In this document: positions 1 through 64,000 of the stretch, one piece after another
How positions within the stretch are numbered: the stretch's first letter is position 1
How the letters are laid out: each line of letters starts with the position of its first letter
Source of the DNA: Coriobacteriia bacterium
GTDB taxonomy: Bacteria > Actinomycetota > Coriobacteriia > WRKU01
Assembly (NCBI GenBank): GCA_009777935.1
Contig: WRKU01000002.1
Coordinates: 11,205 to 75,204, forward strand
Direction: 5' to 3'
DNA length: 64,000 nucleotides
Program-made: the position numbers and the translations under genes
The notes under the pieces: model-generated
Database searches by the model: none
What the model saw: only the letters and a program-made list of their open reading frames with translations
Told to the model about the DNA's origin: nothing

Positions 1-330
1 CCGGATGTCATGGGAGCATTGCGTGAGGTGTATCGCATCCTCAAACCCGGTGGGTTTGTCCTCTGCACCATGCCAACCATCAGTCAGATTAGTCCTTACG
101 ATATGGAACGTTGGGGGGAGTATTGGCGCTTCACTTCGTTGGGTGCACGTGAACTTTTCGCGCGCGTGTTTGAGCCGAAAACCATAGATGTTTGTGCATA
201 TGGAAACATTTTTGCGGCAACTTGTTCTCTGCAGGGAATAGTCGCCGAACGAGTACCGCAGTATAAATTAGATATACATGATCCTGAATACGAACTCAAT
301 GTCTGTTTGCGTGCGCAAAAACTGAAGTAA
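1..330 (+). CDS. Class I SAM-dependent methyltransferase, C-terminal fragment (5' end lies outside the window)
   Basis: In-frame from nt 1. The 'VYRILKPGGFVL' segment matches the post-motif region of the SAM-MTase fold. Stop at 328-330. Confidence 0.5.
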   Translation, partial: PDVMGALREVYRILKPGGFVLCTMPTISQISPYDMERWGEYWRFTSLGARELFARVFEPKTIDVCAYGNIFAATCSLQGIVAERVPQYKLDIHDPEYELNVCLRAQKLK

Positions 331-331
331 C

Positions 332-1849
332 ATGCGTCCCGAAACTCGACTTCTGATAAAAAATACGGGATTTAATGCCGTTGCCAAAGTAATCGCGGTC
401 GTGGTTTCTTTTGCGCTTACTCCCTGGTTACTTCGAGGTTTTGGAGAGGAGCTTTATGGCGCATGGGCTCTTTCGTTGGCAATCGTTGCGTTTGCAATCG
501 CTTTTGACTTAGGTATCAATACAATACTTACCGCTCATCTTGCTCAGGCAATCGAACGCAAAGATAGACAGAAAGTGCTCGATGAAGTACGTGCCGCCGC
601 GGTCATCTATGGCGTACTTGGCATTGTGTGCGCAGGAACGCTCGCGGTACTTGCTTTTCAAGCAGAGCATATCTTCGCCCTTTCCGGTGCAGTTGCCTAT
701 TCTTTTAAGTGGATTATGCTCATCAATGCGGCAGCTCAGGCCATATACTGGCCTTGTTCGGTGGCTTCGATAGTGTTGGTGGCGTTCCGGCGCAACGATA
801 TTACCGCTGCCATCATGAGCCTTCAGACCTTGGTGGGTGCGGCAGCACTTATTTTTGTTGTGTTTATGAATAAGGGCCCGGTTGTATTGGCGGGGTTGAC
901 TAGCCTCTTAATCGTATGTTCCGGTGCAGGTTCGGTTGTTCTTGCGTGGCATGTGTTTCGGCGTAATTTGCCGACTGTCGTGACAACGCAACAACCGCTG
1001 GTACTTGGTACTGCCGTGCGATTTCTGCTGGTTGCTTCTTTGCCCATGTTTGTTATTCAGCTCACCACGCTTGCAACTCTCGATCAAGTGGACAAGATTG
1101 CCCTTGGTGTAATGGTAGGTGGTGTCGCTGTTGCAGTATATGAAATAGGAGCCAGGTTTTCAGGAGTCATTTCCCAAGGAATTTCGTTAGCACTTTCTGC
1201 GACACTTCCTCATGTGGTAACTATTCATGAAGAGTCGTCACCTCAGCGCTCACAATCCTTTTTTCTTAACGGTACACGTTTGCTCACGACTATGTTGTTA
1301 CCCGTTATCGTCATGTTGATATGTGTTGCAGGTGCTTTGATACCGGCGTGGGTTGGTGAGGGCTATCAAAGCTCTGTTGAGGTTATGCGTATACTTTTGT
1401 TTTCGCAAATGTTACTGCCGTTTTATGCGGTAGGAAACTGGTTTCTCGTCGCCTATAAACGCTTTCGATATTGGATTTTCGTGAGCATAGTGATAGCAGT
1501 AAGCAACATTATCCTTACTATTGTGCTTATTTCCTCGATAGGCATTGTAGGGGCTGCTCTTGCAACTCTTGTGATTAGCGTTATGGACGCGCTTCTCATC
1601 GGTCTATACATCATGAAAGTACTGGACATCCGCTACCGTCCTTTTTTGCGACAGGTGTTTTGGCCAACGGTTCCGGCTCTGCTCGTTATACCGTTTCTGT
1701 GGCTGTTGTTACGCACCTATGCGTACAGTGATGGCCTCGTTTCTGTCGGCGTAGCAGGTGCGGTACTGCTCGTTGGTTTTGGCGGCATCTACTATGGGCT
1801 TATGAAGGCAGGGGCTGTTTGCGCTAGGATGAACTTATGGCACAAGTAG
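332..1849 (+). CDS. Polysaccharide/oligosaccharide flippase (Wzx-like, MOP superfamily)
   Basis: 505 aa, about 12-14 hydrophobic helices, architecture typical of O-unit flippases. Immediately followed by glycosyltransferase genes. Confidence 0.7.
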   Translation: MRPETRLLIKNTGFNAVAKVIAVVVSFALTPWLLRGFGEELYGAWALSLAIVAFAIAFDLGINTILTAHLAQAIERKDRQKVLDEVRAAAVIYGVLGIVCAGTLAVLAFQAEHIFALSGAVAYSFKWIMLINAAAQAIYWPCSVASIVLVAFRRNDITAAIMSLQTLVGAAALIFVVFMNKGPVVLAGLTSLLIVCSGAGSVVLAWHVFRRNLPTVVTTQQPLVLGTAVRFLLVASLPMFVIQLTTLATLDQVDKIALGVMVGGVAVAVYEIGARFSGVISQGISLALSATLPHVVTIHEESSPQRSQSFFLNGTRLLTTMLLPVIVMLICVAGALIPAWVGEGYQSSVEVMRILLFSQMLLPFYAVGNWFLVAYKRFRYWIFVSIVIAVSNIILTIVLISSIGIVGAALATLVISVMDALLIGLYIMKVLDIRYRPFLRQVFWPTVPALLVIPFLWLLLRTYAYSDGLVSVGVAGAVLLVGFGGIYYGLMKAGAVCARMNLWHK

Positions 1850-2643
1850 TTGAAAATCGTCCCTTGATATCGGTTATTACGGTGTGCAAGAATGCCGAAC
1901 GTACCATCGAAAGAGCATTTTATTCACTACAACGGCAAACCGATGACGGAACCGATAGTGGTCTACTGTTTGCAGACTTTGAGCATATAATTGTTGATGG
2001 GGCCTCTACCGATAGCACGAAGAGACTTATTGAACAATATAGCGAAACAGCCCAGTTTCCCGTCACCATAATCTCCGAACCCGATCAGGGGATTTACGAT
2101 GCGATGAACAAGGGATTAGCGTGTGCAAAAGGGCTGTATACCGTATTTTTGAATGCTGATGATGTCTTTACCCAAAATGCATTCGTAACGGTGGCTGATT
2201 ATGCAAAAGAATTGCCCGATTGCATCGGCGGAGACTGCGATATCGTGGACAGGAACGGCAATGCATATCTGAGAAAGTGTTTGCCGTCCATGATATCCGA
2301 GCGATATCCGCAGATCATGCCTGCCCAACACCAAGCATGGTATGTGAAGACTGATACCTTACAGATGGCGGGAGGATTTGACCAGACGTTCCCTATTGCG
2401 GCAGACTATGAATTAGCTCTGCGATTAATTGAGGATAAGGTCTCTTGGATGTTTGTGCCCCATACTGTCGCACGGTTTTATCTGGGAGGCGTAAGTTTTC
2501 AGCTTGCGCGTACGGCATGGGATTGTTTTCGGGTTCGCCGAGCGCGCAGATGGCCAATCGTTTTTGCTTCACGTCTGCTAATTTGTAACATAGTGGCATC
2601 GTATGTCAGTCGTGTGTGCGGCTATTTTGGATGGGCTCGATGA
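1837..2643 (+). CDS. Glycosyltransferase family 2
   Basis: N-terminal 'ISVITVCKNAERTIERAF...VDGASTDSTKRL...DQGIYDAMNKG' GT2 (GT-A) signature. Overlaps the flippase stop. Confidence 0.8.
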   Translation: MAQVVENRPLISVITVCKNAERTIERAFYSLQRQTDDGTDSGLLFADFEHIIVDGASTDSTKRLIEQYSETAQFPVTIISEPDQGIYDAMNKGLACAKGLYTVFLNADDVFTQNAFVTVADYAKELPDCIGGDCDIVDRNGNAYLRKCLPSMISERYPQIMPAQHQAWYVKTDTLQMAGGFDQTFPIAADYELALRLIEDKVSWMFVPHTVARFYLGGVSFQLARTAWDCFRVRRARRWPIVFASRLLICNIVASYVSRVCGYFGWAR

Positions 2644-3746
2644 CGGTCCGTGTCACATATGACTATCAGGCGTTTTCGATGCAGAAGGTTGGCGGCATCT
2701 CGCGCTATGTTGCTGAAGTTACGCATGCGCTTAAGGGGCGTTCGGGTATCGAACCTGGAGTTCCGGTTCGGTACGCCGACAATCGATATCTCGTTGAAGT
2801 CTTAAATATCCGACCGCACACCTTGTTTCATCGATATCGCGGTCGCGGATGTCGTTACGTTATGTCCTTTGGCGATTATTTCAATAAAAAGTTGGCCCTA
2901 CGTGCGCTCGAAACGATTAGCGAACCAGTGTACCATCCCACCTATTACGACCCTTACTTGTTGCCACATCTCAATCAGACACCTTTTGTTATTACAGTGC
3001 ATGATATGATTCATGAGCTTTTCCCAGATGAAGTAGCAGATCCGTGGGTTGCTCTTCATAAGGCGGTTATGATTGAACAAGCAGACCACATAATCGCGGT
3101 GAGCGAATCAACCAAGCGCGATCTCCTACAGTTTTATCCTGAGTCTGCAGGGAAGGTGACCGTCATACATCATGGAGCGAGCTTTATGCGTCGCGAGAAC
3201 AATATCGAGCCTCTTGTATCAGGGCCATATTTACTGTTTGTGGGGAGTAGAGGAGCATACAAAAACTTCAAGATGACCGTTGAAGCATATGTGCAACTAG
3301 GGGGTGAGCACCCGGATCTTTCGCTGGTATGCGCCGGTGGGGGGATATTCACCCAAGACGAACAGTATATGCTTGATGCGCGAGGCATCAGCAGTCGTGT
3401 TTATCAAATCTCTGCGACCGATACGCAGCTCGAAAGTCTTTATGCTCATGCGGCAGCATTCGTTTTTCCTTCTCACTATGAAGGTTTTGGCCTGCCCATA
3501 CTCGAAGCTATGGCGTGTGGCGCTCCCTGTGCATTGAGCAACACGAGTTCACTGCCGGAAGTCGGCGGTGATGCAGCATGTTACTTTGATCCCTGTGACG
3601 CGGATGCGCAGGCGAGAATACTTGCAGATATTTTGAGTGATAATACGCTCGCATCTGATATGCGCCATGCAGGATTTAAGCGGGCAGCAAGTTTTACCTG
3701 GGAAAAGTCAGCACGTCAGCACGAAGAGGTGTACCTCGCATTATGA
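2640..3746 (+). CDS. Glycosyltransferase family 4 (GT1 superfamily, GT-B fold)
   Basis: C-terminal 'EGFGLPILEAMACGAPCALSNTSSLPEVGGDAACYFDP' motif typical of GT4. ATGA start/stop overlap with the upstream gene at 2640. Confidence 0.8.
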   Translation: MTVRVTYDYQAFSMQKVGGISRYVAEVTHALKGRSGIEPGVPVRYADNRYLVEVLNIRPHTLFHRYRGRGCRYVMSFGDYFNKKLALRALETISEPVYHPTYYDPYLLPHLNQTPFVITVHDMIHELFPDEVADPWVALHKAVMIEQADHIIAVSESTKRDLLQFYPESAGKVTVIHHGASFMRRENNIEPLVSGPYLLFVGSRGAYKNFKMTVEAYVQLGGEHPDLSLVCAGGGIFTQDEQYMLDARGISSRVYQISATDTQLESLYAHAAAFVFPSHYEGFGLPILEAMACGAPCALSNTSSLPEVGGDAACYFDPCDADAQARILADILSDNTLASDMRHAGFKRAASFTWEKSARQHEEVYLAL

Positions 3747-4576
3747 GAGAGCGACTCCCACAACAACCGACACTATTTTTGGTAACAGCATGTCTGAACG
3801 CAGAGGCAACTATTAGTGATACGTTTGCCGTTCTCGAAGAACAGGCTGTCGAATGGGCGCACTATTTTGTGATAGACGGTGCTTCGACTGACGGAACCGT
3901 TGAGCTGGCACATCGGTTTGCTGAGGAACAAGGCGGTCGCGTCACCGTTATCTCCGAACCCGATACCGGCATCTATAGCGCCATGAACAAAGGTGTACGA
4001 CTGGCGTTAAGGCGAGCGGCTGATGACGACCTGATAGCGATTATCAACGCTGACGACTACTACGTATCGGGTGCGTTGCACACGGTGCGCGCGGCTGCAG
4101 CGCGTCATCCTGAGGTTGACATATTCTATGGCGACTGCGAACTGCTCGATGAGTGTGGAGTTTCTCGGAGACAGCGGCGCACATCAGAGCCACGCTTACC
4201 CGTGACCCCGACGTGCTTCACGATGCCTCTCGAGCATCCCACCATGTTCATGCGTGCACATGTGTATAACACGTTCGGTCTTTACGACGAATCGTATCGC
4301 ATAGCGGCAGACTACGAGTTTGTATTGCGCCTTATCGTTGCGCAGACATCGACACTTTACCTCGCCGAGCCGATAACGTATTTTCGTGAAGGTGGCATCT
4401 CGACGACGAAGATTAACGAGAGCCTCAGGGAGGCCATACGTGCCCGGATTGCGCATGGTGCGAATCCGGTGTATGAGTGGGCACGGTATGCAAAACAAAA
4501 ATTTAACGAGCAACTGTTTGCTGTTTTACGCGTCGTTCCGGGCGTGGAATGTATCTACACTGAACGATACAGGTAA
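3743..4576 (+). CDS. Glycosyltransferase family 2
   Basis: 'LFLVTACLNAEATISDTF...IDGASTDGTVELAHRF...DTGIYSAMNKG' GT2 signature. ATGA overlap with the upstream gene. Confidence 0.8.
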   Translation: MRERLPQQPTLFLVTACLNAEATISDTFAVLEEQAVEWAHYFVIDGASTDGTVELAHRFAEEQGGRVTVISEPDTGIYSAMNKGVRLALRRAADDDLIAIINADDYYVSGALHTVRAAAARHPEVDIFYGDCELLDECGVSRRQRRTSEPRLPVTPTCFTMPLEHPTMFMRAHVYNTFGLYDESYRIAADYEFVLRLIVAQTSTLYLAEPITYFREGGISTTKINESLREAIRARIAHGANPVYEWARYAKQKFNEQLFAVLRVVPGVECIYTERYR

Positions 4577-4625
4577 CCCATCTTGTGACATGCCGTGATG
4601 GGCACTATGTGCCTTAAAACCGTGT

Positions 4626-4631
4626 TATAAT
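4626..4631 (+). promoter_or_regulatory. Putative -10 box (TATAAT) with conserved downstream leader 'ATATCTGAGACGAAAGG' ahead of paralog A
   Basis: TATAAT sits 30 nt upstream of the ATG at 4661. A GAAAGGGA ribosome-binding site follows. The same leader motif recurs upstream of 13668. Confidence 0.35.
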
Positions 4632-4660
4632 CGAGCATATCTGAGACGAAAGGGATATTC

Positions 4661-5536
4661 ATGACGAAAAAACTCGTCACACGAGTCGCTATGCTTGTCG
4701 GCGCAGGTATTATGGCGTTCGGGCTGGCAGGGATTGCCGTTGCCACGACGCCAGCTGAACTCTCCGAGATGCAGTACGTCGTTGCTGAGAACACGGAAGT
4801 AGGAACCAGTCTCATGACTGTGTATGGCTTTCTGCCAGACGATACCTCACTTCCGGCAACTGCACATTTCTACGCACCTTCTGACTTCTTGCTTGTCAAT
4901 GTTTTTGGGTTAACGCTTGAGGAAGATTCACGGGAAGTTGTGGTGTCGCATACGGCGACCGAGGAGGACAACGGCTTCACGCGCTATGACGTTGTTTTTA
5001 CTGAGAGCACCATGTTTATAGCGAGTTTTGTGCTTGACGCAAAGATATATGACACGACAGTGATGGGCGGTCCAAGTGCTGCTCCCATCGCTGAACTTGA
5101 GGTCCTTCCTCCAAATGACCTTGAGCTTCTTACGATTGGGTTTGTCGCTCCTGAGGGCTATGCAGGCGTGGGTCAAGGGGTGACTCAGCTGGGAACCGAT
5201 TATGATGGCAACGAAATCTACGGAATTGATTACACCAATGTTCCGGGTGATGAGGTCATTGTGGCGGTCGTCGCCTTTGGTCAACAGTTCGAACAAGTGG
5301 AGTTTAATGCAGAGAACGTAGCGTTGGCGACAGTGTGGTACGAAGAGCCGTTCACGTGGATTATGGGCGCGCTCATATTTGCTGCGGCAGGTCTTGCCGT
5401 TGTCCTCTACCTGATACTTACCTGCAAAGGCCCGTTTGCCTCACGTAGTGACGTAGGAACCCACGATGTGCAAGATTCCGATACACCAGCTAACACCGAC
5501 ACAACAACTTCCGATGAAGAAGCTTCAGCGCGTTAA
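4661..5536 (+). CDS. Uncharacterised surface protein, paralog A (N-terminal signal peptide, about 230-aa ectodomain, C-terminal TM anchor and acidic tail)
   Basis: Hydrophobic N-terminus, single C-terminal helix 'WIMGALIFAAAGLAVVLYLIL'. Shares a 'L.IGF.APEG..G.G' block with the proteins at 13668 and 14541. Confidence 0.55.
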   Translation: MTKKLVTRVAMLVGAGIMAFGLAGIAVATTPAELSEMQYVVAENTEVGTSLMTVYGFLPDDTSLPATAHFYAPSDFLLVNVFGLTLEEDSREVVVSHTATEEDNGFTRYDVVFTESTMFIASFVLDAKIYDTTVMGGPSAAPIAELEVLPPNDLELLTIGFVAPEGYAGVGQGVTQLGTDYDGNEIYGIDYTNVPGDEVIVAVVAFGQQFEQVEFNAENVALATVWYEEPFTWIMGALIFAAAGLAVVLYLILTCKGPFASRSDVGTHDVQDSDTPANTDTTTSDEEASAR

Positions 5537-5582
5537 GGATAGTATTCGACGTCGGTTAGCTGAGGATGACGCTCGGCCCCCG

Positions 5583-6527
5583 ATGACCACAGAGGACGCT
5601 AAGCGCCTTACTAAACGCTTGGCACCGTGGGTATTTCTGGCGGTGGTATTTCTGCTCTTGCTGCCCGGCGCCGTTGCGACGGTCTGGGTTCCCGCGTGTA
5701 GCTCGTGCCATGTTACCGTTGCTGAAGCAACGGCCGAGAGAGCACACGTCGATATGGCCTGCACCGACTGTCATAATACCGGAGGACGTCTCGCATACCG
5801 ACAAATCGTTATGTATAGCATGGTAACAAGGCTTGCCAATCCTTCAAATCTCGGTGCGGCAAACGTGTCTGATGAAACATGTCTCACCTGTCATGAAACG
5901 GACGTCACGCGCGGCACTACGCTGTCAAATGGCATCAATATCAGACATTCGGCATGCGCAGCAACCCTCGCATGCACAGTATGCCACTCGACGGCCGGTC
6001 ACTCGACGCCCGGCCTCCAGTATCAATACTCGATGGATCAGTGTCTCTGGTGTCATACCGACCAAATGGTCGATGCCGCCAACGAGGAAAGCTGCTACCT
6101 CTGTCATGATGGACGGTATCGATCGGTCATACCGAATAACACCTCGGCTTTTCGTATCACCCATAATGAGAACTGGCTTCGAACACACGGGCTTGGCGAT
6201 ATGAACTCTTGCCGGAGTTGCCACACAACGGAAACCTTCTGTGGCAGATGCCACGGACCACTAGTACCCCATCCTCCGACCATCCTTATGCGACATTCAG
6301 AGCCGGCGCGTGATCCGAACAATAAGTGCGACAGTTGCCATCCACAGTCGTTCTGTGACGATTGTCATGGCATGGAAATACCACATCCTGAGCGGTTCCT
6401 CCAAGAACACGCTGCCATCACCAACGAGCTTGGCGAGGACGCCTGTTATGGCTGTCATCTCACGAGCGATTGTCTGCGGTGCCATATGGCGCACATTCAT
6501 CCGGGTTGGGGGGTGTTCACGCGCTGA
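5583..6527 (+). CDS. Membrane-anchored multiheme cytochrome c with 12 CXXCH motifs (NapC/NirT-like N-terminal anchor)
   Basis: CSSCH, CTDCH, CLTCH, CTVCH, CLWCH, CYLCH, CRSCH, CGRCH, CDSCH, CDDCH, CYGCH and CLRCH were counted directly. N-terminal helix 'WVFLAVVFLLLLPGAV'. The start is uncertain: the ORF opens at 5466, with alternative ATGs at 5514 and 5583. 5583 is chosen because it lies just after the upstream stop at 5536. Confidence 0.75.
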   Translation: MTTEDAKRLTKRLAPWVFLAVVFLLLLPGAVATVWVPACSSCHVTVAEATAERAHVDMACTDCHNTGGRLAYRQIVMYSMVTRLANPSNLGAANVSDETCLTCHETDVTRGTTLSNGINIRHSACAATLACTVCHSTAGHSTPGLQYQYSMDQCLWCHTDQMVDAANEESCYLCHDGRYRSVIPNNTSAFRITHNENWLRTHGLGDMNSCRSCHTTETFCGRCHGPLVPHPPTILMRHSEPARDPNNKCDSCHPQSFCDDCHGMEIPHPERFLQEHAAITNELGEDACYGCHLTSDCLRCHMAHIHPGWGVFTR

Positions 6528-7735
6528 TGCAAGACTTTATCGATACCCTTTGGCAGATTGTCAACGTTCCCGTGCACGAAGACTCCTTTGCACAGCGGCT
6601 TGACTATCTGGCCGGTGTCATACGAAATCCGCAATCCGATGTTCCAGTTGCCATTCTGCTTTTTGCGATAGCATCACTTATTATTCTGGTAATCTTTTCT
6701 ATTGTTTTGTTAATAGTCTTAAGACTTGCGCACTCAGAGCCGACGTACGCGCTCGTTGACGCCGAGGGTAATCCTATTCGCGAGATATCGGCCGAAGAAG
6801 CTGAGAAGCGTCTCAAAGGGTCACCACTTGAAAAGGTGCAACGAACAACACGTGAGATACTCGATAAGACGGCGGCAAAGATTGCTATCAACATTATCAT
6901 ATGGGTTGGTATCGCACTCATTGTGGCGGCAATTACGGGGACGGCGACACGCTCGAATACGTTTTGTAACTCGTGCCATGAGGAAAACAATCATTCGCAA
7001 ATGCTTGCAGGCACTGCTCATGCAAATGTACTCTGCGTCGACTGCCACGAGACTGGAGGGATGGTGCAGTCTTTCACGGTGAACGTGCCAGGACGACTCG
7101 TTCATACTGCAGCGGGCTTTTTCTGGCAGTCGGGTGTGAACTACGCGTTCTTCCCGCGCGAATCGTGCTTCCGGTGTCATCCGCGTGAGAGTCTTGCTGA
7201 GACGATAATAGTCGACAACATTGCGATGCAACATGAGCCGCCCCTAGAGGCAGGGCTTACCTGTATTCAGTGCCACACTTTTAGTCCCTCACAGGAGTTT
7301 TCGTTTTCAACGCGAGGCATGCAAACGTGCTTGCGCTGTCATGATGGCGAGAACGTTAATCTGGACTGTGAAATATGTCACCGTCCTTCGTTAAGCGTTG
7401 TGCCGCGTACCGAACTCGATCCGGATACAACGGCTCAGGCACTACTCCAAGGTGTCGACTTCCAGCAAGGTTGTTATCGCTGTCACGACCCACGCCCGTG
7501 CGACGCATGCCATGGCTATCGTATACCACACGCCGAGGGCTACACGTTTCAGCCGCATGTCGATGATGCGCGGCGATATGGGTATCGAACGTGCTTAATA
7601 TGCCATTGGAAGGGGTCACCGACGGGTATTCCCACCTGCGATGATCCGGGATGTCATGGCAATATTTGGCAACTGATGGAGGTTCCCAACCCTTCCGGAC
7701 AAGTGCCCAGCCCCTCTTGGCGACGGCTCAGATAG
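6527..7735 (+). CDS. Membrane-bound multiheme cytochrome c with 9 CXXCH motifs plus one CX4CH, and two TM helices
   Basis: CNSCH, CVDCH, CFRCH, CIQCH, CLRCH, CEICH, CYRCH, CDACH, CLICH and CDDPGCH. TGATG overlap with the upstream cytochrome. Helices 'VAILLFAIASLIILVIFSIVLLIVL' and 'INIIIWVGIALIVAAITG'. Confidence 0.8.
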   Translation: MQDFIDTLWQIVNVPVHEDSFAQRLDYLAGVIRNPQSDVPVAILLFAIASLIILVIFSIVLLIVLRLAHSEPTYALVDAEGNPIREISAEEAEKRLKGSPLEKVQRTTREILDKTAAKIAINIIIWVGIALIVAAITGTATRSNTFCNSCHEENNHSQMLAGTAHANVLCVDCHETGGMVQSFTVNVPGRLVHTAAGFFWQSGVNYAFFPRESCFRCHPRESLAETIIVDNIAMQHEPPLEAGLTCIQCHTFSPSQEFSFSTRGMQTCLRCHDGENVNLDCEICHRPSLSVVPRTELDPDTTAQALLQGVDFQQGCYRCHDPRPCDACHGYRIPHAEGYTFQPHVDDARRYGYRTCLICHWKGSPTGIPTCDDPGCHGNIWQLMEVPNPSGQVPSPSWRRLR

Positions 7736-7736
7736 C

Positions 7737-9482
7737 GTGCTCGATTCTATGCGTAAATACGCTCTGGCGCTCTTCATGCTCGCGTGTTTTCTCGCGCCGG
7801 GCGCATTCCTCATCTTCACTGTTCCTCAACTTTACTACGCACAGATATGGTTCGTAATAACACCGCTTATCGGTTATGCGATATTCGCCGTATGTGCGCG
7901 TGGAGATACGGTCTTTTCAGAACGAGCACTTTTTATTACAACACTCATCGTTGGCGCAGCGCTCGTGCCGCTACTTGTGAACCCGCATATCTGGCAACAA
8001 ATTACGTTTGACATCTATGGCGAGATGCCGCTTATTTTGTGGCTGATGTATCCGCTTGTCTTTTTTATGGCATCGACGGTAAAGTTTGATTCGTCGGTTC
8101 GTCCGGGAATCTATGCGCTTGCGTACGTCGGCTTCTTGTTGATTGTGGTGGCCGGTGTTCAGCGTCTCATGATGGGCGATTGGTCGACGGTCTTTGGAAG
8201 TCGTGCATATTCGACGGTGGCGTTTGCCCCCATTCCCCTTTTGCTTCTTTACACGGCGAACCTCGACAAAGAGCACAAACCGGTGCATCTTGCGGCCGCT
8301 ATACTGGCTGTCGTCGGTGTTGCTTACTCTGGCGGCGCACTGGGTCTGTACACCGTCGCAGCTCTGCTGCTTCTTGCCGTGAGTTTTGCACCCGAGCTAC
8401 TGCAGATGCCGACGAAAGCTACCACATGGGCAAAACGAGGTGGGCGAGTCTTGCTGACGCTGTTTGTTACTGCTTCAGCCGTGGTTACCTTTGCGCCTGA
8501 CCTCGCACATACGATGCCCGATATTGCCGTGTTTTCCTCGAATGCGGTGGCGACGCGCATTCATCTCTGGGAGGCAGCGCAGAGGATGTTTCTCGCCGAA
8601 CCGTTATTCGGTTTTGGACCGGCTGGCTATCGATTCTCAGCGATACAGTTTTACGACCCTCAAATCTTTGAGTACACCATGACACTTGGCACCGACCCTA
8701 TTGCCTATAGCTCGCCGTCGCCGCACTCGCTTGCGTGGGAGGTGCTCACGAGGCTTGGCCTGTGGGGTGCTGTGCTTTTGACGGCTGCAGCGGTCGTGTG
8801 GGCTATTGATTTACGTGAAGCAATCCAAGAGAAAACGCGTAATAACCCGCGCATGTTGTTCGCTCTGTGTACGCTGGCCGCGCTTATGGCGCTCTTTGCG
8901 ACACCGTTTCATTTTGCGAGCGGCCTGCTCGTCGCGCTCTGTGCGGGATTGGCGATTGCGCCAACGGCGAGGGTGACAAAAGCGCGGGCTCCCCATTCTG
9001 CGCCGCAATCGTTGCGCTTCACGAATTTCTTGCCTGTCGCGCTTCTTGCGACAAACCTTATTCTGGTGCTTATCGGGGGATATGCGCTTTACGCACACAT
9101 CAATCTCCACACTCCTGACCCAACACCACAACACTATTTGGTACGGCTTGAGAATCTTCGTGCACGGGTGCCGGGCTATCCGTTTGCCGAGCGCGATTAT
9201 TATGAGATGCTCATCGTGACCGCTGGCGCACCACAGCAACAAGATGCTATCGCCGAAGAGATACTTACGCAAGCACCTTCGTATGTTTCGGGTTTTGGGC
9301 CAAATCTTGCATGGTATGCAGGGCTTATGCTCGATAACCTTGAGCGATGGGAAACAGACTCCGTGCGCTCTACGGATTCCGTCGTTATGGTACGCGCACT
9401 TCTCGATTGTGCAGCCGAAATAATGCCGTCGACCCCGGCGTATCTTGAGGCGCGCGAACGTTTGGCGGTTATGGTAGACTAA
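7737..9482 (+). CDS. O-antigen ligase / Wzy_C-domain membrane protein (candidate O-oligosaccharyltransferase or polymerase-ligase) with a C-terminal soluble extension
   Basis: At least 10 TM helices. 'HLWEAAQRMFLAEPLFGFGPAGY' resembles the conserved periplasmic loop of WaaL, PglL and Wzy_C proteins. Possible GTG start at 7737 or ATG at 7749. Confidence 0.55.
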   Translation: MLDSMRKYALALFMLACFLAPGAFLIFTVPQLYYAQIWFVITPLIGYAIFAVCARGDTVFSERALFITTLIVGAALVPLLVNPHIWQQITFDIYGEMPLILWLMYPLVFFMASTVKFDSSVRPGIYALAYVGFLLIVVAGVQRLMMGDWSTVFGSRAYSTVAFAPIPLLLLYTANLDKEHKPVHLAAAILAVVGVAYSGGALGLYTVAALLLLAVSFAPELLQMPTKATTWAKRGGRVLLTLFVTASAVVTFAPDLAHTMPDIAVFSSNAVATRIHLWEAAQRMFLAEPLFGFGPAGYRFSAIQFYDPQIFEYTMTLGTDPIAYSSPSPHSLAWEVLTRLGLWGAVLLTAAAVVWAIDLREAIQEKTRNNPRMLFALCTLAALMALFATPFHFASGLLVALCAGLAIAPTARVTKARAPHSAPQSLRFTNFLPVALLATNLILVLIGGYALYAHINLHTPDPTPQHYLVRLENLRARVPGYPFAERDYYEMLIVTAGAPQQQDAIAEEILTQAPSYVSGFGPNLAWYAGLMLDNLERWETDSVRSTDSVVMVRALLDCAAEIMPSTPAYLEARERLAVMVD

Positions 9483-9521
9483 GGGGTGTTTAGGACAGGT
9501 CTGAAGGTGAAAGGCGGCGCA

Positions 9522-10298
9522 ATGAGTGACGCAGATAAGCCGGTAGAAAAAGAAGTTGTAGTCGTGCGCAAGAAGCAGAAGATGTTTGATGATCCGGTGA
9601 ACCGGGTGCTTGGCGTTATTATCGCAGCACTTATCATCTGGTCGTTGGGGACGATATTAATGCTCATCTTGACCGGTGTCATTAACCTTTCCGGCGCACC
9701 ACAGAACGCCGATGATGCCGCCGTTCTCAAGTATGGGAGCGCACTCGATGCCGAAGCTGATTCGTGGCAGTGGCAGTTCTATGTGGTGACGCTTATTGAA
9801 TCGGGCAGATTGGCCGAGGCCGAAGCAGTCATCAATAGCGAAGACTTTCAGAATATCGATGTCTATCAGCATCAAGAGATTCTCTACTGTACGGCACTGC
9901 TCGAGTTCCGCCGAGGCAACTACGAAGAGGCCATCGCTCTTTATCGGCAGGTTATCGAGAAGACAAGAGAGTCGTACGAGCACATGCTCGAGACCGGTGG
10001 CGAGCACATGAACTGGGCTCTTGCTGAAGGCATATCTCCGAACTACTCCTTTGCGCTTCGCGATTTGACCGGTGCCTATATGGCGCTAGAAGAGTGGGAG
10101 TCTGCCTTGGAGACAGTGAGCCATTATCTTGAGATAAATCCTCAAGAGGCCGGTATGCTCATTGACCGCGCTCATATCAAGGAGCAACTAGGCGACTACG
10201 CCGGCGCTATAGCCGATCTTGAAATGGCGCAGGTATTCTTGCCAGAGGATGAAGAGGTTATCGAAAGTATCCAGCGTGTTGAAGGGAAACTGCAATGA
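9522..10298 (+). CDS. Tetratricopeptide-repeat protein with N-terminal TM anchor
   Basis: Single helix 'VLGVIIAALIIWSLGTILMLIL', followed by helical repeats with TPR-like spacing (e.g. 'EAIALYRQVIEK', 'GAIADLEMAQVFLPEDEE'). A ribosome-binding site (GAAAGG) lies upstream of the ATG at 9522. Confidence 0.6.
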   Translation: MSDADKPVEKEVVVVRKKQKMFDDPVNRVLGVIIAALIIWSLGTILMLILTGVINLSGAPQNADDAAVLKYGSALDAEADSWQWQFYVVTLIESGRLAEAEAVINSEDFQNIDVYQHQEILYCTALLEFRRGNYEEAIALYRQVIEKTRESYEHMLETGGEHMNWALAEGISPNYSFALRDLTGAYMALEEWESALETVSHYLEINPQEAGMLIDRAHIKEQLGDYAGAIADLEMAQVFLPEDEEVIESIQRVEGKLQ

Positions 10299-11599
10299 GC
10301 GAGGAACTAAAAGAGACACAACCGCAGAGTGTACCCCCAGCGGATTCGGATGCACAGTCACGGGTTGTTGAGATAGACGAGGCGCATGGTTCGGGCAAAA
10401 ATTCGGGTCGGGTCGCCCTTATTGTTGCTTTGATAACCTTGCTGTTCCTCATGGCGCTAGCAGCAGCCCTCCTTTTTTTCCTGACCGGTGGTCTGGGGGG
10501 TGGTGGTAGAACGGTCGCCGGTGTCACGTGGATACGGTCTATCTATGGCACCGGCCCCGAGCAGCACCAGCAGCACTCTCCCGGCGACGCACATCCGGCC
10601 CCCAGTGGCTCGCGCATGTTTGTGACCGATCAGTTCGGTATGCGTATCATCGAGTACGATCACAACGGTATGTATCACGGGTCGTTCGGTGGTCCGGACA
10701 CACTGCCGTATCCTTCGAACCTTGCCATCGCTGCCGACGGAACTAAATATATTGCGATGCAGACCCACGACAGAATCGTCATCTACGATTCGAATAACAA
10801 TCAAATTGGCGCCATCGAACTTCCCGAGTCACCGTTCTCTGTTGCCGTTAATCAAGACATGTTGCTGGTAGGTATGCGCGGAGCCTTTGGTGCTTTTGAG
10901 CTGGACGGTACTGAGATTGGATACGTCGGATCGTTTGGTAACGGCGAGTTCCAGTTCGATAATATCAGCGGCGTGGCTCTTGATAACAATAACAACGCAT
11001 ACATTGTGGATACGTTCAATAACCGTATTAGCAAGTATGATCCAGCCGGTGAACGGATATGGATTCATCGCACAGGTGTTCCGCGCAACGCAGGAATGAA
11101 CATTGCGCTTGAGGAGGATCTGGAAGTATCGCGCGAACTTTTTCCCTCTAATATGCAAATGCCCATGGGCGCTACCATCGATGCAGCCAACCGCCTCGTC
11201 ATCGTCGATATGATGGACTTCTCCATTGCGGCCTTCGATATGGAAACCGGTGAGTTCATTGATAAGTGGGGTACGTTCGGCGAGGCCGATGGCGCTCTCC
11301 ATTATCCAAACCAGATTGAGTACCATCGTGGCGAGGATGTGTTCTACATCGTTGAAACAGCGTTGGGTCGTGTACAGATTGTTTCATTGCCGGGTTCTGG
11401 CGGTGGCCTACTTACACAGTTAAATCGCAACTTGGCCGGTCCACTGGGTGCCTGCCTGTTACCGGTTCTCCTGATTATCGTCATCGCCACTGCCTATTAT
11501 GTAGCGCGTAAGATAATGAGAAAACGTGCCGAAGAAGCCGAGATTAAAGCTCAAGAGGCTCCAGAAGATACTGAGATGGGAACCAAAACGGGGGAATAA
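10295..11599 (+). CDS. NHL-repeat (six-bladed beta-propeller) protein anchored by both N- and C-terminal TM helices
   Basis: Repeated 'Y..D..N.RI..YD' blades, e.g. 'AYIVDTFNNRISKYDPAG', 'RLVIVDMMDFSIAAFD', 'VFYIVETALGRVQIV'. TM helices near residues 40-65 and 385-410. ATGA overlap at the start. Confidence 0.65.
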   Translation: MSEELKETQPQSVPPADSDAQSRVVEIDEAHGSGKNSGRVALIVALITLLFLMALAAALLFFLTGGLGGGGRTVAGVTWIRSIYGTGPEQHQQHSPGDAHPAPSGSRMFVTDQFGMRIIEYDHNGMYHGSFGGPDTLPYPSNLAIAADGTKYIAMQTHDRIVIYDSNNNQIGAIELPESPFSVAVNQDMLLVGMRGAFGAFELDGTEIGYVGSFGNGEFQFDNISGVALDNNNNAYIVDTFNNRISKYDPAGERIWIHRTGVPRNAGMNIALEEDLEVSRELFPSNMQMPMGATIDAANRLVIVDMMDFSIAAFDMETGEFIDKWGTFGEADGALHYPNQIEYHRGEDVFYIVETALGRVQIVSLPGSGGGLLTQLNRNLAGPLGACLLPVLLIIVIATAYYVARKIMRKRAEEAEIKAQEAPEDTEMGTKTGE

Positions 11600-11632
11600 C
11601 GCCATATGTTAATCTTTCTTAATAAAATTATG

Positions 11633-11663
11633 CCAATCCGCGGTCGATTTGGTCGCGGATTGG
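11633..11663. promoter_or_regulatory. Perfect 10-bp inverted repeat CCAATCCGCG-N11-CGCGGATTGG in the AT-rich leader upstream of the secreted cytochrome
   Basis: Seen directly. It lies 34 nt downstream of the stop of the upstream gene and about 170 nt upstream of the ATG at 11835. It could be a U-less terminator hairpin or a dimeric transcription-factor operator. Confidence 0.4.
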
Positions 11664-11834
11664 TGCGTCAAATATCACCTGAAATTACTTAAAAATCTTT
11701 CTGAAAAATATTTATTTTTTCCCGAAAATTTGATATACTATATATGGCTGACAAGTGTCAGATATTCTATGCTCGGATGGGGGGTGATAACAATGAAAGA
11801 GATGAAAAATGTTCCTTCTATTAAAGGAGATAGT

Positions 11835-13451
11835 ATGAAAAAAGTATTACTTACGCTTGCTTTGGCAGCAATGCTCGTCTTTGCATTTGCATCCGTTGCC
11901 GGAGCTAAGTATGCAGGTTATGCAATCGACGGTAACCGCGACCGCAACGAGATTAATTCCGAGACCGGAACCGTTAACTCACCACAGCCCGGCTTCCTCT
12001 CATGGGGCGGTGCTATCCGTATGCAGGATGCGAGTGGCTTTACCGCAGCTGCAACGGCACCCGGTGCACCCGGTGTTGGTAACGTGCACGGTGGCTATGC
12101 TATCGCGTCGTCTAAGTGTTTCGTCTGCCACTCTGCTCACCGCGCAGGTGTAGCAACGACACGTGCCTCACTGACCATGGGTGGCGCAGCGTGCGGTATC
12201 TGTCACACCGTATGGGGTGGCGGCGGTGCCAACAAGAAAGTTGAGTACAACCGTGACGAGATGCGTCCGCACTCGAGCGCAGACACGACCTGTCACCAGT
12301 GTCACGGTGGCGGTATCCACGGTGGTGGGGGATCTGAGTTCGCGGGTATGAACATGTTCCTCATTGGTGGCAGGGCTGACAGTCTCATCAGAGCAGAGAT
12401 TGGCGCGGACGCTGCCGATAACTCGAAGCCTAATCAGATTCCAAGTGGTCTGACAGCCGCTCGTACATGGTTTTTCGATAACGCTCCAGCATCGTCTGAT
12501 GCGTGGACCATTCCTACAGGTCTGAATCGTCAGACATGGAGTGTTGCAAAGGGTACCGTTACCGGTATGACCTGTAACCGGTCCGGATGTCACACCAACT
12601 CAGTCTTTGCTATCAATGAGTGGGGTGTTGGTGCGACGCGTAACGTTTCGAGCTCTAACCTTGGTGCAGCAATGGGCGGCACAGATACCAATACCGATCC
12701 GATTGCACACACCGGTCACATCAACCCTGGGCGCTATCGCAACACAGGTGGCGACGATTGTGCGCCGTGTCACGCCGGGAATGTATCCGCTGGCTTCCGT
12801 ATGCGCACGGTAGCGGGCTATGAAGATGCAGAACCTGTTGGTGTCGACGGTGACCGCTCGACTGCTTATGGCTGTGACCAGTGTCATGATATGGTCGGTG
12901 TTCAGACCGGTACGACCGCCTTCCCGCACGGTAACCGCGTAGCGGTATACGAGTGGGATGATAATGGTGCTGCAGTGACGACGACCTCGACGGCCGGTAA
13001 TCTCTGGATGTATGCAGGTAACATTGCTCAGATTTCTACCGTTAACTCGACCTGGTCCACCTGGCGTCAGGCCGACGGTATCACCGCACCAGCGGGCTCT
13101 CGAGTTCCCTCTCCGGTCGATCCTAGTTTCCGCGTCATTAACGGTGCGGTTGGTAGCAACAACGACGGTACTGCCAAGGACGGTGCGTGTCTGAAGTGCC
13201 ACATCACGACCGACGATGCGTCGTTCTACCATCTGGTGGGAAGCTATCCGGCAACGGTCGGTCCTGATGGATTCCGTCAGGCACTTACTCCGGCTGCTGT
13301 GGGTACCCGTCACCAGAATCGCGCTATCGGTACTTACTTTAACGCGACCACAACGACAGGCACCGCGTGGCAGAACAAGACCGTCTTTGACGGTACAAAC
13401 CTTGCCTCTGTCCGCGACAACGGTTCAGATGTTATCTGGATCTTCCGCTAG
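11835..13451 (+). CDS. Secreted Gly/Thr-rich multiheme cytochrome c with 6 CXXCH motifs plus one CX4CH
   Basis: Signal peptide 'MKKVLLTLALAAMLVFAFASVAGA'. A ribosome-binding site (AAAGGAGA) lies 7 nt upstream. Motifs: CFVCH, CGICH, CHQCH, CAPCH, CDQCH, CLKCH, CNRSGCH. No TM helix after the signal peptide. Thr-rich segments such as 'TTTSTAGN' and 'TTTTGTAW'. Confidence 0.8.
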   Translation: MKKVLLTLALAAMLVFAFASVAGAKYAGYAIDGNRDRNEINSETGTVNSPQPGFLSWGGAIRMQDASGFTAAATAPGAPGVGNVHGGYAIASSKCFVCHSAHRAGVATTRASLTMGGAACGICHTVWGGGGANKKVEYNRDEMRPHSSADTTCHQCHGGGIHGGGGSEFAGMNMFLIGGRADSLIRAEIGADAADNSKPNQIPSGLTAARTWFFDNAPASSDAWTIPTGLNRQTWSVAKGTVTGMTCNRSGCHTNSVFAINEWGVGATRNVSSSNLGAAMGGTDTNTDPIAHTGHINPGRYRNTGGDDCAPCHAGNVSAGFRMRTVAGYEDAEPVGVDGDRSTAYGCDQCHDMVGVQTGTTAFPHGNRVAVYEWDDNGAAVTTTSTAGNLWMYAGNIAQISTVNSTWSTWRQADGITAPAGSRVPSPVDPSFRVINGAVGSNNDGTAKDGACLKCHITTDDASFYHLVGSYPATVGPDGFRQALTPAAVGTRHQNRAIGTYFNATTTTGTAWQNKTVFDGTNLASVRDNGSDVIWIFR

Positions 13452-13495
13452 GATGTGTTTAAGTGGTTTAGTGTTACAATGTGTTTAGCGTAACA

Positions 13496-13530
13496 AGAAG
13501 GGGTCCTCCGGGACCCCTTCTTTATTGCCC
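13496..13530 (+). terminator. Rho-independent terminator
   Basis: AAGAAGGGGTCC-TCCG-GGACCCCTTCTT perfect 12-bp stem followed by TTATT, 45 nt after the cytochrome stop. Confidence 0.7.
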
Positions 13531-13667
13531 TGCCGCGCTTCATGTACCATCCGGCGCATCTCTTTCTGTTCCGGTCTCACCGCCATGCTACCTCTTTTCC
13601 GGTAAAGGTATATAATAGATGCGTAACGCGTGTCCGGTAAGTATATCTGAGGGCGAAAGGTACGAAC

Positions 13668-14480
13668 ATGATGAGACGACGTGGCATTCTTTCCGCATTC
13701 TTAGGCACAATCGTGCTTTTGGGTGTGTTAGGTATTGGCATCTCTGTGGCTGGTGCCGCGGTCTTTAATCGAATAAGCGTAATCGCTCGTCCCTACGATG
13801 CTTTTACGACCGAATACACGGTAATTGCGAGGCCGTCTGTGCACGACGCTCCGGTTGGCACCGCACAGCTTGTCTTGCCGCGCGACATCACGGTGGTTTC
13901 TGCACGCCATATCGCGGATGCCAGTAGCGTGGATGATGAGGGCGAAGCAGAATACACCGTCGAGCCACATTCGAATGGTATTGATGACGTCTACACCTTT
14001 GTTTTGGCCGATGAAGAAGGCACAAGCGGGCTTTTCGATTGGCAAGGAGTTCAGATAGTGCTCCACGCCGATGAACCGCTGTATTCTGAGACCGATGACG
14101 GTCAAATTGTGTCTTCGTTTCGATTCGTTGCACCAAACCCTCTATCAGGTCTCGAAATTGGCTTCGAGGCTCCAGCGAGGATGACAGGCAGCGGTGCTGG
14201 TGTCGTTTTGCTTGAGGAGGACGCATACGATAGGGCAGTATATGGTATTACTCGCGCAGAGAACGTGCGTGCGGATGAAGAGATTGTTGCACAGGTCGTC
14301 TTCAATCTTATTGAAGATCCTGGTCCGGCCGAAGCCGTGGCGCTTAGTGTCACTGAGTCAGTCGAAGAACATAACCGGGGCCTCATCATAGGTGCGCTCA
14401 TTGGTGCAATCATCCTTGTCGTCGTAGTCGTCGTGCTCGTTGCACGCAAGGTCAGTAAGGATAGGAAGCAGGCACAGTAG
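13668..14480 (+). CDS. Uncharacterised surface protein, paralog B (signal peptide and C-terminal TM anchor)
   Basis: Signal peptide ending 'VAGAAVF'. C-terminal helix 'LIIGALIGAIILVVVVVVLVA' followed by 'RKVSKDRKQAQ'. 'ADEPLYSETDDGQIVSSFRFV' and 'LEIGFEAPARMTGSG' align with the paralog at 14541. Confidence 0.6.
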   Translation: MMRRRGILSAFLGTIVLLGVLGIGISVAGAAVFNRISVIARPYDAFTTEYTVIARPSVHDAPVGTAQLVLPRDITVVSARHIADASSVDDEGEAEYTVEPHSNGIDDVYTFVLADEEGTSGLFDWQGVQIVLHADEPLYSETDDGQIVSSFRFVAPNPLSGLEIGFEAPARMTGSGAGVVLLEEDAYDRAVYGITRAENVRADEEIVAQVVFNLIEDPGPAEAVALSVTESVEEHNRGLIIGALIGAIILVVVVVVLVARKVSKDRKQAQ

Positions 14481-14540
14481 GCTGCAAACTAAGCCGCAGG
14501 CAGGCTGTTTGTAAAACCTGAACAGGAAGGTAGAGGCACG

Positions 14541-15311
14541 ATGAAGCGACTTGCCATCTTTATGACACTCGTAGGGGCTGTTCTACTCTTTGGCATGACG
14601 GGTTTGGGCGCAACCGAGGCTGGTGCTGCCTTCCAGCGCGTGGTCATCACCGGTTCCCCTCATGGCGATACAGCGGCCGAATACGAGGTTATTGCCCGAG
14701 TCTCGGCCCATCATCTTCCGAAGGATGCACCGAGACTTATACTTCCCGTTGATTTTGACGTAGTCGAGGTGGAGTATCTCTGGAGTGCTATGAGCCAGGG
14801 TGTGGAGCCTGAAAAGTATGCTGTTGGGCCTCATCCCGATGGGTGGGGTAACGTCTATTCGTTTAGCGTGACAGACTGGACAGGAATCCGGCTTGTGTTC
14901 CGTGTCGACGAACCACTGTATCGAGAAAACGACGACGGTGACCTTGTCTCGAGCTATTCTTTTAAAGTTGATTACGCTTTGTCCGAGCTCGTCATTGGCT
15001 TCGAGGCACCTGAGGGCATGGTTGGCACGGGCAAAGACGTTATCTTTTTGGGAGAAAGCGCGGATGATGTGCCTCTTTACGGCATCAACGTTGCGCCGGC
15101 GCGCGCAGGACAGGAAATCGTCGCCGAAGTTACCTTCACTGAACCTGAACCCGAAGTCGAACCGGGGTTCTTTGCGACTCTTAGTGCCAAGATAACCGAT
15201 CTTGCGCGCGAACATACGGTTGGATTAATCGTCGCCGTGTTGGTGGGCGGGATAGTACTTGTCGCTGCGGTTGCACTGTTCGTTGTCTGGCGAAGCCATC
15301 ACGAGAGGTGA
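14541..15311 (+). CDS. Uncharacterised surface protein, paralog C (signal peptide and C-terminal TM anchor)
   Basis: 'VDEPLYRENDDGDLVSSYSFKV' and 'LVIGFEAPEGMVGTGKDV' blocks. C-terminal helix 'LIVAVLVGGIVLVAAVALFVV' followed by 'WRSHHER'. Confidence 0.6.
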   Translation: MKRLAIFMTLVGAVLLFGMTGLGATEAGAAFQRVVITGSPHGDTAAEYEVIARVSAHHLPKDAPRLILPVDFDVVEVEYLWSAMSQGVEPEKYAVGPHPDGWGNVYSFSVTDWTGIRLVFRVDEPLYRENDDGDLVSSYSFKVDYALSELVIGFEAPEGMVGTGKDVIFLGESADDVPLYGINVAPARAGQEIVAEVTFTEPEPEVEPGFFATLSAKITDLAREHTVGLIVAVLVGGIVLVAAVALFVVWRSHHER

Positions 15312-15521
15312 AGCTTTCGGAAGATAACACCAAAATGGGCGACGTGTTAGCACAACTCGGCAGATTGCTCAGAGCAGAAGTCACATGACAGTAACATAAA
15401 TCAGGTTAATGCAAACATACATGTCGTATTGCAGTAGGATGAAGTGAGCGGCATGGGGTCTGTGTGTGCAATCTGCCGCAAATGGTTTCTAATTTGAGGT
15501 ACACCAGCAAGGAGGGCACTG

Positions 15522-16172
15522 GTGGAATTCATGTTACTAATATTTTCGAGCATCATCGCAATTGGGACACTGGCTGTGCTTATTTGGCAAGTTTCATTGC
15601 TTACCCGTCAAGTGGTTTTGGCGAGGAAGAGCATGGAAAATCAGTACGAACAAACAAGGCGCGTGCAGACAGTAGCGGTAAGTGCTAACTGGACCTCGGC
15701 CATGAGCCCTGCGTTGTATTTTGCGTTTCGGATAGTTTCACAACTTGATGACAAGCAGTGTGACAACTTGTATCGGCTTGTTAGTTTTGATGTGCAAAAT
15801 CTTGATCCGGGTCTCAAACCTTATTTATGTGAGTTATGTATGGCAGAAAAACATCAGAACGAATGCTCAGAAGAGTGTTCGGCTAGTGAAACGTATGCTC
15901 ACATATCAGGGAAAGCGCTTTCCGAACTTAGGACAGTTGCAATACGATTCCTAAATGAAGCCGAGACGGTTATGACTGCACGCGCGCTGGGCATAGTTGA
16001 TAAAGACACTATTGATCGTCAATTTATGTTCTTAGTCGATCCACGCAAGGGACAGCCGGCATTAGAGAAATTTAGAAAAGTTTCAGGTGGCTATCCTAAT
16101 TTAGATGCATTTATCGAAGAGCTTAAAGAGGCAAATAATGCTTCTTATAAGTCTCCTTTAACAGTCGAGTAA
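15522..16172 (+). CDS. Hypothetical protein with N-terminal TM helix, in a low-GC islet
   Basis: 216-aa ORF with an N-terminal helix 'MLLIFSSIIAIGTLAVLIW'. The surrounding roughly 0.9 kb (15.4-16.3 kb) is visibly AT-richer than the flanks. No family recognised. Confidence 0.4.
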   Translation: MEFMLLIFSSIIAIGTLAVLIWQVSLLTRQVVLARKSMENQYEQTRRVQTVAVSANWTSAMSPALYFAFRIVSQLDDKQCDNLYRLVSFDVQNLDPGLKPYLCELCMAEKHQNECSEECSASETYAHISGKALSELRTVAIRFLNEAETVMTARALGIVDKDTIDRQFMFLVDPRKGQPALEKFRKVSGGYPNLDAFIEELKEANNASYKSPLTVE

Positions 16173-16284
16173 AAAATTCTATGGTTTTGTCGCCAGAAGA
16201 GTTATAATGAGACGTAGGAGAAATCCTCGGCGAAGGGAGCAGAAATGAAATATGATGCGTGACATAGAGCCAAACCAATAAAGT

Positions 16285-16319
16285 GAGCCCCTTTCTTTCG
16301 AGAAGGGGCTCCTTCTTTT
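16285..16319. terminator. Bidirectional Rho-independent terminator between convergent genes
   Basis: GAGCCCCTT...AAGGGGCTC hairpin followed by CTTCTTTTG. It lies between the + gene ending at 16172 and the - gene ending at 16329. Confidence 0.6.
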
Positions 16320-16328
16320 GTCGATTAT

Positions 16329-17537
16329 TCACTGTTGGTACAGTTCGAGATATTGTGGGATAACGACGCTCGTGTCGTAGTGGGCGAGCGCGTGGCTGTG
16401 TTGTGTTGCGGCTAGGGTGGTGCGCTCTTGTGGCGTTGCGGTTGCCCAATGTTCGATAAGGTCGGCGAGTGCCTCGGGCGTGGGCTCACAGAGGGCGTTA
16501 GCATTGCGCACCTCGTCCGTGATGCCGCGGGTACGGGTGCCGACGATTGGCACACTGGCGGCCACAAACTCCATCAGCGAGCGTGGTAGCCCTTCGCGTT
16601 TGCTGACCAGTAGCCCCAAGTCACAGGCGACACAGAGCGCGGGGATGTCGGCAAACGGTACCGCCCCCGTGAAGTGCACGCTGTCGGCGAGGTTATGTTG
16701 CCGCACATATGCGCGAAGCCTACGCTCAAGCGGACCGCTGCCTATGAAGACGAAGCGAACAGGAGCGGTGCGTTGCGCGTGCTTCCGATGTTCGCGCTCT
16801 GAGCGCTCCTTCAGCAGACGCACTGCATCGAGCACGAGGCGGTGGCGTTTGTTCGCAGAGAGCTCGGCAATCACCCCGACGACGAACGCATCGGCATCGA
16901 TTCCCCGCTCAGCGCGGATAGCCGCACCGTCGGCAGCCGCAGCTGCTGTGCCAAACGCGGCGAAGTCGAAGCCCATACCATCGATACGCCGCAGCTCGCA
17001 GACGCGCTCGCTTCCCACGGTCAGCGCACACAGATTCGCACCGGCGACTTCATCCTCATCGTTCATGACGACGAGCGTATCGGTCCCGTGTATGACAAGC
17101 CGTTCAGCGGCGCGATATGCGAACGCACTAATGCCAGCACCTTTGTAAAAATGCAGGCCATGGGCGGTATATATAATGCGTGGTTTGTTCGCCCAACACG
17201 GCCTATACACGCCACCTTGCCCGTCGCGTTCGCGCATCTCGGCCAACGCTAAGCGTGTCACAAACGCGGCAATCGGCGTGTGCACGTGTACAACATCGTA
17301 TTCCTCATGCTCAACGAGCTCGCGAATCTCACGCGCGAAACGTTGCACCCTCAAGAGCGACAGCGGCGAACGTGTCCACCCAATCTCATGCACTGCATCG
17401 AAGTCGCCGTCCAAACTCGTGCCGTCATCGTGCGTCAAAGCATCGACAGTCCACCCCGTATCGCGGAGCGCACGGGTAAGCGGCAACAAAAATGCCCGCA
17501 GAGTAACACCGATTGTCGTTACCATTAAAGCCTTCAT
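16329..17537 (-). CDS. Glycosyltransferase family 4 (GT-B)
   Basis: 402 aa. 'MKALMVTTIGVTLRAFLLP' N-terminus typical of WbuB/PimA-like GT4. 'GTRTRGITDEV' near the C-terminal domain. A TATAAT sits 6 nt upstream of the ATG on the minus strand. Confidence 0.75.
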   Translation of the reverse strand: MKALMVTTIGVTLRAFLLPLTRALRDTGWTVDALTHDDGTSLDGDFDAVHEIGWTRSPLSLLRVQRFAREIRELVEHEEYDVVHVHTPIAAFVTRLALAEMRERDGQGGVYRPCWANKPRIIYTAHGLHFYKGAGISAFAYRAAERLVIHGTDTLVVMNDEDEVAGANLCALTVGSERVCELRRIDGMGFDFAAFGTAAAAADGAAIRAERGIDADAFVVGVIAELSANKRHRLVLDAVRLLKERSEREHRKHAQRTAPVRFVFIGSGPLERRLRAYVRQHNLADSVHFTGAVPFADIPALCVACDLGLLVSKREGLPRSLMEFVAASVPIVGTRTRGITDEVRNANALCEPTPEALADLIEHWATATPQERTTLAATQHSHALAHYDTSVVIPQYLELYQQ

Positions 17538-17644
17538 AGTGCCATTATAATAGACCTATGGAAACCGCGCCGTACTCAACTGCGCAATTGTTCAATTATA
17601 TGTCTGACGTACGCAAATCCCCACGAAACCTCCGCCACTCGCGC

Positions 17645-17650
17645 TATAAT
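17645..17650 (+). promoter_or_regulatory. Putative -10 (TATAAT) for the gmd-fcl operon, with a GGAAAGGAG ribosome-binding site
   Basis: 'cgcTATAATagagagaccggaaaggagcacgtgccATG'. The -10 lies 27 nt upstream of the start at 17677. Confidence 0.4.
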
Positions 17651-17676
17651 AGAGAGACCGGAAAGGAGCACGTGCC

Positions 17677-18771
17677 ATGTCCAAGCGCAATGTAGCACTC
17701 ATCACCGGCATCACTGGCCAGGATGGTGCATACCTCGCCGAGTTTCTGCTTGATAAAGGCTATGAGGTCCACGGCATCAAGCGTCGTTCTTCGAGCTTCA
17801 ACACACAACGTATCGACCATCTTTACCAAGACCCGCACGAATCCGACGTACACTTTCATCTCCACTACGGAGATTTGACCGATTCGGCCAACCTTATCCG
17901 CCTCATCAGCGAAATCAAGCCTAACGAAATCTATAACCTTGGTGCACAGTCGCACGTGCAGGTTAGTTTTGAGACGCCCGAATACACCGCCGATGTCGAC
18001 GCACTCGGTGCTCTGCGCATCCTCGAGGCCATCCGTATCCTTGGCCTTGAGCAGACGACGCGGTTTTACCAGGCCTCAAGCAGTGAGCTATTCGGCAAGG
18101 TCATTGAGATGCCGCAGCGCGAGACGACGCCGTTTTATCCACGCAGCCCGTACGCTGTCGCCAAGCTCTTTGCGTACTGGACTGCCGTTAACTATCGCGA
18201 AGCATACGGCATCTACGCCTGTAACGGTATTCTTTTCAATCACGAGTCGCCCCTGCGCGGTGAGACGTTTGTGACGCGCAAAATTACGCGCTCGGCCGCT
18301 CGCATCGCGCTCGGCATGCAAGACATGCTCTATCTGGGCAACCTCAATGCACAGCGCGATTGGGGCTACGCTGGCGATTACGTCGAACTCATGTGGCTGA
18401 TGTTGCAACAAGACGAACCCGACGATTACGTAATGGCGACCGGCGTGACGACCTCGGTACGCGACTTCTGCACGGCTGCGTTTCAGCGGGCCGGTATCGA
18501 GCTTCGCTGGGAGGGCGAGGGCATCGCTGAGCGTGGTATCGACAGCGCGACTAACCGTACCGTCGTTACCGTTGACGAGCACTACTTCCGCCCGGCAGAG
18601 GTCGACATGCTGTGTGGTGACGCGACCAAGGCACGAGAGAAGCTTGGCTGGGAGCCGAAGACCACGCTAGAAGAGCTGACCGCGTGTATGGTCGATGCCG
18701 ACCTCGAAGAGGCACGGCGTGAACGCCACCTGCGCGATGGCGGTTTCGAGACATACGAGCCGTGCGAGTAG
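17677..18771 (+). CDS. gmd: GDP-mannose 4,6-dehydratase
   Basis: '[44 protein letters not shown]...[26 protein letters not shown]' is near-canonical Gmd. Confidence 0.9.
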
Positions 18772-19730
18772 CGGACAAGATATTCGTCGCCGGGCACAAC
18801 GGGCTCGTTGGCTCGGCAATTGTGCGCGAGCTTACGCGGTGTGGCTACACGAACCTCGTAACCGCAACGCATGCCGAGCTCGATTTAACCAATCAAGTCG
18901 AAACCTGTGCTTTTTTCGAGCATGAACGCCCCGCTTACGTCTTTCTTGCCGCGGCGAAGGTCGGCGGTATCGGCGCGAATGCGGCCGAGCCGGCTCCATT
19001 CATCCACGATAACCTCGCCATTGCGCTCAACGTCATCGATGCAGCGTATCGCACTGGCGTCACCAAGCTCTGTAACCTCGGCTCTTCGTGTATCTATCCG
19101 CGTGACGCTGCACAGCCTATGGCCGAGGCAGCGTTGCTTACCGGACCGCTCGAGCCGACGAACGAGCCATACGCTATCGCCAAAATCGCCGCCATCAAGC
19201 TGTGCGAGGCGTACAACCGCCAATACGGCACCGACTTTATCTCGCTCATGCCGACGAATCTCTACGGTCCGGGCGACAACTACGACCTCACGACGAGCCA
19301 CGTGCTACCCGCGATGATTGCACGTTTCGATGACGCCAAGCGCACGGGAGCCAAAACTGTGACGCTATGGGGCGATGGTACGCCACAGCGTGAGTTTCTC
19401 TACGTCGACGATTTGGCCAACGCAGCCGTCTTCTTGATGGAACGCCATACCGCTGCTGAGCTCGGCGCATGGATTAACGTTGGCTCGGGCGAGGAGGTCA
19501 CCATCGCCGAGCTTGCGAATCTTATATGCGCGACAATATTTACTGATGGCATGAGCTCGGGCGGCCCCGCCGCACCTCCCACCATCGAGTGGGATGCTAC
19601 CAAGCCAAACGGCACGCCGCGCAAGCTTCTCGATTCCACGCGGCTTACCGGCCTTGGCTGGCAACCCAAGACGACGCTCGCCGACGGTCTTGCCGCAACG
19701 TACGCTGCTTATCTCAAGGATCGTCCATGA
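18762..19730 (+). CDS. fcl: GDP-L-fucose synthase (GDP-4-keto-6-deoxymannose 3,5-epimerase/4-reductase)
   Basis: '[28 protein letters not shown]...' short-chain dehydrogenase fold, 322 aa, immediately after gmd. Confidence 0.9.
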
Positions 19731-21553
19731 GCCTTATCGAGCGCATTATCAACGTTCGTGCGACGCGCCGCCGCTGGCAGATAGCACTCGCGGTGACTGA
19801 TGCAGCCGCCATTACGCTCGCCACATTGTTGACCTATCTCGCACGGTTTGAGGGCGCCGTTCCGCCTGAATTCGCACGCTTCCTCTTGCCAATGATTTTC
19901 GCATCGGTCATCGTCTATGGGACGCTTGCCGTTGTGTTTGGGCTCTATCGCGTGGTGCTGCGCTACGTGGGCATCGACACACTTTTGCGCATCGTCGGTG
20001 CCGTCATCATGGGTGCCGCGCTTCTTGCTATCGGCGATATATGCGTGAGTGCGTTTCGGGCATGGCAACGTCCGGTACCGCTTGGCGTTATCGGTATCCA
20101 GGCGGCGCTCGTTCTTCTGGCACTCGCATCTATCCGTATCGCTGTGCGTACGGCTCAGCATGTGCGTTCGGTGGCGCGTCACGAAGGGGAGCGTGCGCTA
20201 ATCGTTGGCGCGGGCAGTGCCGGCTCGCTTTTGTTGCGCGAGCTACAGATGCGTCGAGATATCGGCGTTGACGTCGTCGGTTTTCTCGATGATGATTCGG
20301 GGCTTGCGGCGAGTATTGTGGGCGGGGTGCGGGTTGTCGGCACAACCGCCGAGCTTGAGGATATCGTCGCAGCTGAAGATATTAGCGAACTGTTTGTTGC
20401 GCTTCCGAGCGCCAACGACACAGCCGTGCGCACTCTGCTCAATCGTGCGGCTGACCTTGGTCTTACCACCCACATCATGCCGAAAATCGTCGTCGAGCGC
20501 GGCAGCGTGCGCCTATCCGATATGCGCAAAGTCAACGTCGAAGACCTCCTTGGCCGCACACTGACTCCTATCGATACGCAGGCGGTGCGCACCACCCTTG
20601 AGGGTAAAATCGTTGCGGTGACCGGCGCAGCAGGGTCAATCGGCGCCGAGCTGTGCCGCCAGATTATCCGTATGTCTCCGGCCGAGCTTCACCTTTTTGA
20701 GATCGATGAATCGCGACTCTACGAGCTGCACTTTGAACTCGATGCAATCAAGGCCGGTATAGCACAGATGCACATTCTTGATATTCGTGACGAAGCTAAG
20801 GTTGAGCGGGTATTTGCCGACATCAAGCCGCAGGTTGTGCTCCACGCGGCTGCCTACAAGCACGTGCCGCTTATGGAAACCGAGCCGGCCGAGGCGTTGC
20901 GTACCAATGTGCTTGGCACGGCACACATCATCGATGCCGCTGCTCGTCATGGTGCCGAGCATTTTGTTCTCATTTCGACCGACAAGGCTGTTATGCCTGT
21001 CAACGTTATGGGCAAGACCAAAGAACTCTCCGAACGCCTTATGCTCGAGCGTGCCGCACGTTATCCGCAGATGACCTGTGTGGCGGTGCGCTTCGGTAAT
21101 GTGCTTGGCAGCCGTGGCTCGGTCGTGCCTATCTTTGAGGAGAAGCTATTGCGTGGTGAAAACCTCACCGTGACCGATGAGCGTGCTACCCGCTACTTTA
21201 TGGTAATCCCCGAAGCGGCGCGGCTCGTTTTGCAGGCGCAGGCGATTGGTGCTACCGGCGATATATTTGTACTTGAGATGGGTGAGCCGGTGCGTATCGT
21301 CGACCTTGCCCGCAAGATGATTGCGCTTTCCGGTATTCCCGTTGAAATCGAGTTCATAGGTTTGCGTCCGGGCGAGAAGTTGCACGAAACGCTTACCAAT
21401 GAGATGGAGGTGCTTGAGCCGACGTCGGCCGAAAAGATTCAGCGTGTTGCACGTCTAGCACTGGCACCACTCGATGAAGCGACCTATGCGCGTATCACAG
21501 CGCTTGCCGAGAACGGCCCCACGACCACACCGACTGAGGTGCTCGCGCTATGA
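19727..21553 (+). CDS. Membrane-anchored nucleotide-sugar 4,6-dehydratase (PglF/CapD/WbpM family)
   Basis: Four N-terminal TM helices, then a Rossmann '[12 protein letters not shown]' and CapD-type dehydratase domain. ATGA overlap at 19727. Confidence 0.85.
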
Positions 21554-22866
21554 GTCGAGCGACAGCAGACAAAAAACTAGCGATAGACGGCGGAACCCCC
21601 GTGCGTACAACGCCCTTTCCGGCGTGGCCACCGGTGGCTGGTGAGACGGCTGGTGTCGGCATCGGTGCAGGTCAAGGGAGTGATCGCTACTTTAAGCGTG
21701 CGTTGGAACGAATTGCTGCTGTTCTTTCAAGCGGTCGCATTAACTATCACACCGGTGGACAGGGAAAGACCTTTGAGGCCGCCTTCGCAACGTGGCTTGG
21801 TGAAGATGCGCCTTATGACATGGCCCCGCTCTATGCGCTCGCCGTTGTTAACGGTACCGTTGCGCTTGAGATTGCGTTGCGTGCCCATGGGATTGGCTCT
21901 GGTGACGAGGTCATCATCCCGAGCCGCACCTTTATCGCAACAGCCGGTGCCGTCGTTGCCGTGGGCGCTACGCCGGTTATCGCCGATATCGATTTGAGCA
22001 CTAACTGCGTGACGGCGAAGACCTGTGCTCAGGTGCTTACGGCGCGTACGCGTGCGATTATTCCGGTACATCTCGGCGGTTTTCCTGCACCGGTTGCCAA
22101 AATCCAAGCACTCGCCGCGCAAAATGGGGCAATCGTTATCGAAGACTGTGCCCAAGCACTCGGTGCTCGTTCGGGTGGGGCGCATGTCGGTACTACGAGT
22201 GCTGCGGGCTGCTTTTCATTTTGCCAAGATAAGATTCTTCCGCTTGGTGAGGGTGGCATGATTGTCTTTACCGATGAAGCGGCCTACCACCGCGCATGGG
22301 CGTATCGTGACCACGGACGTAGCTATGAGAAAGCACACGACGCGACCGTCGGTGCAGCGTCATCTGAGTTCACGTGGCTTAACGATTCCTTTGGTACTAA
22401 CGCACGTATGACCGAGTTTCAGTCTGCGTTGGGTTTGGCAGCATTCGATGAACTTGAGGGTTGGCTTGCGCAACGTGCCGCCAACGCGGCCGTGCTGGTA
22501 GACGCGATGGCTGAGCTGCCCGGTATTGAGCCGGTTGTTGTGAACGCTAAGGAGGACACCTACGCGTACTATCGCCTTTACGCACGCCTCAACCTTGAGC
22601 TTCTTGCCGACGGCTGGACGCGCAATCGCGTTATCGATGCACTTAACGCTGAGGGTGTACCGGTACAGTATGGGAGCTGTGCGCTTATCGGGCGTGAGGA
22701 GGCCTTCGCTAATGCGGGAATTGCTGTGACGGCTGAGCTTCCCGGTGCACAGGCAGTTCATGAGGCCACACTAGCATTTTTTGTGCACCCTACCGCCACC
22801 GAGGCTGATATGGCTGATGTGGCTACGGCCCTGTACAAGGTCCTAACTGCGAGTACACTGGTATAA
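21550..22866 (+). CDS. DegT/DnrJ/EryC1/StrS-family PLP-dependent sugar aminotransferase
   Basis: 'GTVALEIALRAHGIGSGDEVIIPSRTFIATAGAVVAVGATPVIADID' motif. ATGA overlap with the upstream dehydratase. Confidence 0.85.
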   Translation: MSRATADKKLAIDGGTPVRTTPFPAWPPVAGETAGVGIGAGQGSDRYFKRALERIAAVLSSGRINYHTGGQGKTFEAAFATWLGEDAPYDMAPLYALAVVNGTVALEIALRAHGIGSGDEVIIPSRTFIATAGAVVAVGATPVIADIDLSTNCVTAKTCAQVLTARTRAIIPVHLGGFPAPVAKIQALAAQNGAIVIEDCAQALGARSGGAHVGTTSAAGCFSFCQDKILPLGEGGMIVFTDEAAYHRAWAYRDHGRSYEKAHDATVGAASSEFTWLNDSFGTNARMTEFQSALGLAAFDELEGWLAQRAANAAVLVDAMAELPGIEPVVVNAKEDTYAYYRLYARLNLELLADGWTRNRVIDALNAEGVPVQYGSCALIGREEAFANAGIAVTAELPGAQAVHEATLAFFVHPTATEADMADVATALYKVLTASTLV

Positions 22867-22876
22867 TAAATCCACT

Positions 22877-24493
22877 ATGGCAAACTTACATGCTGTGATA
22901 CTTGCCGGTGGTAGCGGCTCGCGCTTCTGGCCGCTTTCGCGCGAGATGAACCCCAAGCAGATGCTCGATGTCTTTGGCACCGAGTCGCTGCTCGTCGGTG
23001 CCGTCAAACGTGCCGCAAGCGTTTGCACCGGACACGCAGAGCGTGCTGCCGGAGCACAGTCTCACGGTGCCATCTGGATCGTTGTGGGCGAGGCGCTTCA
23101 CGATGAACTGCGCAATCACCTTAAGGCTCATAGTGAACTCAGTCGTCTCGATATTCGCTACGTTATCGAGCCGTGTGCGCGCAATACGGCACCGGCGCTT
23201 GCACTTGCCGCAGCTACTATTAAGCTCAAAGATCCGACGGCCCAGATTGTCATGCTTCCGTCGGACCATATCTGTAACGACGATGACGAGTGGCAGAGCG
23301 TCATTGCCGCAGCACGCACGCGTGCAGCGGCGGGCGATCTCGTTGTCATTGGGCTCAAACCCACCGCACCCATAACTGGCTATGGCTACATTAAACGCGG
23401 CGCTGAATATCCGCCCGACGACCGCACGCTGCCCGACGATAGCACACCAAATGCGCCATCTGTCTATGCCGTCGAGTGCTTTGCCGAGAAGCCTGATGAG
23501 GCCACGGCGCGTGAATACGTACAATCCGGTGAGTACTTCTGGAACTCTGGCATGCTCGTGGCAGGTGCGAAGACGATTATCGCTCAGTTGCGTATCGCTG
23601 GCGCGCGCTATTCGGGCTATGGTGACGATGCCGGAGCACATCCGGCCGCCGAGTACAGCGGCAAGATTGCCTCGGTCGCCGAGACGCTCGCCGACGCCGG
23701 GCCTGACGCGTGGAAAAACGATGCCTGTCGCTTTCTCTATGCCGATTGTCCAAAGGTGCCGTTCGACACCGCATGTCTTGAGGTCGCCGAAGATGTGAGC
23801 GTCGTCGCCGCCGACCTCGGCTGGAGTGACGTCGGCTCGCTCGAGGCGTTGACCAATCTGCAGGAGCCCGATGAGCACGGCAACACCCTTATCGGCCGTG
23901 CCGTCGATGTCGAGAGTCACAATACGCTTTCCTACGCTGAGAGCGGACGGGTGGTTGCCACGCTCGGCCTCAAGGACGTTCTCGTCGTTGACAGCGCTGA
24001 TGCCACTCTGGTAGCGGCACGCGAGCGTGCACAAGAGGTGCGTCGGGTCGTCGATGCGCTCAAAGCGTGCAATATGCCTGAGGTCGCACAGTCCAAGACA
24101 TCGCTACGCCCCTGGGGGAGCTGGACGATGCTCGTGCGCATGCCGGGCTATCACGTCAAAGAGATTACCGTGTTGCCGGGTATGCGCCTCTCAAGCCAAA
24201 GCCACGAGCATCGTGCTGAACACTGGATCGTTGCCGAGGGCACGGCGCTCGTGACCTGCAATGGAGGTACCATCACGCTCCATGAGAATGAGAGTGCGTT
24301 TTTGCCGATTGGCACCGTACATCGCCTTGAAAACGTGGGCGAGGGACTCTTGCGTGTCGTCGAGGTTGCAACCGGCACCTATCTTGGCGAGGACGATATC
24401 GTTCGCTATGAAGATGACTATGGACGTGACTCCGGTAGTGAGGGAGAGCATAACGACGACCGCAATGATGGTCGTGAGGGGAGTGCAACATGA
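22877..24493 (+). CDS. manC: Mannose-1-phosphate guanylyltransferase / mannose-6-phosphate isomerase (type II PMI-GMP, C-terminal cupin)
   Basis: 'HAVILAGGSGSRFWPLSREMNPKQML' nucleotidyltransferase N-terminus. C-terminal cupin 'ITVLPGMRLSSQSHEHRAEHWIVAEGTALV'. Confidence 0.85.
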   Translation: MANLHAVILAGGSGSRFWPLSREMNPKQMLDVFGTESLLVGAVKRAASVCTGHAERAAGAQSHGAIWIVVGEALHDELRNHLKAHSELSRLDIRYVIEPCARNTAPALALAAATIKLKDPTAQIVMLPSDHICNDDDEWQSVIAAARTRAAAGDLVVIGLKPTAPITGYGYIKRGAEYPPDDRTLPDDSTPNAPSVYAVECFAEKPDEATAREYVQSGEYFWNSGMLVAGAKTIIAQLRIAGARYSGYGDDAGAHPAAEYSGKIASVAETLADAGPDAWKNDACRFLYADCPKVPFDTACLEVAEDVSVVAADLGWSDVGSLEALTNLQEPDEHGNTLIGRAVDVESHNTLSYAESGRVVATLGLKDVLVVDSADATLVAARERAQEVRRVVDALKACNMPEVAQSKTSLRPWGSWTMLVRMPGYHVKEITVLPGMRLSSQSHEHRAEHWIVAEGTALVTCNGGTITLHENESAFLPIGTVHRLENVGEGLLRVVEVATGTYLGEDDIVRYEDDYGRDSGSEGEHNDDRNDGREGSAT

Positions 24494-25353
24494 AGGCGAT
24501 AATACCGGCCGCAGGACTCGGAACGCGCTTTTTGCCGGTTACCAAAGCCCAGCCCAAAGAGATGTTACCGGTTGTTGACACGCCGATCATGCAGTACGTT
24601 GTCGAAGAAGCGGCTGCTGCTAAAGCGAGCGAGATACTGCTCGTGACCGGCAAGTCAAAGCGCGCCATCGAAGACCACTTTGATCGCAACCTTGAGCTTG
24701 AGACGCAGCTCGAAGAGACCGAAAAGCTATCTATGCTCCGCAAAGTGCGCGCCGTATCGGACATTGCAAAACTTTTTTCGGTACGTCAAAAGCGGCCGCG
24801 TGGACTTGGTCATGCCGTGCATTGCGGCGCGCCCTTTACCGCTGACGAGCCGTTTTACGTGTTGCTCGGCGATATTGTGGTACCGGAGAAAAACATTCTG
24901 TCGCGCTTGCGTGAAGTGCATGAACAGACCGGCGCAAGCGTCATTGCTGTCGAGCCGGTACCTGAACGCGATGTGTCAAAGTACGGTGTTATCGGTGGTT
25001 CTGAGCTTGCCGACGGCACGTGGAATGTGCGTGAACTCGTGGAAAAACCCCCGGTCAACGATGCACCGTCCAATCTTGCCATTATGGGACGCTATTTGCT
25101 GACGCCGCGTGTGATGCAGCTTCTTGCGACGACTGAGCCGGGTCGCGGCAATGAGATTCAACTTACCGATGCGCTCGTCGAACTTCTTGAGCACGAGTCG
25201 GTCTACGCCGTTGTCGTCGATCCGGCCGAGAGCTTCGATACCGGTAGCGTTCCCGGCTGGCTTGAAGCAAATCTGCGCCTTGCGCTGGCCGATGAGCGGT
25301 ATGCAGACTCGACTCAGGCACTTATCGACACATTAGCCACCAACGCATGTTAG
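24490..25353 (+). CDS. galU: UTP--glucose-1-phosphate uridylyltransferase
   Basis: 'MKAIIPAAGLGTRFLPVTKAQPKEMLPVVDTPIMQYVVEEA' is canonical GalU. ATGA overlap with manC. Confidence 0.85.
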   Translation: MKAIIPAAGLGTRFLPVTKAQPKEMLPVVDTPIMQYVVEEAAAAKASEILLVTGKSKRAIEDHFDRNLELETQLEETEKLSMLRKVRAVSDIAKLFSVRQKRPRGLGHAVHCGAPFTADEPFYVLLGDIVVPEKNILSRLREVHEQTGASVIAVEPVPERDVSKYGVIGGSELADGTWNVRELVEKPPVNDAPSNLAIMGRYLLTPRVMQLLATTEPGRGNEIQLTDALVELLEHESVYAVVVDPAESFDTGSVPGWLEANLRLALADERYADSTQALIDTLATNAC

Positions 25354-25382
25354 CAGGATGTTAGAGAAACTCTGCGCTTTGC

Positions 25383-26807
25383 GTGCTCGTTTACGTTACA
25401 ATAAGTACCATGGATAATAGCACGTCCGATAGCCTCTACACTCCGGAATCCGAGGCCGACTTTGCGGTGTCTGGGCCTGAAACAGAGCCGGAACCGATGC
25501 CTGAGGAGACTTCGCGTGAACGTGCGCTTCGCAGGTTGCGTATTGTGCTTGCGGTGCTCGGTGCAGGCATTGTGCTGTATGCTGTTGTCATCGCGGCACT
25601 CGTGATGTTGGGCTGGACACCCAAACCGCTCCCGAGTCTCCTTATGCGAGCTGGGGACGAAATCGTGCATATCGAAGAAGAGCTTGTTGGCGCAGTCGGT
25701 GTGGCCGAAAAGGCTGTTGTTGAAACACATATCGAAGAGTGGTCTGATGCTGAGCTCGCCGCGCAGGTTTGCATGGTGATGGTGCCCGCGCGTGATGCGG
25801 CGAGCCATATCGAAACGTGGACAAAACGCAACGTTGGCGCAATTGTACTCGATGGTGTGGAGGTGCCGCGTGATCTCGCCGCTTTTGTCGGAAAGGCGCG
25901 ACGCGACGCACCACGAGGGGTTGCTCCGCTCATTGCAAGCAATGTCGAGGGTGGGAGCCGTAACGATATGGCCACCATTGCTGGGCCGCTTGATTCAGCG
26001 CAGACATTTGGTACGAAGACTCCAGCTCAGATTGAGCGCGAAGTCGCTCTCTATGCTGCCGAGCTTGCCAAAAATGATCTCTCGCTTGTGCTGGGTCCGT
26101 CAGCCGATCTTGCGATGCCCGGCTGTGCGATTGCACGGGAGCAACGTGGCTTTAGCTCCAATCCAAATGAAACCGCCGCTGCCGCCGCCGCATGGGTGCG
26201 CGGCATGGAATCTGCTGGCATCGGCACCGTGCTCAAGCACTGGCCCGGCATCGGAGGATATGCCGATGTGAGCGGCCCTCTCGTCGCATTTATGCCGTGG
26301 AATGAGCTCGAGAAAACTCACGCGCGCGCCTTTGCTGATGCACATAAAGCCGGACACCCTGCTGCTGTCATGGTAGGTCATGTCGTTGTTCCCGGCTTCA
26401 CTGAAGATGGTACGCCGGCCAGCACCTCAAAACGAGCCTACGACTATGTGCGCGAAATGACCGGCAACGACACGTTGCTTATAACCGATAATCTTGGCAT
26501 TGCGGTGCGCACGCAAAACGCGTCTGCCAACACAAACGCGGCCGTGGCACAGACGGCCGTCGGTGCGCTGCAGGCCGGTGCAGACCTCATATTGTTTGCG
26601 CCCAGCCCGGATGCCGAGACCGTCGTCATCGATGCGATTGTTCGTGCGCTCGATAGTGGCACGCTTTCGCGCAGTGCGCTTCGCGCGTCGGCACGTCGTG
26701 TTGTGCAGGTGAAAGTGTCGCGCAATCTTGCACCAGAGTTTATGCCGCTCGGCACAAACATCAAATCTGTCTCACCCGACACCACGCAAGATACACCCAA
26801 TCCATAA
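25383..26807 (+). CDS. Glycoside hydrolase family 3 (NagZ/beta-hexosaminidase-like), N-terminal TM anchor
   Basis: 'VLKHWPGIGGYADVSGP' (the GH3 'KHFPGHG' region). TM helix 'LRIVLAVLGAGIVLYAVVIAALVML'. Confidence 0.7.
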   Translation: MLVYVTISTMDNSTSDSLYTPESEADFAVSGPETEPEPMPEETSRERALRRLRIVLAVLGAGIVLYAVVIAALVMLGWTPKPLPSLLMRAGDEIVHIEEELVGAVGVAEKAVVETHIEEWSDAELAAQVCMVMVPARDAASHIETWTKRNVGAIVLDGVEVPRDLAAFVGKARRDAPRGVAPLIASNVEGGSRNDMATIAGPLDSAQTFGTKTPAQIEREVALYAAELAKNDLSLVLGPSADLAMPGCAIAREQRGFSSNPNETAAAAAAWVRGMESAGIGTVLKHWPGIGGYADVSGPLVAFMPWNELEKTHARAFADAHKAGHPAAVMVGHVVVPGFTEDGTPASTSKRAYDYVREMTGNDTLLITDNLGIAVRTQNASANTNAAVAQTAVGALQAGADLILFAPSPDAETVVIDAIVRALDSGTLSRSALRASARRVVQVKVSRNLAPEFMPLGTNIKSVSPDTTQDTPNP

Positions 26808-26818
26808 GGAACCACCCG

Positions 26819-27997
26819 GTGGCGAAACCAAAACCTCAAACCTATATGCGCATAGTAAGGTGGTTTCTCATCGTCGTGGCGATACTTTTGCTTGTCTATG
26901 GCACTATCTTCGGTATGCTCTTGTTGCTTGGTTACCAGCCCGATACTTTCGAGCGGTTTGCGCAAATCTTTGCATCTCAGCCTGAAGAAGAAGGTCCACC
27001 TCCACGCGACCTTTCCGAATGGACAGACGAAGAACTTGCTGCTCAGATGCTGATTGTGATGAGTCCGTCATACGATCCGGTTGGCCTCTATATGCTGGCG
27101 CGTATAGGGGTGGGAGGTATCCTGCTTTCAAGCGATGAGCCTTACGACAACATTGCGGCGGTTATCAAAGAGGTGCAGGGGCAAACACCACGTAATATTC
27201 GGATGTTCATCGCAAGTGACGAAGAGGGTGGCGAGCTCGAGCGTATGCAGCGCAAGATTGGCGAGCTCCCCAGTGCAAAAACGATGGGCACCTGGAAGCC
27301 TGAGCGCATTCGCGACGCGACGTTCGAGTACGGACGAGAGCTACACGACCTTGGCATAAACCTTGTGGCTGCGCCCGTTGCTGATCTTGCCGTGCCCGGA
27401 ACCTACATGACTGAACATGGGCGCACGTTTAGCGATGATCCGCAGACGGTCGCCGACTGTGTTGTTGCATGGAGCGACGGCATGCGCGCGGCTGGCATTG
27501 CCGTTATGCCCAAGCACTGGCCGGGAATCGGTAGCGCACGTGACACACATCTCGTCGTCACGACGGTGCCCTCACGCGAGGCGCTTGAAAAGGCGGAGAT
27601 GGTTCCGTTTATTGCCGCGCTGGAGAGTGGTGCTGAGATGATTATGGTCGGTCATGTGGTGGCCTCCGACCTGACTGAGCCCAATACACCGGCAAGTATC
27701 TCGCCGAGTGCGATGGCATACCTGCGCGAAAAGGCTGGAGAAGACGTAATTATCGTCGTTGATGAGGTTGGTATGGAGGGCGCAAACACGACAGGAATGC
27801 CGCGGCCGATCGATGAAGCAGTCATTCAGTCTGCGATAGCCGGTGCCGATCTCGTCATGATTGGCGCGCTTGTTACCGAAGACTCTATTGCCTCGCTTAC
27901 CAAGGCGATTGCTGACGGACGCTTTGACCGTATGCAGGCCGAAGACTCGGTACGTCGTATTCTGCGTCTTAAAGAGCAGATGGGACTGATGCGGTAG
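26819..27997 (+). CDS. Glycoside hydrolase family 3, paralog, N-terminal TM anchor
   Basis: 'VMPKHWPGIGSARDTHLVV'. TM helix 'WFLIVVAILLLVYGTIFGMLLLL'. Tandem to the preceding GH3. Confidence 0.7.
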   Translation: MAKPKPQTYMRIVRWFLIVVAILLLVYGTIFGMLLLLGYQPDTFERFAQIFASQPEEEGPPPRDLSEWTDEELAAQMLIVMSPSYDPVGLYMLARIGVGGILLSSDEPYDNIAAVIKEVQGQTPRNIRMFIASDEEGGELERMQRKIGELPSAKTMGTWKPERIRDATFEYGRELHDLGINLVAAPVADLAVPGTYMTEHGRTFSDDPQTVADCVVAWSDGMRAAGIAVMPKHWPGIGSARDTHLVVTTVPSREALEKAEMVPFIAALESGAEMIMVGHVVASDLTEPNTPASISPSAMAYLREKAGEDVIIVVDEVGMEGANTTGMPRPIDEAVIQSAIAGADLVMIGALVTEDSIASLTKAIADGRFDRMQAEDSVRRILRLKEQMGLMR

Positions 27998-30033
27998 TGC
28001 TTGCTCTCATGACTCTTGTGCAACGCACGATTGAGCAGCCCCAGCTTTTTCTTATTGTGTTGCTATTTGCCGGCGGCATTGCCGCAACGGCTCTTCTGGT
28101 GCGCATAAGATTTGAGCTGGCGGCACCCCTCTTTTTTGCCGGAGCCACCGTAGGTCTGTACGGCGTCTCGTTATTCGGACTATTGCAGATTGGGTTTTAT
28201 CTCGTCGCGGCGTACTGCATTGCTGGCATCATCGCTACGGTTGCGACATGCGCGTTACCTTCTCGACGCGACCGAGCAAAAGAACTTCTTCTTACTCCGG
28301 GCGCGCTTGCTTTCGTGCTGACCGGAACAATACTTGTCTTCTATAATTCTGTCTCGCAGGTCAGCGCGTGGGATGACTATGCGCACTGGGGGACCGCCGT
28401 TAAGGAGATGGTACGCCTCAATGACCTGTACGTACGTCCCGATGCAGGGTTACCGTTTGCACGTACCTATCCTCCCGGGCTTAAGCTTATCGAATACGTG
28501 GGCTCAAAGATGACGGGTGGGTTTTCCGAACCGGCACTATTCTTGTCATTGCAGCTCTTCAGCCTCTCATTCATTTTGCCTTTATTCGCAACGACGCAAC
28601 TTAAAAAGTATACACAGTGGGTATGCCTTCTGTTGGTGTTTCCTCTTTTGATACTGATATCACACGATGGTTCTCAGCATCTCTTCATATCGCTGTACGC
28701 AGACATCCCGATGGGATTGGTATTCGGGTTTGGGCTCTATCTTTTGCTTACCAAACAATACGACGCTCCGCTCAAGACCGTACTTCTGTGTCTTGTTGCG
28801 GTACTCTTGGTTCTCGTTAAAGAGATAGGGCTTGTGCTTGCCGGTGTTCTTGTCATTATGCTTGGTTTGCAGGCGCTGTATGAGTGGCGTGTTTCGCGCA
28901 CCTCTTTGAGTTCGGCAACGCATCAACTCGTCTCTGTGGCTGCGGTGCTGGGCTCGATTGTTGCCACAAAGATGACATGGTCGTGGTATCTGTTGAACTT
29001 CCCCAATCGACACGATGGGGATGTATTTCGTTCGACGTCAACGATTCAATCGGTCGTCGACTTCGTGCTTGGTAATGGGCAGGAATATCAGTACGAGACA
29101 CTGTGGAGATTCATAGGATCTTTTGTACAAACCATGGTATTACGGATGACCGGCACGACGATGCTGATGCTGATTATTGTCATTATGTTCGCAGCCCTCT
29201 GGTATCAACAGAGACACAAATCTCAGGAAAAGCGTATTCTTGTCGGGTGGCTATTCGTGGGGTCAATGGTGGCGATTCTGTTCTACTCGCTTGCGCTTCT
29301 TGCGGCGTATTTGTTTACCTTTGCCCCTTACGAGGCGGTTGAGGTGGTGGTGTATTCGCGCTATATGGTGACCCTTTACGTTGCCATTGGTGTTTTCTGG
29401 GGGTTGACTCTTTTTGAACATCGCACGTCAAAACACTCTCGGTTTTCCCCTAAGCAAAGCATGGTTCTTGTGCTAGTGGTCCTATTAGCGGGTATGCAGT
29501 TTTTTGTTCTGGAGTTTTCTCGCCTTAAGGTATTTGGACGCGAGGCAAGTTTCGAAGAGGCGTTCTGGGCAGAGCGTCCTGTGCTTAAGGCTCTATGGGA
29601 TACACCCGAATCATCTGAAGCCAAGGTTTACATGATTGCGACCGGTACACTCGGGCATGATTTTTATACCACGCGATACTATGCGTCCGGCATCCCGATG
29701 AATGAATTCGGTCTGTATTGGATAACTCCGCGCCCATACGGGGGAGGCGACACCGGTATGCTCGATCGTTTTGCGACCGTGATGTCTCGAGATGAATGGG
29801 CTCAACTGCTTATTGATGAGGGATATCGTTACGTGTGGTTCGGTGCAGGACCCGATGACGAGGCCTACTATTCGGTAAGCCCGGAAGAACACGAGCGATG
29901 GCGTCATGTGCAAAAAGAGTTTATTGAGGAGTATGGCTCTCTGTTTGAGAACCCTGATGATATTAGACCTTTCACGCTCTTCGAGATTCGTCCTCGTAAA
30001 GGTGGCGGAATCGTGCTAGTAAGAGTCGGATAA
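27997..30033 (+). CDS. Large polytopic membrane protein, possibly a GT-C-fold glycosyltransferase or polysaccharide-modifying enzyme
   Basis: 678 aa with at least 12 TM helices, an early extracytoplasmic 'SAWDDYAHWG' loop and a roughly 170-aa C-terminal soluble domain. Assignment is tentative. Confidence 0.4.
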   Translation: MLALMTLVQRTIEQPQLFLIVLLFAGGIAATALLVRIRFELAAPLFFAGATVGLYGVSLFGLLQIGFYLVAAYCIAGIIATVATCALPSRRDRAKELLLTPGALAFVLTGTILVFYNSVSQVSAWDDYAHWGTAVKEMVRLNDLYVRPDAGLPFARTYPPGLKLIEYVGSKMTGGFSEPALFLSLQLFSLSFILPLFATTQLKKYTQWVCLLLVFPLLILISHDGSQHLFISLYADIPMGLVFGFGLYLLLTKQYDAPLKTVLLCLVAVLLVLVKEIGLVLAGVLVIMLGLQALYEWRVSRTSLSSATHQLVSVAAVLGSIVATKMTWSWYLLNFPNRHDGDVFRSTSTIQSVVDFVLGNGQEYQYETLWRFIGSFVQTMVLRMTGTTMLMLIIVIMFAALWYQQRHKSQEKRILVGWLFVGSMVAILFYSLALLAAYLFTFAPYEAVEVVVYSRYMVTLYVAIGVFWGLTLFEHRTSKHSRFSPKQSMVLVLVVLLAGMQFFVLEFSRLKVFGREASFEEAFWAERPVLKALWDTPESSEAKVYMIATGTLGHDFYTTRYYASGIPMNEFGLYWITPRPYGGGDTGMLDRFATVMSRDEWAQLLIDEGYRYVWFGAGPDDEAYYSVSPEEHERWRHVQKEFIEEYGSLFENPDDIRPFTLFEIRPRKGGGIVLVRVG

Positions 30034-30107
30034 CACCGATAATGCTACAATAATGGGCTGAGCATACGAACACGTAACGCATCGAACTCAAAGGAGAGCC
30101 GACCCAC

Positions 30108-31001
30108 ATGAAAGGCATTATTTTGGCGGGAGGATCGGGCACACGCCTCTATCCGCTGACCAAAGCAATCTCAAAGCAGCTTCTGCCGGTCTACGGAAAG
30201 CCGATGATCTACTATCCGCTCTCCACGCTTATGCTGGCTGGCATACGTGACATTCTCATCATCTCGACGCCTGACGACATCGGGCACTTTGAAAAACTGC
30301 TGGGGGATGGATCGAGTTTCGGGGTCTCGCTTTCATATGCGGTGCAACCAAAGCCCGAAGGCCTTGCGCAGGCGTTTATTATCGGCGAAGACTTTGTTGC
30401 CGGGAGTGCGTGTGCGCTCATCTTAGGGGACAATATCTTTTACGGCAACGGGCTTGGCAATCAGCTTAGGAACGCGGTGGCGAATGTCCAAGAGGGATAT
30501 GCCACCATCTTTGGCTATCACGTGACCGACCCCGAACGCTTCGGCATTATGGAAGTCGATAACGAAACCGGTGCTATCCTCTCTGTTGAGGAAAAGCCAA
30601 CACACCCCAAGAGCAACTACTGTATCACCGGCCTGTACTTTTACGACGAGCGCGTCACGGAATTTGCCAAGCAAGTTGAGCCTTCGGATCGCGGTGAACT
30701 TGAGATTACCTCACTCAATGACCTCTACCTGCAGGCAGGAGCCCTTAAAGGCGAGCTTCTGGGGCGTGGCTACGCGTGGCTTGACACAGGCACATTCGAT
30801 AGCTTGCTCGACGCCGGTGATTTTGTGCGCCTTGTCGAGAAACGTCAGAGTATCGTCATCTCATCTCCGGAAGAGATCGCGTATCGCAACGGCTGGATAG
30901 ACACCGAGAAGCTGGCGGAGGCCGCCACCGCATATGCAAAATCACCGTATGGGGAGTATCTACGCACTATTGTTGATGCGGCACAGGGAAGCACGACGTA
31001 A
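30108..31001 (+). CDS. rmlA: Glucose-1-phosphate thymidylyltransferase
   Basis: '[53 protein letters not shown]' is canonical RmlA. TACAAT and AAAGGAGAG lie upstream. Confidence 0.9.
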
Positions 31002-31561
31002 TGAAGCGCATCGACACCGCGCTGCCCGGGGTTATTATCCTCGAGCCGAAGGTCTTTAGCGATGACCGTGGCTTCTTCTTTGAGTCGTACTCGCAACGCT
31101 CTTTTGCAGAGTGCGGCATCGAAGCAACGTTTGTGCAGGCCAACGAGAGTTTTTCAGCACAAAAAGGAACACTGCGTGGACTGCATTTTCAGAACGCACC
31201 TGCTGCACAGGCCAAGCTCGTACGTGTTGCGCGCGGCGCAGCACTTGACGTTGTCGTCGATATTCGCCGTGGCTCTCCGACCTATGGACAAAGCGTTCAG
31301 GTTGAACTCACCGAGGACAACAAGCGCATGCTTTTTGTGCCGCGTGGCTTTGCGCATGGATTCCTTACACTGACCGATAACGTACTTTTTACCTATCTTG
31401 TAGACGCATTGTACGATGCCGCACACGACCGCAGCATCCGTTTCGATGACCCTACGCTTGCCCTCGAATGGCCGGTAGCTGAGCCTCTGCTTTCAGCAAA
31501 GGATAGTGCCGCGCCGCTGCTCAAAGACAGCGACTGCAATTTTGTGTTTGGAGAGATATGA
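31001..31561 (+). CDS. rmlC: dTDP-4-dehydrorhamnose 3,5-epimerase
   Basis: 'IILEPKVFSDDRGFFFESYS' cupin. TAATG overlap with rmlA. Confidence 0.9.
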   Translation: MKRIDTALPGVIILEPKVFSDDRGFFFESYSQRSFAECGIEATFVQANESFSAQKGTLRGLHFQNAPAAQAKLVRVARGAALDVVVDIRRGSPTYGQSVQVELTEDNKRMLFVPRGFAHGFLTLTDNVLFTYLVDALYDAAHDRSIRFDDPTLALEWPVAEPLLSAKDSAAPLLKDSDCNFVFGEI

Positions 31562-32544
31562 TGAAGATGCTTGTGACCGGAGGTGCCGGCTTTATCGGCG
31601 CGAACTTCGTGTTTTACCAGCGCGAACACTATCCTGACGATCAGATTGTCTGTGTCGACAGCCTGACCTATGCGGGTAACATCGAGACGCTACGCCCTCT
31701 CCTAGACGCCGAAAACTTTACGTTCTATCAGGACGATATTGCGGACCGTGCTGCCATGAACAGGATTTTTGCCGCCGAGAAACCCGATGTTGTCGTCAAC
31801 TTTGCCGCCGAGTCCCACGTTGATCGTTCGCTGGAAGACCCAGAGGTATTCCTGCGCACTAATATCATCGGTACGCATGTATTGATGGATGCCGCACGCG
31901 ACTATAACGTCACACGTTTTCATCAGGTGTCGACCGATGAGGTTTACGGTGATTTGCCCATCGATAGGCCTGACCTGCTTTTTACCGAGCAAACGCCGCT
32001 GTGCCCCTCAAGCCCGTACTCGTCGTCGAAGGCTTCGGCCGATTTACTCGTGATGGCGTACTATCGCACCTTTGGGCTACCGGTGACGATTTCGCGTTGC
32101 TCGAACAACTACGGGCCCTATCAGTTCCCCGAAAAGCTGATACCGTTGATGATTGCGCGTGCGCTCGCCGACGAAACGTGTCCGGTCTACGGGGCCGGCA
32201 TCAACATCCGCGATTGGCTCTACGTTGAGGACCACTGCTCGGCCGTTGACGCTATCGTGCGCCATGCGGAAACGGGTGCCCTCTATAACATTGGGGGCAA
32301 CAATGAGTATCGCAACATCGATATCGTCAAGATGATTCTCACGCAACTCGGTAAGCCTGAGGCCTACATCGAGTTTGTTACCGATCGTCTCGGGCACGAC
32401 CAGCGCTATGCTATCGACTCCTCCAAGATTAAAGATGAACTCGGTTGGGAGCCAGCTACCGATTTTGAGACGGGACTCGCCAAGACCATTACGTGGTACC
32501 TCGAAAATAAGGAGTGGTGGGAGCCACTTCTCGAGCGTTGCTAG
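31558..32544 (+). CDS. rmlB: dTDP-glucose 4,6-dehydratase
   Basis: 'MMKMLVTGGAGFIGANFV...' and 'YSSSKASADLLV' catalytic YxxxK. ATGA overlap with rmlC. Confidence 0.9.
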   Translation: MMKMLVTGGAGFIGANFVFYQREHYPDDQIVCVDSLTYAGNIETLRPLLDAENFTFYQDDIADRAAMNRIFAAEKPDVVVNFAAESHVDRSLEDPEVFLRTNIIGTHVLMDAARDYNVTRFHQVSTDEVYGDLPIDRPDLLFTEQTPLCPSSPYSSSKASADLLVMAYYRTFGLPVTISRCSNNYGPYQFPEKLIPLMIARALADETCPVYGAGINIRDWLYVEDHCSAVDAIVRHAETGALYNIGGNNEYRNIDIVKMILTQLGKPEAYIEFVTDRLGHDQRYAIDSSKIKDELGWEPATDFETGLAKTITWYLENKEWWEPLLERC

Positions 32545-32559
32545 GAGACGGTCGAGAAG

Positions 32560-33837
32560 GTGAGCGCAGCATCAATCACAGAAACACCAGCTGTTGACAG
32601 GCCTCTTCTGGGCGTACACGTCCTCTTTGTGGCAGCGTCGCTCGACACCAAAACGCGCGAAGGGCGAGAAGCACGTGCGCTTGCTGAGGCGGGTGCTACC
32701 GTTGAGTTTCTTGGTATCGGTGAAACGGTGCCGGCGCATCTTCAGGATACTTCGTTTCCGGTAACGCTGGTTCCAGATATAGGGATACCTCCGCGTTGGT
32801 CACAGCTGCGGTGGAAGTGGGCGTGCCACATCGTCAATAGGCTTTTCTGGATTCCTCGTATGAAGTTTCTGCATGCCAAGGGTGCGCGAAATCCTCTGCT
32901 TATCGAGAAGGGCAAGACACTTCGAGCCGACGTCGTACATGCAGCTGATCTCATGATACTGAGGGAGGCAGCATGTATTGCACGTTCTCTTAAGGCGAAA
33001 TTAGTCTATGACATGCATGAATACTGGCGTGGACACGTCAAAAGCCCGCTACTCGATACCTTGCCCGAATATGCGACACGTTTGATTGCCACGGAAAATA
33101 AATATATCTCGCGGGCAAACCTTGTTCTTGTGACGAGCGAGACGATGAAAGATCGCATTATCGAAGACCATGGGCCGCTACCGTGTCACGTTCTCTACAA
33201 TGCGCCGTGGACCTACGTGACAGCGAACACACCCGTGAACACACCACTTCGCTTTGTGCATCTTGGTGTTATTGTTCTTGATCGAAATATTCACGAACTG
33301 CTGAACGCATTTTCGCGGGTATACGGCGCATGCGAACTCCATCTTCATGGAGGGCTATGGGGCAATGTTTCGCCCGAACAGATGGATGAGCTTTTGGCAA
33401 AGTATCAAGGGACGTGTCCGGTATTTTATCATGGCGAGTATGCGCATAGCGATATCTCAACAATACTCGCCAACTACGACGTTGGCGTCTACACCGCTAC
33501 GGCAATCGATGGCAACTTCGATGTTACGTTGCCGAACAAGCTTTTTGATTATCTATGCAATGGACTGGCCGTCGTGATGCCGCCCTTTGAGTCGATTGAG
33601 CGCATCCTTGCTGACGCGCCCTGCGGTGTGACGGTCGATACATCGTCAACCGAGGCCATTGCTACCTGTTTGCAAGGGTTCGTTGATAGCCCTGAACTGG
33701 TCGAAGCATATAAAAAGGAAGCTGTCGCACATGCATCACAGTATGCCTATCCAGAGCAGGCGAAAAAGCTCGTTGCGGCCTATGCAGACATGATGGACAG
33801 AAATACGCATCGCATCGCACGGAAGGCGCGCGCATGA
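32560..33837 (+). CDS. Glycosyltransferase (GT4-like, GT-B), member of a four-copy paralog family in this locus
   Basis: GTG start. N-terminal 'LLGVHVLFVAASLDTKTREGREARALAEAGATVEFLGIG' resembles the N-termini of the genes at 46723, 47949 and 61638. Embedded between rmlB and rmlD. Confidence 0.65.
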   Translation: MSAASITETPAVDRPLLGVHVLFVAASLDTKTREGREARALAEAGATVEFLGIGETVPAHLQDTSFPVTLVPDIGIPPRWSQLRWKWACHIVNRLFWIPRMKFLHAKGARNPLLIEKGKTLRADVVHAADLMILREAACIARSLKAKLVYDMHEYWRGHVKSPLLDTLPEYATRLIATENKYISRANLVLVTSETMKDRIIEDHGPLPCHVLYNAPWTYVTANTPVNTPLRFVHLGVIVLDRNIHELLNAFSRVYGACELHLHGGLWGNVSPEQMDELLAKYQGTCPVFYHGEYAHSDISTILANYDVGVYTATAIDGNFDVTLPNKLFDYLCNGLAVVMPPFESIERILADAPCGVTVDTSSTEAIATCLQGFVDSPELVEAYKKEAVAHASQYAYPEQAKKLVAAYADMMDRNTHRIARKARA

Positions 33838-34712
33838 ACATTCTCATAACGGGCGCGGCAGGTCAGCTCGGCACCGAAATTCGCACACAGCTCCGCGAGG
33901 GCAAATCGGTTCTCGGGGCCTTGCCGGCTGCGTATACCGACGCGCAGGTATTCGAGGCCGATGTGCCGGAGGTCGATATCACCAATCCTGCCAGCCTACG
34001 TACCTGTTTTGAGCGTGCGCGCCCGGACATCGTCATCAACTGCGCCGCCTATACGAACGTCGATGGCTGTGAGACAGACAAAGATGCTGCGTGGGCGGTA
34101 AACGCTGACGGCCCGGAACTCCTCGCGCAACTCGTGCAGGAATATGGCGCGAAGCTCGTGCACGTGTCAACCGATTACGTCTTTGAAGGAGTCGGCTCTA
34201 CTCCCTACAAGGAGACCGACGCACCCAATCCGCAGAGCGTGTACGGCTCCTCCAAGCTTGCGGGCGAGCAACGAGTAGCCGAACAGTGTGCTCACCATTT
34301 TATTGTGCGAACCGCGTGGCTCTATGGTACTGCGGGGAAGAACTTCGTGAAAACTATCACGAATGCGGCGCAGGCAGGAAAAGAGCTGCGAGTCGTCGAC
34401 GATCAGGTAGGCTGTCCGACCAACGCGACCGATCTCGCACACCAACTTCTGCTACTGGCCGTAACCGACTCATACGGCACCTATCACTGTGTTAACGCCG
34501 GACAGTGCAGCTGGTTCGAGTTTGCCACACAGATCGTTGCTAATGCCGGCATCGATGCATTGGTAAATCCCTGCTCAAGTGCTGAATATCCTACGCCTGC
34601 GCGACGTCCTGTGTACTCGGTGCTTGACTGCACCAAGATTGAAGCGGTGACCAATGAATCGATGCGTACCTGGTTTGATGCGCTCGACGACTACTGCCAT
34701 TCGACGCGTTAG
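33834..34712 (+). CDS. rmlD: dTDP-4-dehydrorhamnose reductase
   Basis: 'MNILITGAAGQLGTEI...' and 'YGSSKLAGEQ' is canonical RmlD. Confidence 0.9.
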   Translation: MNILITGAAGQLGTEIRTQLREGKSVLGALPAAYTDAQVFEADVPEVDITNPASLRTCFERARPDIVINCAAYTNVDGCETDKDAAWAVNADGPELLAQLVQEYGAKLVHVSTDYVFEGVGSTPYKETDAPNPQSVYGSSKLAGEQRVAEQCAHHFIVRTAWLYGTAGKNFVKTITNAAQAGKELRVVDDQVGCPTNATDLAHQLLLLAVTDSYGTYHCVNAGQCSWFEFATQIVANAGIDALVNPCSSAEYPTPARRPVYSVLDCTKIEAVTNESMRTWFDALDDYCHSTR

Positions 34713-37012
34713 TTCCAGTTTTTGATGAGCTGGTAGAACGGGTTAGGGGTACCATCTGCATCGACAAGATTGAGATTGAAGTACGGATCCTCACGTACAT
34801 AGATCTCCGCCCACTGTACGTGCAGGGTTGCCCACTCTCTGAAAGATCGAGTGCGCTTCTCGAGAGTGGCTCCGTCGAATCCACGAGATACCGATTCAAA
34901 GTGGTAGAGCTCAACGCGTGGCTCATATACGACCAAGTAATTTTTGGCACGCACCTTAAGACAATAATCGACATCATTGAATGCGACCGTAAATACCTCG
35001 TTAAAGCCACCTACCTCGTCAAAGACGCTGCGTTTGGTCATCAAGCAGGCGGCGGTGACGGCGCTGAGGTTTTGTGGGCGTGACGCAAGCTGGATATAGC
35101 CACTATTTGAGGGGGGAAGCCCACGGTTCAGATGGATAGCTCCTCCCTTGCGGGAAAGGGCAACTCCGGCGTGCTGTAGCGTGTGGTCGGCGTAGTAGAG
35201 CTTTGCCCCAACGATTCCCACCTCATCACGCGCACATATGCCTAGCATGAGCTCAATCCATTCGGGAGTGATAACTTCGGTATCGTTATTGAGTAGCAGC
35301 AGATAATCGCCGCGCGCGTGCTTAACTCCAAAGTTGACGATCTTCGAGAAGTTAAACTCGTGTTCCCACGTTACCATACGTATCAGATGGGGATGTGCGT
35401 GGGTAAGGGCCTCGTATGTGGCAAACGTTTCAGTTTCGGTACTGTTGTTCTCGACGATAATGATCTCGTAGTTTTGATACGTGGATTTCTCGATAATTGA
35501 GCGTACGCATACATCGAGCAACTCATATTGGTCCTTGTTGGGGATGATAATCGACACAAGGGGAGGACTGTCAGGTAGCGCGTATGTCACCGTGCACGAT
35601 TCAGGGACGTTTCCTACGTCAACTCGTGCGGCAATGCCAAGACGGCTAAGGTGGTTTTTTACCGCGTCGATATCGGCCGAGACCATATGAGATGATACGT
35701 TTTCGTTAGGGCGTTCGTGGTAGAGCACCAGAGGTATGTGATGCACATAACGCGCCTGTTCAACTGCTCGTAGGATAAGATCGTGCCTTCGAGTGCTCAG
35801 GGTATCGAAGGATATCCCAAGTGTCTTGAGGAGGGATGTCCGTATACAAAGCAGGTGGCGGATATAGTCGCAGTTTCGCAGCAGGTCGATTGAGAAGTCC
35901 GGCTTGAAGAGAGGTGAAACATATTGGCCATCAACGATTCTATCGTGATCAGAATACAAGACATCGATGTTGGGGTGTAGGTCGTAGGCTTTGGCGCACT
36001 CAAAGAGGGCATTCGGCTCTAAGGTGTCACCACTATCGAGAAGACACACGAACTCGCTTTTTGCGGCCTCGATATCCGTGACGAGCTCCCATTGCCCATA
36101 GGTTTGCCGCATAACTGAGGCAAGTGTCTCATCGAAACGCTCCTGTGAGACGTGAGGCGAAGATATGATGATGCTAAAGAGGGGCATATTCGAGAACCGA
36201 TAGGTTCTCTGGTCTCTTAGTTCGATTGGCTTTGCACGATTGTGTGTAAGCCACTCGCCATAGCGAGAATCGTCGGCTACCGAGCGCACATCCAGATCGT
36301 AGCCGTGCAGCATTCTCTGGTACCCACCCTTATCGAGCATGATGAAAGTGCGGTACTGCGGATTATTTCGGTCGGTCAAGGTGAAGAGGTAATTCGTACA
36401 CTCAAGAGGTATACGCATCGAAAAGGCGTAGTCTCTTCGTTTTGATAAGGTTGCCGTAAGAGGCATAGCTTCGCCCTGATGAACAACAATCGGTTCCAGG
36501 GGGATTCTCGTCAGGTGTTCGCCATAGCACCTGATCTCTATGTCGTTGGTGTCCTCATAGGAAACGTCGACGAACAGGTGAAGGATGTTGGCGTCTGTGT
36601 CACGCTTGAGGGCAACAAATGCGACACCAATCTCTTCTTCGCAGGGCGCTTGTTCGGCGGCGCGCATATCGATGCAAAATGCAGGACGAAGGTAGTGGTT
36701 GAGGCGTCCTTCCCACTTTGCTCGTGCTGCGTCAACCTTTATCTGCTTTGTAGCAATCGGTTGTCCGTGCTCGTCCGTGGCGACAAGCTGGTACGAGAGT
36801 ACACGGATGCCGATGTCGGGCGTGACCATTACGAAGCAACGTTTTGCGTTGCCAGATGCTACTTCGCATTCGTAGAGGCGTCCCGGCACGACCACATCGC
36901 CCACCATAGGACCTTCAAGTGAGACTTTCACATCGGCGCCTAAGCCGCTGACAAGGAGTTTTGTGTAGATGTTACCGTCTCCTCGACAGCTTCCGACCTT
37001 CTTTACAAGCAT
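34709..37012 (-). CDS. Multidomain glycosyltransferase with two GT2 (GT-A) domains
   Basis: Two DXD-type GT2 modules ('FSIIISSPHVSQERFDETLASVMRQTYGQWELV', 'VSIIIPNKDQYELLDVCVRSIIEKSTYQNYEIIIVENNS'). The chosen start is the ATG at 37012, which has a GAGAGGTG ribosome-binding site. The ORF extends to 37111. The stop overlaps the rmlD stop convergently. Confidence 0.75.
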   Translation of the reverse strand: MLVKKVGSCRGDGNIYTKLLVSGLGADVKVSLEGPMVGDVVVPGRLYECEVASGNAKRCFVMVTPDIGIRVLSYQLVATDEHGQPIATKQIKVDAARAKWEGRLNHYLRPAFCIDMRAAEQAPCEEEIGVAFVALKRDTDANILHLFVDVSYEDTNDIEIRCYGEHLTRIPLEPIVVHQGEAMPLTATLSKRRDYAFSMRIPLECTNYLFTLTDRNNPQYRTFIMLDKGGYQRMLHGYDLDVRSVADDSRYGEWLTHNRAKPIELRDQRTYRFSNMPLFSIIISSPHVSQERFDETLASVMRQTYGQWELVTDIEAAKSEFVCLLDSGDTLEPNALFECAKAYDLHPNIDVLYSDHDRIVDGQYVSPLFKPDFSIDLLRNCDYIRHLLCIRTSLLKTLGISFDTLSTRRHDLILRAVEQARYVHHIPLVLYHERPNENVSSHMVSADIDAVKNHLSRLGIAARVDVGNVPESCTVTYALPDSPPLVSIIIPNKDQYELLDVCVRSIIEKSTYQNYEIIIVENNSTETETFATYEALTHAHPHLIRMVTWEHEFNFSKIVNFGVKHARGDYLLLLNNDTEVITPEWIELMLGICARDEVGIVGAKLYYADHTLQHAGVALSRKGGAIHLNRGLPPSNSGYIQLASRPQNLSAVTAACLMTKRSVFDEVGGFNEVFTVAFNDVDYCLKVRAKNYLVVYEPRVELYHFESVSRGFDGATLEKRTRSFREWATLHVQWAEIYVREDPYFNLNLVDADGTPNPFYQLIKNWN

Positions 37013-37035
37013 GAAACACCTCTCTGTGTATTTGC

Positions 37036-37075
37036 TTGACAACCTTTTAGTATTATAGAATAGAAGACTGGGATA
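37036..37075 (+). promoter_or_regulatory. Putative sigma-70-like promoter (TTGACA plus a TATAGAAT-like -10) in the divergent intergenic region
   Basis: 'TTGACAaccttttagtatTATAGAAT' in the AT-rich 107-bp gap between the divergent genes at 37012 (-) and 37120 (+). Confidence 0.3.
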
Positions 37076-37119
37076 TGTGCGGAATACCAAACATATCGAT
37101 AAGATGACCAAGGAGAAAC

Positions 37120-40100
37120 ATGGCTTATTCGCGGAAACTTCTGTCGTCCGTGTTAACCTGCGTCCTTTTGCTCAACGTCTTTGCTCCCACTCTTGCGTTT
37201 GCGGAAAATGGGAGTGTTCAGGCGGAATCTGACGTAAATACCGCCCATGAGGATATTACGACAGGTACCGGCATCGGCCTTGATGACGGCACTGGCGGTA
37301 CTGGCTCAAGTGAGCAGAAAAACATCACGTTCGATTTTGCGTCGACCGTCTACGAAGAGACCGTCGATGCCATTGTTGATGTCGTCGAATACGTGTATAT
37401 CGATGCACTTGAACTTGTGTTGGGTACGCCACAGAACGTCGTCGTTGGTTTTATCGACGAGGAACTTGAACCAATTTCAGCGACGCTCTATTTTGAGCAT
37501 CTTGAGAGCGGGGCGCAACTGTCGGCAAAGGCAGATAATGCTATACCGGGTGCCGTGCTCTTTGAGCTCGATCCCGCCGATCTTTCGACACTCGGTTCTT
37601 ATCAGCTTACAAGTGTTGAGTATATGTTGGCGCTCGATGGTCACGTGTATGTCGTCGACTTCTCGACCGACCCCGAGAATGCTTACTTTTTTACTGTGGT
37701 AGAAGAAGGCACCAAAGGCGATGAAGGTGGGGATACGGTAGAGATTACCGCCTTTGCCGTCGATGAAGGCGGCGCTCTCGTCGAGCAAGAGGAACTTACC
37801 GTCGCGCTTGAAGAGGCAGAAAGTGCCATCACCGGGGTAGCCATTTCGGCATCTTCTGCGATAGCGCCAACGTCGAGTGCGGCGCAAATTGTTGTTGTGC
37901 TTGATCCCGGTCATGGGGGCACTGAGCCCGGTGCGGTGTACGGTGGTATGCGGGAGGCCGATATCAACCTTGCCATCGCACAGGCCTGTGCTGATGAGTT
38001 GAGGCAGTATGATGGCGTTAGGGTCGTCATGACGCGCACGACTAACGTAAACATGTCTATCGTTGATCGTGCCATCTTTGCTGCCAACCAAGGCGCACAC
38101 GTGCTCATTAGCATTCACTGTAATGCGAGCACTAACACAGCCGTCAACGGAGCCGAGATTTGGATTCCCAACAATGCAAGTTTCCACTTGGACCACCATT
38201 ACGCGGCTTCCCAGCTGTCTATTCGCATCCTTGCGGAGCTCCAACAGCTTGGTCTTGCCAATCGTGGTTTTTTTACGCGCAATGGTGATACGAACTACCC
38301 CAGTCCCGGTGGCCTGACCGACTGGTATGGACTTATTAGAGAGGCGCGCCTGCGTAACGTTCCCGCTATTATTGTCGAAAATGCTTTTATGAGCAACCCT
38401 ACGGAGATGGCACGTCTGAGCAATCCCAGCTTCCTTAGGCAGCTTGGCGCTGCTAACGCCACAGGAATTGCGCTTCATTTTGGTTTAACGAAGTGGACAT
38501 GGAATGCGCAGGTCAGCTCGACGCTTGCTTCGAATCAGCGCACCGCCACCATTACTATTGCACCTGCTGGCGCACCGGCGGGGCTCACCTCGATACGCGT
38601 ACCGGTGTGGGGTGCCGCAAATGGTCAGAACGATATCCGCTGGTACAACGCCGTGCGCCAGCCTAATGGTTCATGGACGGTTACCGTTCCCCTCTCCAAT
38701 CATCGTGAAACCGGGCGATACCATGCCCACGCCTACGCGCGTACAGACGGTGCCGAAAAACTCATTGGCTCAACGACCTTTACGGTTACGGCACCGACAG
38801 GCAGAATTGCTACCAGCCATTACAACGCTGCAGCAGGCACTTTTCGTGTCACGGTAAGCAACATCAACGCACCTGCCGGCATTTCACAGGTACGCGTTCC
38901 GGTATGGCATAACAACAATGGACGTCAAGAACACCTTGTATGGTACACAGCAACACGCCAGTCTAACGGGGATTACACCGTCAACGTCGCTGCCAGCAAT
39001 CACGGGTGGCGCACGGGTACCTATGAGGCTCACGCATATGTGCGCGATGGCAATGGTGCTGAAACACTAGTCGCAGGTACACGCCAAACGGTACAACGCC
39101 CTCCCGTTGAAGTACGCACGGCAGTCTCAAGCAATCAACGACAGGTGAGCTTTTATGTCGCCGGTGGACAGACCGTTAACGCCACGGCTGTTTGGTTCCC
39201 GACTTGGTCTAATCGTAACGGCCAAGATGATCTCGTGTGGCATCGTGCCACACGTATGGCCGATGGTTCCTGGCAGGCTACCGTACCGCTCTCACTTCAC
39301 CGTGATACCGGGGCATATACCATGCATGTGCATGCCGATATACCCGGCTCTGGACGTGTAGTGGTAGGTTCGAAGGCCTTTACGGTAACTCCACCGACCG
39401 GTCGTGTTTCTACCAGCCACTATAACGCCTCGACTGGTATGTTTCGTGTTACTGCCGGCAATCTGAGAGTGCCTCAAGGTATATCCGAGGTGCAGATTGC
39501 GGTATGGCGCGACAACAATGGACGCCAAGATCAGCTCAGGTGGTTTCGTGCCACACGTCAGGCCAATGGTGACTACACCCTTAACGTAGCGGCCAGCAAT
39601 CACGGATGGCTGACCGGCACCTACGTTGCTCACGCGTATGTGCGTGATGCTAACGGTCACTTCACGATAGTTGGCAGTGCGCGACAGAACGTACAGCGTC
39701 CTCCCGTTGAGGTACGCACTGCTGTGTCAAGCAATCAGCGACAGGTGAGCTTTTATGTCGCCGGTGGACAAACTGTCAATGCCACGGCTGTTTGGTTCCC
39801 GACTTGGTCTAACCGTAACGGTCAAGATGATCTCGTGTGGCACCGCGCGACGCGTATGGCTGACGGCTCCTGGCAGGCTACCGTACCACTTTCACTTCAC
39901 CGTGACGCTGGAGCATATACCATGCACGTTCATGCCGATATACCGGGTGGCGGTCGTGTCATAGCTGGCTCCAAAAACTTTACCGTTGCACCACCGACGG
40001 GCACTCCGGTAGTAAGAAGCGTGAACACCAACGCAGGTACGATGGTTGTCGAGATGACGGTGGGATCTCCTGCCGGTGTCCAAGCCGTCCAGTTCCCCTT

Positions 40101-40875
40101 CTGGAGTAATGCGAATCAGAGCGATATCCAATGGGTGAACGCGACGCATGTGGGTAACAACGTCTATCGTGCCACCTTGACGACGCCTCACCGCTTTGAC
40201 CGACAAGAACGCACCTATCAGATTCACGGATATGTGAGGACAGGCAACGGGCATTTTGTGCTTACCGGCTCTACCAGCAGAACCTTCTCCTACACCGGTA
40301 CGCTGAACGGGGCCCCGATTATGGGGGCATCGCAGACGAACGTTGCGCAGATGGTGCGTTACTTTAATAGTTCCGGTGCGACCTATCCCGGCCACATATA
40401 CGGCCAGTATGGGGCACCGACGATCACCGATTGGTGTCGTATTTTGCTCGAAGAAGCGAATCGAGAAGGTGTGCGTGCTGAAGTCGTGATGACCCAGGCG
40501 ATGAAAGAGACCGGATGGTTACGGTTTGGCGGACAGGTGCAGGTTGCACAGTGTAACTTTGGTGGTATTGGAGCTACCAACGGTGGTGCTGCCGGTGCGG
40601 ATTTCCGTCAATCTATGCAGGGTTCTCCTCTACAAGGCAGTGCTAATGGAGTGCGCCGAGGGTTGCGTGCACAGGTACAACACCTAAAAGGATATGCGAC
40701 CACTACACCGGCTGCGCAGTTTGCGACCTTTATCGAAAGTCCCCGCTTTCATTTCTTGGCAGATAGAAGGGGCGTAGCTCCAACGGTTATCGGTCTGAAC
40801 GGTCGATGGGCGGTGCCCGGTACGACCTATGGGCAGGATATTACCGCTATGATACAAGTGCTTCTGTCGAGATAG
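37120..40875 (+). CDS. Secreted modular cell-wall hydrolase: N-acetylmuramoyl-L-alanine amidase (Amidase_3), about 6 Bsp-like repeats, and a C-terminal glucosaminidase domain
   Basis: Signal peptide. 'VVVLDPGHGGTEPGAVYGGMREADINLAIAQ...' Amidase_3 domain. Tandem roughly 97-aa repeats ('VPVW..NGRQ..L.WY.A.RQ.NG.YT..V..S.H....G.Y..HAY'). C-terminal 'EVVMTQAMKETGWLRFGG...CNFGGIGAT' glucosaminidase-like domain. Confidence 0.75.
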   Translation: MAYSRKLLSSVLTCVLLLNVFAPTLAFAENGSVQAESDVNTAHEDITTGTGIGLDDGTGGTGSSEQKNITFDFASTVYEETVDAIVDVVEYVYIDALELVLGTPQNVVVGFIDEELEPISATLYFEHLESGAQLSAKADNAIPGAVLFELDPADLSTLGSYQLTSVEYMLALDGHVYVVDFSTDPENAYFFTVVEEGTKGDEGGDTVEITAFAVDEGGALVEQEELTVALEEAESAITGVAISASSAIAPTSSAAQIVVVLDPGHGGTEPGAVYGGMREADINLAIAQACADELRQYDGVRVVMTRTTNVNMSIVDRAIFAANQGAHVLISIHCNASTNTAVNGAEIWIPNNASFHLDHHYAASQLSIRILAELQQLGLANRGFFTRNGDTNYPSPGGLTDWYGLIREARLRNVPAIIVENAFMSNPTEMARLSNPSFLRQLGAANATGIALHFGLTKWTWNAQVSSTLASNQRTATITIAPAGAPAGLTSIRVPVWGAANGQNDIRWYNAVRQPNGSWTVTVPLSNHRETGRYHAHAYARTDGAEKLIGSTTFTVTAPTGRIATSHYNAAAGTFRVTVSNINAPAGISQVRVPVWHNNNGRQEHLVWYTATRQSNGDYTVNVAASNHGWRTGTYEAHAYVRDGNGAETLVAGTRQTVQRPPVEVRTAVSSNQRQVSFYVAGGQTVNATAVWFPTWSNRNGQDDLVWHRATRMADGSWQATVPLSLHRDTGAYTMHVHADIPGSGRVVVGSKAFTVTPPTGRVSTSHYNASTGMFRVTAGNLRVPQGISEVQIAVWRDNNGRQDQLRWFRATRQANGDYTLNVAASNHGWLTGTYVAHAYVRDANGHFTIVGSARQNVQRPPVEVRTAVSSNQRQVSFYVAGGQTVNATAVWFPTWSNRNGQDDLVWHRATRMADGSWQATVPLSLHRDAGAYTMHVHADIPGGGRVIAGSKNFTVAPPTGTPVVRSVNTNAGTMVVEMTVGSPAGVQAVQFPFWSNANQSDIQWVNATHVGNNVYRATLTTPHRFDRQERTYQIHGYVRTGNGHFVLTGSTSRTFSYTGTLNGAPIMGASQTNVAQMVRYFNSSGATYPGHIYGQYGAPTITDWCRILLEEANREGVRAEVVMTQAMKETGWLRFGGQVQVAQCNFGGIGATNGGAAGADFRQSMQGSPLQGSANGVRRGLRAQVQHLKGYATTTPAAQFATFIESPRFHFLADRRGVAPTVIGLNGRWAVPGTTYGQDITAMIQVLLSR
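38500..40290 (+). repeat. Intragenic tandem Bsp-like repeat array (period roughly 290 nt, with a two-repeat super-period near 600 nt)
   Basis: 39090-39350 and 39690-39950 are about 90% identical at the DNA level. About 1.5 kb of the array is also near-identical to the inverted copy at 58690-60165. Confidence 0.8.
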
Positions 40876-42810
40876 GTGGCGGTTTTGTTAAAGAAACTCG
40901 CCCGCTATGTGCGGGATAAAGTAAGGCCGCTTTTCTGTTATCTGCAGGATAAGCTCAAGATAACGGCGGTCCGAAACCTCTTCCGCTTCGTTGAGATCAA
41001 GAAGTCGGAAGTCTTTGGCCTCGTAATGTTTGCTGTGATTTTTACCGTCTTTGAAGGCATGGGGGTTACCTTCCTCCTCCCCATTCTTCAATACGCGGAG
41101 TCGGGCGGCTCAGCCGTTGAAAACTCAAGCGGTTTTATCTGGGAGACTATCGCAGACATACTCGCGCTCGTAAACCTTGAGCCGACGCTCATCGTGCTGC
41201 TCATTATGGCTTTTATACCCATCTTGCTGCGCAACGTACTCTTCTACATGAGAGCGTGGTACAGCTCGGTTGTGTCGAGTCGTATCATGTTGCGATTGCG
41301 CATGAAGGTCGCCGATGTTATCTATGCCTCTGACCCCGAATTCTTTACGCGACATCCCGTCGGTGAGCTCTATGGGGTAGTGATGTCAAAGACCTCAACG
41401 GCAGGCGGTGCGGTACTAGCCATTATCAACCTCCTTGGTATTGGCCTGCTGCTCGTTATGTACACGGCTATTTTGTTGTTGCTCTCCGTTCCCTTGACAC
41501 TCGTTGCGCTAGGCTTTGCTCTCGTGGTGTCGCTCGTGAACAAGCGGGTGCTCAAATGGATTGCGGCCAACTCACTTAAGACGGCACGCCTGAGCCAAAA
41601 ACTCACCGCGAAGATTGTCGAGCGTATGGGACAGATGCAGCTCGTCAAGCTACGCCACACCGAAAAAGAAGAGGTCGAGAACATCAGGTATACGTCAGAG
41701 ACGATGCGTATGCTTGGCATCAAAGCAGCTAAGGTGGGGGCCGGTGTTGAAATTATCGTCGACCCTATCATGATGCTCTCTGTTTTTGTAACACTCTACA
41801 TCGCTATCGCCGTTCTTGGCTCAACGCTTGCGCAGCTGACGCTCGTCATCTTTATCTTGACGCGGCTCAATGGGCGCGTGAGGGAGTTCAACGGTGCGCT
41901 GCAGGGGATCACGAGCGCGACGGCTGGTGTCAAACTTGTCAACGAGATGTTTGAGGCTTCGCAAGAGGCAAACGTTATTGTATCGGGGCCGCGGGAGTTC
42001 ACCGGTGCGCAAGAGTCAATCGAGTTTCGTAACGTGGCGTTTGACTATCCCGATGTGTACTCGGCGAAAGGCGCGCTCGTATCGGTCGGCAGACCGGTTA
42101 TCGCTGACTTTAATGCAACCATCAAGGCGGGTTCGTTTACGGCATTGGTGGGCCGTAGTGGTGCCGGTAAATCGACGCTCGTCGAGCTTATTCCGCGTAT
42201 GCGTGAGGCGACGGCCGGCGAAATTCTGTATGACGGTGTGAGCATTAAAGAGTTTCAGGTTGGGTCTTTGCGTCGCGGCATAGGATACGTTACTCAGACG
42301 CCGATGCTCTTCAACAATACCGTCTATGAGAACCTCACCTACGGTCTCGATCGTGAGCCGGCCGGTCATGAGGTATACGATGCGCTTGAGAAAGCGCACG
42401 CGACCTTTGTCTACGACCTGCCAAAGGGACTTGAGACGAAGATTGGCGATCGAGGTGTTCGTTTTTCGGGGGGTGAACGCCAACGTATTGCTATGGCACG
42501 CGTGCTACTTGCCGATCCTGATGTATTCGTTTTCGACGAGCCGACCTCTGCCCTCGATAGTGAGAGCGAAGGCTATATTCAGCAGACTCTTAATGCACTC
42601 CATGGCCAGAAGACACTCATCGTTATCGCTCATCGTCTTGCGACTGTGGTGGCCGCCGATCAGCTTCTCGTCGTCGATAAAGGAAAGGTCGTCGAACGAG
42701 GCACTCACACAGATCTTATTGCACAAGATGGGGTATATGCGGATCTCTTCCAGAGCCAGCTTCTCGGTTTTGACGGCGATGAGAGTGGGCAGAAAGAAAG
42801 CAGCGCATAA
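40876..42810 (+). CDS. ABC exporter, fused permease/ATPase (MsbA-like half transporter)
   Basis: Six TM helices, Walker A 'GRSGAGKST', ABC signature 'LSGGERQRIAMAR', Walker B 'VFVFDEPTSALD'. Confidence 0.85.
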   Translation: MAVLLKKLARYVRDKVRPLFCYLQDKLKITAVRNLFRFVEIKKSEVFGLVMFAVIFTVFEGMGVTFLLPILQYAESGGSAVENSSGFIWETIADILALVNLEPTLIVLLIMAFIPILLRNVLFYMRAWYSSVVSSRIMLRLRMKVADVIYASDPEFFTRHPVGELYGVVMSKTSTAGGAVLAIINLLGIGLLLVMYTAILLLLSVPLTLVALGFALVVSLVNKRVLKWIAANSLKTARLSQKLTAKIVERMGQMQLVKLRHTEKEEVENIRYTSETMRMLGIKAAKVGAGVEIIVDPIMMLSVFVTLYIAIAVLGSTLAQLTLVIFILTRLNGRVREFNGALQGITSATAGVKLVNEMFEASQEANVIVSGPREFTGAQESIEFRNVAFDYPDVYSAKGALVSVGRPVIADFNATIKAGSFTALVGRSGAGKSTLVELIPRMREATAGEILYDGVSIKEFQVGSLRRGIGYVTQTPMLFNNTVYENLTYGLDREPAGHEVYDALEKAHATFVYDLPKGLETKIGDRGVRFSGGERQRIAMARVLLADPDVFVFDEPTSALDSESEGYIQQTLNALHGQKTLIVIAHRLATVVAADQLLVVDKGKVVERGTHTDLIAQDGVYADLFQSQLLGFDGDESGQKESSA

Positions 42811-42812
42811 CT

Positions 42813-44210
42813 ATGGGTAAGAAGCCGGCCTCGGTTGGCATTGTGCTTGCGGCATATAACTCCGCGGAGTTTCTTGAGCGCGCAGTACATTCGGTACAGG
42901 CGCAAACCTGCAAGGACTGGCAGCTTGTTATCGTTGACGATGCCTCGACCGATGATACCTATGCGATTGCGTGTCGGCTTGCTGCCGATGACGCGCGCAT
43001 TGTGGCGCTTACCTATGAGGAGAACAGGGGGCGTGAGTACGCACGCCAGCATGGGCTCGAACACCTCGATACGCAATGGGTGACCTATCTTGACCATGAC
43101 GATGCCTTCGATCCGCGCTGGTGTCGCACGATGCTGAAAACGGCGCGTCGTCACCCCGGCTATGTGATGTATGGCTGTAACTGGGAGTTTTATCGCTACC
43201 GTCCGAATGCCGGGCAGACAGGTGAGTTCGAGCCTACGGGTCGCACCATGTTTCATGAGACAGAGCTAGTCGAAGTCGATTTCCTCACGCACATTCGCGG
43301 ATGGGCACAAGGGTGGAGAATTTGGATGAATGGCACGATTATCGATCGTGCGTGGTTCATGGGCATCGGCGGATACAGCTTTTACGGGGAGAATATCGGC
43401 GATGATATTCTGCCGGCGCTTTCGATTCTGCATCGGGGAACCGGGCTTCGTATTCCGCAGGTTTTGTACCATCATACACGCGGCGTTGAAGGACAGGGAT
43501 CATCACTTTCGCTCGACCGCCTCTGGGAGAAAAATATTACGTATTACACGCTTTTCCTTGAAAAAGAACAGCTTAACGCCGATGAAAAAGAGGCGATGCA
43601 GGCTGAAATACGTAAGATGCAACGTTTTATCGAAAGTCGCCGAGGGGAAGTATACAATCCGCTCGATGAGCGGGCGAAGATTGCGCCGGCGGTTTTTACC
43701 GATGAAGCGATAGGGAAGAACTCGCTCGCAGGGTGCACGGTATGCCTCGTGCATCCTTTTGGAACAGGTGCCTACGATATGCGGGTACACAAGACGGCCT
43801 ACGCGCTGTATCGACTGGGAGCTACGGTTACGCTGATTGCTGACGCAGCAACGGAAGGCACGTGTCACGATGCGGCCTGGACACCATTTGACTACCCGCT
43901 GCATATCCAGCAGTTGAAGACGCCGTTGCTGCGTCGACACCGCCCGTATCGTAACGTAACAGGCTGGCTCGTGCGTGAAGCGCGTGAAGCGAAGCGGTTC
44001 GATGTCATCGGGTTTTTTGGGCCGGATGCGCAGAAGGAAGCTGAACTTCTACACGAACAATATGGCATGCGTACCGCACACGATGCTTATCTCGAGACCG
44101 ATATCTCCTTTGAGGTTCTGCCTGAGGTAGGAGATTACGATGGTTCGAGCTACTGTGAGGCGCACCAAGCAGCGGCTTTGTATGCTACGTATGGCGTGGC
44201 CAGTGCTTAG
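42813..44210 (+). CDS. Glycosyltransferase family 2 with C-terminal extension
   Basis: 'VGIVLAAYNSAEFLERAVHSVQAQTCKDWQLVIVDDASTDDT' GT2 N-terminus. Confidence 0.75.
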   Translation: MGKKPASVGIVLAAYNSAEFLERAVHSVQAQTCKDWQLVIVDDASTDDTYAIACRLAADDARIVALTYEENRGREYARQHGLEHLDTQWVTYLDHDDAFDPRWCRTMLKTARRHPGYVMYGCNWEFYRYRPNAGQTGEFEPTGRTMFHETELVEVDFLTHIRGWAQGWRIWMNGTIIDRAWFMGIGGYSFYGENIGDDILPALSILHRGTGLRIPQVLYHHTRGVEGQGSSLSLDRLWEKNITYYTLFLEKEQLNADEKEAMQAEIRKMQRFIESRRGEVYNPLDERAKIAPAVFTDEAIGKNSLAGCTVCLVHPFGTGAYDMRVHKTAYALYRLGATVTLIADAATEGTCHDAAWTPFDYPLHIQQLKTPLLRRHRPYRNVTGWLVREAREAKRFDVIGFFGPDAQKEAELLHEQYGMRTAHDAYLETDISFEVLPEVGDYDGSSYCEAHQAAALYATYGVASA

Positions 44211-44230
44211 GCATCTGCTACCATAGTCTT

Positions 44231-45382
44231 ATGAGCAAAACTCACGATAAAGCTGACAAAATCGCCGTCGGTATCATCTGTGACGAAGCAGGCTCCTTAT
44301 TCGAGGGCGGCACATCGCTTCCGCGTTTTGGCGGTGCCGGTTTGCATATGTATCTGCTTGGCAAGGGGCTGAGCGCGAATCCGCGCTACGACGTGCGTTT
44401 TATCTTTACCTATACGCCTCCGGTCAACCTGCACGAAGACAATATTTCGTTTATCTGGCTCAAGACCGTTTCGCATGCTCTTGAGCGTAGGCTTGCTCGC
44501 TGGATACCTCCGTTGCGTAACGCACTCGGCGCACGCCCCTATCGCAATCTACCCGAAAAACGTGTGTTTATTACCACGATGGCCGATTTTGCTCCGCATC
44601 TTATTGAGCAGGCGAACTACGCCGAGGCCAAGACCATCTTTCAGACTGCGTGTGAGCTCGATGTGACGCAGCCATATGAGCGCACGCCCGAAGACGGCGC
44701 GGTGTTGCTCGACACCATCGCTGCGTGTGACCAGGTTTTCGTACAAACTGAAGCTCAGCGTGATAATCTGCGTGCTAATCGCGGCAAGGACTCAATCGCT
44801 GTCCATAAAGGGTGGCCGGCACCTCTGCGACGTCCCTCGATTAGCGGTCGAGACTATGTCTTGTGGGTGGGCAGCGCCCAGATGGTGAAGCAGCCGTGGC
44901 TATTTTTTGACACTGCGCGCTTATTGCCAGATATCCCCTTCGTTGGTGTCATGCCTCCCGCCGTCAAGAGTGTGGCCGACTACGCGCGCCGACAAGCAAG
45001 TGAGCTGCCTAACGTTACGCTGATCGATAAGCAGTTGGGATATCGTGAGGTGCAGGAGTACTTTGGCAAGGCCGCCGTCTATCTCTATACGACCGAGTTC
45101 GGCACGCACCCGGAGTTGACGGTCATTCAGGCTGCCGTCGGCGGTGCAGCAATCGTTTCTGAACGTCTTGATCCCGATGACGGCATGTTTGTTCGTAAGG
45201 AGTGCGGTCTCGTTACCGGTGTGGGTGCAAATCGACTTGCTGCCGGTATCACCACCGTCTTAGACGATGTGGCACTCAGAGAAACGCATACGCAAAATGC
45301 CTTCGATTACGTTGCGCATCACTACAGTTACGAGGGCATGATAGAGGCATACGAAGAGGTTATCGATGGCTTTTTCGCATAA
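44231..45382 (+). CDS. Glycosyltransferase family 4 (GT-B)
   Basis: 'FGGAGLHMYLLGKGL' N-terminal motif. C-terminal GT1 'TEFGTHPELTVIQAAVGGAAIV'. Confidence 0.7.
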   Translation: MSKTHDKADKIAVGIICDEAGSLFEGGTSLPRFGGAGLHMYLLGKGLSANPRYDVRFIFTYTPPVNLHEDNISFIWLKTVSHALERRLARWIPPLRNALGARPYRNLPEKRVFITTMADFAPHLIEQANYAEAKTIFQTACELDVTQPYERTPEDGAVLLDTIAACDQVFVQTEAQRDNLRANRGKDSIAVHKGWPAPLRRPSISGRDYVLWVGSAQMVKQPWLFFDTARLLPDIPFVGVMPPAVKSVADYARRQASELPNVTLIDKQLGYREVQEYFGKAAVYLYTTEFGTHPELTVIQAAVGGAAIVSERLDPDDGMFVRKECGLVTGVGANRLAAGITTVLDDVALRETHTQNAFDYVAHHYSYEGMIEAYEEVIDGFFA

Positions 45383-46736
45383 GCGCTTCGTGCCGAAGAG
45401 CCTTGCTTCTCTCTTAGCAACGGTTGCTGTTTTTGCAGCGATTACCTTTGGGGGAGCAGCTCTTGTGACGGGCCCGGCCTTTGTTTTTAGCGATTCTATG
45501 AGCTATAGCATCGCTGCGCAACGTCTGATACATACAGGAACCTTTGAGATGAACGGTATTCCCGAGCTAGAGGTTCAGAGTGGCCCCTCGGCGTGGACGA
45601 TGCCGGGGTACACGCTGTTTCTTGCTCCGGTATATGCTGCGATAGGTCTTACGGACGATGTGCTTACAAACGTTGAACGTGCCCGGCCGATTATCTGTAC
45701 GTTACAGTATTTGCTGGCGGTAAGTTCTGCGGTCGCGCTCGCGGGGTGCGGGTTCTTGATAGCTGGCACAAAGGGAGCGGGGATTGCGGGTGTTTTGACC
45801 GCGCTGTATCTGCCTCTTGGCATCAACGCCATGTATATCGGTACAGAAACGGTGGCGTTTTTTGGTACGGCCCTTTGTCTTCTCTGTGCGTTGTTGATGT
45901 TATACGCATCGTCACGAAAACAGGCACTCATCTGGAGTGTCTGTTACGGTATTGCGGGCGGCATTCTTGTTATGGTTCGCCCCACTATCCTCCCTTGGCT
46001 CGTTGTGCCGTTTCTATTTTTTGTATGGTCACGACGCAAAGATTTACCAACGGCGGCCATGACGGTCGGTGTTTGGTGTATGGCAGTGGCTGTGATAATG
46101 AGCCCGTGGATTATCCGTAATGCTGTTGTCTTCAATCAGTTCATTCCCCTTATGACCGCCTCAAGCAGTCCGCTTCTTGAGTCTACCGGGGCTACAACCT
46201 TTTCTTCGGAAGAGGAAGAGATTGCACGGCAAGCAGAGCAAGATGGGGAAGATGCTAACAGAGCGGTCGCACACCATCGTTTGATGCAGCGATGGCAGGC
46301 AAGCCGCAGAAACTTTGTTTTGTGGAAGATAGAAGCACTCTATGCATCCTCCATCCAGTATCCCCATATGCCTCGTGCAAACCAACACATGTATACAGCG
46401 ATTTTTGACTTGCCGGAAAAAGAACGGGAGGGCTACAACCTTGCGGTAGTCGAAAGCTCGCGCCACCAAAACCCTGAGCGCGTGGGGGAAAAAGTGCTCG
46501 ATTGGTACACTACTTGGTATCATCGCGTGCTGTTGGTAGGTGCTTTTTTGGGGTTGGTGTTCTCATATAAGAAACGCGATGCATGGCTTTTGGCTTCGCT
46601 GCCCCTTTTCTTTTTTGCCGCGCACTCGTACTTCCTCGTTGAACCCCGTTATCTTTACTATAACGTGACGGCATACGTGCTTCTTACCACGTTAGGCATA
46701 GTTAGTGTGATGGGGTGGGCACATGCTCGCAGGTAA
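45366..46736 (+). CDS. GT-C-like polytopic membrane glycosyltransferase (ArnT/PMT-like), paralog 1
   Basis: About 11 TM helices. First extracytoplasmic loop 'FVFSDSMSYSIAAQRLIHTGTFEMNG'. Paralog of the gene at 51124. Confidence 0.45.
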   Translation: MAFSHKRFVPKSLASLLATVAVFAAITFGGAALVTGPAFVFSDSMSYSIAAQRLIHTGTFEMNGIPELEVQSGPSAWTMPGYTLFLAPVYAAIGLTDDVLTNVERARPIICTLQYLLAVSSAVALAGCGFLIAGTKGAGIAGVLTALYLPLGINAMYIGTETVAFFGTALCLLCALLMLYASSRKQALIWSVCYGIAGGILVMVRPTILPWLVVPFLFFVWSRRKDLPTAAMTVGVWCMAVAVIMSPWIIRNAVVFNQFIPLMTASSSPLLESTGATTFSSEEEEIARQAEQDGEDANRAVAHHRLMQRWQASRRNFVLWKIEALYASSIQYPHMPRANQHMYTAIFDLPEKEREGYNLAVVESSRHQNPERVGEKVLDWYTTWYHRVLLVGAFLGLVFSYKKRDAWLLASLPLFFFAAHSYFLVEPRYLYYNVTAYVLLTTLGIVSVMGWAHARR

Positions 46737-47952
46737 GCGCATCTGCCTGTCGCACCCTTACAATATCGCCTACGATGTGCGACTTCTCAAGTCTGTGCGT
46801 GCGCTACAAGAAGCAGGTGCTGAGGTCAGTATCATGGTGCGAAAATGGGAGACGACGGGTGAGACCCCCTATCATGATCTGTGCGAAATTATCGAAGTTG
46901 ACACAACTGCGTATCTGGTACCGGTTACGCATTCCGAACACCGCATAGGGCCGCTTAAGGTGCTCTGGAATCTCGCGGTGTACGAGCCGATGCGCCACTG
47001 GTGTACTACGAAGAAAAAGGTGAATCTACTGACCGGCTTTGCCGAAGAGATGATAGCGCGTGACTTTGACATCGTGCACTTTACCGACTACGTATCGGCG
47101 GCCGAGGCACTACGTATGACCGAACGTTCCGATATTCCGGTCGTTTACGAGACCTACGAATATTCTCCGACGATTATTGCTGCTGTACCGGCACATCAAG
47201 ACGTAGCGCGCTTCTATGCCGATCAGGAAATCGCTGCAATGGATAGTGCGGACGCCGTTATTGTAGTGAGTGAAGATATCAAAGAGAGGTACGGACGCGA
47301 GACGACAAACGATAACGTCCACGTCGTTCTCAATGTCCCGCCCAATACGCCGTTGCCGCCTCGATCTGTCCGCGATCCGATGCGTTTTTACTTTCAGAGC
47401 ATCATTCGTCCTGACTACGGCCTTGAGATGCTTATCGATGCTTTTTCCCAGGTCAAAGGGGGTTGGGAGCTCGCTATCCAGGGGCCAAATGCTTACCCTG
47501 AGTATCGCAAGGAGCTGGAACGTCGTGTGGAAGAACGGGGTCTACAAGACCGCGTGTCTTTCCCTGATCCGGTGACTTCGCTTGAGGTTGTCGAGGCCGC
47601 GAATGCACACGATGTAGGACTGTGGCTTATCCCCACTGTTCAGAAGGGGCAGGTGCGTGAGAGCTGGAAACTGACGCTTGCCAACAAGCTTTTTGTGTAT
47701 GCCAATGCTGGTCTTGCAATGGTAATGGGGGACTACACAGCCACCAAGCATGTCATGAGTGGCTACGACGCCGTGTCGTGGGTCGATGAACTTTCGAGAG
47801 AAGATATCGTGGCACATATTCAGGAGCTCGTCGATAATCCGGTGCGGGTGGATGCCATGAAGCGGGCTTCGGCGGCGTGGTCGCAACATTACAATCTCGC
47901 GATTGGTCTGCAGCAGGTGCGCGATGCGTATCTCTCGGTGGTGAGCAGATGA
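46723..47952 (+). CDS. Glycosyltransferase (GT4-like), tandem paralog 1
   Basis: 'KRICLSHPYNIAYDVRLLKSVRALQEAGAEVSIMV'. The C-terminal half is roughly 75% identical at the protein level to the next gene. Confidence 0.65.
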   Translation: MLAGKRICLSHPYNIAYDVRLLKSVRALQEAGAEVSIMVRKWETTGETPYHDLCEIIEVDTTAYLVPVTHSEHRIGPLKVLWNLAVYEPMRHWCTTKKKVNLLTGFAEEMIARDFDIVHFTDYVSAAEALRMTERSDIPVVYETYEYSPTIIAAVPAHQDVARFYADQEIAAMDSADAVIVVSEDIKERYGRETTNDNVHVVLNVPPNTPLPPRSVRDPMRFYFQSIIRPDYGLEMLIDAFSQVKGGWELAIQGPNAYPEYRKELERRVEERGLQDRVSFPDPVTSLEVVEAANAHDVGLWLIPTVQKGQVRESWKLTLANKLFVYANAGLAMVMGDYTATKHVMSGYDAVSWVDELSREDIVAHIQELVDNPVRVDAMKRASAAWSQHYNLAIGLQQVRDAYLSVVSR

Positions 47953-49244
47953 CACCGCGGACATCATCGACATCACCGGATTTCTCTTCGCTGCGAGGTA
48001 AGCGTATTTGTCTGTCGCATCCGCACAATATTACCTATGACGTACGCCTTCTCAAGTCTGTTCGTGCCTTGCGGGAAGCGGGTGCCGAGGTCAGCATCAT
48101 GGTACGACGTCACAGTGTGCCGAAGAACGCGCTTTGCGAAGACTTACGCAACATTGAGATTATTGAGGTTGATACGACGGCAAATCTCGCTTTACTCAAA
48201 CCTTCCGAGAGTCGTATTTGGCCACTCAAGGTGCTATGGAACCTCTTTGTTTTCGAGCCTCTTCGTCGCTTGCGTAGCCGAAAAAGGGGAGAGAATGTCA
48301 TCATAGGGTTCGCCGAAGAGATGATCGCATGTGGCTTCGATATCGTGCACTTTACCGATTACGTATCGGCGGCCGAGGCTGCGCGTATGGCCGAATTTTC
48401 CGACATACCGGTCGTTTATGAGACCTATGAATACTCCCCGACAGTTATCGCCACGGTACATCCCAGTCGTGATATAGCACACTCTCTTGTCGAGCAGGAG
48501 ATCGCCGCGATGGACAGAGCTGCGGCTGTCATTGTTGTGGGCGATGAAATCTGCGAGAAGTATCGCCACAAAACCACGAATGAGAACGTACACGTGGTGT
48601 TAAACGTTCCGCTTGACATGCCGTTGCCGCCCCGCCCCGTCCACAACCCGATGCGATTCTACTTCCAAAGTATCATTCGTCCTGACTATGGCCTTGAGAT
48701 GCTAGTGGACGTTTTTTCTCAGGTCACAGGACATTGGGAGCTCGCTATTCAGGGGCCGAACGTCTACCCGAAGTACCGGCAAGAGCTTGAGCGTCGTGTA
48801 CAAAAGCATGGCCTGTACGATCGCATATCGTTTCTCGAGCCCGTTACTTCGTCTGAGGTCGTCGCGGAGGCGAACAGGCACGATGTCGGGATACTGCTTA
48901 TTCCCTCTATTCAAGAAGGGCAGGTACACGAGAACGCAAAGCTCGCGTTGCCGAACAAGTTTTTTACCTATGCCAATGCTGGCCTTGCAATGGTGTTGGG
49001 GGATTACATCGCCATGAAGCGCATCATGCAGGGATACGATGCGGTGTCGTGGGTCGATGAACTTTCAAGAGATGACGTCGTGGCGCACATCCAAGAACTT
49101 ATCGATGATCCGACACGTGTTAACGCAATGAAACAGGCTTCGGCGGAGTGGTCGCAACACCATAATCTCACAATCGGTCTACAGCAGATTTGCAAAACCT
49201 ACCTCTCGGTTGCAGAGGCTATCGATCAGCCGGAGGCCTCATGA
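47949..49244 (+). CDS. Glycosyltransferase (GT4-like), tandem paralog 2
   Basis: ATGA overlap at 47949. 'KRICLSHPHNITYDVRLLKSVRALREAGAEVSIMV', and 'FQSIIRPDYGLEML' is shared with paralog 1. Confidence 0.65.
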   Translation: MTPRTSSTSPDFSSLRGKRICLSHPHNITYDVRLLKSVRALREAGAEVSIMVRRHSVPKNALCEDLRNIEIIEVDTTANLALLKPSESRIWPLKVLWNLFVFEPLRRLRSRKRGENVIIGFAEEMIACGFDIVHFTDYVSAAEAARMAEFSDIPVVYETYEYSPTVIATVHPSRDIAHSLVEQEIAAMDRAAAVIVVGDEICEKYRHKTTNENVHVVLNVPLDMPLPPRPVHNPMRFYFQSIIRPDYGLEMLVDVFSQVTGHWELAIQGPNVYPKYRQELERRVQKHGLYDRISFLEPVTSSEVVAEANRHDVGILLIPSIQEGQVHENAKLALPNKFFTYANAGLAMVLGDYIAMKRIMQGYDAVSWVDELSRDDVVAHIQELIDDPTRVNAMKQASAEWSQHHNLTIGLQQICKTYLSVAEAIDQPEAS

Positions 49245-50401
49245 ACGGTGCGCCAACAAATCGCATAACAGTCTTTTTTGAGGCCGATGACTTCCTCGCG
49301 CTGTTAACCGGCGACTCATGCGATGATTGGACAATCGGCGGGGCAGAGGTGCAACAGTCGTATCTTGCACGCAGTTTTGCAGTAGATGAACGTTTTCATG
49401 TGGTGCTCGCTGCCAATAGGCCGCGCCCTGCAGCGCTTGATGACGGCTTTACCTATGTGCAGATTCCGGCTCACCTCAAACGGGGTCTGCCAATCGCAGG
49501 TCGAATCGTAAACCTTCTGCGTTCACGCGCCACCTTCGATACCGTCAAACCACCTGCCGTCTTTCTGCAGACACAGTACGAACGTTTTGACTTGACCTAT
49601 GCCGCGCAGAGGGCAGGCATTAAGATTGTGCGCTGGATAAACGGCGACTCGCTCGTCGATGGCAGTAATCTCATCGATGAGACGGCGCGCAGACGGTTGA
49701 ACTATCGGCTTAAGATGGCCGATGCGCTCGTCGCGCAATCCCCGCATCAACAGCAGCTCATCGCTCAGAATTTGCATCGAGAGAGTACGGTCATCGGCAG
49801 CATCGTTCCTGCTATGGGTGGTGTTGGTGCAGAGGCGGATACGCACACCGATACACACACACGATTTGGCGCGCGCACTGCTCTCTGGGTGGGCCGCTGC
49901 CATCCGGTCAAGAATCCTGAAGCATTTCTCGACCTCGCAGAGACGTTACCCGAAGTGTATTTTACGCTGGTTGCTGCGCCATGCGATGCAACACAAGAAT
50001 ATCAAGATGCCATCACAACACGCGCCAACTCTTTATCTAATGTGACGTTGCACGCGGGTCTTTCGCTTGATGCGACACAACGCCTGTACGGTCAGGTCTC
50101 ACTTTGCGTCAACACGTCTCATTCCGAAGGTATGCCCAACACGCTCATTGAGGCCTTTGCGGCCGGTATTCCTACGGCAGCGCTCACCGTCAACCCGGAA
50201 GGGCTGCTCGTTGAAGAAAACGGCTGTTTTTGTGCAGAGGGCGATCCCAAAGACCTTGCGCGGTGGATTCAACGTATGCTCGACGATGTTGTCCTCTATG
50301 CGGCGCAGTGCGATAAAGTACAACTAGGTGCAAAGAAGCAGTGGAGCAACGAGAAGGTAGTCGATGATTACTACCGGTTGTTCGTGGACGTAACGAGGTA
50401 G
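49241..50401 (+). CDS. Glycosyltransferase family 4 (GT-B)
   Basis: GGAGG ribosome-binding site, then an ATG at 49241 overlapping the previous stop. 'NTSHSEGMPNTLIEAFAAGIP' GT1 motif. Confidence 0.7.
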   Translation: MNGAPTNRITVFFEADDFLALLTGDSCDDWTIGGAEVQQSYLARSFAVDERFHVVLAANRPRPAALDDGFTYVQIPAHLKRGLPIAGRIVNLLRSRATFDTVKPPAVFLQTQYERFDLTYAAQRAGIKIVRWINGDSLVDGSNLIDETARRRLNYRLKMADALVAQSPHQQQLIAQNLHRESTVIGSIVPAMGGVGAEADTHTDTHTRFGARTALWVGRCHPVKNPEAFLDLAETLPEVYFTLVAAPCDATQEYQDAITTRANSLSNVTLHAGLSLDATQRLYGQVSLCVNTSHSEGMPNTLIEAFAAGIPTAALTVNPEGLLVEENGCFCAEGDPKDLARWIQRMLDDVVLYAAQCDKVQLGAKKQWSNEKVVDDYYRLFVDVTR

Positions 50402-50403
50402 GG

Positions 50404-51111
50404 GTGCAGATGTACGATATTGGTTCGTTTTCTACGGTTCATGAGGGCGCTCAAATCGGTGAGGGAAGCGTTATCGGCAACAACGTTACCATCTATGCAG
50501 ACGTTGTGTTAGGCGCGCGTTGCACCGTTGCAGATTGTGCGGTGCTCGGCAAGAAGCCGAAGCTTGCGGCGTCATCGACAGCGGCAGGCGGAGACCTCGC
50601 CCCTCTCGTGATGGGCGATGACTGTGTGGTCGGGGCCCATACCGTTCTTATGGCAGGCACCACGTTTGGTGAGCGCTGCATCGTGGGTGATAATGCCGGC
50701 GTGCGTGAGCGTTGCGCTATTGGCGACAACGTGGTAGTCGGGCGGGGAGTTACCGTCGAAAACGACACGACTATCGGCGCACGTACGCGCATTCAGAGCG
50801 GCGCCTACATCACGGCATACGTTACTATCGAAGACGATGTCTTTATCGCACCGATGGTAGTGACCACTAATGACAACTACATGGGACGTACCGAGGGTGC
50901 GACCGCTGCGATGAAGGGCTGTGCGATTCGTCGTGCCGCGCGCGTGGGCGGCGGTGTCCACATTTTGCCGGGTATCGATATCGGTGAAGACTCGTTCGTA
51001 GCCACCGGTGCCGTCGTCACAAAAGACGTGCCCGCGCGCACCGTTGTTATGGGGGTGCCGGCTCGGCCGGTGCGTGAGGTCGCGGCCGAGGAACTTCTCG
51101 AAACTCTCTGA
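50404..51111 (+). CDS. Hexapeptide-repeat (left-handed beta-helix) sugar N- or O-acetyltransferase (PglD/WbpD/NeuD-like)
   Basis: Repeating [LIV]G..... hexapeptides throughout ('IGEGSVIGNNVTIYADVVLGARCTVADCAVLG...'). Confidence 0.75.
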   Translation: MQMYDIGSFSTVHEGAQIGEGSVIGNNVTIYADVVLGARCTVADCAVLGKKPKLAASSTAAGGDLAPLVMGDDCVVGAHTVLMAGTTFGERCIVGDNAGVRERCAIGDNVVVGRGVTVENDTTIGARTRIQSGAYITAYVTIEDDVFIAPMVVTTNDNYMGRTEGATAAMKGCAIRRAARVGGGVHILPGIDIGEDSFVATGAVVTKDVPARTVVMGVPARPVREVAAEELLETL

Positions 51112-51123
51112 CAGGTATTCATT

Positions 51124-52498
51124 GGTGTTCGCAAAATATCGCACATCCATTCTGCTTGCGACCGTCGCGCTCGTTGCTCTGCTCGTCTTCAGTGTCGTTG
51201 CGTATCTCAGGGGTCCGGCAGAGATCGTCGGTGATTCACTTTCTTACGTGGCCGCCGCACAGCGCTTGATAACGACTGGCACGTTCGACATGAGCAGAGA
51301 GCCTTCTCTTGAAGTTATTGATGGACCGACCGCATGGGCGATGCCGGGCTATACGTTTTTTCTGGTGCCCTTGTACTTGATGTCGGGCGTCAGCGATGAT
51401 TTTTATGCGAACGTGCACAATGTCTATCCGTTGATTGTAGGGATGCAGCTCGTACTTGCCGCACTTAGCGTTGCTGTGCTGGCAGGGTGTGGGTTTTTGC
51501 TACAGGGCAATCGCGGTGCTTTTCTTGTGGGTGTACTTGGTATCTGTTATCTTCCTCTTGCATTCAATGCAGCCTACATCGGCACCGAAACGCTCGCGTT
51601 CTTCCTGACATCACTCGTGCTTTTATGTGCACTCGGCCTTTTGCAAACATCGGTTGGGAAACGTGCGATATTGTGGGCGTGCGCACTCGGGGTTGTCGGT
51701 GGTCTGCTCGTGCTTGTGCGTCCCTCTATTTTGCCGTGGCTGCTCGTTCCGACGGTATTTTATGTGATTCTCAACCGCACGCAGTTAGCCCGCGCACTTG
51801 TGATTGCCCTGGCGTGCGTGGCGTGCGTCGGGCTGGTGATGAGCCCGTGGATAGTGCGCAACGCTGTCGTTTTTGGCGAGTTTATTCCTTTGACGAGCGG
51901 CTCCGGGCATCCCTTGTTTGCGTCTGTCTCCTCAGACCCGATTACTGCTGAAGACGAAGACTTCATGCAGCAGGCTGAAGCGCGTGGTGAAGACGGATAT
52001 CGAGCGTTAGCGTTCCAACGCCTCTCTGCGCGCTGGCATCAAGACCCCGTGGAATTCGTACTTTGGAAGGTGGAGACAATCGGCTCGGCAGCCACAAGGT
52101 ATCCAGACACCACTTTTGACGCATGGGTATGGAAGAATACCGTATGGCCGGCGATGGACGAGGCCGAACGGGTCACTTTCCATGCGGTTGAGCAGGCGGA
52201 CGTCAAAGACCCCTACAGCCATTTTGACCGAGCGCTCAGGTTGTGGACAGCTTACTATCATCGACTTTTGCTCGTTATGGCGGTGTTTGGCTTTGCGGTT
52301 TCTCTCAAGAAATGGGAAGGGTGGTTTCTCGCTTCGCTGCCGGTCTTTTTTCTGTTGGTACACACGTACTTTGTGGTCGAGCCTCGCTACCTGTACTACA
52401 ATGTTACTGCAGTTGTTCTTCTTGCAATGTTGGGCGTGTATTTTTGTGTCGATAAACTTGGCGCGCTTTCGGGTGCAGGCACGAGAGATGAGGATTAA
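51124..52498 (+). CDS. GT-C-like polytopic membrane glycosyltransferase, paralog 2
   Basis: The ORF opens at 51008 and overlaps the upstream gene. A likely TTG or GTG start near 51124 gives 'VFAKYRTSILLATVAL...'. The loop 'IVGDSLSYVAAAQRLITTGTFDMS' is homologous to the gene at 45366. Confidence 0.45.
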
Positions 52499-52500
52499 CC

Positions 52501-53607
52501 ATGGCTATACCACTGCTCGATCTTACGAACCAGTACTTTGAGCTCAAAGAAGAGTCCGATGCTATCTGGTTTGACGTCATGGAAAACTCTGCCTATATCG
52601 GGGGACCGCGGGTGGCTCAGCTCGAGAAAGAGCTCGCCGAATACGTTGGCGTCAAGCATTGCATAGCGTGCGCGAACGGTACTGACGCACTGTTCCTTAT
52701 CCTCGAAGCACTCGGCATAAAGCGCGGCGACGAAATTATCACGACACCGTGGACCTTTTTTGCCACCATCGAATGCATCACGCATCTCGGTGCGAAGCCG
52801 GTTATGGTCGATATCGATCCACGCTCCTACAATATCGACCCTGCGGCGATTGAGGCCGCGATTACGCCGAACACAAAGGCGATTATTCCGGTACATATCT
52901 ACGGTCAGTGTTGTGATATGGATGCCATTAACGACATCGCTAAACGGCATAATCTCTTCGTCATCGAAGACGCCTGTCAGGCGATGGGGGCGGCTTATAA
53001 AGGTAAGCGTGCCGGCGCACTTGCGGATGCTGCGGCGTTTAGCTTCTACCCGACGAAAAATCTGGGCTGTGGTGGCGACGGTGGCTGCATCACGACCGAC
53101 AATGACGAGGTCGCTGCGCGTATTCGCCTTATTGCGACGCACGGTATGCCGCAGCCTTATCGACACACAGCGTTTGGGGTAAACTCGCGCCTCGACGCGC
53201 TTCAAGCTGGACTACTGTCCCTGCGTCTCGCTAAACTTGATGAGTGGAACGGCCAGCGTGCTGCTGAGGCCGCCTACTACAACGAGCAACTTGCCGGTGT
53301 GGGTGATCTCATCACGCCGCATGGCGAAGACTTCAGTACGCATATCTACCATCTCTATATCCTCAAAACCGACCACGCACCCGAACTCCAACAATATCTA
53401 CGCGATCAAGGTATCGGCGCCGCCATCTACTATCCTCTTGCGCTGCACGAACAGGAGTGCTTCGACCTTTTGCCCGATTACGTGAAGCCGTCGCTGCCGA
53501 TTGCCGAAGAATGTGCAAACAAGACGCTTGCCATCCCGTGTTTCCCCGGTCTCACGCGCGAGCAACAAGACGAGGTTATCGCAGCTATCAAGAAGTTTTT
53601 TACGTAG
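52501..53607 (+). CDS. DegT/DnrJ/EryC1-family sugar aminotransferase (WbpE/PglE-like)
   Basis: 'LLDLTNQYFELKEESDAIWFDVMENSAYIGGPRVAQLEKELAEYVGVKHCIACANGTDAL' is canonical. Confidence 0.85.
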   Translation: MAIPLLDLTNQYFELKEESDAIWFDVMENSAYIGGPRVAQLEKELAEYVGVKHCIACANGTDALFLILEALGIKRGDEIITTPWTFFATIECITHLGAKPVMVDIDPRSYNIDPAAIEAAITPNTKAIIPVHIYGQCCDMDAINDIAKRHNLFVIEDACQAMGAAYKGKRAGALADAAAFSFYPTKNLGCGGDGGCITTDNDEVAARIRLIATHGMPQPYRHTAFGVNSRLDALQAGLLSLRLAKLDEWNGQRAAEAAYYNEQLAGVGDLITPHGEDFSTHIYHLYILKTDHAPELQQYLRDQGIGAAIYYPLALHEQECFDLLPDYVKPSLPIAEECANKTLAIPCFPGLTREQQDEVIAAIKKFFT

Positions 53608-54550
53608 TACAGAGCGCCTCAATCTGCTCGACGAGCTCGACAGCACGCAGACCGTCCTCACCGGTAACGAGCGGCTCACGTTTGCTGAGAACAGCGTCGT
53701 AGAAGTCGTCTTGCTCGAGGCGGAGCGGCTCGCCGCCGGACACCAGTGTCGGAATCTCGACAACGCTTGCCTGTGAGAAAACGACCTCGTCGTTCTCACG
53801 CGTGTATTTGACCTCGGCCTCGCGTTTTATCTCAATCTCTTGGCGCAAGGTATCGGCGATGAAGAAACGCTCTGGCTCGGCAATAGTAATACGGCGCACT
53901 TTGTCCTGAGTAACGCGCGAAGTCTGTATGGTGGCGATACACCCGTTCTCGAACTCGATAACGGTGCTCGCAACATCAATCGTCTCGCTGAAGACCTTCG
54001 TACCTGCCGCGCTGACTTTGACCGGACTACTCTTCGCAAGCCAGCAGGCAAGATCGACGTCGTGCACGGTGAGATCGTAGATAACGCTGTCTTTAATGCG
54101 CGGGGTGTAGGGCGACAGGCGCTCAATCGAAATCATCTTTGGATCGTCGGAGAGTCGAGAAAGCGTCTGAATAGCTGGATTAAAACGTTCTACGTGTCCG
54201 ACGGCGAGTTTTACCCCGGCAGCCTTGGCGGCATCGACAATCTGGCGAGCCGTCTCGGGGCACTCTGCAAGAGGTTTCTCGATGAGGAGGTTGACGTTGC
54301 GCTCGATAAGCGTTAATGCAATCTCGCCGTGGCAGTGGGTTGGGGTCACGACGACGGCGACATCGATGGGGGGCAACTCATCCATCGATGCAAATACCGG
54401 CGCTCCCCACGGTGCGGCGACCTCTTGCGCACACGCAAGGTCAGGATCAACGACACCAACGAGTTCGACATCGGGGTGCTGTGACATGATGCGTACGTGA
54501 TGGCGCCCCATTCTGCCGGCACCGAAGACCGCTCCGCGAAGTTGTGACAT
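53600..54550 (-). CDS. Gfo/Idh/MocA-family NAD(P)-dependent oxidoreductase (WbpB-like)
   Basis: 'LRGAVFGAGRMGRHHVRIMSQHPDVELVGVVD' Rossmann N-terminus. Converges on and overlaps the aminotransferase end. Confidence 0.8.
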   Translation of the reverse strand: MSQLRGAVFGAGRMGRHHVRIMSQHPDVELVGVVDPDLACAQEVAAPWGAPVFASMDELPPIDVAVVVTPTHCHGEIALTLIERNVNLLIEKPLAECPETARQIVDAAKAAGVKLAVGHVERFNPAIQTLSRLSDDPKMISIERLSPYTPRIKDSVIYDLTVHDVDLACWLAKSSPVKVSAAGTKVFSETIDVASTVIEFENGCIATIQTSRVTQDKVRRITIAEPERFFIADTLRQEIEIKREAEVKYTRENDEVVFSQASVVEIPTLVSGGEPLRLEQDDFYDAVLSKREPLVTGEDGLRAVELVEQIEALCTT

Positions 54551-54580
54551 GCGTGCCTCCCTGAGTGAACGTACAAATAC

Positions 54581-55300
54581 CTAGAAGTTAACCGCCGGTG
54601 CGTTGTCGCCATCGAGGCAGACCTCGACCTCTTGAGTTGCCGCACCACCAGGTGCCGGAGCGACGTTTTCGACGGCAGGCGCAGTATAGGTGGAGCTTGC
54701 CGCCGCTTCTGCGGCAGCGGCAGCCTCTGCTGCGGCCAACGCTTCGGCCTCAAGCGCTGCCCGGTGAGCATGCGCCGCCTCCTTCGTGTTTACCGTCTCA
54801 TTCGTCTCAGGATCGACGTACTCGATGAAGAGTACCTCGCCGTCATAGCGCACGGTGAACTCATCAAGAACGTCGAGTCCTACGGCGTAAAGCTCCATAG
54901 TAGAGCCATCTTCAAAGGTGAAGAGGAAGTTGTAGAGGGTATTGATAGCACGCTCATCGTCGCCGTCCGCCGCACTATCGGTGACGGTTTCGTCCGGAGT
55001 AGCTACGTCAGCAGGAGGGGTGAAAAAGACGCGAACCGTTTCATTGGTCTCGATGAAAGTGTCCGCCTCTATCAAGCCTGCCGGATACGCCGGTGCCAAT
55101 GCATCCTTGATAGCCATTTCGGTAATCACGAGGCCGGTGCCGTTTGTCATGAGAAATGCGAGAGCACCGGTGGTTTCCGTTCCGATAGTCTGGTACTCCG
55201 GTGCCGAATCTTCCTCGATGGGTGCCTCTTCTTCCGGTGTGCAGGCAGACACGGTAAACACAAGCCCTGCAATGAGTAATACGAACAATATCTTTCTCAT
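54581..55300 (-). CDS. Hypothetical lipoprotein
   Basis: 'MRKILFVLLIAGLVFTVSAC' lipobox. Acidic mature protein with an Ala-rich helical tail. Confidence 0.45.
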   Translation of the reverse strand: MRKILFVLLIAGLVFTVSACTPEEEAPIEEDSAPEYQTIGTETTGALAFLMTNGTGLVITEMAIKDALAPAYPAGLIEADTFIETNETVRVFFTPPADVATPDETVTDSAADGDDERAINTLYNFLFTFEDGSTMELYAVGLDVLDEFTVRYDGEVLFIEYVDPETNETVNTKEAAHAHRAALEAEALAAAEAAAAAEAAASSTYTAPAVENVAPAPGGAATQEVEVCLDGDNAPAVNF

Positions 55301-55302
55301 GG

Positions 55303-56763
55303 TTAGTTCTCCTGTGATATGATGCCGGTTGCTACAACAGACTGTTTCCCACTGTCTTCAAGAATAACATAGAATGGTGTGTCGTTTTGTTCAAGCGATG
55401 TCTTGCGAAGGTAGAGGCGGAACCCATATGCGCTTGGCAATCCGTCTCTTGTTGCTGTGATATAGAACGGCTGATACACACGTGGCACGGTGTCACCCTG
55501 TTGCTCAAGCGCGATGTATATCTGCACGTTGGGATGCTGCGCAAGCTGAGGATCCAGTATGCCATCGACGACGACATAGTCTCCATCGGTATGGACCGCC
55601 GTGAGAGTTGGGGTAGCGGTCTCGTCGTTAGCGTCGAGCGTAAGAGACAGCTCGTTGAAGGCCGGTAAAGCGACCTCAACAGTTGGCCCTTCAAAGACCG
55701 GAGGGTTATCCTGCCAGAGCGAAATGCTGCGTTCAGCACGCTGAAAGACGACGTAGTCGAAAGATCCTGTCAGAAGATCGTATTCGAGGTTATAAGGGAT
55801 ATATTGCGTGAAGACTGCACGTTCAAACTCTTCAGCAAAGAACGGGACAAGCATATCGGCGAACGAATCTCGATACATCAAGAGCGATCCCGTCTGTGCG
55901 GGATTGGCCGTCACAAGATAGTCACTGTTAGCGTCCTGTGTTTTGTCCACGTAACGAAGTTTCAGGTTTTCGTGGTAGACGTAACCTTCCTCGTGGTCTA
56001 CATTTTCAATCAGGAGCATGCGGTCGAGATCACCGACATTGACCGGCTCAATACGAGGATTCACGCTTTCATAACGCCCATGCTCTCTGTCCAAGGTATC
56101 CAGAACAGTACTATACGCGATAAGAGCACCTCGGTTATTCCAGTGTGTATCGCGCTTATAGTAGATGCCAAGACCGGAAAGGTTTTGCTCTGCCGCGGCA
56201 GCACGAAGGGGAGCAAAAAGGTCGGCATAGGTGACCTCGGTATGAGCAAGATGCTCTTCGAGGAGGTCGATGTTCGAGGTGTCGCTTACCACTCGGTAGC
56301 GGGTCGGCATGTACTTGCCGTACACCGAGTTCTTGTTCGGCGCAATCGTTGCCACAAACTGCGCACCGTGACGTTCGACAAAACTCTGTGTGAGTTCGAG
56401 GTTGTGGACGATATTGTATGCTTGGCGTTCTGACATGAGGTTTCTGCCAAGATAATCATCGAGTGTTTCGACAAAGAAAAGCCACTCGTTGGTACCGATA
56501 ATGACCTGATTGGTCGCCGAAACCCCGACGGCGTATCTCATGTGGCCGTTGAGACTCAAAAACTCTTTGCGATAGGCAAAGTTTTCTTCGAAGAAATCGC
56601 CCAACTTTGCAAGATACGCAAGGTCAAAGATAACTTCCTCAGAAGGAGCAGGCATTTCAGAGGTATCTGTCTCATACCATAACAGCCCTACCAGAGGGAG
56701 CAGCAGGATTGCCATGCCGAGGGTCAGATAGAAGGCAATGAGGGCTTTGCGCACAGATGCCAT
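55303..56763 (-). CDS. AlgX/AlgJ/DHHW-like SGNH-fold protein, membrane-anchored (polysaccharide O-acetylation partner)
   Basis: N-terminal TM helix. 'YYKRDTHWNNRGAL' (the D-x-H-W catalytic motif of AlgX/AlgJ/DHHW proteins). Immediately downstream of an MBOAT gene. Confidence 0.55.
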   Translation of the reverse strand: MASVRKALIAFYLTLGMAILLLPLVGLLWYETDTSEMPAPSEEVIFDLAYLAKLGDFFEENFAYRKEFLSLNGHMRYAVGVSATNQVIIGTNEWLFFVETLDDYLGRNLMSERQAYNIVHNLELTQSFVERHGAQFVATIAPNKNSVYGKYMPTRYRVVSDTSNIDLLEEHLAHTEVTYADLFAPLRAAAAEQNLSGLGIYYKRDTHWNNRGALIAYSTVLDTLDREHGRYESVNPRIEPVNVGDLDRMLLIENVDHEEGYVYHENLKLRYVDKTQDANSDYLVTANPAQTGSLLMYRDSFADMLVPFFAEEFERAVFTQYIPYNLEYDLLTGSFDYVVFQRAERSISLWQDNPPVFEGPTVEVALPAFNELSLTLDANDETATPTLTAVHTDGDYVVVDGILDPQLAQHPNVQIYIALEQQGDTVPRVYQPFYITATRDGLPSAYGFRLYLRKTSLEQNDTPFYVILEDSGKQSVVATGIISQEN

Positions 56764-56765
56764 CG

Positions 56766-58217
56766 TTAAAACCTCGCGTAGATGAACGGGCTATAGGTCA
56801 TTGCCGACAGTGCAAGGAGGCACAGCATGAGCAGCATGAGGCTCAACGCATAGGAGGCGAAGGTGGCAGCTTTCAGTATCGATGGACGACACGAGAGCTG
56901 TGGGAAGCACGAGAAACGCTCGTCCGAAAGCATGCGCTTTGCCCATACGCGTAAGGGAAGGAGCCCGATGAGGGCTACGGTGATGGTCGCAACAAAGAGA
57001 GGATCGAACTGCTCAAAGGCAAGGCTCAGTGCTGCTGCCGATTGGTGCCAGCCCACAAACATCTGCGTGATAAAGTGCCATGCCTGCGTGAGGGTATCTG
57101 CGCGAAAGATAACGAATCCTATGGTGATGAGGAGCAGCGCATATCCGTGCTGCAGTAATCGAGGGAGCTTCTTGAAGGGTACATAGTCTTCGAGGACAAC
57201 GCAGAAGCCCTGTAACATGCCCCATACGACGAACGTCCAGTTAGCACCGTGCCAGAGCCCCGTACAGAAAAAGACGAATAGCTTGTTGCATGCGGTCTTC
57301 AGCTTCCCCTGACGGTTGCCGCCAAGGGGAATGTAGAGATAGTCTCGAAACCACGCACCGAGCGTCATGTGCCAGCGACGCCAAAACTCCTGGATACCGC
57401 GTGAGCCATAGGGGTAGTTGAAATTCTCGGGGAAGGTGAACCCAAACATAAGCCCCAGCCCGATTGCCATGTCGGTATATCCACTGAAATCGTAGAATAT
57501 CTGTAGCAGAAAGGCGATAGCGGCAATCCACGCGCCGAGTGCCCCAATATGCTCTGAGGGCGCGGCGAACAGAGCATCGACGGCGAGACCAAGTGTGCTA
57601 GCAATCAATACCTTTTTACCGAGCCCTGTGATAAAGCGACGAAAGCCGCGCGCCATCTCGGGCGAGCGAAGTGGTCGTACGGTAAGTTGCGGAGCTATCT
57701 GGTCGAACCTCACAATCGGTCCGGCAATAATGCGCGGAAAAAATGCAATGTGAAGACAGACATGCCCGAAGTTGCGTGTCGCCCCAATGGTGCCACGGTA
57801 TACATCGACGACGTACGAGATGGCTTGAAAGGTAAAGAACGAGATGCCGAGAGGAAGGAGAATCGCCGGTGTTGACCACGAGGTACCTACGAGATGGTTG
57901 AAGGTCTCGGTAAACATGATGCTGTACTTGCACACGCCGAGTACGGCCACATTGACGATAACGGCGAGAGCGAGGGAGCCTTTTGCGAGTACCGGACGTG
58001 AGTCCCGTCGTGCTTTGCCGATAAGCAATCCCAGCAGGTAGTTAAAGACCGTGCTCGCAAACATGAGCGCAATAAAGACTGGCTCACCGTAAGCGTAGAA
58101 CAAAAAACTTGCACAGATGAGAAGTGCGTTACGTGCACGAGTACTCGGAGTGACGACGTAGAGCAGGACAACGAGCGGCAGAAAGACGCACAGAAAAACG
58201 AACGAATCAAAGAACAT
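56766..58217 (-). CDS. MBOAT-family membrane O-acyltransferase (AlgI/DltB-like)
   Basis: 483 aa, at least 10 TM helices. The conserved His-containing MBOAT region ('LWHGANWTFVVWGMLQG') is present. Confidence 0.8.
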   Translation of the reverse strand: MFFDSFVFLCVFLPLVVLLYVVTPSTRARNALLICASFLFYAYGEPVFIALMFASTVFNYLLGLLIGKARRDSRPVLAKGSLALAVIVNVAVLGVCKYSIMFTETFNHLVGTSWSTPAILLPLGISFFTFQAISYVVDVYRGTIGATRNFGHVCLHIAFFPRIIAGPIVRFDQIAPQLTVRPLRSPEMARGFRRFITGLGKKVLIASTLGLAVDALFAAPSEHIGALGAWIAAIAFLLQIFYDFSGYTDMAIGLGLMFGFTFPENFNYPYGSRGIQEFWRRWHMTLGAWFRDYLYIPLGGNRQGKLKTACNKLFVFFCTGLWHGANWTFVVWGMLQGFCVVLEDYVPFKKLPRLLQHGYALLLITIGFVIFRADTLTQAWHFITQMFVGWHQSAAALSLAFEQFDPLFVATITVALIGLLPLRVWAKRMLSDERFSCFPQLSCRPSILKAATFASYALSLMLLMLCLLALSAMTYSPFIYARF

Positions 58218-58263
58218 TGTGGCGGTCTCTTGCTATATTCTTTCGGGCAGGTCTTCGTGCATG

Positions 58264-60390
58264 CTACCAGCGATAACTTAAGACATGACCACCGGGCGGC
58301 TGCATATAAAAATTATATCCGCGCATAGAGCGTTGTGCTTCAGGGTCACAGATATACACGACACCTCCGCTGGTAATGTTGACCCAACTATGAGGCCCCC
58401 AGCCACCATTTGCCAAACGTACTTCTCCGGAGACAGCCTGTGCGTTATGTCCGAGTGCACGTGCGAGGTAATAGAACAGCGCGGCATAGCTATAGCAGTT
58501 ACCGGCTCCGTCTCGAATCATATTGAGCGCGTAGGGGGTCTCCCATCCCGGTGCCGGATAGAGGCCCCGTTGTTGCCACGAGAAGTTATTGACCACATAC
58601 ATATAGGCAGCGTGGAGGTCGTTGCCGGTTATCGCAAGGATCCTCTGTATTTCACGATTGAGCTCCGCGTTTGAAGAAATCAAGGCACCGGTATAGGCAA
58701 AGGTTCTGCTCGTTGAGCCGGTGAGTACCAAGTGTCCGTTGCCGGTACGCACATATCCATGAATCTGATAGGTACGACTGTTTCTGTCGAACTTGTGAGG
58801 GGTCGTCAGCGTTGCACGATAGACGTTGTTGCCTACATGCGTCGCTGTCACCCATTGGATATCGCTCTGATTCGCGTTACTCCAGAAGGGGAACTGAACG
58901 GCTTGGACACCGGCAGGCGACGCCACCGTCATCTCGACGACCATCGTACCGGCGTTGGTGTCTACGCTTCGCACCGTTGGCCTGCCTGTAGGTGTCGCAA
59001 TCGTAAAGGCCTTCGAGCCGACAATGATGCGACCAGAGCCGGGTATATCGGCGTAGACGTGAGTAGTGTAGGCTCCGACGTCACGATGAAGCGAGAGGGG
59101 TACGGTAGCCTGCCATGAGCCATCGGCCATACGCGTGGCTCTGTGCCATACGAGATCATCTTGACCATTGCGGTTAGACCAGGTTGGGAACCAGACAGCA
59201 GTCGCACTGAAGGTCTGTCCCCCTGCCACGTAAAAACTTACCTGTCGTTGGTTGTTTGACACGGCAGTGCGCACCTCAACGGGAGGACGCACGACGCTTT
59301 GTCGCGCACTGCCAACTATTGTGAAATGCTCGTTGGCATCGCGCACATACGCGTGAGCGATATAGGTGCCGGTCAGCCACGCGTGATTGCTGGCCGCTAC
59401 GTTGAGGGTGTAATCACCATTGGCCTGACGTGTGGCACGAAACCACCTGAGCTGATCTTGGCGTCCGTTATTGTCACGCCATACCGCAATCTGCACCTCG
59501 GATATACCTTGAGGAACGCGCAGATTGCCGACGGTCACACGAAAGGTTCCTGCCGCAGTATTGTAGTGGCTCGTAGAGACGCGACCGGTCGGTGGCGTGA
59601 CCGTAAAGGTCTTCGAGCCGACAATGACGCGACCAGAGCCGGGTATATCGGCATGAACGTGCATGGTATATGCTCCAGCGTCACGGTGAAGCGAGAGGGG
59701 TACGGTAGCCTGCCAGGAACCGTCAGCCATACGCGTCGCGCGGTGCCACACCAGGTCATCTTGGCCGTTACGATTAGACCAAGTCGGGAACCAAACAGCC
59801 GTGGCGTTAACGGTCTGTCCGCCTGCAACATAAAAGCTTACCTGTCGCTGATTGCTTGAGACTGCCGTGCGTACTTCAACGGGAGGGCGCTGTACGGTCT
59901 GCCGCGTGCCTCCAAGCAATGTTTCAGCACCATTGCTATCGCGCACGTATGCGTGAGCTACATAGGTGCCGGTGCGCCACCCGTGATTGCTGGCAGCGAC
60001 GTTAACGGTGTAATCGCCGTTAGACTGACGTGTTGCCGTGTACCATATGAGGTTATTTTGCCGTCCGTTACTGTCGTGCCATACCGGAACGCGTACCTGT
60101 GAAATGCCGGCAAGTGCGTTGATGTTGCTTACCGTGACACGGAACGTGCCGGCAGCAACATTGTAGTGGCTTGTGGCAATTCTGCCCGTCGGGCGTGTGA
60201 CCGTAAGGGCCACTGAGCTCTCTTCCAAAAGAAGCATATGTGGCGTTTCGCTTGCGCCGGAGGAAAGATCGCTTCCAAGGGTGTTTCCGCTTGCGTATCC
60301 TCCCATTGTGACGGTTAATGCGCAAACGACGAGTGCGAGAAAAAGAGTCTTTTTTGTAATATGACGTTCAGAGACGTTAAAAGCCCTCAT
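58264..60390 (-). CDS. Secreted Bsp-like-repeat protein with a C-terminal transglutaminase-like cysteine-protease domain
   Basis: Signal peptide 'KKTLFLALVVCALTVTMGGYASG'. Five repeats near-identical to those of the gene at 37120. C-terminal 'AGNCYSYAALFYYLARALG...GPHSWVNI...YICDPE' (Cys/His/Asp triad, transglutaminase-core-like). Start ATG at 60390 (the ORF extends to 60426). Confidence 0.65.
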   Translation of the reverse strand: MRAFNVSERHITKKTLFLALVVCALTVTMGGYASGNTLGSDLSSGASETPHMLLLEESSVALTVTRPTGRIATSHYNVAAGTFRVTVSNINALAGISQVRVPVWHDSNGRQNNLIWYTATRQSNGDYTVNVAASNHGWRTGTYVAHAYVRDSNGAETLLGGTRQTVQRPPVEVRTAVSSNQRQVSFYVAGGQTVNATAVWFPTWSNRNGQDDLVWHRATRMADGSWQATVPLSLHRDAGAYTMHVHADIPGSGRVIVGSKTFTVTPPTGRVSTSHYNTAAGTFRVTVGNLRVPQGISEVQIAVWRDNNGRQDQLRWFRATRQANGDYTLNVAASNHAWLTGTYIAHAYVRDANEHFTIVGSARQSVVRPPVEVRTAVSNNQRQVSFYVAGGQTFSATAVWFPTWSNRNGQDDLVWHRATRMADGSWQATVPLSLHRDVGAYTTHVYADIPGSGRIIVGSKAFTIATPTGRPTVRSVDTNAGTMVVEMTVASPAGVQAVQFPFWSNANQSDIQWVTATHVGNNVYRATLTTPHKFDRNSRTYQIHGYVRTGNGHLVLTGSTSRTFAYTGALISSNAELNREIQRILAITGNDLHAAYMYVVNNFSWQQRGLYPAPGWETPYALNMIRDGAGNCYSYAALFYYLARALGHNAQAVSGEVRLANGGWGPHSWVNITSGGVVYICDPEAQRSMRGYNFYMQPPGGHVLSYRW
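58690..60165 (-). repeat. Bsp-like repeat array, inverted near-identical copy of 38790-40290
   Basis: The reverse complement of 59800-59930 matches 39090-39230 with only scattered mismatches. Repeat order R2-R6 is conserved. Confidence 0.8.
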
Positions 60391-60498
60391 ATAATGGCAC
60401 TGCCCTCTCATGTTTTTGGCTACCATCTGCGTGTGTGTACAAGTCTTTATTTTATCATATCGGCTATAATGCTCGTACGGACCCTAAGGGGAGAAGAC

Positions 60499-61641
60499 AT
60501 GGCACGAAAGGTACTTTCGATATTTGGCACGCGGCCCGAGGCCATCAAGATGGCACCGGTCGTTCGTGCGCTTGCGCGTGACGAGCGCTTCGATGCAAAG
60601 GTGCTGGTAACAGCACAACATCGTGCCATGCTCGATCAGGTTCTCAATTTCTTCGAGATTGTCCCCGACTTTGATCTCGATATCATGGAGCATGGCCAAA
60701 CACTCGCCCAGATTACGGCACGCGTACTCGAAGGTGTGACGCAGGTTCTCGACGAGTGGACGCCTGACGTCATCGTCGTGCACGGAGATACGACGACAAC
60801 CTTTGCCGCTGCACTCGCGGCGTTTTATCGTCACGTTGACGTTGCACATATTGAGGCCGGTATGCGTACCGGTGACCTCCACCAGCCGTTTCCCGAAGAG
60901 CTCAACCGTACGCTTGTGGCCCGTATGGCGCGTTACAGCTTTGCGCCGTCAGCCGAATGCGAGGGGCATCTGTTGCGTGAGGGTATCGCGCCTGAGCGCA
61001 TTATTCGCACGGCACACAACACGGGGGTTGATGCGCTTCTCTTGGCACGCGATATGCTCGCCGATGACCTTGCAAGCGAGTTGGCAGAAGCGCACGATAA
61101 GCATATTCTTGTGACCGCACATCGACGCGAAAGTTGGGGCGAAAGCATGCGTAATATATTCGGTGCAGTAGCCGATATCGCCTCCGCTCACCCCGACTAT
61201 CACATCAGCGTGGCGACGCATGCCAATCCGCTCGTTGCCGATGATGCGACCGCTATTTTGGATGGCATTTCTAACGTTGAACTTTTGCCGCCACAGTCTT
61301 ACCGCGATTTTGTCACACGTATGGCGCGGTCGCGTGTCATCCTTTCCGATTCCGGCGGCATTCAAGAAGAGGGACCGACGCTGGGGGTACCGGTCGTCGT
61401 CATGCGTAACAAGACCGAATACCACGAGTTGCTCGATGCCGGTGTCGTCTTTCTGGGAGGTACGCAGCGTGCATCTATCGTCGAGACGACCGAGCGCATC
61501 CTCGCCGACGAAGCCATCCACGCTCACGTACGACAGTTTGCGTGCGACCGCGCCACACAGTCGAGCATTCCGCAGATACTCGATACGCTGGCAGCTGATA
61601 TCAGCGACACGCAGACACTCGACACGCAGGCCGGTGCATGA
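60499..61641 (+). CDS. wecB: UDP-N-acetylglucosamine 2-epimerase (non-hydrolysing)
   Basis: 'KVLSIFGTRPEAIKMAPVVRAL...VHGDTTTTFAAALAAFYRHVDVAHIEAGMRTGD' is canonical. A ribosome-binding site (AAGGGGA) lies upstream of the ATG at 60499. TATAAT at about 60466. Confidence 0.85.
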   Translation: MARKVLSIFGTRPEAIKMAPVVRALARDERFDAKVLVTAQHRAMLDQVLNFFEIVPDFDLDIMEHGQTLAQITARVLEGVTQVLDEWTPDVIVVHGDTTTTFAAALAAFYRHVDVAHIEAGMRTGDLHQPFPEELNRTLVARMARYSFAPSAECEGHLLREGIAPERIIRTAHNTGVDALLLARDMLADDLASELAEAHDKHILVTAHRRESWGESMRNIFGAVADIASAHPDYHISVATHANPLVADDATAILDGISNVELLPPQSYRDFVTRMARSRVILSDSGGIQEEGPTLGVPVVVMRNKTEYHELLDAGVVFLGGTQRASIVETTERILADEAIHAHVRQFACDRATQSSIPQILDTLAADISDTQTLDTQAGA

Positions 61642-62795
61642 GGAGTGTCGCTCTCATAACCGATGCGCCTTTCTGTAGGGATGTTCGCACGCAGCGTACC
61701 GTCGAGGCATTGACCGAACAAGGCTTACATATTTCCGTCATCGACCAGGGGTTTCATGCGGAGGAGTCGCGTGCGCTTTTGCCTGCACAGCACGAGCTAT
61801 TCTCGTCGCCCATCCCGCGGGGAAGCGTGCGCAAGTTTTGGTGGCATCTGCAAAATCGCCTCACCCCACTCCGTGCGTATCGCCAACGTACGCGGTGGCT
61901 TGTCAGCACGTTGCGCTCGCTGGAAGCAGACGTTATTCATTGCGTTAACGTGTTCGGCCTCGAAGCGGCGGTAACGGTGGCGACGGAAACACGCACCCCG
62001 CTCATCTACGAGCCTCTTGAGTACTGGCCGCAGTATCTGTTCTCCTCGACGTACGGCCTCTCGCGGCGGCTTGCTACCGCACTTGAGCGGTGTGAGCGTG
62101 ATGCGGCGACGACGGTAACACAGATGATAACGGTGAGCCCGGTGATGGCGGACAACTACGCCGCACGAGGCTATCGAAACGCCAACGTCATCTACAACGC
62201 GAACGTTCCTGAGCATGGTCTCGCGCAACCTTCAGAGGTCCACACACCTATCCGTCTCGTGCATTCGGGATATCTCAATAGGGATCGCAATATCAGTGAG
62301 ATTATCGCTGCATGTCTCGATAACCCTCTTGTCGAGCTCACCGTTCAGGGTGAAGGCCCGTGTCTGGCTGCTGCAAGACAACAGGCACACGGTGCGCCGA
62401 ACATCAGATTTACGAGTCTCGTGCCCTACGGCCAGACCATCGATTCACTCGCAGATTACGACATCGGTCTCGCCGGTCTCTCGCCCGATGACGACCTTGC
62501 CGACTACGCGCTGCCAAATAAAATCTTCGACTATCTGGCTGCAGGTCTCACCATCGTCTGCACACGATCTCGTTCGGTTGCTTCGCTCGAAGACAGTAAT
62601 GCATATGTTCGCTTTGTCGATGCACCAACGGCGGACCGTTTTGCCGAAGCATTCGCAGAACTCACGGCGGACCCTGCGGGGTTGCAGCGCAGGAAAGAAG
62701 CAGCGTTGGTGGCAAGTCGCGCCTATAGCCGTACGCGACAAAAAGAGCTCATCAAGAGCGTGTACGAACAGATTGAGCAGGTGGTCGCGTCATGA
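61638..62795 (+). CDS. Glycosyltransferase (GT4-like), fourth member of the local paralog family
   Basis: 'VALITDAPFCRDVRTQRTVEALTEQGLHISVI' N-terminus resembles the genes at 32560, 46723 and 47949. GT-B C-terminal domain. Confidence 0.65.
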   Translation: MRSVALITDAPFCRDVRTQRTVEALTEQGLHISVIDQGFHAEESRALLPAQHELFSSPIPRGSVRKFWWHLQNRLTPLRAYRQRTRWLVSTLRSLEADVIHCVNVFGLEAAVTVATETRTPLIYEPLEYWPQYLFSSTYGLSRRLATALERCERDAATTVTQMITVSPVMADNYAARGYRNANVIYNANVPEHGLAQPSEVHTPIRLVHSGYLNRDRNISEIIAACLDNPLVELTVQGEGPCLAAARQQAHGAPNIRFTSLVPYGQTIDSLADYDIGLAGLSPDDDLADYALPNKIFDYLAAGLTIVCTRSRSVASLEDSNAYVRFVDAPTADRFAEAFAELTADPAGLQRRKEAALVASRAYSRTRQKELIKSVYEQIEQVVAS

Positions 62796-63646
62796 TTTCT
62801 ATCCTCATGCCTGCCTACAATGCTGAGCGTACGATTGCGCAAGCAGTTCGTTCGGTGCTTGGTCAACAGGGCGCAGAGTTTGAGCTCATCGTCGTCGATG
62901 ACGGCTCGACCGATGCGACAGCTGACGTGGTGTGCGCGATTACGGCAGGCGATTCGCGCGTGAAGTTCATCCAACAGGAAAATCGGGGAACCGGTGGCGC
63001 GCTGGCAACGGCGACCGCTCACGCAGAAGGGGAGTGGCTGCTTCGGCTTGATGCTGACGACTGGCTTACCGAGGGCTCTCTGGCATGTCGCGTTACCTTC
63101 ATGCACGAGCATCCCGGTTACGACATCTATTCAGCCTCATGTATCTATATCGAGGATGAATGCGAGAGCGAAGGTAGCGCTGCACAACGTGTTTTTCCTG
63201 GCTGGCAGGAACCTCGCTCGGTAACCTTTACTCAAGAGGTCGATTTTCCGTGGATTCAGGTGACCTCGCTCTTTCGACGTGATCTTTCTGAGCAGATCGG
63301 CAGCTTTCGCCCGCAGTTTTATAACGAGGACTATGACCTTTGGTTGCGTCTGCTGGCTGCCGGCGCGCGGCATCTCCATCAGCCGGAACCGCTCGCCTTC
63401 TATCGTATCCATCAGGGGCAGAAGACAGATGACGTTCTCAAGCAACGTGCCGACGACTGCGCAATCTTTAACGACTTGCTCGCATCCGGCGCCTTAACCG
63501 ATGAGCAAGCTATTCATGTGCAAGCAGTTATCAAGCGCCATAAGCGCAACATTGCACTGCGCAAGACACTCTACGTTATAATAGGGCGCGAAAGAGCTGA
63601 AGTGGCAATCCGGAAGATACAAGGGGATCCATGTATCGAGATATGA
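62792..63646 (+). CDS. Glycosyltransferase family 2
   Basis: 'MISILMPAYNAERTIAQAVRSVLGQQGAEFELIVVDDGSTDAT'. Confidence 0.8.
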   Translation: MISILMPAYNAERTIAQAVRSVLGQQGAEFELIVVDDGSTDATADVVCAITAGDSRVKFIQQENRGTGGALATATAHAEGEWLLRLDADDWLTEGSLACRVTFMHEHPGYDIYSASCIYIEDECESEGSAAQRVFPGWQEPRSVTFTQEVDFPWIQVTSLFRRDLSEQIGSFRPQFYNEDYDLWLRLLAAGARHLHQPEPLAFYRIHQGQKTDDVLKQRADDCAIFNDLLASGALTDEQAIHVQAVIKRHKRNIALRKTLYVIIGRERAEVAIRKIQGDPCIEI

Positions 63647-64000
63647 AGATAGCGGCGCTGGTGCCTGCGTACAACGAGGGCAAGCACGTCGATAGAGTTA
63701 TCACGACGATGCCCGACTATGTGGATTATATCGTGCTCGTTAACGATGGCTCGACCGATGACACCGCAGAGGTTATCAAGGCTAACCTCACCGAGCGGTG
63801 TACTTTTGTTAACCGTGGAGAGAATCGAGGGCTTGGAGCGACGCTGGTAGAGGCGAATCAGGTGACTCTTGCGCGAACCGATGCCGAGCTCATGGTGATT
63901 ATGGCCGGTGATGCACAGATGGACCCGACCTACCTTCCCGCGCTGCTTGATCCGCTTGTCGATAATACGTGTGAGTTCTCTAAAGGCAATCGTTTCTTTA
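63631..64000 (+). CDS. Glycosyltransferase family 2 (DPM1/polyprenol-phosphate sugar synthase-like), 3'-truncated by the window end
   Basis: 'MYRDMKIAALVPAYNEGKHVDRVITTMPDYVDYIVLVNDGSTDDT'. No stop before nt 64000. The start is 63631 or 63643. Confidence 0.65.
   Translation, partial: MYRDMKIAALVPAYNEGKHVDRVITTMPDYVDYIVLVNDGSTDDTAEVIKANLTERCTFVNRGENRGLGATLVEANQVTLARTDAELMVIMAGDAQMDPTYLPALLDPLVDNTCEFSKGNRFF

Follow-up and report, generated by a model that had tools for sequence, protein, structure and literature searches.

A multiheme cytochrome cluster in a glycan locus of a Coriobacteriia bacterium as a candidate extracellular electron-transfer conduit

Our analysis of a 64,000-nucleotide stretch of DNA from a termite-gut Coriobacteriia genome (the window) points, on balance, to a lineage-specific extracellular electron-transfer conduit of monoderm Actinomycetota, whose outer cytochrome is probably glycosylated. 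A first-pass annotation had proposed the electron-transfer role, and four lines of evidence support it: the matches of cyt2 to NrfH and 6r2q, a conserved gene core, the lack of a reductase in any of the loci, and fusions of the cyt3 domain to surface domains in some relatives. If this is true, the module would be a Gram-positive counterpart of Geobacter-type cytochrome clusters.

Table 1. Features of the cytochrome cluster and its surroundings (positions in the window)
Feature	Position	Strand	Description
Upstream glycan genes	332..4576	+	Wzx-type flippase (Polysacc_synt), GT2, GT4, GT2
TGTTATAAT	4623..4631	+	Extended -10-like element upstream of surfA; candidate promoter of surfA-to-NHL unit
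surfA-to-surfC cluster	4661-15311	+	Nine genes, one strand, inside ~60 kb glycan locus
surfA	4661..5536	+	Signal peptide, ~170-aa all-beta ectodomain, C-terminal TM, acidic/Thr-rich tail
cyt1	5583..6527	+	Dodecaheme c-type cytochrome, one N-terminal TM or signal anchor (CXXCH count, hydropathy)
cyt2	6527..7735	+	2 TM, NrfH/NapC-like first di-heme region, further hemes; candidate menaquinol dehydrogenase and wire
Wzy_C protein	7737..9482	+	WaaL/PglL/Wzy-type, polytopic, ~12 TM; C-terminal soluble domain ~135 aa
TPR protein	9486..10298	+	Basic N-terminus, one TM; TPR domain predicted outside
NHL protein	10295..11599	+	Beta-propeller, N- and C-terminal TM helices; 4-nt overlap with TPR gene
AT-rich spacer	11600..11834	+	235 bp, 34% GC; candidate upstream-unit end and cyt3 promoter region
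cyt3	11835..13451	+	Secreted heptaheme cytochrome, Gly/Ser/Thr-rich, N and C termini conserved (signal peptide, motif count)
Hairpin	13497..13520	+	GC-rich, then TTTATT; intrinsic-terminator-like, 3' of cyt3
surfB	13668..14480	+	surfA paralogue (HMM 343 bits); signal peptide, C-terminal TM
surfC	14541..15311	+	surfA/B paralogue, identical to P0192 (tag FWG78_00810); signal peptide, C-terminal TM
orf216	15522..16172	+	One N-terminal TM, function not assigned; last + gene before terminator 16285-16311; membership doubtful
Downstream glycan genes	16329..22866		GT4 (-), GDP-mannose 4,6-dehydratase (Gmd), epimerase/reductase, PglF-like Polysacc_synt_2 dehydratase, DegT aminotransferase

The nine consecutive same-strand genes of the first-pass annotation are borne out by our ORF calls and by the NCBI annotation, which calls the identical nine (FWG78_00770 to _00810). 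Its three multiheme cytochromes stand as well: motif counts give 12 CXXCH in cyt1, nine CXXCH plus one CX4CH in cyt2 and six CXXCH plus one CX4CH in cyt3, or 29 hemes in total. Hydropathy agrees with two of them being membrane-anchored and the third secreted, since cyt3 has a signal peptide only. In the same way, Pfam and hydropathy uphold the described tethering of the NHL and TPR proteins, and the paralogy of the three surf proteins, each with a C-terminal anchor, is evident from 21-26% identity, a common IGFxAPEG motif and HMM scores of 340-373 bits; no Pfam family was found for them. Every product is predicted, from hydropathy and the positive-inside rule, to face outward. All heme motifs of the three cytochromes are invariant across homologues, so the motifs are not chance occurrences. 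Sixth-ligand His residues are conserved in all three families, and the motif count revealed no CXXCK in cyt1, cyt2 or cyt3.

For cyt1, whose start at 5583 is inferred within an ORF spanning 5466-6527, alignment of 10 orthologues shows all 12 CXXCH to be invariant, together with 10 non-motif His and a near-invariant one (H55). Its Pfam matches to Cytochrome_C7 and c3_2 exceed cutoff, and its profile matches HmcA (2e84_A, 3.7e-9). The cyt2 gene (ORF 6470-7735, likely start ATG 6527) follows with a gap of -1 at the cyt1 stop region. It matches PF03264 (30.4 bits, cutoff 24.1), and its profile finds NrfH (2j7a_C, E 5.5e-10) over the TM helix and hemes 1-2, with the TM helix and first two heme motifs aligning to NrfH residues 15-83. 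The same profile matches 6r2q chain A (E 1.7e-9), an entry labelled 'cystathionine beta-synthase' that we take to be MtrA of the MtrCAB complex, and reaches OcwA (6i5b) at E 0.051 only. By homology, then, the N-terminus of cyt2 is an NrfH/NapC-type membrane quinol-dehydrogenase module. Genes for cytochrome c maturation, menaquinone or the donor side are absent from the window, and so the putative link to the quinone pool is drawn from homology of only about 70 residues.

No such relatives were found for the secreted cytochrome. Within an ORF of 11649-13451, cyt3 really starts at ATG 11835, preceded by the RBS AAAGGAG, and from there is identical to NCBI protein P0001 (538 aa). It consists of 13.4% Gly and 16.7% Ser+Thr, and its conserved non-motif His equal its hemes in number, with no evident open site. 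Searches of solved structures in the PDB detected no relative: OmcE, OmcS and OmcZ showed no sequence similarity to cyt3, and OcwA (6i5b) gave no match. Because there is no solved relative and the structure model is of low confidence (pLDDT 61), the predicted location and role of cyt3 rest on its signal peptide, synteny and domain fusions, the last seen in relatives P0203 and P0220, where the cyt3 domain is joined to LRR and cell-surface repeat domains. The family is small (507 cluster representatives among 1.84 billion) and has short forms with six hemes. We consider cyt3, as judged from its sequence, the founding member here of an uncharacterised family.

The accessory proteins were said to lack recognised kin, and this does not hold, since NHL and TPR proteins accompany multiheme clusters in Dethiobacter alkaliphilus, and NHL proteins do so in Desulfovibrio ferrophilus. 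Several TPR Pfam families exceed cutoff in the TPR protein, whose TM helix comprises residues 44-62. The NHL protein matches PF01436 (22.0 bits, cutoff 20) and the ScyF-like family NF035926 (4.5e-17, yet far below that family's cutoff). Its two-TM architecture is kept in 8 aligned orthologues, and about 60 full-length orthologues occur in 5.8 billion proteins.

At least 11 further places share a core of 12-heme cytochrome, 10-heme cytochrome, TPR protein, NHL protein and secreted cytochrome with 6-7 hemes, which is complete in L009, L011, L015/L021, L017 (twice), L022, L023, L024 and L025 and partial in L004, L016, L026 and L027. Gene order is permuted and gene content constant across these loci, with the TPR gene always directly upstream of the NHL gene. 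No orf216 homologue was seen in loci L001-L016. All named sources of the module are uncultured Coriobacteriia/Actinomycetes MAGs, several of them from the guts of the termites Labiotermes (a soil feeder) and Embiratermes (a humus feeder). The NHL search did not reveal the module among named cultured Coriobacteriia, and hence no physiology is tied to it; an obligate Fe(III) reducer is known from OPB41, a lineage of the Coriobacteriia (PMC9686372).

This conservation bears on whether the three cytochromes are instead the delivery arm of a conventional reductase (nitrite, sulfite, tetrathionate or DMSO-type) that acts on a soluble substrate at the membrane's outer face and has its catalytic subunit elsewhere in the genome. 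Proteins resembling the cyt2 N-terminus normally feed NrfA, Nap or Nir-type enzymes, and the first-pass annotation was right that the window lacks a terminal reductase, molybdopterin or flavin subunit: a family scan found no such catalytic families among the ORFs covered (listed ORFs of at least 150 aa at 22-64 kb, selected gene-like ORFs below 22 kb). A 64-kb view could miss an acceptor-side enzyme, but no catalytic reductase accompanies the module in any of the at least 11 further loci either, with flanks of up to 10 kb. NrfH and NapC are tetrahemes of ~160-200 aa with a dedicated reductase, whereas cyt2 has ten heme motifs plus an additional TM at its N-terminus, and falls well short of the cutoffs of the NrfH, NapC and DmsE NCBIfam equivalogs (26.6 vs 134; 16.8 vs 311). 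Furthermore, the absence of CXXCK and the match of conserved His to heme number in cyt3 speak against this reading, and 29 hemes, a secreted carrier and surface-domain fusions exceed the needs of a quinol-to-enzyme link. We therefore regard a conventional reductase arm as quite improbable.

In the extracellular conduit that we favor, cyt2 would take electrons from the menaquinol pool through its NrfH/NapC-type helix in the membrane and pass them along its ten hemes, and the N-terminally anchored cyt1 would relay them through the wall zone. Secreted cyt3, apparently transcribed separately and probably abundant, would lie outermost in the chain and hand electrons on to acceptors that are insoluble or polymeric, for example Fe(III) minerals or humic material in the guts of soil- and humus-feeding termites. 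The NHL and TPR proteins may serve as scaffolds or help in assembly outside the cytoplasm. The electron path could equally run in reverse, and the same architecture might serve uptake from Fe(II), reduced humics or partner cells, or act as a sink or detoxification system (O2/ROS, quinones) at the microoxic gut periphery. Multiheme chains are reversible and sequence fixes no direction; Dethiobacter clusters of this type have MtoA-like cytochromes, and some are expressed in Fe(II) oxidation (PMC10376724), and D. ferrophilus takes up electrons via NHL-associated cytochromes (PMC5815863). Yet positive evidence for uptake is likewise lacking, NrfH-type modules are characterised as quinol oxidisers (as the name of 2j7a_C indicates), and a diet of soil or humus is a source of oxidised iron and humics, so that we consider such other roles unlikely.

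The reported embedding of the cluster in a glycan locus was confirmed by glycan genes on both sides, with more GTs and sugar-nucleotide enzymes up to 64 kb. Genes for Bac_transf, PglD-like, DegT, Polysacc_synt_2, Wzx or GT proteins flank the module in the window, L017, L022, L024, L025, L026 and L027, and the downstream enzyme types of the window also do so in L022, L025 and L017. The Wzy_C gene starts 1 nt after the cyt2 stop in the window, 2 nt away in L022 and in overlap in L026; in all, a ~600-aa Wzy_C gene abuts that of cyt2 in three loci besides the window and lies ~100 nt downstream in a fourth, and Wzy_C is found inside or beside the module in L023, L024 and L025. Because most modules have genes for lipid-linked glycans at their sides, and a Wzy_C gene recurs with them too, the glycan context appears to be more than neighbourhood, and the link is probably not accidental. 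Wzy_C would use lipid-linked glycan made by its gene neighbours, and its most likely task would be the O-glycosylation of cyt3, the surf proteins or both. Another option is that it builds a wall glycan to keep the cytochromes in position.

The window Wzy_C matches PF04932 at 24.3 bits (2.9e-5), under the 31.7 cutoff, compared to 34-70 bits for those of related module loci; it is 31% identical to the L022 copy, which scores 42 bits. R274, G292/G294/P295 and P329-H330, in a large loop between TM ~235 and ~336, are invariant, and a GFGP motif is present in 4 of 5 sequences. PglL/PilO-type O-oligosaccharyltransferases and WaaL ligases share the polytopic build, the Wzy_C region and Arg and His in a large extracytoplasmic loop. 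PglL-type O-OTase genes usually adjoin the gene of their target (PMC3643930), and here too a Wzy_C gene lies beside a candidate secreted Ser/Thr-rich target, with bacillosamine-type sugar genes (Polysacc_synt_2, DegT, PglD-like, Bac_transf) nearby in related loci. Known PglL enzymes, however, are Gram-negative.

It is also possible, if rather doubtful, that Wzy_C polymerises the repeat units, or serves as the wall ligase, of the cell-wall polysaccharide locus around it, into which unrelated cytochrome genes were merely inserted. PF04932 also spans Wzy/WaaL-type enzymes, the PglL-specific PF15864 (PglL_A) was not detected in the window or related Wzy_C proteins, and the window is one long glycan locus; in addition, the L021 module has housekeeping genes as neighbours, glycan genes being absent within 10 kb, and L017 has no Wzy_C within 10 kb. 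Against this, Wzy_C adjoins or overlaps cyt2 in three independent divergent loci (window, L022, L026), and in L023 three copies surround the module in a leucine (leu) operon that is otherwise free of glycan genes. The window encodes three further polytopic membrane proteins, all unassigned, that could be the locus polymerase, and at least two of the Wzy_C proteins found with the module end in a TPR domain, a fold that binds proteins and is no described PglL feature.

Transcription of the nine genes probably involves more than one unit, because cyt3 is preceded by a separate AT-rich region and followed by a terminator of its own. The spacer upstream of cyt3 is a candidate unit boundary from composition and folding, with a hairpin at 11632-11664 (14-bp stem, -21.6 kcal/mol), and region 13452-13520 folds at -25 kcal/mol. 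A promoter consensus scan gave nothing above background; TGTTATAAT was read directly from intergenic sequence, and a TATATAAT-like element lies upstream of surfB. Separate transcription of cyt3 leaves the functional link unweakened.

The combination of multihemes, NHL and TPR proteins in one cluster is already on record for Dethiobacter, Desulfovibrio ferrophilus and Geobacter. In Dethiobacter alkaliphilus, which is Gram-positive and reduces iron, the cytochromes of such a cluster are overexpressed on ferrihydrite or thiosulfate, and its NHL and TPR proteins were proposed to help in secretion, orientation and assembly (PMC10376724). Like the window, clusters 1-Fe-T, 2-Fe-T and 3-Fe-T belong to a monoderm, and they hold CymA/NapC-like quinol-oxidising, MtrA-like and secreted multihemes; this likeness rests on published cluster descriptions, not sequence homology to window proteins. 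Dethiobacter belongs to the Bacillota rather than the Actinomycetota, its clusters add flavoproteins and ABC transporters, a Wzy_C/glycan association is not reported there, and the cyt3 and surf families are not described. In the diderm D. ferrophilus IS5, an electron-uptake system, multiheme genes form outer-membrane cytochrome clusters and are co-expressed with NHL-repeat beta-propellers, proposed complex stabilisers (PMC5815863), and a TPR or Wzy_C component is not described.

At its minimum, the OmcE cluster joins two multiheme cytochromes to beta-propeller proteins and a single small multiheme subunit that is secreted; in many genomes 15-70 genes for glycosylation come after it (GT2, GT4, sugar modification, exporters, TPR proteins), and G. 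sulfurreducens OmcE shows extra densities that are likely glycans (bioRxiv 10.1101/2025.10.22.684050). The Geobacter/Desulfuromonas systems are diderm, with a large beta-barrel and lipoprotein propellers, whereas here there is no barrel and the propeller sits on two TM helices; OmcE is a tetraheme of a nanowire cluster, and cyt3 has 7 hemes. Finally, the proposed likeness to the conduits of Thermincola potens and Carboxydothermus ferrireducens (OcwA) is apparent, although the papers on these organisms do not mention NHL proteins (PMC6703420; PMC7829351) and a glycan-transferase component is not described there. What they have in common is a monoderm logic, in which a multiheme in the membrane oxidises quinol, further multihemes span the wall and a terminal cytochrome sits at the surface.

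The nine plus-strand genes described at 4661-15311 by the first-pass annotation are present as stated, as reading of the ORFs and motifs shows, in the order surfA, cyt1, cyt2, Wzy_C, TPR, NHL, cyt3, surfB, surfC. The three cytochromes, expected to have about 12, 9-10 and 6-7 CXXCH motifs, contain 12 (cyt1), nine plus one CX4CH (cyt2) and six plus one CX4CH (cyt3). Cyt1, from its likely start at 5583, has a single N-terminal anchor by hydropathy; all 12 motifs are invariant in its homologue alignment (A6), as are ten of the 11 conserved non-motif histidines, the remaining one being near-invariant. Cyt2 (likely start 6527, 402 aa) has two transmembrane (TM) segments by hydropathy and motifs that are likewise invariant (alignment A7). 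Both proteins score above cutoff for Pfam Cytochrome_C7, c3_2 and Paired_CXXCH, and conserved CXXCH motifs and N-terminal hydrophobic export segments place all three proteins among putative multiheme c-type cytochromes.

The best PDB matches of the cyt1 profile are HmcA-type c3 arrays (E 3.7e-9). For cyt2, a profile of ten orthologues matches the quinol dehydrogenase NrfH (2j7a_C, E 5.5e-10), with profile positions 114-181 aligned to residues 15-83, a stretch that takes in the TM helix plus heme motifs 1 and 2. Cyt2 itself has the NapC/NirT/NrfH arrangement, in which a TM helix is followed at once by the first heme motifs, and scores 30.4 bits against PF03264 (cutoff 24.1). The second profile match, 6r2q chain A (E 1.7e-9), is a local similarity only; this chain has the database label 'cystathionine beta-synthase', and we take it to be MtrA of the MtrCAB complex. 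Cyt2 is not a tetraheme equivalog of ~160-200 aa (26.6 bits against 134.2 for TIGR03153, and 16.8 against 310.6 for TIGR02161), and cyt1 and cyt2 reach just 24.0 and 32.6 bits in the MtrA/DmsE family TIGR03508, whose cutoff is 192.2. With such matches to NrfH and 6r2q, and the NrfH, NapC and DmsE equivalogs so distant, cyt2 falls outside those families; it is predicted to join an NrfH-like membrane module to a longer heme wire.

Cyt3, which starts at 11835 behind a good RBS, is identical to the NCBI protein P0001 ('MAG: Coriobacteriia bacterium', tag FWG78_00800) and has a signal peptide only, by hydropathy. Its seven motifs are invariant in the homologue alignment (A1), and because seven conserved non-motif histidines match them, no open catalytic heme is evident. 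Ser and Thr make up 16.7% of the protein. A homologue search returned 91 relatives, all named ones from metagenome-assembled genomes (MAGs) of Coriobacteriia or Actinomycetes, and an exhaustive profile search among 1.84 billion cluster representatives gave 98 at E<=1e-30, rising to 507 at E<=1e-3; the family is small. Cyt3 has no relative among PDB sequences, and against the PDB the family profile found nothing better than E>0.3, to NrfA/NapB heme motifs. We found no sequence or fold similarity to the filament subunits OmcS, OmcE and OmcZ, and the AF2 model was poor (pLDDT 61) and gave no fold match. A match to the CFA/I fimbrial subunit CfaB (E 3.4e-6) was rejected as an artefact because its per-domain i-Evalue is ~3, the score being summed over a triple-fusion chain, and because the alignment crosses heme Cys motifs without counterpart. 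This secreted heptaheme family, lacking a solved relative, is a reasonable target for structure determination.

In two relatives, P0203 (903 aa) and P0220 (1273 aa), the cyt3 domain lies behind BspA-like leucine-rich repeats and '...LYAKW'-type surface repeats, fusions that fit a surface location of the domain; P0220 has many extra heme motifs besides. Both ends of the secreted protein are conserved across the family: the residues right after the signal peptide read KYAGY or TFRGF (A1), and R/K comes last in 69 of 78, after an aromatic or hydrophobic run (RLFLYR, IYLWK; VIWIFR in the window, 13420-13451). No known sorting motif fits these termini. Many MAGs contain several lone cyt3 paralogues, for instance Lab288P1bin96, with six copies on five contigs. 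One lone paralogue (L001/L019:10001-11686, in another genome) lacks a neighbouring module; its surroundings include a radical SAM/SPASM gene ~2 kb upstream and, from ~4 kb downstream, a Tad/Flp pilus cluster (RcpC, CpaE-like, T2SSE, two T2SSF, Flp).

Of the accessory proteins, said at first pass to belong to no recognised family, the surf proteins match none in Pfam or NCBIfam, and the NHL and TPR proteins are confirmed as such. The NHL protein scores 22.0 against PF01436 (cutoff 20), its orthologues carry PF01436 plus PF08450, and it is not a ScyF equivalog (NF035926, 62.3 bits against a cutoff of 350). Hydropathy places a TM helix at each end, an architecture kept in about 60 full-length orthologues, below which scores drop sharply to generic NHL proteins. 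An LPGSGG stretch before the C-terminal helix was rejected as an LPXTG-type sortase signal because it is not invariant and lies ~17 residues ahead of the helix. Within that helix, C387 and P390 are invariant (consensus ACCIPL) and an Arg/Lys-rich tail follows in 8/8 orthologues (alignment A2). The TPR protein has one TM segment by hydropathy, and Pfam confirms its TPR families. SurfA, surfB and surfC each have a signal peptide and a C-terminal TM segment by hydropathy. A search of 5.8 billion proteins returned 4 members, which means that the family has very few members or has diverged too far for that search's word index; local HMMs added members in loci of other genomes (L002, L003, L010, L012, L017, L025). 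The locus thus brings in a small surf family, predicted to be beta-sandwich proteins with a C-terminal anchor.

A check for syntenic clusters elsewhere had been proposed, and mapping the window proteins by BLAST and HMM onto loci from the cyt3 search and later loci revealed a constant core of cyt1, cyt2, TPR, NHL and a cyt3-family protein in the window and at least 11 further places. The core is complete in L009, L011, L015/L021, L017 (two tandem copies), L022, L023, L024 and L025, and partial, on cut contigs, in L004, L016, L026 and L027. The genes come in varying order, cyt3 standing at the start or the end, and the TPR-NHL and cyt1-cyt2 pairs are always kept. The termite-gut MAGs that supplied loci carry the labels Lab288 and Emb289, which denote the soil feeder Labiotermes labralis and the humus feeder Embiratermes neotenicus (PMC7024585). 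L022 and L023 have a GC content of 65-68% compared to 53% for the window, so the module is found outside the termite lineage too; in both, the secreted cytochrome is short, with six hemes and 350-354 aa, yet is matched by the cyt3 profile.

On the termite-gut contig L017 (4657-20547), the first copy reads surf-cyt1-cyt2-TPR-NHL-cyt3 and the second TPR-NHL-cyt1-cyt2-cyt3, with PglD-like, glycosyltransferase (GT) family GT2 and Bac_transf genes between them. A RelB/ParE toxin-antitoxin pair lies just upstream of this tandem. In L023 (2001-15254, 65% GC), the module and three Wzy_C genes sit between leuC/leuD-like genes (aconitase-type large and small subunits) and the isopropylmalate dehydrogenase gene, and look like a mobile block inserted into a biosynthetic operon. 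Just upstream of the L025 module (2326-6023), an Exosortase_EpsH-family gene adjoins that of an 888-aa protein with cytochrome and LRR_5 matches; exosortase-type sorting was unexpected beside Gram-positive-type cytochromes.

The window copy of the polytopic protein falls short of the Wzy_C family cutoff (24.3 bits against 31.7 for PF04932), which eight module-associated copies from related loci pass (34-70 bits). Aligning the window protein with four related copies shows conservation of R274, G292/G294/P295 and P329-H330, with GFGP in four of the five. The window protein has these residues in the large loop separating two TM segments, where WaaL and PglL carry their catalytic residues (PMC3643930). 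At least two module-associated copies have C-terminal TPR repeats.

Wzy_C genes recur beside those of the module. The window gene begins 1 nt after cyt2; genes for ~600-aa proteins follow cyt2 after 2 nt in L022 and overlap it in L026. Of the three copies in L024, one of 446 aa is upstream of TPR-NHL and two of ~600 aa come after cyt2, while the single L025 copy lies directly upstream of TPR-NHL. The three in L023 (597, 603 and 625 aa) bracket the module, in a leucine operon with no other glycan gene. Altogether, Wzy_C occurs in 6 of about 12 module instances, and Wzy_C or other glycan genes in 8, several contigs being too short for a judgement. Flanking genes include Bac_transf, PglD-like, DegT and Polysacc_synt_2 (L017, L022, L025), Wzx, GT4, methyltransferase, deacetylase and radical-SAM genes (L022, L024, L026), and Wzx, GT4 and sugar-modification enzymes (L027); the exception is L021, where the module lies among housekeeping genes. 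Given this recurrence of Wzy_C and lipid-linked glycan-type genes, we treat Wzy_C as part of the module.

PglL-type transferases are marked by a conserved Arg/Arg/His in the Wzy_C region and by a gene adjacent to that of the target (PMC3643930). Our alignment has one invariant Arg and one invariant His, and the gene lies within the cytochrome operon; a second Arg was not identified there. A scan of nine Wzy_C proteins at E<=0.1 or E<=0.05 gave no PglL_A (PF15864) match, and the Wzy_C profile matched only designed TM proteins in the PDB. The most likely role would be O-glycosylation of the Ser/Thr-rich cyt3 and/or the surf proteins. The main alternative is that Wzy_C is a wall-glycan polymerase or ligase, and the cluster does stand within a locus of envelope-glycan genes.

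A family scan of ORFs shows that the 64 kb window outside the cluster is a continuous envelope-glycan locus, with a Wzx flippase, GT2 and GT4 enzymes, Gmd, PglF-like, DegT, ManC and RmlABCD, as well as an MBOAT/AlgX-type pair and GBS_Bsp-repeat wall hydrolases. One of the two GBS_Bsp-repeat proteins (see the table) has amidase_3 and glucosaminidase domains and the other a transglutaminase-like core; both are probably wall-glycan-binding hydrolases of the same locus. Three polytopic proteins are candidates for Wzy-type polymerases or other glycan-handling enzymes. As first noted, no terminal reductase, molybdopterin or flavoprotein family appears among the window ORFs scanned (between 22 and 64 kb the listed ones of >=150 aa, and below 22 kb a selection of gene-like ones), and the window has no cytochrome c maturation genes. 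An Rfam scan of the entire window gave no RNA family, and a search of the cluster for direct and inverted repeats gave only paralogue-derived and short chance matches.

Candidate transcription signals of the cluster and further features of the surrounding locus
Feature	Position	Strand	Remark
TGTTATAAT element	4623-4631	+	ahead of surfA; candidate, direct reading
Spacer before cyt3		+	235-bp, 34% GC, strong hairpin
GC hairpin and T-run after cyt3	13497-13520	+	folding
TATATAAT-like element	upstream of surfB	+	surfB's own; direct reading
Terminator closing the plus-strand run	16285-16311	+	predicted
Large wall-associated protein	37120-40875	+	5-6 GBS_Bsp-like repeats
Large wall-associated protein	58264-60426	-	5-6 GBS_Bsp-like repeats
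Polytopic membrane protein	27997-30033		no Pfam family; about 12 hydrophobic segments
Polytopic membrane protein	45366-46736		no Pfam family; about 10 hydrophobic segments
Polytopic membrane protein	51008-52498		no Pfam family; about 8 hydrophobic segments

The promoter and terminator signals in the table come from direct reading and folding of the sequence; a consensus scan for both gave background level. SurfA through NHL are tightly packed (gaps of -4 to 46 nt), and the arrangement suggests that there are likely three transcription units, with cyt3 expressed alone. Separate expression is typical of an abundant structural or terminal component. Immediately ahead of the start codon, the 5' leaders of surfA (4640-4660) and surfB (13647-13667) have ATATCTGAG-N2-CGAAAGG in common, which suggests a conserved translation-initiation or regulatory element.

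Extracellular electron transfer (EET), the function originally proposed, remains the best-supported reading of the module, and we consider it more likely than not. To our knowledge, the molecular details of electron transfer across the thick monoderm wall have been worked out in very few organisms and in no member of the Actinomycetota, and the module offers a defined, conserved gene set for study in an abundant, uncultured gut lineage. In soil- and humus-feeding termites, iron and humic reduction are plausible electron sinks. EET shown so far in termite guts involves a Clostridia isolate and gut microbiota acting via soluble mediators (PMC13599477). Within the Coriobacteriia, the OPB41 lineage has an obligate Fe(III) reducer that encodes 17 multihemes, and the paper on it mentions no NHL protein (PMC9686372); no cultured organism is among the named NHL orthologues.

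The resemblance to Thermincola and Carboxydothermus noted at first pass applies to the anchored-to-surface arrangement and not to the NHL protein, as no such component is described in those papers. In D. ferrophilus, cytochromes and NHL propellers occur in the same clusters (PMC5815863). Among monoderms, the nearest case on record is Dethiobacter alkaliphilus, in whose EET clusters NHL and TPR proteins accompany multihemes of CymA-like, MtrA-like and secreted types (PMC10376724). A minimal OmcE nanowire cluster has two multihemes, two propellers, OmcE and a barrel, is often followed by 15-70 glycosylation genes, and yields OmcE with glycan-like densities (bioRxiv 10.1101/2025.10.22.684050). 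Our module has the same gene-cluster logic, with two multihemes, a beta-propeller, a secreted small multiheme and often glycosylation genes, and it lacks the beta-barrel, as expected for a monoderm.

The recurrence of a putative glycan transferase in a cytochrome operon, together with the same theme in Geobacter OmcE clusters, suggests a directly testable hypothesis, that extracellular cytochromes in general need glycosylation or glycan anchoring. A far bolder proposal, which we think unlikely, is that cyt3 and its short six-heme relatives form a glycosylated extracellular polymer or wall-spanning array, assembled by NHL and TPR, O-glycosylated by a dedicated Wzy_C-type oligosaccharyltransferase and served by surf proteins as Ost1-like accessory or anchoring factors, having arisen independently of OmcS/OmcE/OmcZ under the same cluster logic. 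If true, a Gram-positive lineage would have its first cytochrome 'nanowire' system. Taken together, the cluster is an actinobacterial version of an already known kind, to which it would add an uncharacterised secreted heptaheme family, the surf family and a recurrent, built-in, putative Wzy_C-type glycan transferase.

Follow-up and report, generated by a model that had tools for sequence, protein, structure and literature searches.

A twelve-heme cytochrome with an NrfH-like head and a tail of diheme repeats in Coriobacteriia, and its possible role in extracellular electron transfer

What is the role of a gene that packs twelve heme-binding motifs into little more than 300 codons, within a Coriobacteriia MAG and a 64-kb window (the whole stretch of DNA analysed here) whose remainder, outside the genes discussed below, is one long glycan-synthesis island? 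The product of this gene, hereafter B, has the same sequence as GenBank entry MCL2024299.1 (locus tag FWG78_00775), where it is named only "hypothetical protein". The initial annotation reported 12 CXXCH motifs in about 315 residues and this count is exact: the translation of 5466..6527 (+) contains 12 canonical motifs, with first bases at nt 5697, 5760, 5880, 5973, 6042, 6093, 6210, 6240, 6327, 6354, 6444 and 6471, and no CX3-4CH variant. Counted from ATG 5583, the protein has 25 cysteines. In the six frames of the window, the three cytochrome genes being set aside, five CXXCH occur in ~128,000 codons, which corresponds to a chance expectation of ~0.012 per 314 codons versus the 12 observed in B.

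The conservation of B is extensive. A word-indexed search retrieved 23 relatives, and an exhaustive profile search retrieved 484 clusters (50% identity) at E<=1e-30 and 2,259 at E<=1e-10. Moreover, a pattern-based scan in which each species was represented by one genome found 78 loci, all of them in MAGs, to which five metagenome loci can be added (83 loci in all). The 78 loci are mostly labelled Coriobacteriia, Actinomycetota or Anaerosomatales, and 11 were labelled "Eubacteriales" by the submitter. The 12 motifs are kept without exception in 17 database homologues, as well as in the 75 distinct full-length sequences from the 83 loci (31-68% identity to the window protein), which keep all 24 motif Cys and all 12 motif His; 76 ORFs of the family have exactly 12 motifs. 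Spacing is also near-fixed, the median gaps between successive motifs in these 75 sequences being 23, 43, 30, 24, 13, 38, 9, 29, 9, 30 and 9 residues. For dN/dS, comparison with the orthologue at 68% identity gave no value, synonymous sites being saturated. The nearest relatives among genomes are from termite guts, namely those of Labiotermes labralis, a soil feeder, and of Embiratermes neotenicus, a humus feeder. More generally, the gene module of B and its neighbour C occurs in OPB41-type Coriobacteriia of soil- and humus-feeding termite guts, aquifers and sediments.

These data bear directly on the reading of this ORF as an artefact or a decaying gene, whether through chance motifs, an assembly error or pseudogenisation. 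Beyond the MAG source and the "hypothetical" annotation, nothing speaks for it, and it is refuted by conservation: ~0.01 motifs would be expected against 12, the 75 homologues are colinear over their full length and 484 clusters are retrieved at the strict threshold. Furthermore, there is no sign of the frameshift or assembly error that had been envisaged initially, the ORF aligning end to end with its homologues. We consider the probability of an artefact negligible and reject this reading; gene B is confirmed as a real, conserved gene.

The density of heme sites is close to the initial estimate of one per 26 residues (26.2 for 314 aa from ATG 5583; ~23 when counted after the TM helix). As had been proposed, it is higher than in tetraheme NapC/NirT proteins (NrfH has 4 hemes in 159 aa); it is also higher than in MtrA (10 hemes in 333 aa; both values are PDB chain lengths), for which the initial estimate was a comparable or higher density. 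Among multiheme cytochromes as a whole, this density is unexceptional and is not unprecedented, since cytochromes c7 (triheme chains of 70-72 aa) and GSU1996 match it. GSU1996 and GSU0592 of Geobacter hold 12 hemes in ~42 kDa (PMC10138318). What is interesting in B is its architecture and its conserved gene cluster, rather than the heme count alone.

The start codon of B had been considered ambiguous and the three ATGs proposed are indeed all present. They lie 38 (ATG 5583), 61 (5514) and 77 (5466) codons upstream of the heme-1 Cys. Among 73 homologues, the commonest ATG is found 37 codons upstream of this Cys and, in ~20 loci, an upstream in-frame stop leaves room for only 38-47 codons. In the locus L001, the orthologue that is 68% identical to B has an N-terminal tail limited to 14-21 residues. 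Therefore, the short room available upstream of heme 1 in homologues favours ATG 5583 as the start of B, without proving it. The best Shine-Dalgarno-like sequence, AGGA, lies 7 nt before 5466. The choice of start has no effect on the TM helix or on the hemes. Coordinates of B, of its parts and of its neighbours are given in the table.

Table. Features of the cytochrome locus and its surroundings; nucleotide positions refer to the 64-kb window
Feature	Coordinates	Strand	Basis or remarks
Gene A, surface protein with signal peptide and C-terminal TM anchor	4661..5536	+	Paralogue of H and I
Gene B, 12-heme c-type cytochrome	5583..6527	+	ORF, motifs, conservation, start-codon comparison; 314 aa from ATG 5583 (favoured start)
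Gene B, alternative starts	5514; 5466	+	5514 is the NCBI choice (337 aa); 353 aa from 5466
Single N-terminal TM helix of B, residues 16-34	5628..5684	+	Hydropathy; aligns with the NrfH TM helix
NrfH/NapC/NirT-like module of B, residues 15-148	5625..6026	+	Profile versus PDB 2J7A_C
Octaheme extension of B, residues 150-312, hemes 5-12	6030..6518	+	Four tandem diheme units, U0-U3
Gene C, 9 CXXCH and one CX4CH, two TM helices	6527..7735	+	Paralogue of B by profile comparison
Gene D, 12-TM Wzy_C-type membrane protein (O-antigen ligase / polymerase / oligosaccharyltransferase superfamily)	7737..9482	+	
Gene E, membrane-anchored TPR protein, TPR domain predicted extracellular	9486..10298	+	Pfam TPR, topology
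Gene F, NHL-repeat beta-propeller between N-terminal and C-terminal TM helices	10295..11599	+	
Gene G, secreted cytochrome	11793..13451	+	Start 11793 or 11835; listed ORF from TTG 11649
Genes H and I, paralogues of A	13668..15311 (H 13668..14480; I 14541..15311)	+	H and I 39% identical
PglF-like sugar 4,6-dehydratase and DegT aminotransferase	19589..22866 (19589..21553 and 21550..22866)	+	

Two parts can be distinguished in B. The N-terminal part begins with one hydrophobic helix, as initially annotated (residues 3-32 are helical in the AF2 model), and carries hemes 1-4 (C39, C60, C100 and C131), heme 1 being 5 residues past the TM helix as in NapC/NirT proteins. The resemblance to NapC/NirT proteins that had been noticed at the N-terminus is borne out at the family level. 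Indeed, the family profile matches NrfH (PDB 2J7A_C) with an E of 1.2e-9, profile positions 15-148 being colinear with chain residues 17-150; the alignment runs from the TM helix through the four heme motifs and pairs H55 and H140 with His residues of NrfH. Furthermore, 16 out of 33 relatives match the Pfam NapC/NirT family (PF03264), the best of them with an E of 3.1e-12. The window protein itself has no match to PF03264 at E<=0.01 and none to the NCBIfam models of NapC/NirT and NrfH (TIGR02161/TIGR03153); both are points against a quinol-oxidising role, as is the variability of the NrfH quinol-site signatures. The NrfH-specific CXXCHXM is absent from the family, where the residue two past the heme-1 His is E, D, A, K, G or R and never Met, and the positions aligned with Lys82 and Asp89 of the NrfH quinol site are variable. 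Hence, the first ~150 residues of B look like a tetraheme module in the style of NapC and CymA, at a level of similarity below every curated cut-off. NrfH, NapC, NirT and CymA share with B the single N-terminal TM helix directly followed by heme 1 and the colinearity of hemes 1-4 and of two distal His, but they have 4-5 hemes instead of 12 and ~160-200 aa instead of 314. In addition, NapC-type proteins, which are tetraheme or pentaheme (TorC type) and of about 160-400 aa, serve a partner reductase, whereas the cluster of B includes no partner enzyme gene.

The octaheme extension that follows is made of repeats. Each diheme unit consists of a CXXCH, a linker and another CXXCH, followed by a pair of conserved His that in most cases are arranged as PH-x7-H, and the spacing of motifs along B follows a 4 + 2+2+2+2 pattern. 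U1 and U2 are the most alike (hhalign probability 99.1%, E 7.6e-19), the other pairs of units giving probabilities of 91-96%. Besides the motif His, eleven His are conserved at >=95% (H55, H122, H140, H194, H202, H230, H238, H268, H276, H304 and H306), and so is Met151, which is the only invariant Met. These eleven His and Met151 would provide exactly twelve candidate distal ligands for the twelve hemes. The 25th cysteine, C125, is 92% conserved and lies next to the invariant H122; M80 is 87% conserved. B thus has the general features of multiheme c-type cytochromes, namely 12 motifs, 11 His and one Met as putative ligands and a domain that follows a TM or signal helix, and B and its relatives match the Pfam families Cytochrome_C7, Cytochrom_c3_2 and Paired_CXXCH_1 above cut-offs. 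Apart from the matches of the family profile, searches for a structural relative gave nothing: the profile of hemes 5-12 retrieved only noise from the PDB, the single sequence of B had no match there, and neither did the AF2 model by Foldseek. This model is heme-free and its pLDDT is 75.3 with 33 sequences (58 with 17).

Several known families were considered for B. The dodecahemes GSU1996 (PDB 3OV0) and GSU0592 of Geobacter resemble it in having twelve hemes in a short chain at about the same density. However, GSU1996 consists of four c7-type triheme domains in tandem, each with one His-Met heme, and is soluble and periplasmic, whereas B combines an NrfH-like tetraheme part, four diheme repeats and a TM helix. 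We rejected the assignment of B to GSU1996-type c7 polymers, given its diheme repeats, its one invariant Met and c7 matches that are weak and local (E>=8e-4). MtrA/DmsE proteins (TIGR03508; PDB 6R2Q chain A), which take part in extracellular electron transfer, are also compact multiheme wires and the profile matches them weakly (E 4.2e-7). They differ from B by having ten hemes instead of 12, B having no porin partner and a monoderm host, and membership in this family was rejected as well (24.0 bits versus a cut-off of 192.2). The same holds for the HmcA hexadecaheme family (NF045713; 27.2 bits versus a cut-off of 400), to which the profile aligns in the PDB with an E of 2e-10 split over short stretches.

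Gene C, directly downstream, starts inside a TGATG (6525-6529) that overlaps the stop of B. The translational coupling with a second cytochrome of 9-10 hemes that had been postulated from this overlap thus has its counterpart in the sequence, the partner having 9 CXXCH and one CX4CH, and in 58 of 68 loci the two genes retain a stop-start overlap, of 1 or 4 nt. The CX4CH, CDDPGCH, is aligned with a canonical CXXCH in most homologues; a tenth heme is therefore likely in C, which most likely binds ten hemes, judging from its motifs. The commonest number of heme sites among homologues of C is eleven. Profile comparison of B and C (hhalign probability 100%, E 2.5e-52, hemes 1-10 colinear) makes C a clear heme-for-heme paralogue of B. 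The N-terminal part of C matches the Pfam NapC/NirT family (E 2.4e-7), and the 50-residue loop between its two helices is predicted to be cytoplasmic from the distribution of charges.

B and C belong to a conserved module. In the 78 genome loci and the five metagenome loci, the usual order is TPR protein, NHL beta-propeller, secreted cytochrome (with 4-6 CXXCH in most loci), 12-heme B and 9-12-heme C; in the window, this order is rotated and reads B-C-D-E-F-G. Gene D follows C in 23 loci and 21 of its 22 orthologues match Wzy_C (best E 3e-15). Synteny of gene E, which shows a weak CcmH/CycH-TPR match besides TPR, is found for 52+ ORFs, and that of gene F in ~63 loci. The cytochrome G carries a Sec signal peptide with an AxA site, 6 CXXCH and a conserved CX4CH (CNRSGCH). 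By sequence, it has no relative among solved cytochromes, those of OmcS type included, its matches in the PDB being limited to signal-peptide or low-complexity ones. All proteins of the module are predicted to be extracytoplasmic or membrane-anchored, and no catalytic reductase is found among the gene families that recur in its 10-kb flanks. An orthologue of A lies upstream of B in the loci L001 and L002, and the PglF-like/DegT pair adjoins the cytochrome module in 16-18 other loci. No cytochrome c maturation gene was detected in the 64-kb window; a ResB gene adjoins the module in the locus L003. Promoters and terminators predicted in 4300-15700 are no more numerous than in shuffled sequence, and Rfam and tRNA scans of the 64-kb window gave no match.

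Parts of this module have precedents. NHL propellers occur near outer-surface cytochromes in Desulfovibrio ferrophilus (DFE_448-465; PMC5815863) and beside them in the Uet cluster of Tenderiales (bioRxiv 2022.05.06.490989). Like the module of B, these clusters encode several multiheme cytochromes together with an NHL propeller and a TPR protein, but their hosts are diderms with outer-membrane components, whereas here the propeller is TM-anchored at both ends and the host is a monoderm. For Gram-positive bacteria, the proposed logic is a membrane quinol-oxidising multiheme cytochrome followed by wall cytochromes and then by a surface cytochrome (PMC7829351; PMC9686372). The cytochromes involved include ImdcA, PdcA, CwcA and OcwA of Thermincola, OmhA and the putative quinol oxidases of Carboxydothermus ferrireducens, and those of the OPB41 isolates. 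Their descriptions set them apart from B, as they report neither a 12-heme architecture combining an NrfH-like part with diheme repeats nor a TPR/NHL/Wzy_C module. OPB41 Coriobacteriia are represented in culture only by isolates that reduce Fe(III) with H2 or formate, among them an obligate Fe(III) reducer; the isolates also respire sulfur and thiosulfate, and both share a cluster with "two putative quinol oxidizing multihemes" and a third cytochrome (PMC9686372). The supplement of that study yielded no accession for this cluster. From its description, the published cluster is probably equivalent to the B-C module.

Taken together, these data suggest, with somewhat better than even confidence, that B oxidises quinol and, as an entry wire, brings the electrons into an extracellular electron-transfer conduit in which it acts with C and G. 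We favour this role because the motifs of B are invariant, its head is NrfH-like, B and C are coupled paralogues, the module is conserved and no catalytic reductase is among the gene families that recur in its flanks. Other reasons are the topology of the module, the precedents for NHL propellers, the Fe(III) reduction by OPB41 relatives and the habitat in guts of soil- and humus-feeding termites. We infer from these features the oxidation of quinol, the direction of flow, the pairing of B with C, the continuity of the heme chain and the nature of the acceptor. In such a conduit, the head of B, with its TM helix, heme 1 at the membrane surface and hemes 2-4, would most likely oxidise menaquinol, and the four diheme units would carry the chain eight hemes further from the membrane. 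By analogy with the NrfH dimer, B would probably pair with the co-translated C (10 hemes, two TM helices), and the pair would be where electrons enter the route. Electrons would then pass from the 12-heme chain of B into the wall space, to the secreted cytochrome G and finally to extracellular acceptors, likely Fe(III) or humic substances beyond the Gram-positive wall, while the NHL propeller and the TPR protein would organise or mature this route.

Other roles can be envisaged for the same proteins. B and C might form a CymA-like hub that passes electrons from menaquinol to soluble or wall-associated reductases encoded elsewhere (for nitrite, sulfur compounds or organic acceptors) and that is not dedicated to insoluble extracellular acceptors. 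Both NrfH and NapC, which the N-terminal module resembles, serve enzymes, C125 beside H122 could give a His/Cys heme as in cytochromes of the sulfur cycle, and the respiration of sulfur and thiosulfate by OPB41 isolates (PMC9686372) would fit with such a hub. Nevertheless, a reductase gene is absent from the conserved module in the 78 loci, B being constantly accompanied by a second cytochrome, a propeller and a TPR protein, and eight extra hemes are hard to explain for a short hop to an enzyme, so that we regard this hub as improbable. A comparably low probability is given to a B that would be secreted, its helix being a cleaved signal peptide, and that would act as a soluble wire or capacitor of the wall space like GSU1996 or PdcA/CwcA of Thermincola, C alone being anchored. 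The helix ends in AVA-T, a possible signal-peptidase site of AXA type that recurs in many homologues; since this AXA-like motif lies 6 residues before heme 1, cleavage of B to a soluble protein is possible. Moreover, the dodecahemes of GSU1996 type, which have the same heme density, are soluble and were proposed to be capacitors (PMC10138318). Against this, the hydrophobic stretch extends over 19-20 residues, the alignment takes in the uncleaved anchor of NrfH, the distance of heme 1 from the helix is that of NapC/NirT proteins, and B has no c7-type triheme domains.

The conduit might also work inward and deliver to menaquinone electrons taken from reduced humics, Fe(II), a partner cell or a cathode. 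Multiheme chains are reversible, and the cytochrome clusters with NHL propellers of D. ferrophilus and Tenderiales have been linked to electron uptake. However, the cultured relatives reduce Fe(III) with H2 or formate (PMC9686372) and nothing in the sequence sets the direction of flow; we find inward flow still less probable than either a reductase-serving hub or a secreted B. A more ambitious extension of the entry-wire role would see in B, C, G, the NHL propeller, the TPR protein and the Wzy_C-type transferase an undescribed, Actinomycetota-specific and glycan-dependent trans-wall conduit, the tail of B having a new fold. As a whole, this joint proposal is tentative and rather unlikely. According to it, assembly or anchoring of the conduit would need glycosylation or a wall glycopolymer provided by the adjacent PglF, DegT and glycosyltransferase genes, and the diheme repeats of the octaheme tail would adopt a new fold, which might include a His/Cys heme through C125.

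Whatever the role of B, its family lacks annotation and has received at best a passing mention in the literature. What is new is, at the sequence level, the fusion of an NrfH-like head to four diheme repeats that have no solved relative by sequence. Its context is also new: B has a paralogue with which it is co-translated, and both lie in a TPR/NHL/cytochrome/Wzy_C module that is tightly conserved and found in Actinomycetota MAGs only. Gram-positive extracellular electron transfer is known from a handful of Firmicutes and, to our knowledge, has been the subject of genome-level speculation only in Actinomycetota.

Our analysis delimits a sharply conserved module that lacks annotation, represented by 78 genome loci and by protein clusters in the hundreds, and points to the protein that is likely its entry at the membrane. 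Furthermore, the recurrence of a Wzy_C-type transferase and of sugar-synthesis genes beside these cytochromes raises the question of whether glycans are needed for placing wall-spanning cytochromes. If B is indeed the entry wire of an extracellular electron-transfer conduit, it would be a compact wire of 12 hemes that carries its own quinol-oxidising head, and the module would provide a testable molecular basis for the reduction of Fe(III) and humic substances by abundant and mostly uncultured Coriobacteriia.

The membrane-anchored 12-heme cytochrome B carries, besides its heme-motif cysteines, a cysteine (Cys125) that lies within a motif H122-x-x-C125, six residues ahead of heme motif 4. This residue is kept in 69 of 75 B-family sequences and has no counterpart in the co-translated paralogue C; its possible roles are those of a heme ligand (His/Cys) or of a redox-active thiol. 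In three more distant relatives (P0018, P0021 and P0022), which are about 315-345 aa long, the first heme site, directly after the TM helix, reads CXXCK rather than CXXCH. C itself includes a CX4CH variant heme site (CDDPGCH), CXXCH being found at this position in most homologues. Its predicted topology is unusual: the N-terminus lies outside, there are two TM helices, and a charged loop of about 50 residues on the cytoplasmic side precedes the heme domain.

Features of the cytochrome module and of other genes in the window
Feature	Coordinates	Remark
A	4661..5536	paralogue of H and I
Cys125 of B	5955..5957	odd, 25th cysteine
C	6527..7735	variant heme site; predicted topology
Wzy_C-type 12-TM protein	7737..9482	
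G, secreted cytochrome	11649..13451	6 CXXCH + CX4CH
H	13668..14480	paralogue of A and I
I	14541..15311	paralogue of A and H
PglF-like dehydratase + DegT aminotransferase	19589..22866	
Two large wall-associated proteins	37120..40875 and 58264..60426 (-)	GBS Bsp-like repeats

Since the CX4CH motif of G (CNRSGCH) is conserved across its family, this protein probably binds seven hemes in about 540 aa, a density far below that of B. Neither its single sequence nor its family profile retrieved a sequence relative in PDB.

In several MAGs, the TPR-NHL-cytochrome module is present two or three times, either within one contig or spread over separate contigs (L011, L028, L066, L073; L027+L046; L063+L068+L072). 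No cytochrome c maturation gene was found within the 64-kb window. In one relative (L003, 1008..4823), the module is preceded by genes encoding a UbiA-family prenyltransferase, a radical-SAM protein and ResB, the latter belonging to system II cytochrome c maturation.

The surface proteins A, H and I, which flank the cytochrome cluster, all consist of a signal peptide, a domain of about 200 aa and a C-terminal TM anchor, and match no Pfam or NCBIfam family. H and I share 39% identity, and a block of 61-65 residues is common to A and each of them. Elsewhere in the window, the two large wall-associated proteins carry 5-6 repeats, together with amidase_3 and glucosaminidase domains in one and a transglutaminase core in the other.

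Furthermore, among the loci considered (the window and L011-L081), glycan genes recurrently accompany the module: a Wzy_C-type gene at its 3' side (23 loci), divergent PglF-like dehydratase and DegT aminotransferase genes after it (16-18 loci) and also GT2 genes. The entire window is, moreover, an island of glycan-synthesis genes, and this context suggests that the cytochromes of the module are glycosylated or tied to a wall polymer.

Follow-up and report, generated by a model that had tools for sequence, protein, structure and literature searches.

A WaaL-fold Wzy_C gene within the cytochrome module of uncultured Gram-positive bacteria: a candidate protein O-oligosaccharyltransferase

Introduction

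How multiheme cytochromes are placed across thick cell walls in bacteria without an outer membrane is poorly understood. In a 64-kb stretch of Coriobacteriia DNA (the window), a gene for a polytopic protein of the Wzy_C type sits among genes for such cytochromes, and the question is what an enzyme of this kind does there. A reading made from the letters alone (the sequence-only reading) had put forward the idea that it glycosylates the adjacent cytochromes or the surface paralogs instead of ligating a polysaccharide. Our analysis leads to a related candidate role: Wzy_C may be a protein O-oligosaccharyltransferase acting on proteins of the module, most plausibly on the secreted cytochrome CytC. 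We give this a probability of about 45%.

Results

The cytochrome module and its packing

The genes around Wzy_C are the following.

4661..5536, + strand: par1, exported protein (signal peptide, C-terminal membrane anchor), no known domain
5466..6527, + strand: cytA, membrane-anchored 12-heme cytochrome (12 CXXCH, one TM helix, Pfam cytochrome families)
6470..7735, + strand: cytB, membrane-anchored NapC/NirT-like cytochrome (9 CXXCH plus one CX3-4CH)
7737..9482, + strand: Wzy_C, WaaL-fold polytopic enzyme, 581 aa
9486..10298, + strand: TM-anchored TPR protein, 270 aa, TPR domain predicted to be extracellular
10295..11599, + strand: NHL beta-propeller protein with N-terminal and C-terminal TM anchors
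11835..13451, + strand: cytC, secreted cytochrome with about 6 hemes, 3' of the NHL gene (the ORF opens at 11649)
13668..14480, + strand: par2, paralog of par1
14541..15311, + strand: par3, paralog of par1
16285..16311, + strand: terminator-like hairpin, 10 pairs and a T-run, which closes the co-directional gene series

The two reading frames first reported, for Wzy_C and for the TPR protein, were recovered with the same ends, strand and lengths, and they do lie between multiheme cytochrome genes, with cytA and cytB on the 5' side and cytC on the 3' side after the NHL gene. The packing is operon-like: 1 bp separates cytB from Wzy_C and 3 bp separate Wzy_C from the TPR gene, which overlaps the NHL gene by 4 bp. 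Together cytA, cytB, cytC, Wzy_C and the TPR and NHL genes are an extracellular electron-transfer gene set of a single-membrane bacterium, and the carriers of this module are uncultured Gram-positive bacteria.

The N-terminal part of CytA is NrfH/NapC-like (quinol dehydrogenase type), and its family profile matches NrfH (2j7a_C, E 8.8e-8). The true start of cytB is likely the ATG at 6527, judging from its orthologs, which begin at the equivalent of M20 and carry 10-12 CXXCH motifs. Likewise cytC likely starts at M63 (11835). Homologs of par1 adjoin the module in three other loci (L019, L020 and L048).

The Wzy_C protein

The protein is 100% identical to MCL2024301.1, annotated as 'O-antigen ligase family protein [Coriobacteriia bacterium]'. 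It is predicted to have about 13 TM helices, an outer catalytic loop at aa 257-335 and a TPR-like tail that faces outwards (aa 447-581), and has the multi-helix membrane core and the large extracytoplasmic loop of the WaaL fold. Searches of PDB sequences, with the single protein or with a 9-sequence profile, gave chance matches only and no WaaL, so the likeness had to be found by a fold search; there the closest solved structure was the lipid-acceptor ligase WaaL of Cupriavidus metallidurans (PDB 7TPG/7TPJ). The subfamily is rare, with 81 representatives at E<=1e-10 among 1.84 billion. Wzy_C-TPR fusions as such are widespread and mostly uncharacterised.

Six residues of the outer loop are invariant: R274, W278, G292, G294, P295 and H330. 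R274 and H330 are unchanged in 20 diverse relatives and invariant in A1, A2 and A5. The loop motif 'HLWEA...FGFGPAGY', which had been taken as the mark of an O-antigen ligase, is indeed found inside the large outer loop (aa 276-298), but its histidine is not conserved. In a weak match (probability 14%) hhalign pairs R274 and H330 with R288 and H337 of E. coli WaaL ('GARLAMY', 'HLHNE'). The equivalent of a further arginine of E. coli WaaL, R215 ('TxTR'), is absent from every member of the subfamily, where a Gly stands instead ('AYSGGALG'); Wzy_C paralogs within the same loci retain 'T(L/N/A)TR'.

The missing R215 equivalent might mean that the subfamily consists of catalytically altered or inactive WaaL-fold proteins which serve the cytochromes as a membrane scaffold or chaperone. 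The Pfam Wzy_C score (PF04932; 24.3 bits, E 2.9e-5), which is below the gathering cut-off of 31.7, points the same way; with this model the Wzy_C proteins linked to the module in L011 and L012 reach 58 bits. Against this, R274, H330 and the GxGP motif do not vary even among distant relatives, a pattern that marks an active site which has been kept. We regard loss of activity as very improbable.

Conservation across related loci

Loci retrieved by means of the cytochromes were counted as informative when they extended at least 0.8 kb beyond cytB, and as showing adjacency when a Wzy_C gene lay no more than 2.4 kb from the cytA-cytB pair. By this measure Wzy_C stands beside cytA-cytB in 11 of 14 informative loci, and its start is usually no more than 31 bp from the cytB stop. 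In the opposite direction, multiheme cytochromes adjoin Wzy_C in 6 of the 7 loci retrieved with close Wzy_C relatives; more distant members of the subfamily are not beside cytochromes. The tie to cytochromes that had been read from the window alone is thus borne out from both sides, and the position beside cytA/cytB is filled by at least three divergent Wzy_C lineages. Kinship among the loci means that these counts do not represent independent events.

This relatedness is one reason to ask if the adjacency is inherited neighbourhood only, an envelope-glycan gene happening to border a cytochrome island in one group of uncultured relatives and the two not being coupled in function. The window is one long cell-envelope glycan region, and three loci (L020, L008 and L041) have the cytochromes but no nearby Wzy_C. 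The first of these is the nearest relative of the window (66-67% nucleotide identity) and has kept all the cytochromes and the TPR and NHL genes; its locus contains neither a Wzy_C gene nor a remnant of one, so that in this relative the enzyme either is not needed or has its gene at another place. A 590-aa reverse ORF after cytB in L041 was rejected as an antisense artefact of GC-rich DNA, Pfam giving no match; by its sequence the actual gene at that place looks like one for a radical SAM protein. What speaks against mere inheritance is that the cytochromes of the loci, L020 excepted, are only 33-45% identical and the order of the other genes is rearranged, yet Wzy_C stays by cytA/cytB; that the several Wzy_C lineages occupy the same position; and that the Wzy_C start lies 1-31 bp from the cytB stop in at least 7 loci, the window counted. 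We find an uncoupled neighbourhood improbable. From the conservation of Wzy_C within a cytochrome gene set we infer that a dedicated enzyme probably adds a sugar coat to the cytochromes or to what surrounds them.

The TPR protein and the NHL propeller

As first described, the TPR protein is membrane-anchored, by a single helix near its N-terminus (aa 44-62), and it clearly matches several TPR models (among them TPR_14, E 3e-12). It belongs to a conserved single-copy family whose gene is always directly 5' of the NHL gene. The suggestion that it is a partner of Wzy_C had to be given up: it pairs with the NHL gene everywhere, even in L020 where Wzy_C is missing. The idea that it is a split-off copy of the Wzy_C tail, or of the TPR part of the fusion in L011, was dropped when BLASTP gave no significant similarity to either. 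The signature of CcmI/CycH-like apocytochrome chaperones (PF23914) is matched by only 3 of 13 members of the family (best E 5e-15); the member in the window reaches 18 bits where the cut-off is 42, and the resemblance is no more than a lead. The TPR protein is not a dedicated transferase subunit; together with the NHL propeller it may help to assemble the cytochromes or act as their scaffold.

Neighbouring glycan genes

The genes for glycan synthesis which bear on the role of Wzy_C are these; the GT2 and GT4 labels are given by homology to Pfam-annotated genes in related loci.

332-1849, + strand: Wzx-type flippase (Pfam Polysacc_synt, E 6.5e-11)
1837-2643, + strand: GT2
2616-3746, + strand: GT4
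3743-4576, + strand: GT2
19589-21553, + strand: PglF-like membrane-anchored UDP-sugar 4,6-dehydratase
21550-22866, + strand: DegT aminotransferase
50404-51111: hexapeptide acetyltransferase, with another DegT gene and a GFO/IDH/MocA oxidoreductase gene next to it

The sequence-only reading placed Wzy_C in the cytochrome operon rather than among the glycosyltransferase genes. This was overstated. The block from the flippase to the last GT2 gene (332-4576) lies upstream of the cytochrome genes on the same strand, 3 kb from Wzy_C, and no strong terminator-like site precedes 16285. The hairpin at that position is the only strong terminator-like site, and it is to be read as a consensus match only, because promoter and terminator sites are no more numerous than in shuffled sequence.

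The 'classic trio' of genes for an amino sugar of the type used in general O-glycosylation was also claimed. Its three members are all present, but they are not one unit: the acetyltransferase is 28 kb away and forms a WbpB/E/D-like set with the second DegT and the oxidoreductase. The amino sugar at the reducing end could come from the dehydratase and DegT pair (19589..22866). Both genes of this pair also flank the module in L011 and L034; in L012 (there with a PglC-like Bac_transf), L036 and L001 only the dehydratase does. The window yielded no initiating phosphoglycosyltransferase.

The glycan genes can also be taken to mean that Wzy_C is a Wzy-type polymerase or a lipid or cell-wall ligase, whose polymer forms a matrix that keeps the cytochromes in place within the thick wall or gives them their orientation. 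The link to the cytochromes would then be real, but no protein would be glycosylated. The co-directional flippase, GT2 and GT4 genes agree with this, and in four loci (L001, L004, L005 and L010) a GT2-GT2-deacetylase/flippase-GT2-GT4 block follows immediately after the ortholog, which thus has the place that a Wzy polymerase would take. Among solved structures the nearest is a lipid-acceptor ligase, and Geobacter cytochromes need an extracellular polysaccharide network for their anchoring, according to the work of Rollefson (2011) as it is cited in PMC5585712.

Other observations fit this explanation less well. Neither a Wzz/PCP nor an LCP gene was found among the scanned ORFs of the window (beyond 16 kb, those of at least 150 aa). 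The adjacency to cytochromes survives without neighbouring GT genes in L019, L037 and L039, and several loci hold extra Wzy_C paralogs which could serve as polymerase. The TPR-like tail facing outwards is not known as a typical feature of Wzy polymerases. A polysaccharide enzyme is the main rival of the oligosaccharyltransferase model, and we consider it somewhat less probable than that model.

A candidate acceptor

If Wzy_C acts on a protein, CytC is the most plausible target among the module proteins and a candidate glycan acceptor. Its content of Ser and Thr is the highest in the module, and it has the module's sole segment rich in S/T/A/P/G. The mature N-terminus, KYAGYA, is conserved, and there are often several cytC copies per genome. 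Sequence searches gave no credible PDB relative and detected no homology to OmcE or OmcS. Repeated domain matches to CFA/I fimbrial subunit B (E about 3) fall in a low-complexity stretch and were dismissed as chance. An AF2 model from a 61-sequence alignment had a pLDDT of 54, too poor for a fold search.

Discussion

The proposed mechanism

The model which we prefer, Wzy_C as a protein O-oligosaccharyltransferase, can be set out as a series of steps. The neighbouring GT2/GT4 enzymes would assemble a glycan on undecaprenyl diphosphate, and the Wzx-type flippase would turn this lipid-linked glycan to the outer face of the membrane. There Wzy_C would move it onto a module protein, most plausibly CytC, with the TPR-like tail holding the acceptor. 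The fold, the topology, the conserved loop residues, the packing and the synteny come from the sequence analysis, while the lipid-linked donor, the protein acceptor and the choice of CytC are inferences. In architecture the enzyme matches the predicted S-layer O-oligosaccharyltransferases of Gram-positive bacteria: its Wzy_C core is fused to a TPR-like tail, and a TPR gene stands next to it. Points against the model are the lack of Wzy_C in L020, the orthologs that head GT/flippase blocks, the missing R215 equivalent, the wide spread of Wzy_C-TPR fusions and the distant subfamily members that have no cytochromes beside them. The gene pilO/tfpO adjoins pilA, and the loci in which Wzy_C stands beside cytochromes with no GT genes nearby resemble this arrangement.

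A bolder version of the model is that of a glycosylated nanowire or wall conduit in a single-membrane cell. CytC would polymerise or stack through the wall, Wzy_C would be the first dedicated cytochrome O-oligosaccharyltransferase, and the glycan would be needed for passage through the peptidoglycan or for anchoring in it. We consider this unlikely.

The literature on Geobacter cytochrome filaments found here names no enzyme that glycosylates them. A rare WaaL-fold subfamily which is genetically locked to a cytochrome module is a concrete candidate for a glycosylation enzyme. Should Wzy_C glycosylate protein, the range of O-oligosaccharyltransferases would extend to respiratory cytochromes, and the gene would be a marker for spotting the electron-transfer module in metagenomes. 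Should it be a polysaccharide enzyme only, it would be an ordinary envelope gene at an unusual site.

Comparison with known systems

Compared with the WaaL ligases of C. metallidurans and E. coli, Wzy_C is about 13% identical, lacks the R215 equivalent and has an extra TM helix besides the outward-facing tail. Its host, with a single membrane, has no lipid A-core to serve as acceptor, and its gene lies in a cytochrome operon.

The filaments of OmcS and OmcE carry surface glycans (PMC9473688). Like the module, the OmcE cluster of Desulfuromonadia encodes a pair of multiheme cytochromes together with beta-propeller proteins and a cytochrome subunit that is secreted; it is often trailed by glycosylation genes, namely GT2/GT4, sugar-modification genes, exporters and TPR proteins (bioRxiv 10.1101/2025.10.22.684050); that study does not mention a Wzy_C-type enzyme. 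Unlike the OmcE cluster the module lacks a beta-barrel protein, which a host with only one membrane would not be expected to have.

The Gram-positive Dethiobacter alkaliphilus encodes NHL and TPR proteins together with electron-transfer multihemes, and these proteins have been proposed to aid the secretion and orientation of the cytochromes (PMC10376724). Going by the published description, these clusters resemble the module in their content of NHL, TPR and multiheme proteins; no glycan enzyme is mentioned there. Our literature search gave no paper joining 'O-antigen ligase' with 'multiheme' or 'NHL'.

The predicted O-oligosaccharyltransferases of Gram-positive S-layers, WsfB of Paenibacillus alvei and WsaB (with WsaA) of Geobacillus stearothermophilus, are Wzy_C proteins with a C-terminal TPR or with a small TPR protein from an adjacent gene (PMC2943079). 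Judged by described architecture, Wzy_C of the window is like these and like PglL/PilO in joining a Wzy_C core with TPR, and its gene, as theirs, is near genes for exported proteins. It differs in that the TPR gene next to it goes with the NHL propeller and not with the transferase. The acceptors of the known systems are S-layer proteins or pilins, whereas the candidate acceptors here are cytochromes.

Gene organization

The genes considered here are the following; those from cytA through cytC make up a module for surface electron transfer in a single-membrane host.

332-1849, + strand, Wzx-type flippase
1837-2643, + strand, GT2
2616-3746, + strand, GT4
3743-4576, + strand, GT2
4661-5536, + strand, par1
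5466-6527, + strand, cytA, membrane-anchored cytochrome, 12 hemes, NrfH-like N-terminus
6470-7735, + strand, cytB, membrane-anchored cytochrome, NapC/NirT-like, nine CXXCH and one CX3-4CH motif
7737-9482, + strand, Wzy_C, 581 aa, polytopic
9486-10298, + strand, TPR protein, 270 aa
10295-11599, + strand, NHL propeller, TM helix at either end
11835-13451 (ORF opens at 11649), + strand, cytC, secreted cytochrome, about 6 hemes
13668-14480 and 14541-15311, + strand, par2 and par3

The Wzy_C gene is packed operon-like with the cytochrome genes: 1 bp separates it from cytB and 3 bp from the TPR gene, which overlaps the NHL gene by 4 bp, and the sole strong terminator-like hairpin is found at 16285-16311. 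The sequence-only reading correctly placed Wzy_C among cytochrome genes; its addition "rather than among the glycosyltransferase genes" goes too far, since a glycan-assembly block in the same orientation lies 3 kb upstream. The remaining window forms a large envelope-glycan region, where genes of the GDP-mannose and dTDP-rhamnose pathways are accompanied by numerous GT4/GT2 genes, an ABC exporter, wall hydrolases and an MBOAT/AlgX pair. Among the scanned window ORFs this Wzy_C gene is the only one, and Wzz/PCP, LCP and initiating-transferase domains are missing.

The MBOAT membrane acyltransferase and the adjoining AlgX-like SGNH protein (55303-58217, - strand) look like a pair for O-acylating polysaccharide, of AlgI/AlgX or DltB type. 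Two large wall-associated proteins (37120-40875 and 58264-60426) carry 5-6 GBS_Bsp-like repeats each; one (1251 aa) adds Amidase_3 and glucosaminidase domains, the other (720 aa, - strand) a transglutaminase-like core. Two polytopic paralogs in the large glycan cluster (45366-46736 and 51008-52498) belong to no Pfam family, match DUF2142 weakly and share a C-terminal PRYLYYN; GT-C-type transferase activity is possible for them. The gene for a similar protein of 480 aa (PRYLYP; L044:6414-7856, L numbers denoting related loci retrieved by Wzy_C or cytochrome searches) immediately precedes that of a distant Wzy_C relative.

Each of the exported paralogs par1-3 has a signal peptide and a domain of roughly 200 aa, followed by a C-terminal TM helix with a short charged tail; none matches Pfam or NCBIfam. 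Homologs adjoin the module in three other loci (L019:6882-7790, L020:9139-10017, L048:2718-3524), which makes the par proteins an accessory component in some lineages.

The Wzy_C protein

The protein is identical to NCBI MCL2024301.1, an "O-antigen ligase family protein" from a Coriobacteriia MAG. Hydropathy and the structure model give about 13 helices; an inward N-terminus puts the large loop (aa 257-335) on the outer side, together with the TPR-like tail. R274, W278, G292, G294, P295 and H330 are invariant; R274 corresponds to R288 and H330 to H337 of E. coli WaaL in a weak profile alignment (probability 14%). As a WaaL-fold enzyme it retains the outer-loop Arg and His. The motif HLWEA...FGFGPAGY noticed earlier is present, but its His varies among relatives. 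The protein scores below the Pfam Wzy_C threshold, and the third canonical residue, R215 of WaaL ("TxTR"), by which membership of WaaL/Wzy_C is also judged, is Gly in its subfamily and is kept by Wzy_C paralogs within the same loci. Its modelled fold places it in the WaaL/Wzy_C superfamily.

The subfamily is rare. A word-indexed search gave only four orthologs (about 35% identity), and an exhaustive profile search 81 representatives at E<=1e-10 among 1.84 billion.

Association with cytochrome genes

Multiheme cytochrome genes adjoin six of the seven close Wzy_C members (L001, L004, L005, L006, L045, L048); the seventh, L046, has a LeuA-like fragment upstream and almost no downstream sequence covered. 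Two more distant members lack neighbouring cytochromes: L044, where wall enzymes and a Kelch/fn3 protein are found, and L047. In L047 (1-18019) the member P0054 lies directly 3' of a heme-biosynthesis operon (GlutR, PBG deaminase, HEM4, ALAD, radical SAM/SPASM) and is followed by UDP-GlcNAc 2-epimerase, GT2 and several PMT/PMT_2 GT-C genes, another heme-related Wzy_C context without cytochrome genes.

Retrieval from the other side, by scans with cytB and cytA alignments, gave 14 loci with at least 0.8 kb beyond cytB. In 11 of them a Wzy_C gene lies no more than 2.4 kb from the cytA-cytB pair, and in at least six of these it begins no further than 31 bp past the cytB stop. Wzy_C genes of at least three divergent lineages fill this position. 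Besides the window type, these are a type in which Wzy_C is fused to TPR (L011, L012, L033, L036 and reversed paralogs in L001, L004, L006) and the L037/L039 type. Between loci the cytochromes mostly share 33-45% identity, and the remaining gene order is shuffled; one locus carries the label Eubacteriales instead of Coriobacteriia, a bin taxonomy to be read with caution. The placement beside cytochromes noticed earlier is borne out from both directions, and we conclude that the association is real and selected, the counts being over related loci which are not phylogenetically independent.

The three exceptions are L008 (leucine genes after the cytochromes), L041 (a radical-SAM-like gene after cytB) and L020. 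The last is the closest relative (66-67% nucleotide identity, same gene order); its 189-bp cytB-TPR spacer (12111-12300) holds a TTGACA-17-TATAAT promoter-like pair and no Wzy_C remnant.

Recurrent companions of the module are polytopic proteins with about 6 TM helices and a fused spermine/spermidine-synthase-like domain, directly after cytB in L033:12036-13802 and L036:12319-13821 and adjoining a TPR-NHL pair in L019:16742-18256; the window has no homolog by tblastn. At L039:12084-13871, some 4.5 kb downstream from the cytochromes, Pfam identifies a B12-binding radical SAM protein, and the ORF directly after cytB at L041:1820-3510 looks similar by sequence.

The TPR protein

The TPR protein spans the membrane once (TM helix at aa 44-62) and exposes its TPR domain on the outer side. 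Its family is coherent, with a conserved cytoplasmic DPVVR motif followed by the TM helix and PRT; a CcmI/CycH-like signature occurs in only 3 of 13 members. By BLASTP the protein shows no specific resemblance to the tail of Wzy_C. The NHL gene follows directly in every locus, including L020, which has two TPR-NHL pairs (the second at 18709-20897) and no Wzy_C. The TPR protein therefore belongs to the cytochrome module and is not a transferase-specific subunit; it adjoins Wzy_C as had been noted, but as a partner of NHL. Gram-positive multiheme clusters with NHL and TPR proteins have been described, with a proposed aid in placing cytochromes (PMC10376724).

Glycan and acceptor

The "classic trio" of bacillosamine-type genes stands in part. 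A PglF-like dehydratase and a DegT aminotransferase are neighbours (19589-22866), whereas the hexapeptide acetyltransferase (50404) lies 28 kb from them, beside a second DegT (52501) and a GFO/IDH/MocA oxidoreductase (53600, - strand). This separate set (50404-54550) looks like the WbpB/E/D type for 2,3-diacetamido sugars rather than PglD. The dehydratase-DegT pair also flanks the module in L011 and L034, and the dehydratase without DegT in L012 (with a PglC-like Bac_transf), L036 and L001, which gives some support for a reducing-end sugar of the 4-amino-6-deoxy-hexosamine type.

The Wzy_C protein would take an Und-PP-linked glycan and transfer it on the outer side of the membrane. That the acceptor is a protein we put at somewhat under one half (about 0.45). 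This reading is favoured by the presence of Wzy_C with cytochromes even where GT genes are not nearby, by the lack of Wzz and LCP genes among the scanned window ORFs, and by extra Wzy_C paralogs at several loci which could be polymerases. It is further favoured by a protein-binding-type (TPR) domain like that of predicted S-layer O-OTases (PMC2943079), and by Geobacter, where extracellular cytochromes are glycosylated (PMC9473688) and glycosylation islands adjoin the OmcE cluster (bioRxiv 10.1101/2025.10.22.684050). The main alternative is that the enzyme polymerises or ligates a polysaccharide in which the cytochromes are embedded, like the Xap polysaccharide of Geobacter (Rollefson 2011, as cited in PMC5585712). 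Its ortholog heads a GT/flippase block in L001, L004, L005 and L010, L020 manages without the gene and the R215 equivalent is absent; we consider this possible at roughly one chance in three.

If the acceptor is a protein, cytC is the most plausible target, a weak preference, since it is the only fully secreted cytochrome of the module and has its highest S+T content and its sole S/T/A/P/G-rich segment. The cytC family comprises 91 homologs, mostly from Coriobacteriia/Actinomycetes MAGs and often several per contig. In the alignments A7/A8 the family has in common the mature N-terminus KYAGY, a CX4CH motif (C309-C314-H315) next to five CXXCH, and S/T/N/G-rich loops that vary. The AF2 model (pLDDT 54) is too poor for a fold search.

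Comparison with known systems

In the literature collection searched, "O-antigen ligase" occurs in no paper together with "multiheme" or "NHL". Neither the enzyme class nor the notion that extracellular cytochromes are glycosylated is new; what is found here is a WaaL-fold subfamily, rare and dedicated to a module of multiheme cytochromes, in single-membrane bacteria. It is testable and bears on how cytochromes cross a thick wall. In architecture the Wzy_C protein resembles an O-OTase, the class of PglL, PilO and WsfB. In composition the module parallels the OmcE cluster, each having a pair of multihemes, a propeller and a secreted cytochrome, along with glycan genes accompanied by TPR proteins. 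By sequence, cytC has no detected homology to solved structures or to OmcE and other known filament subunits.
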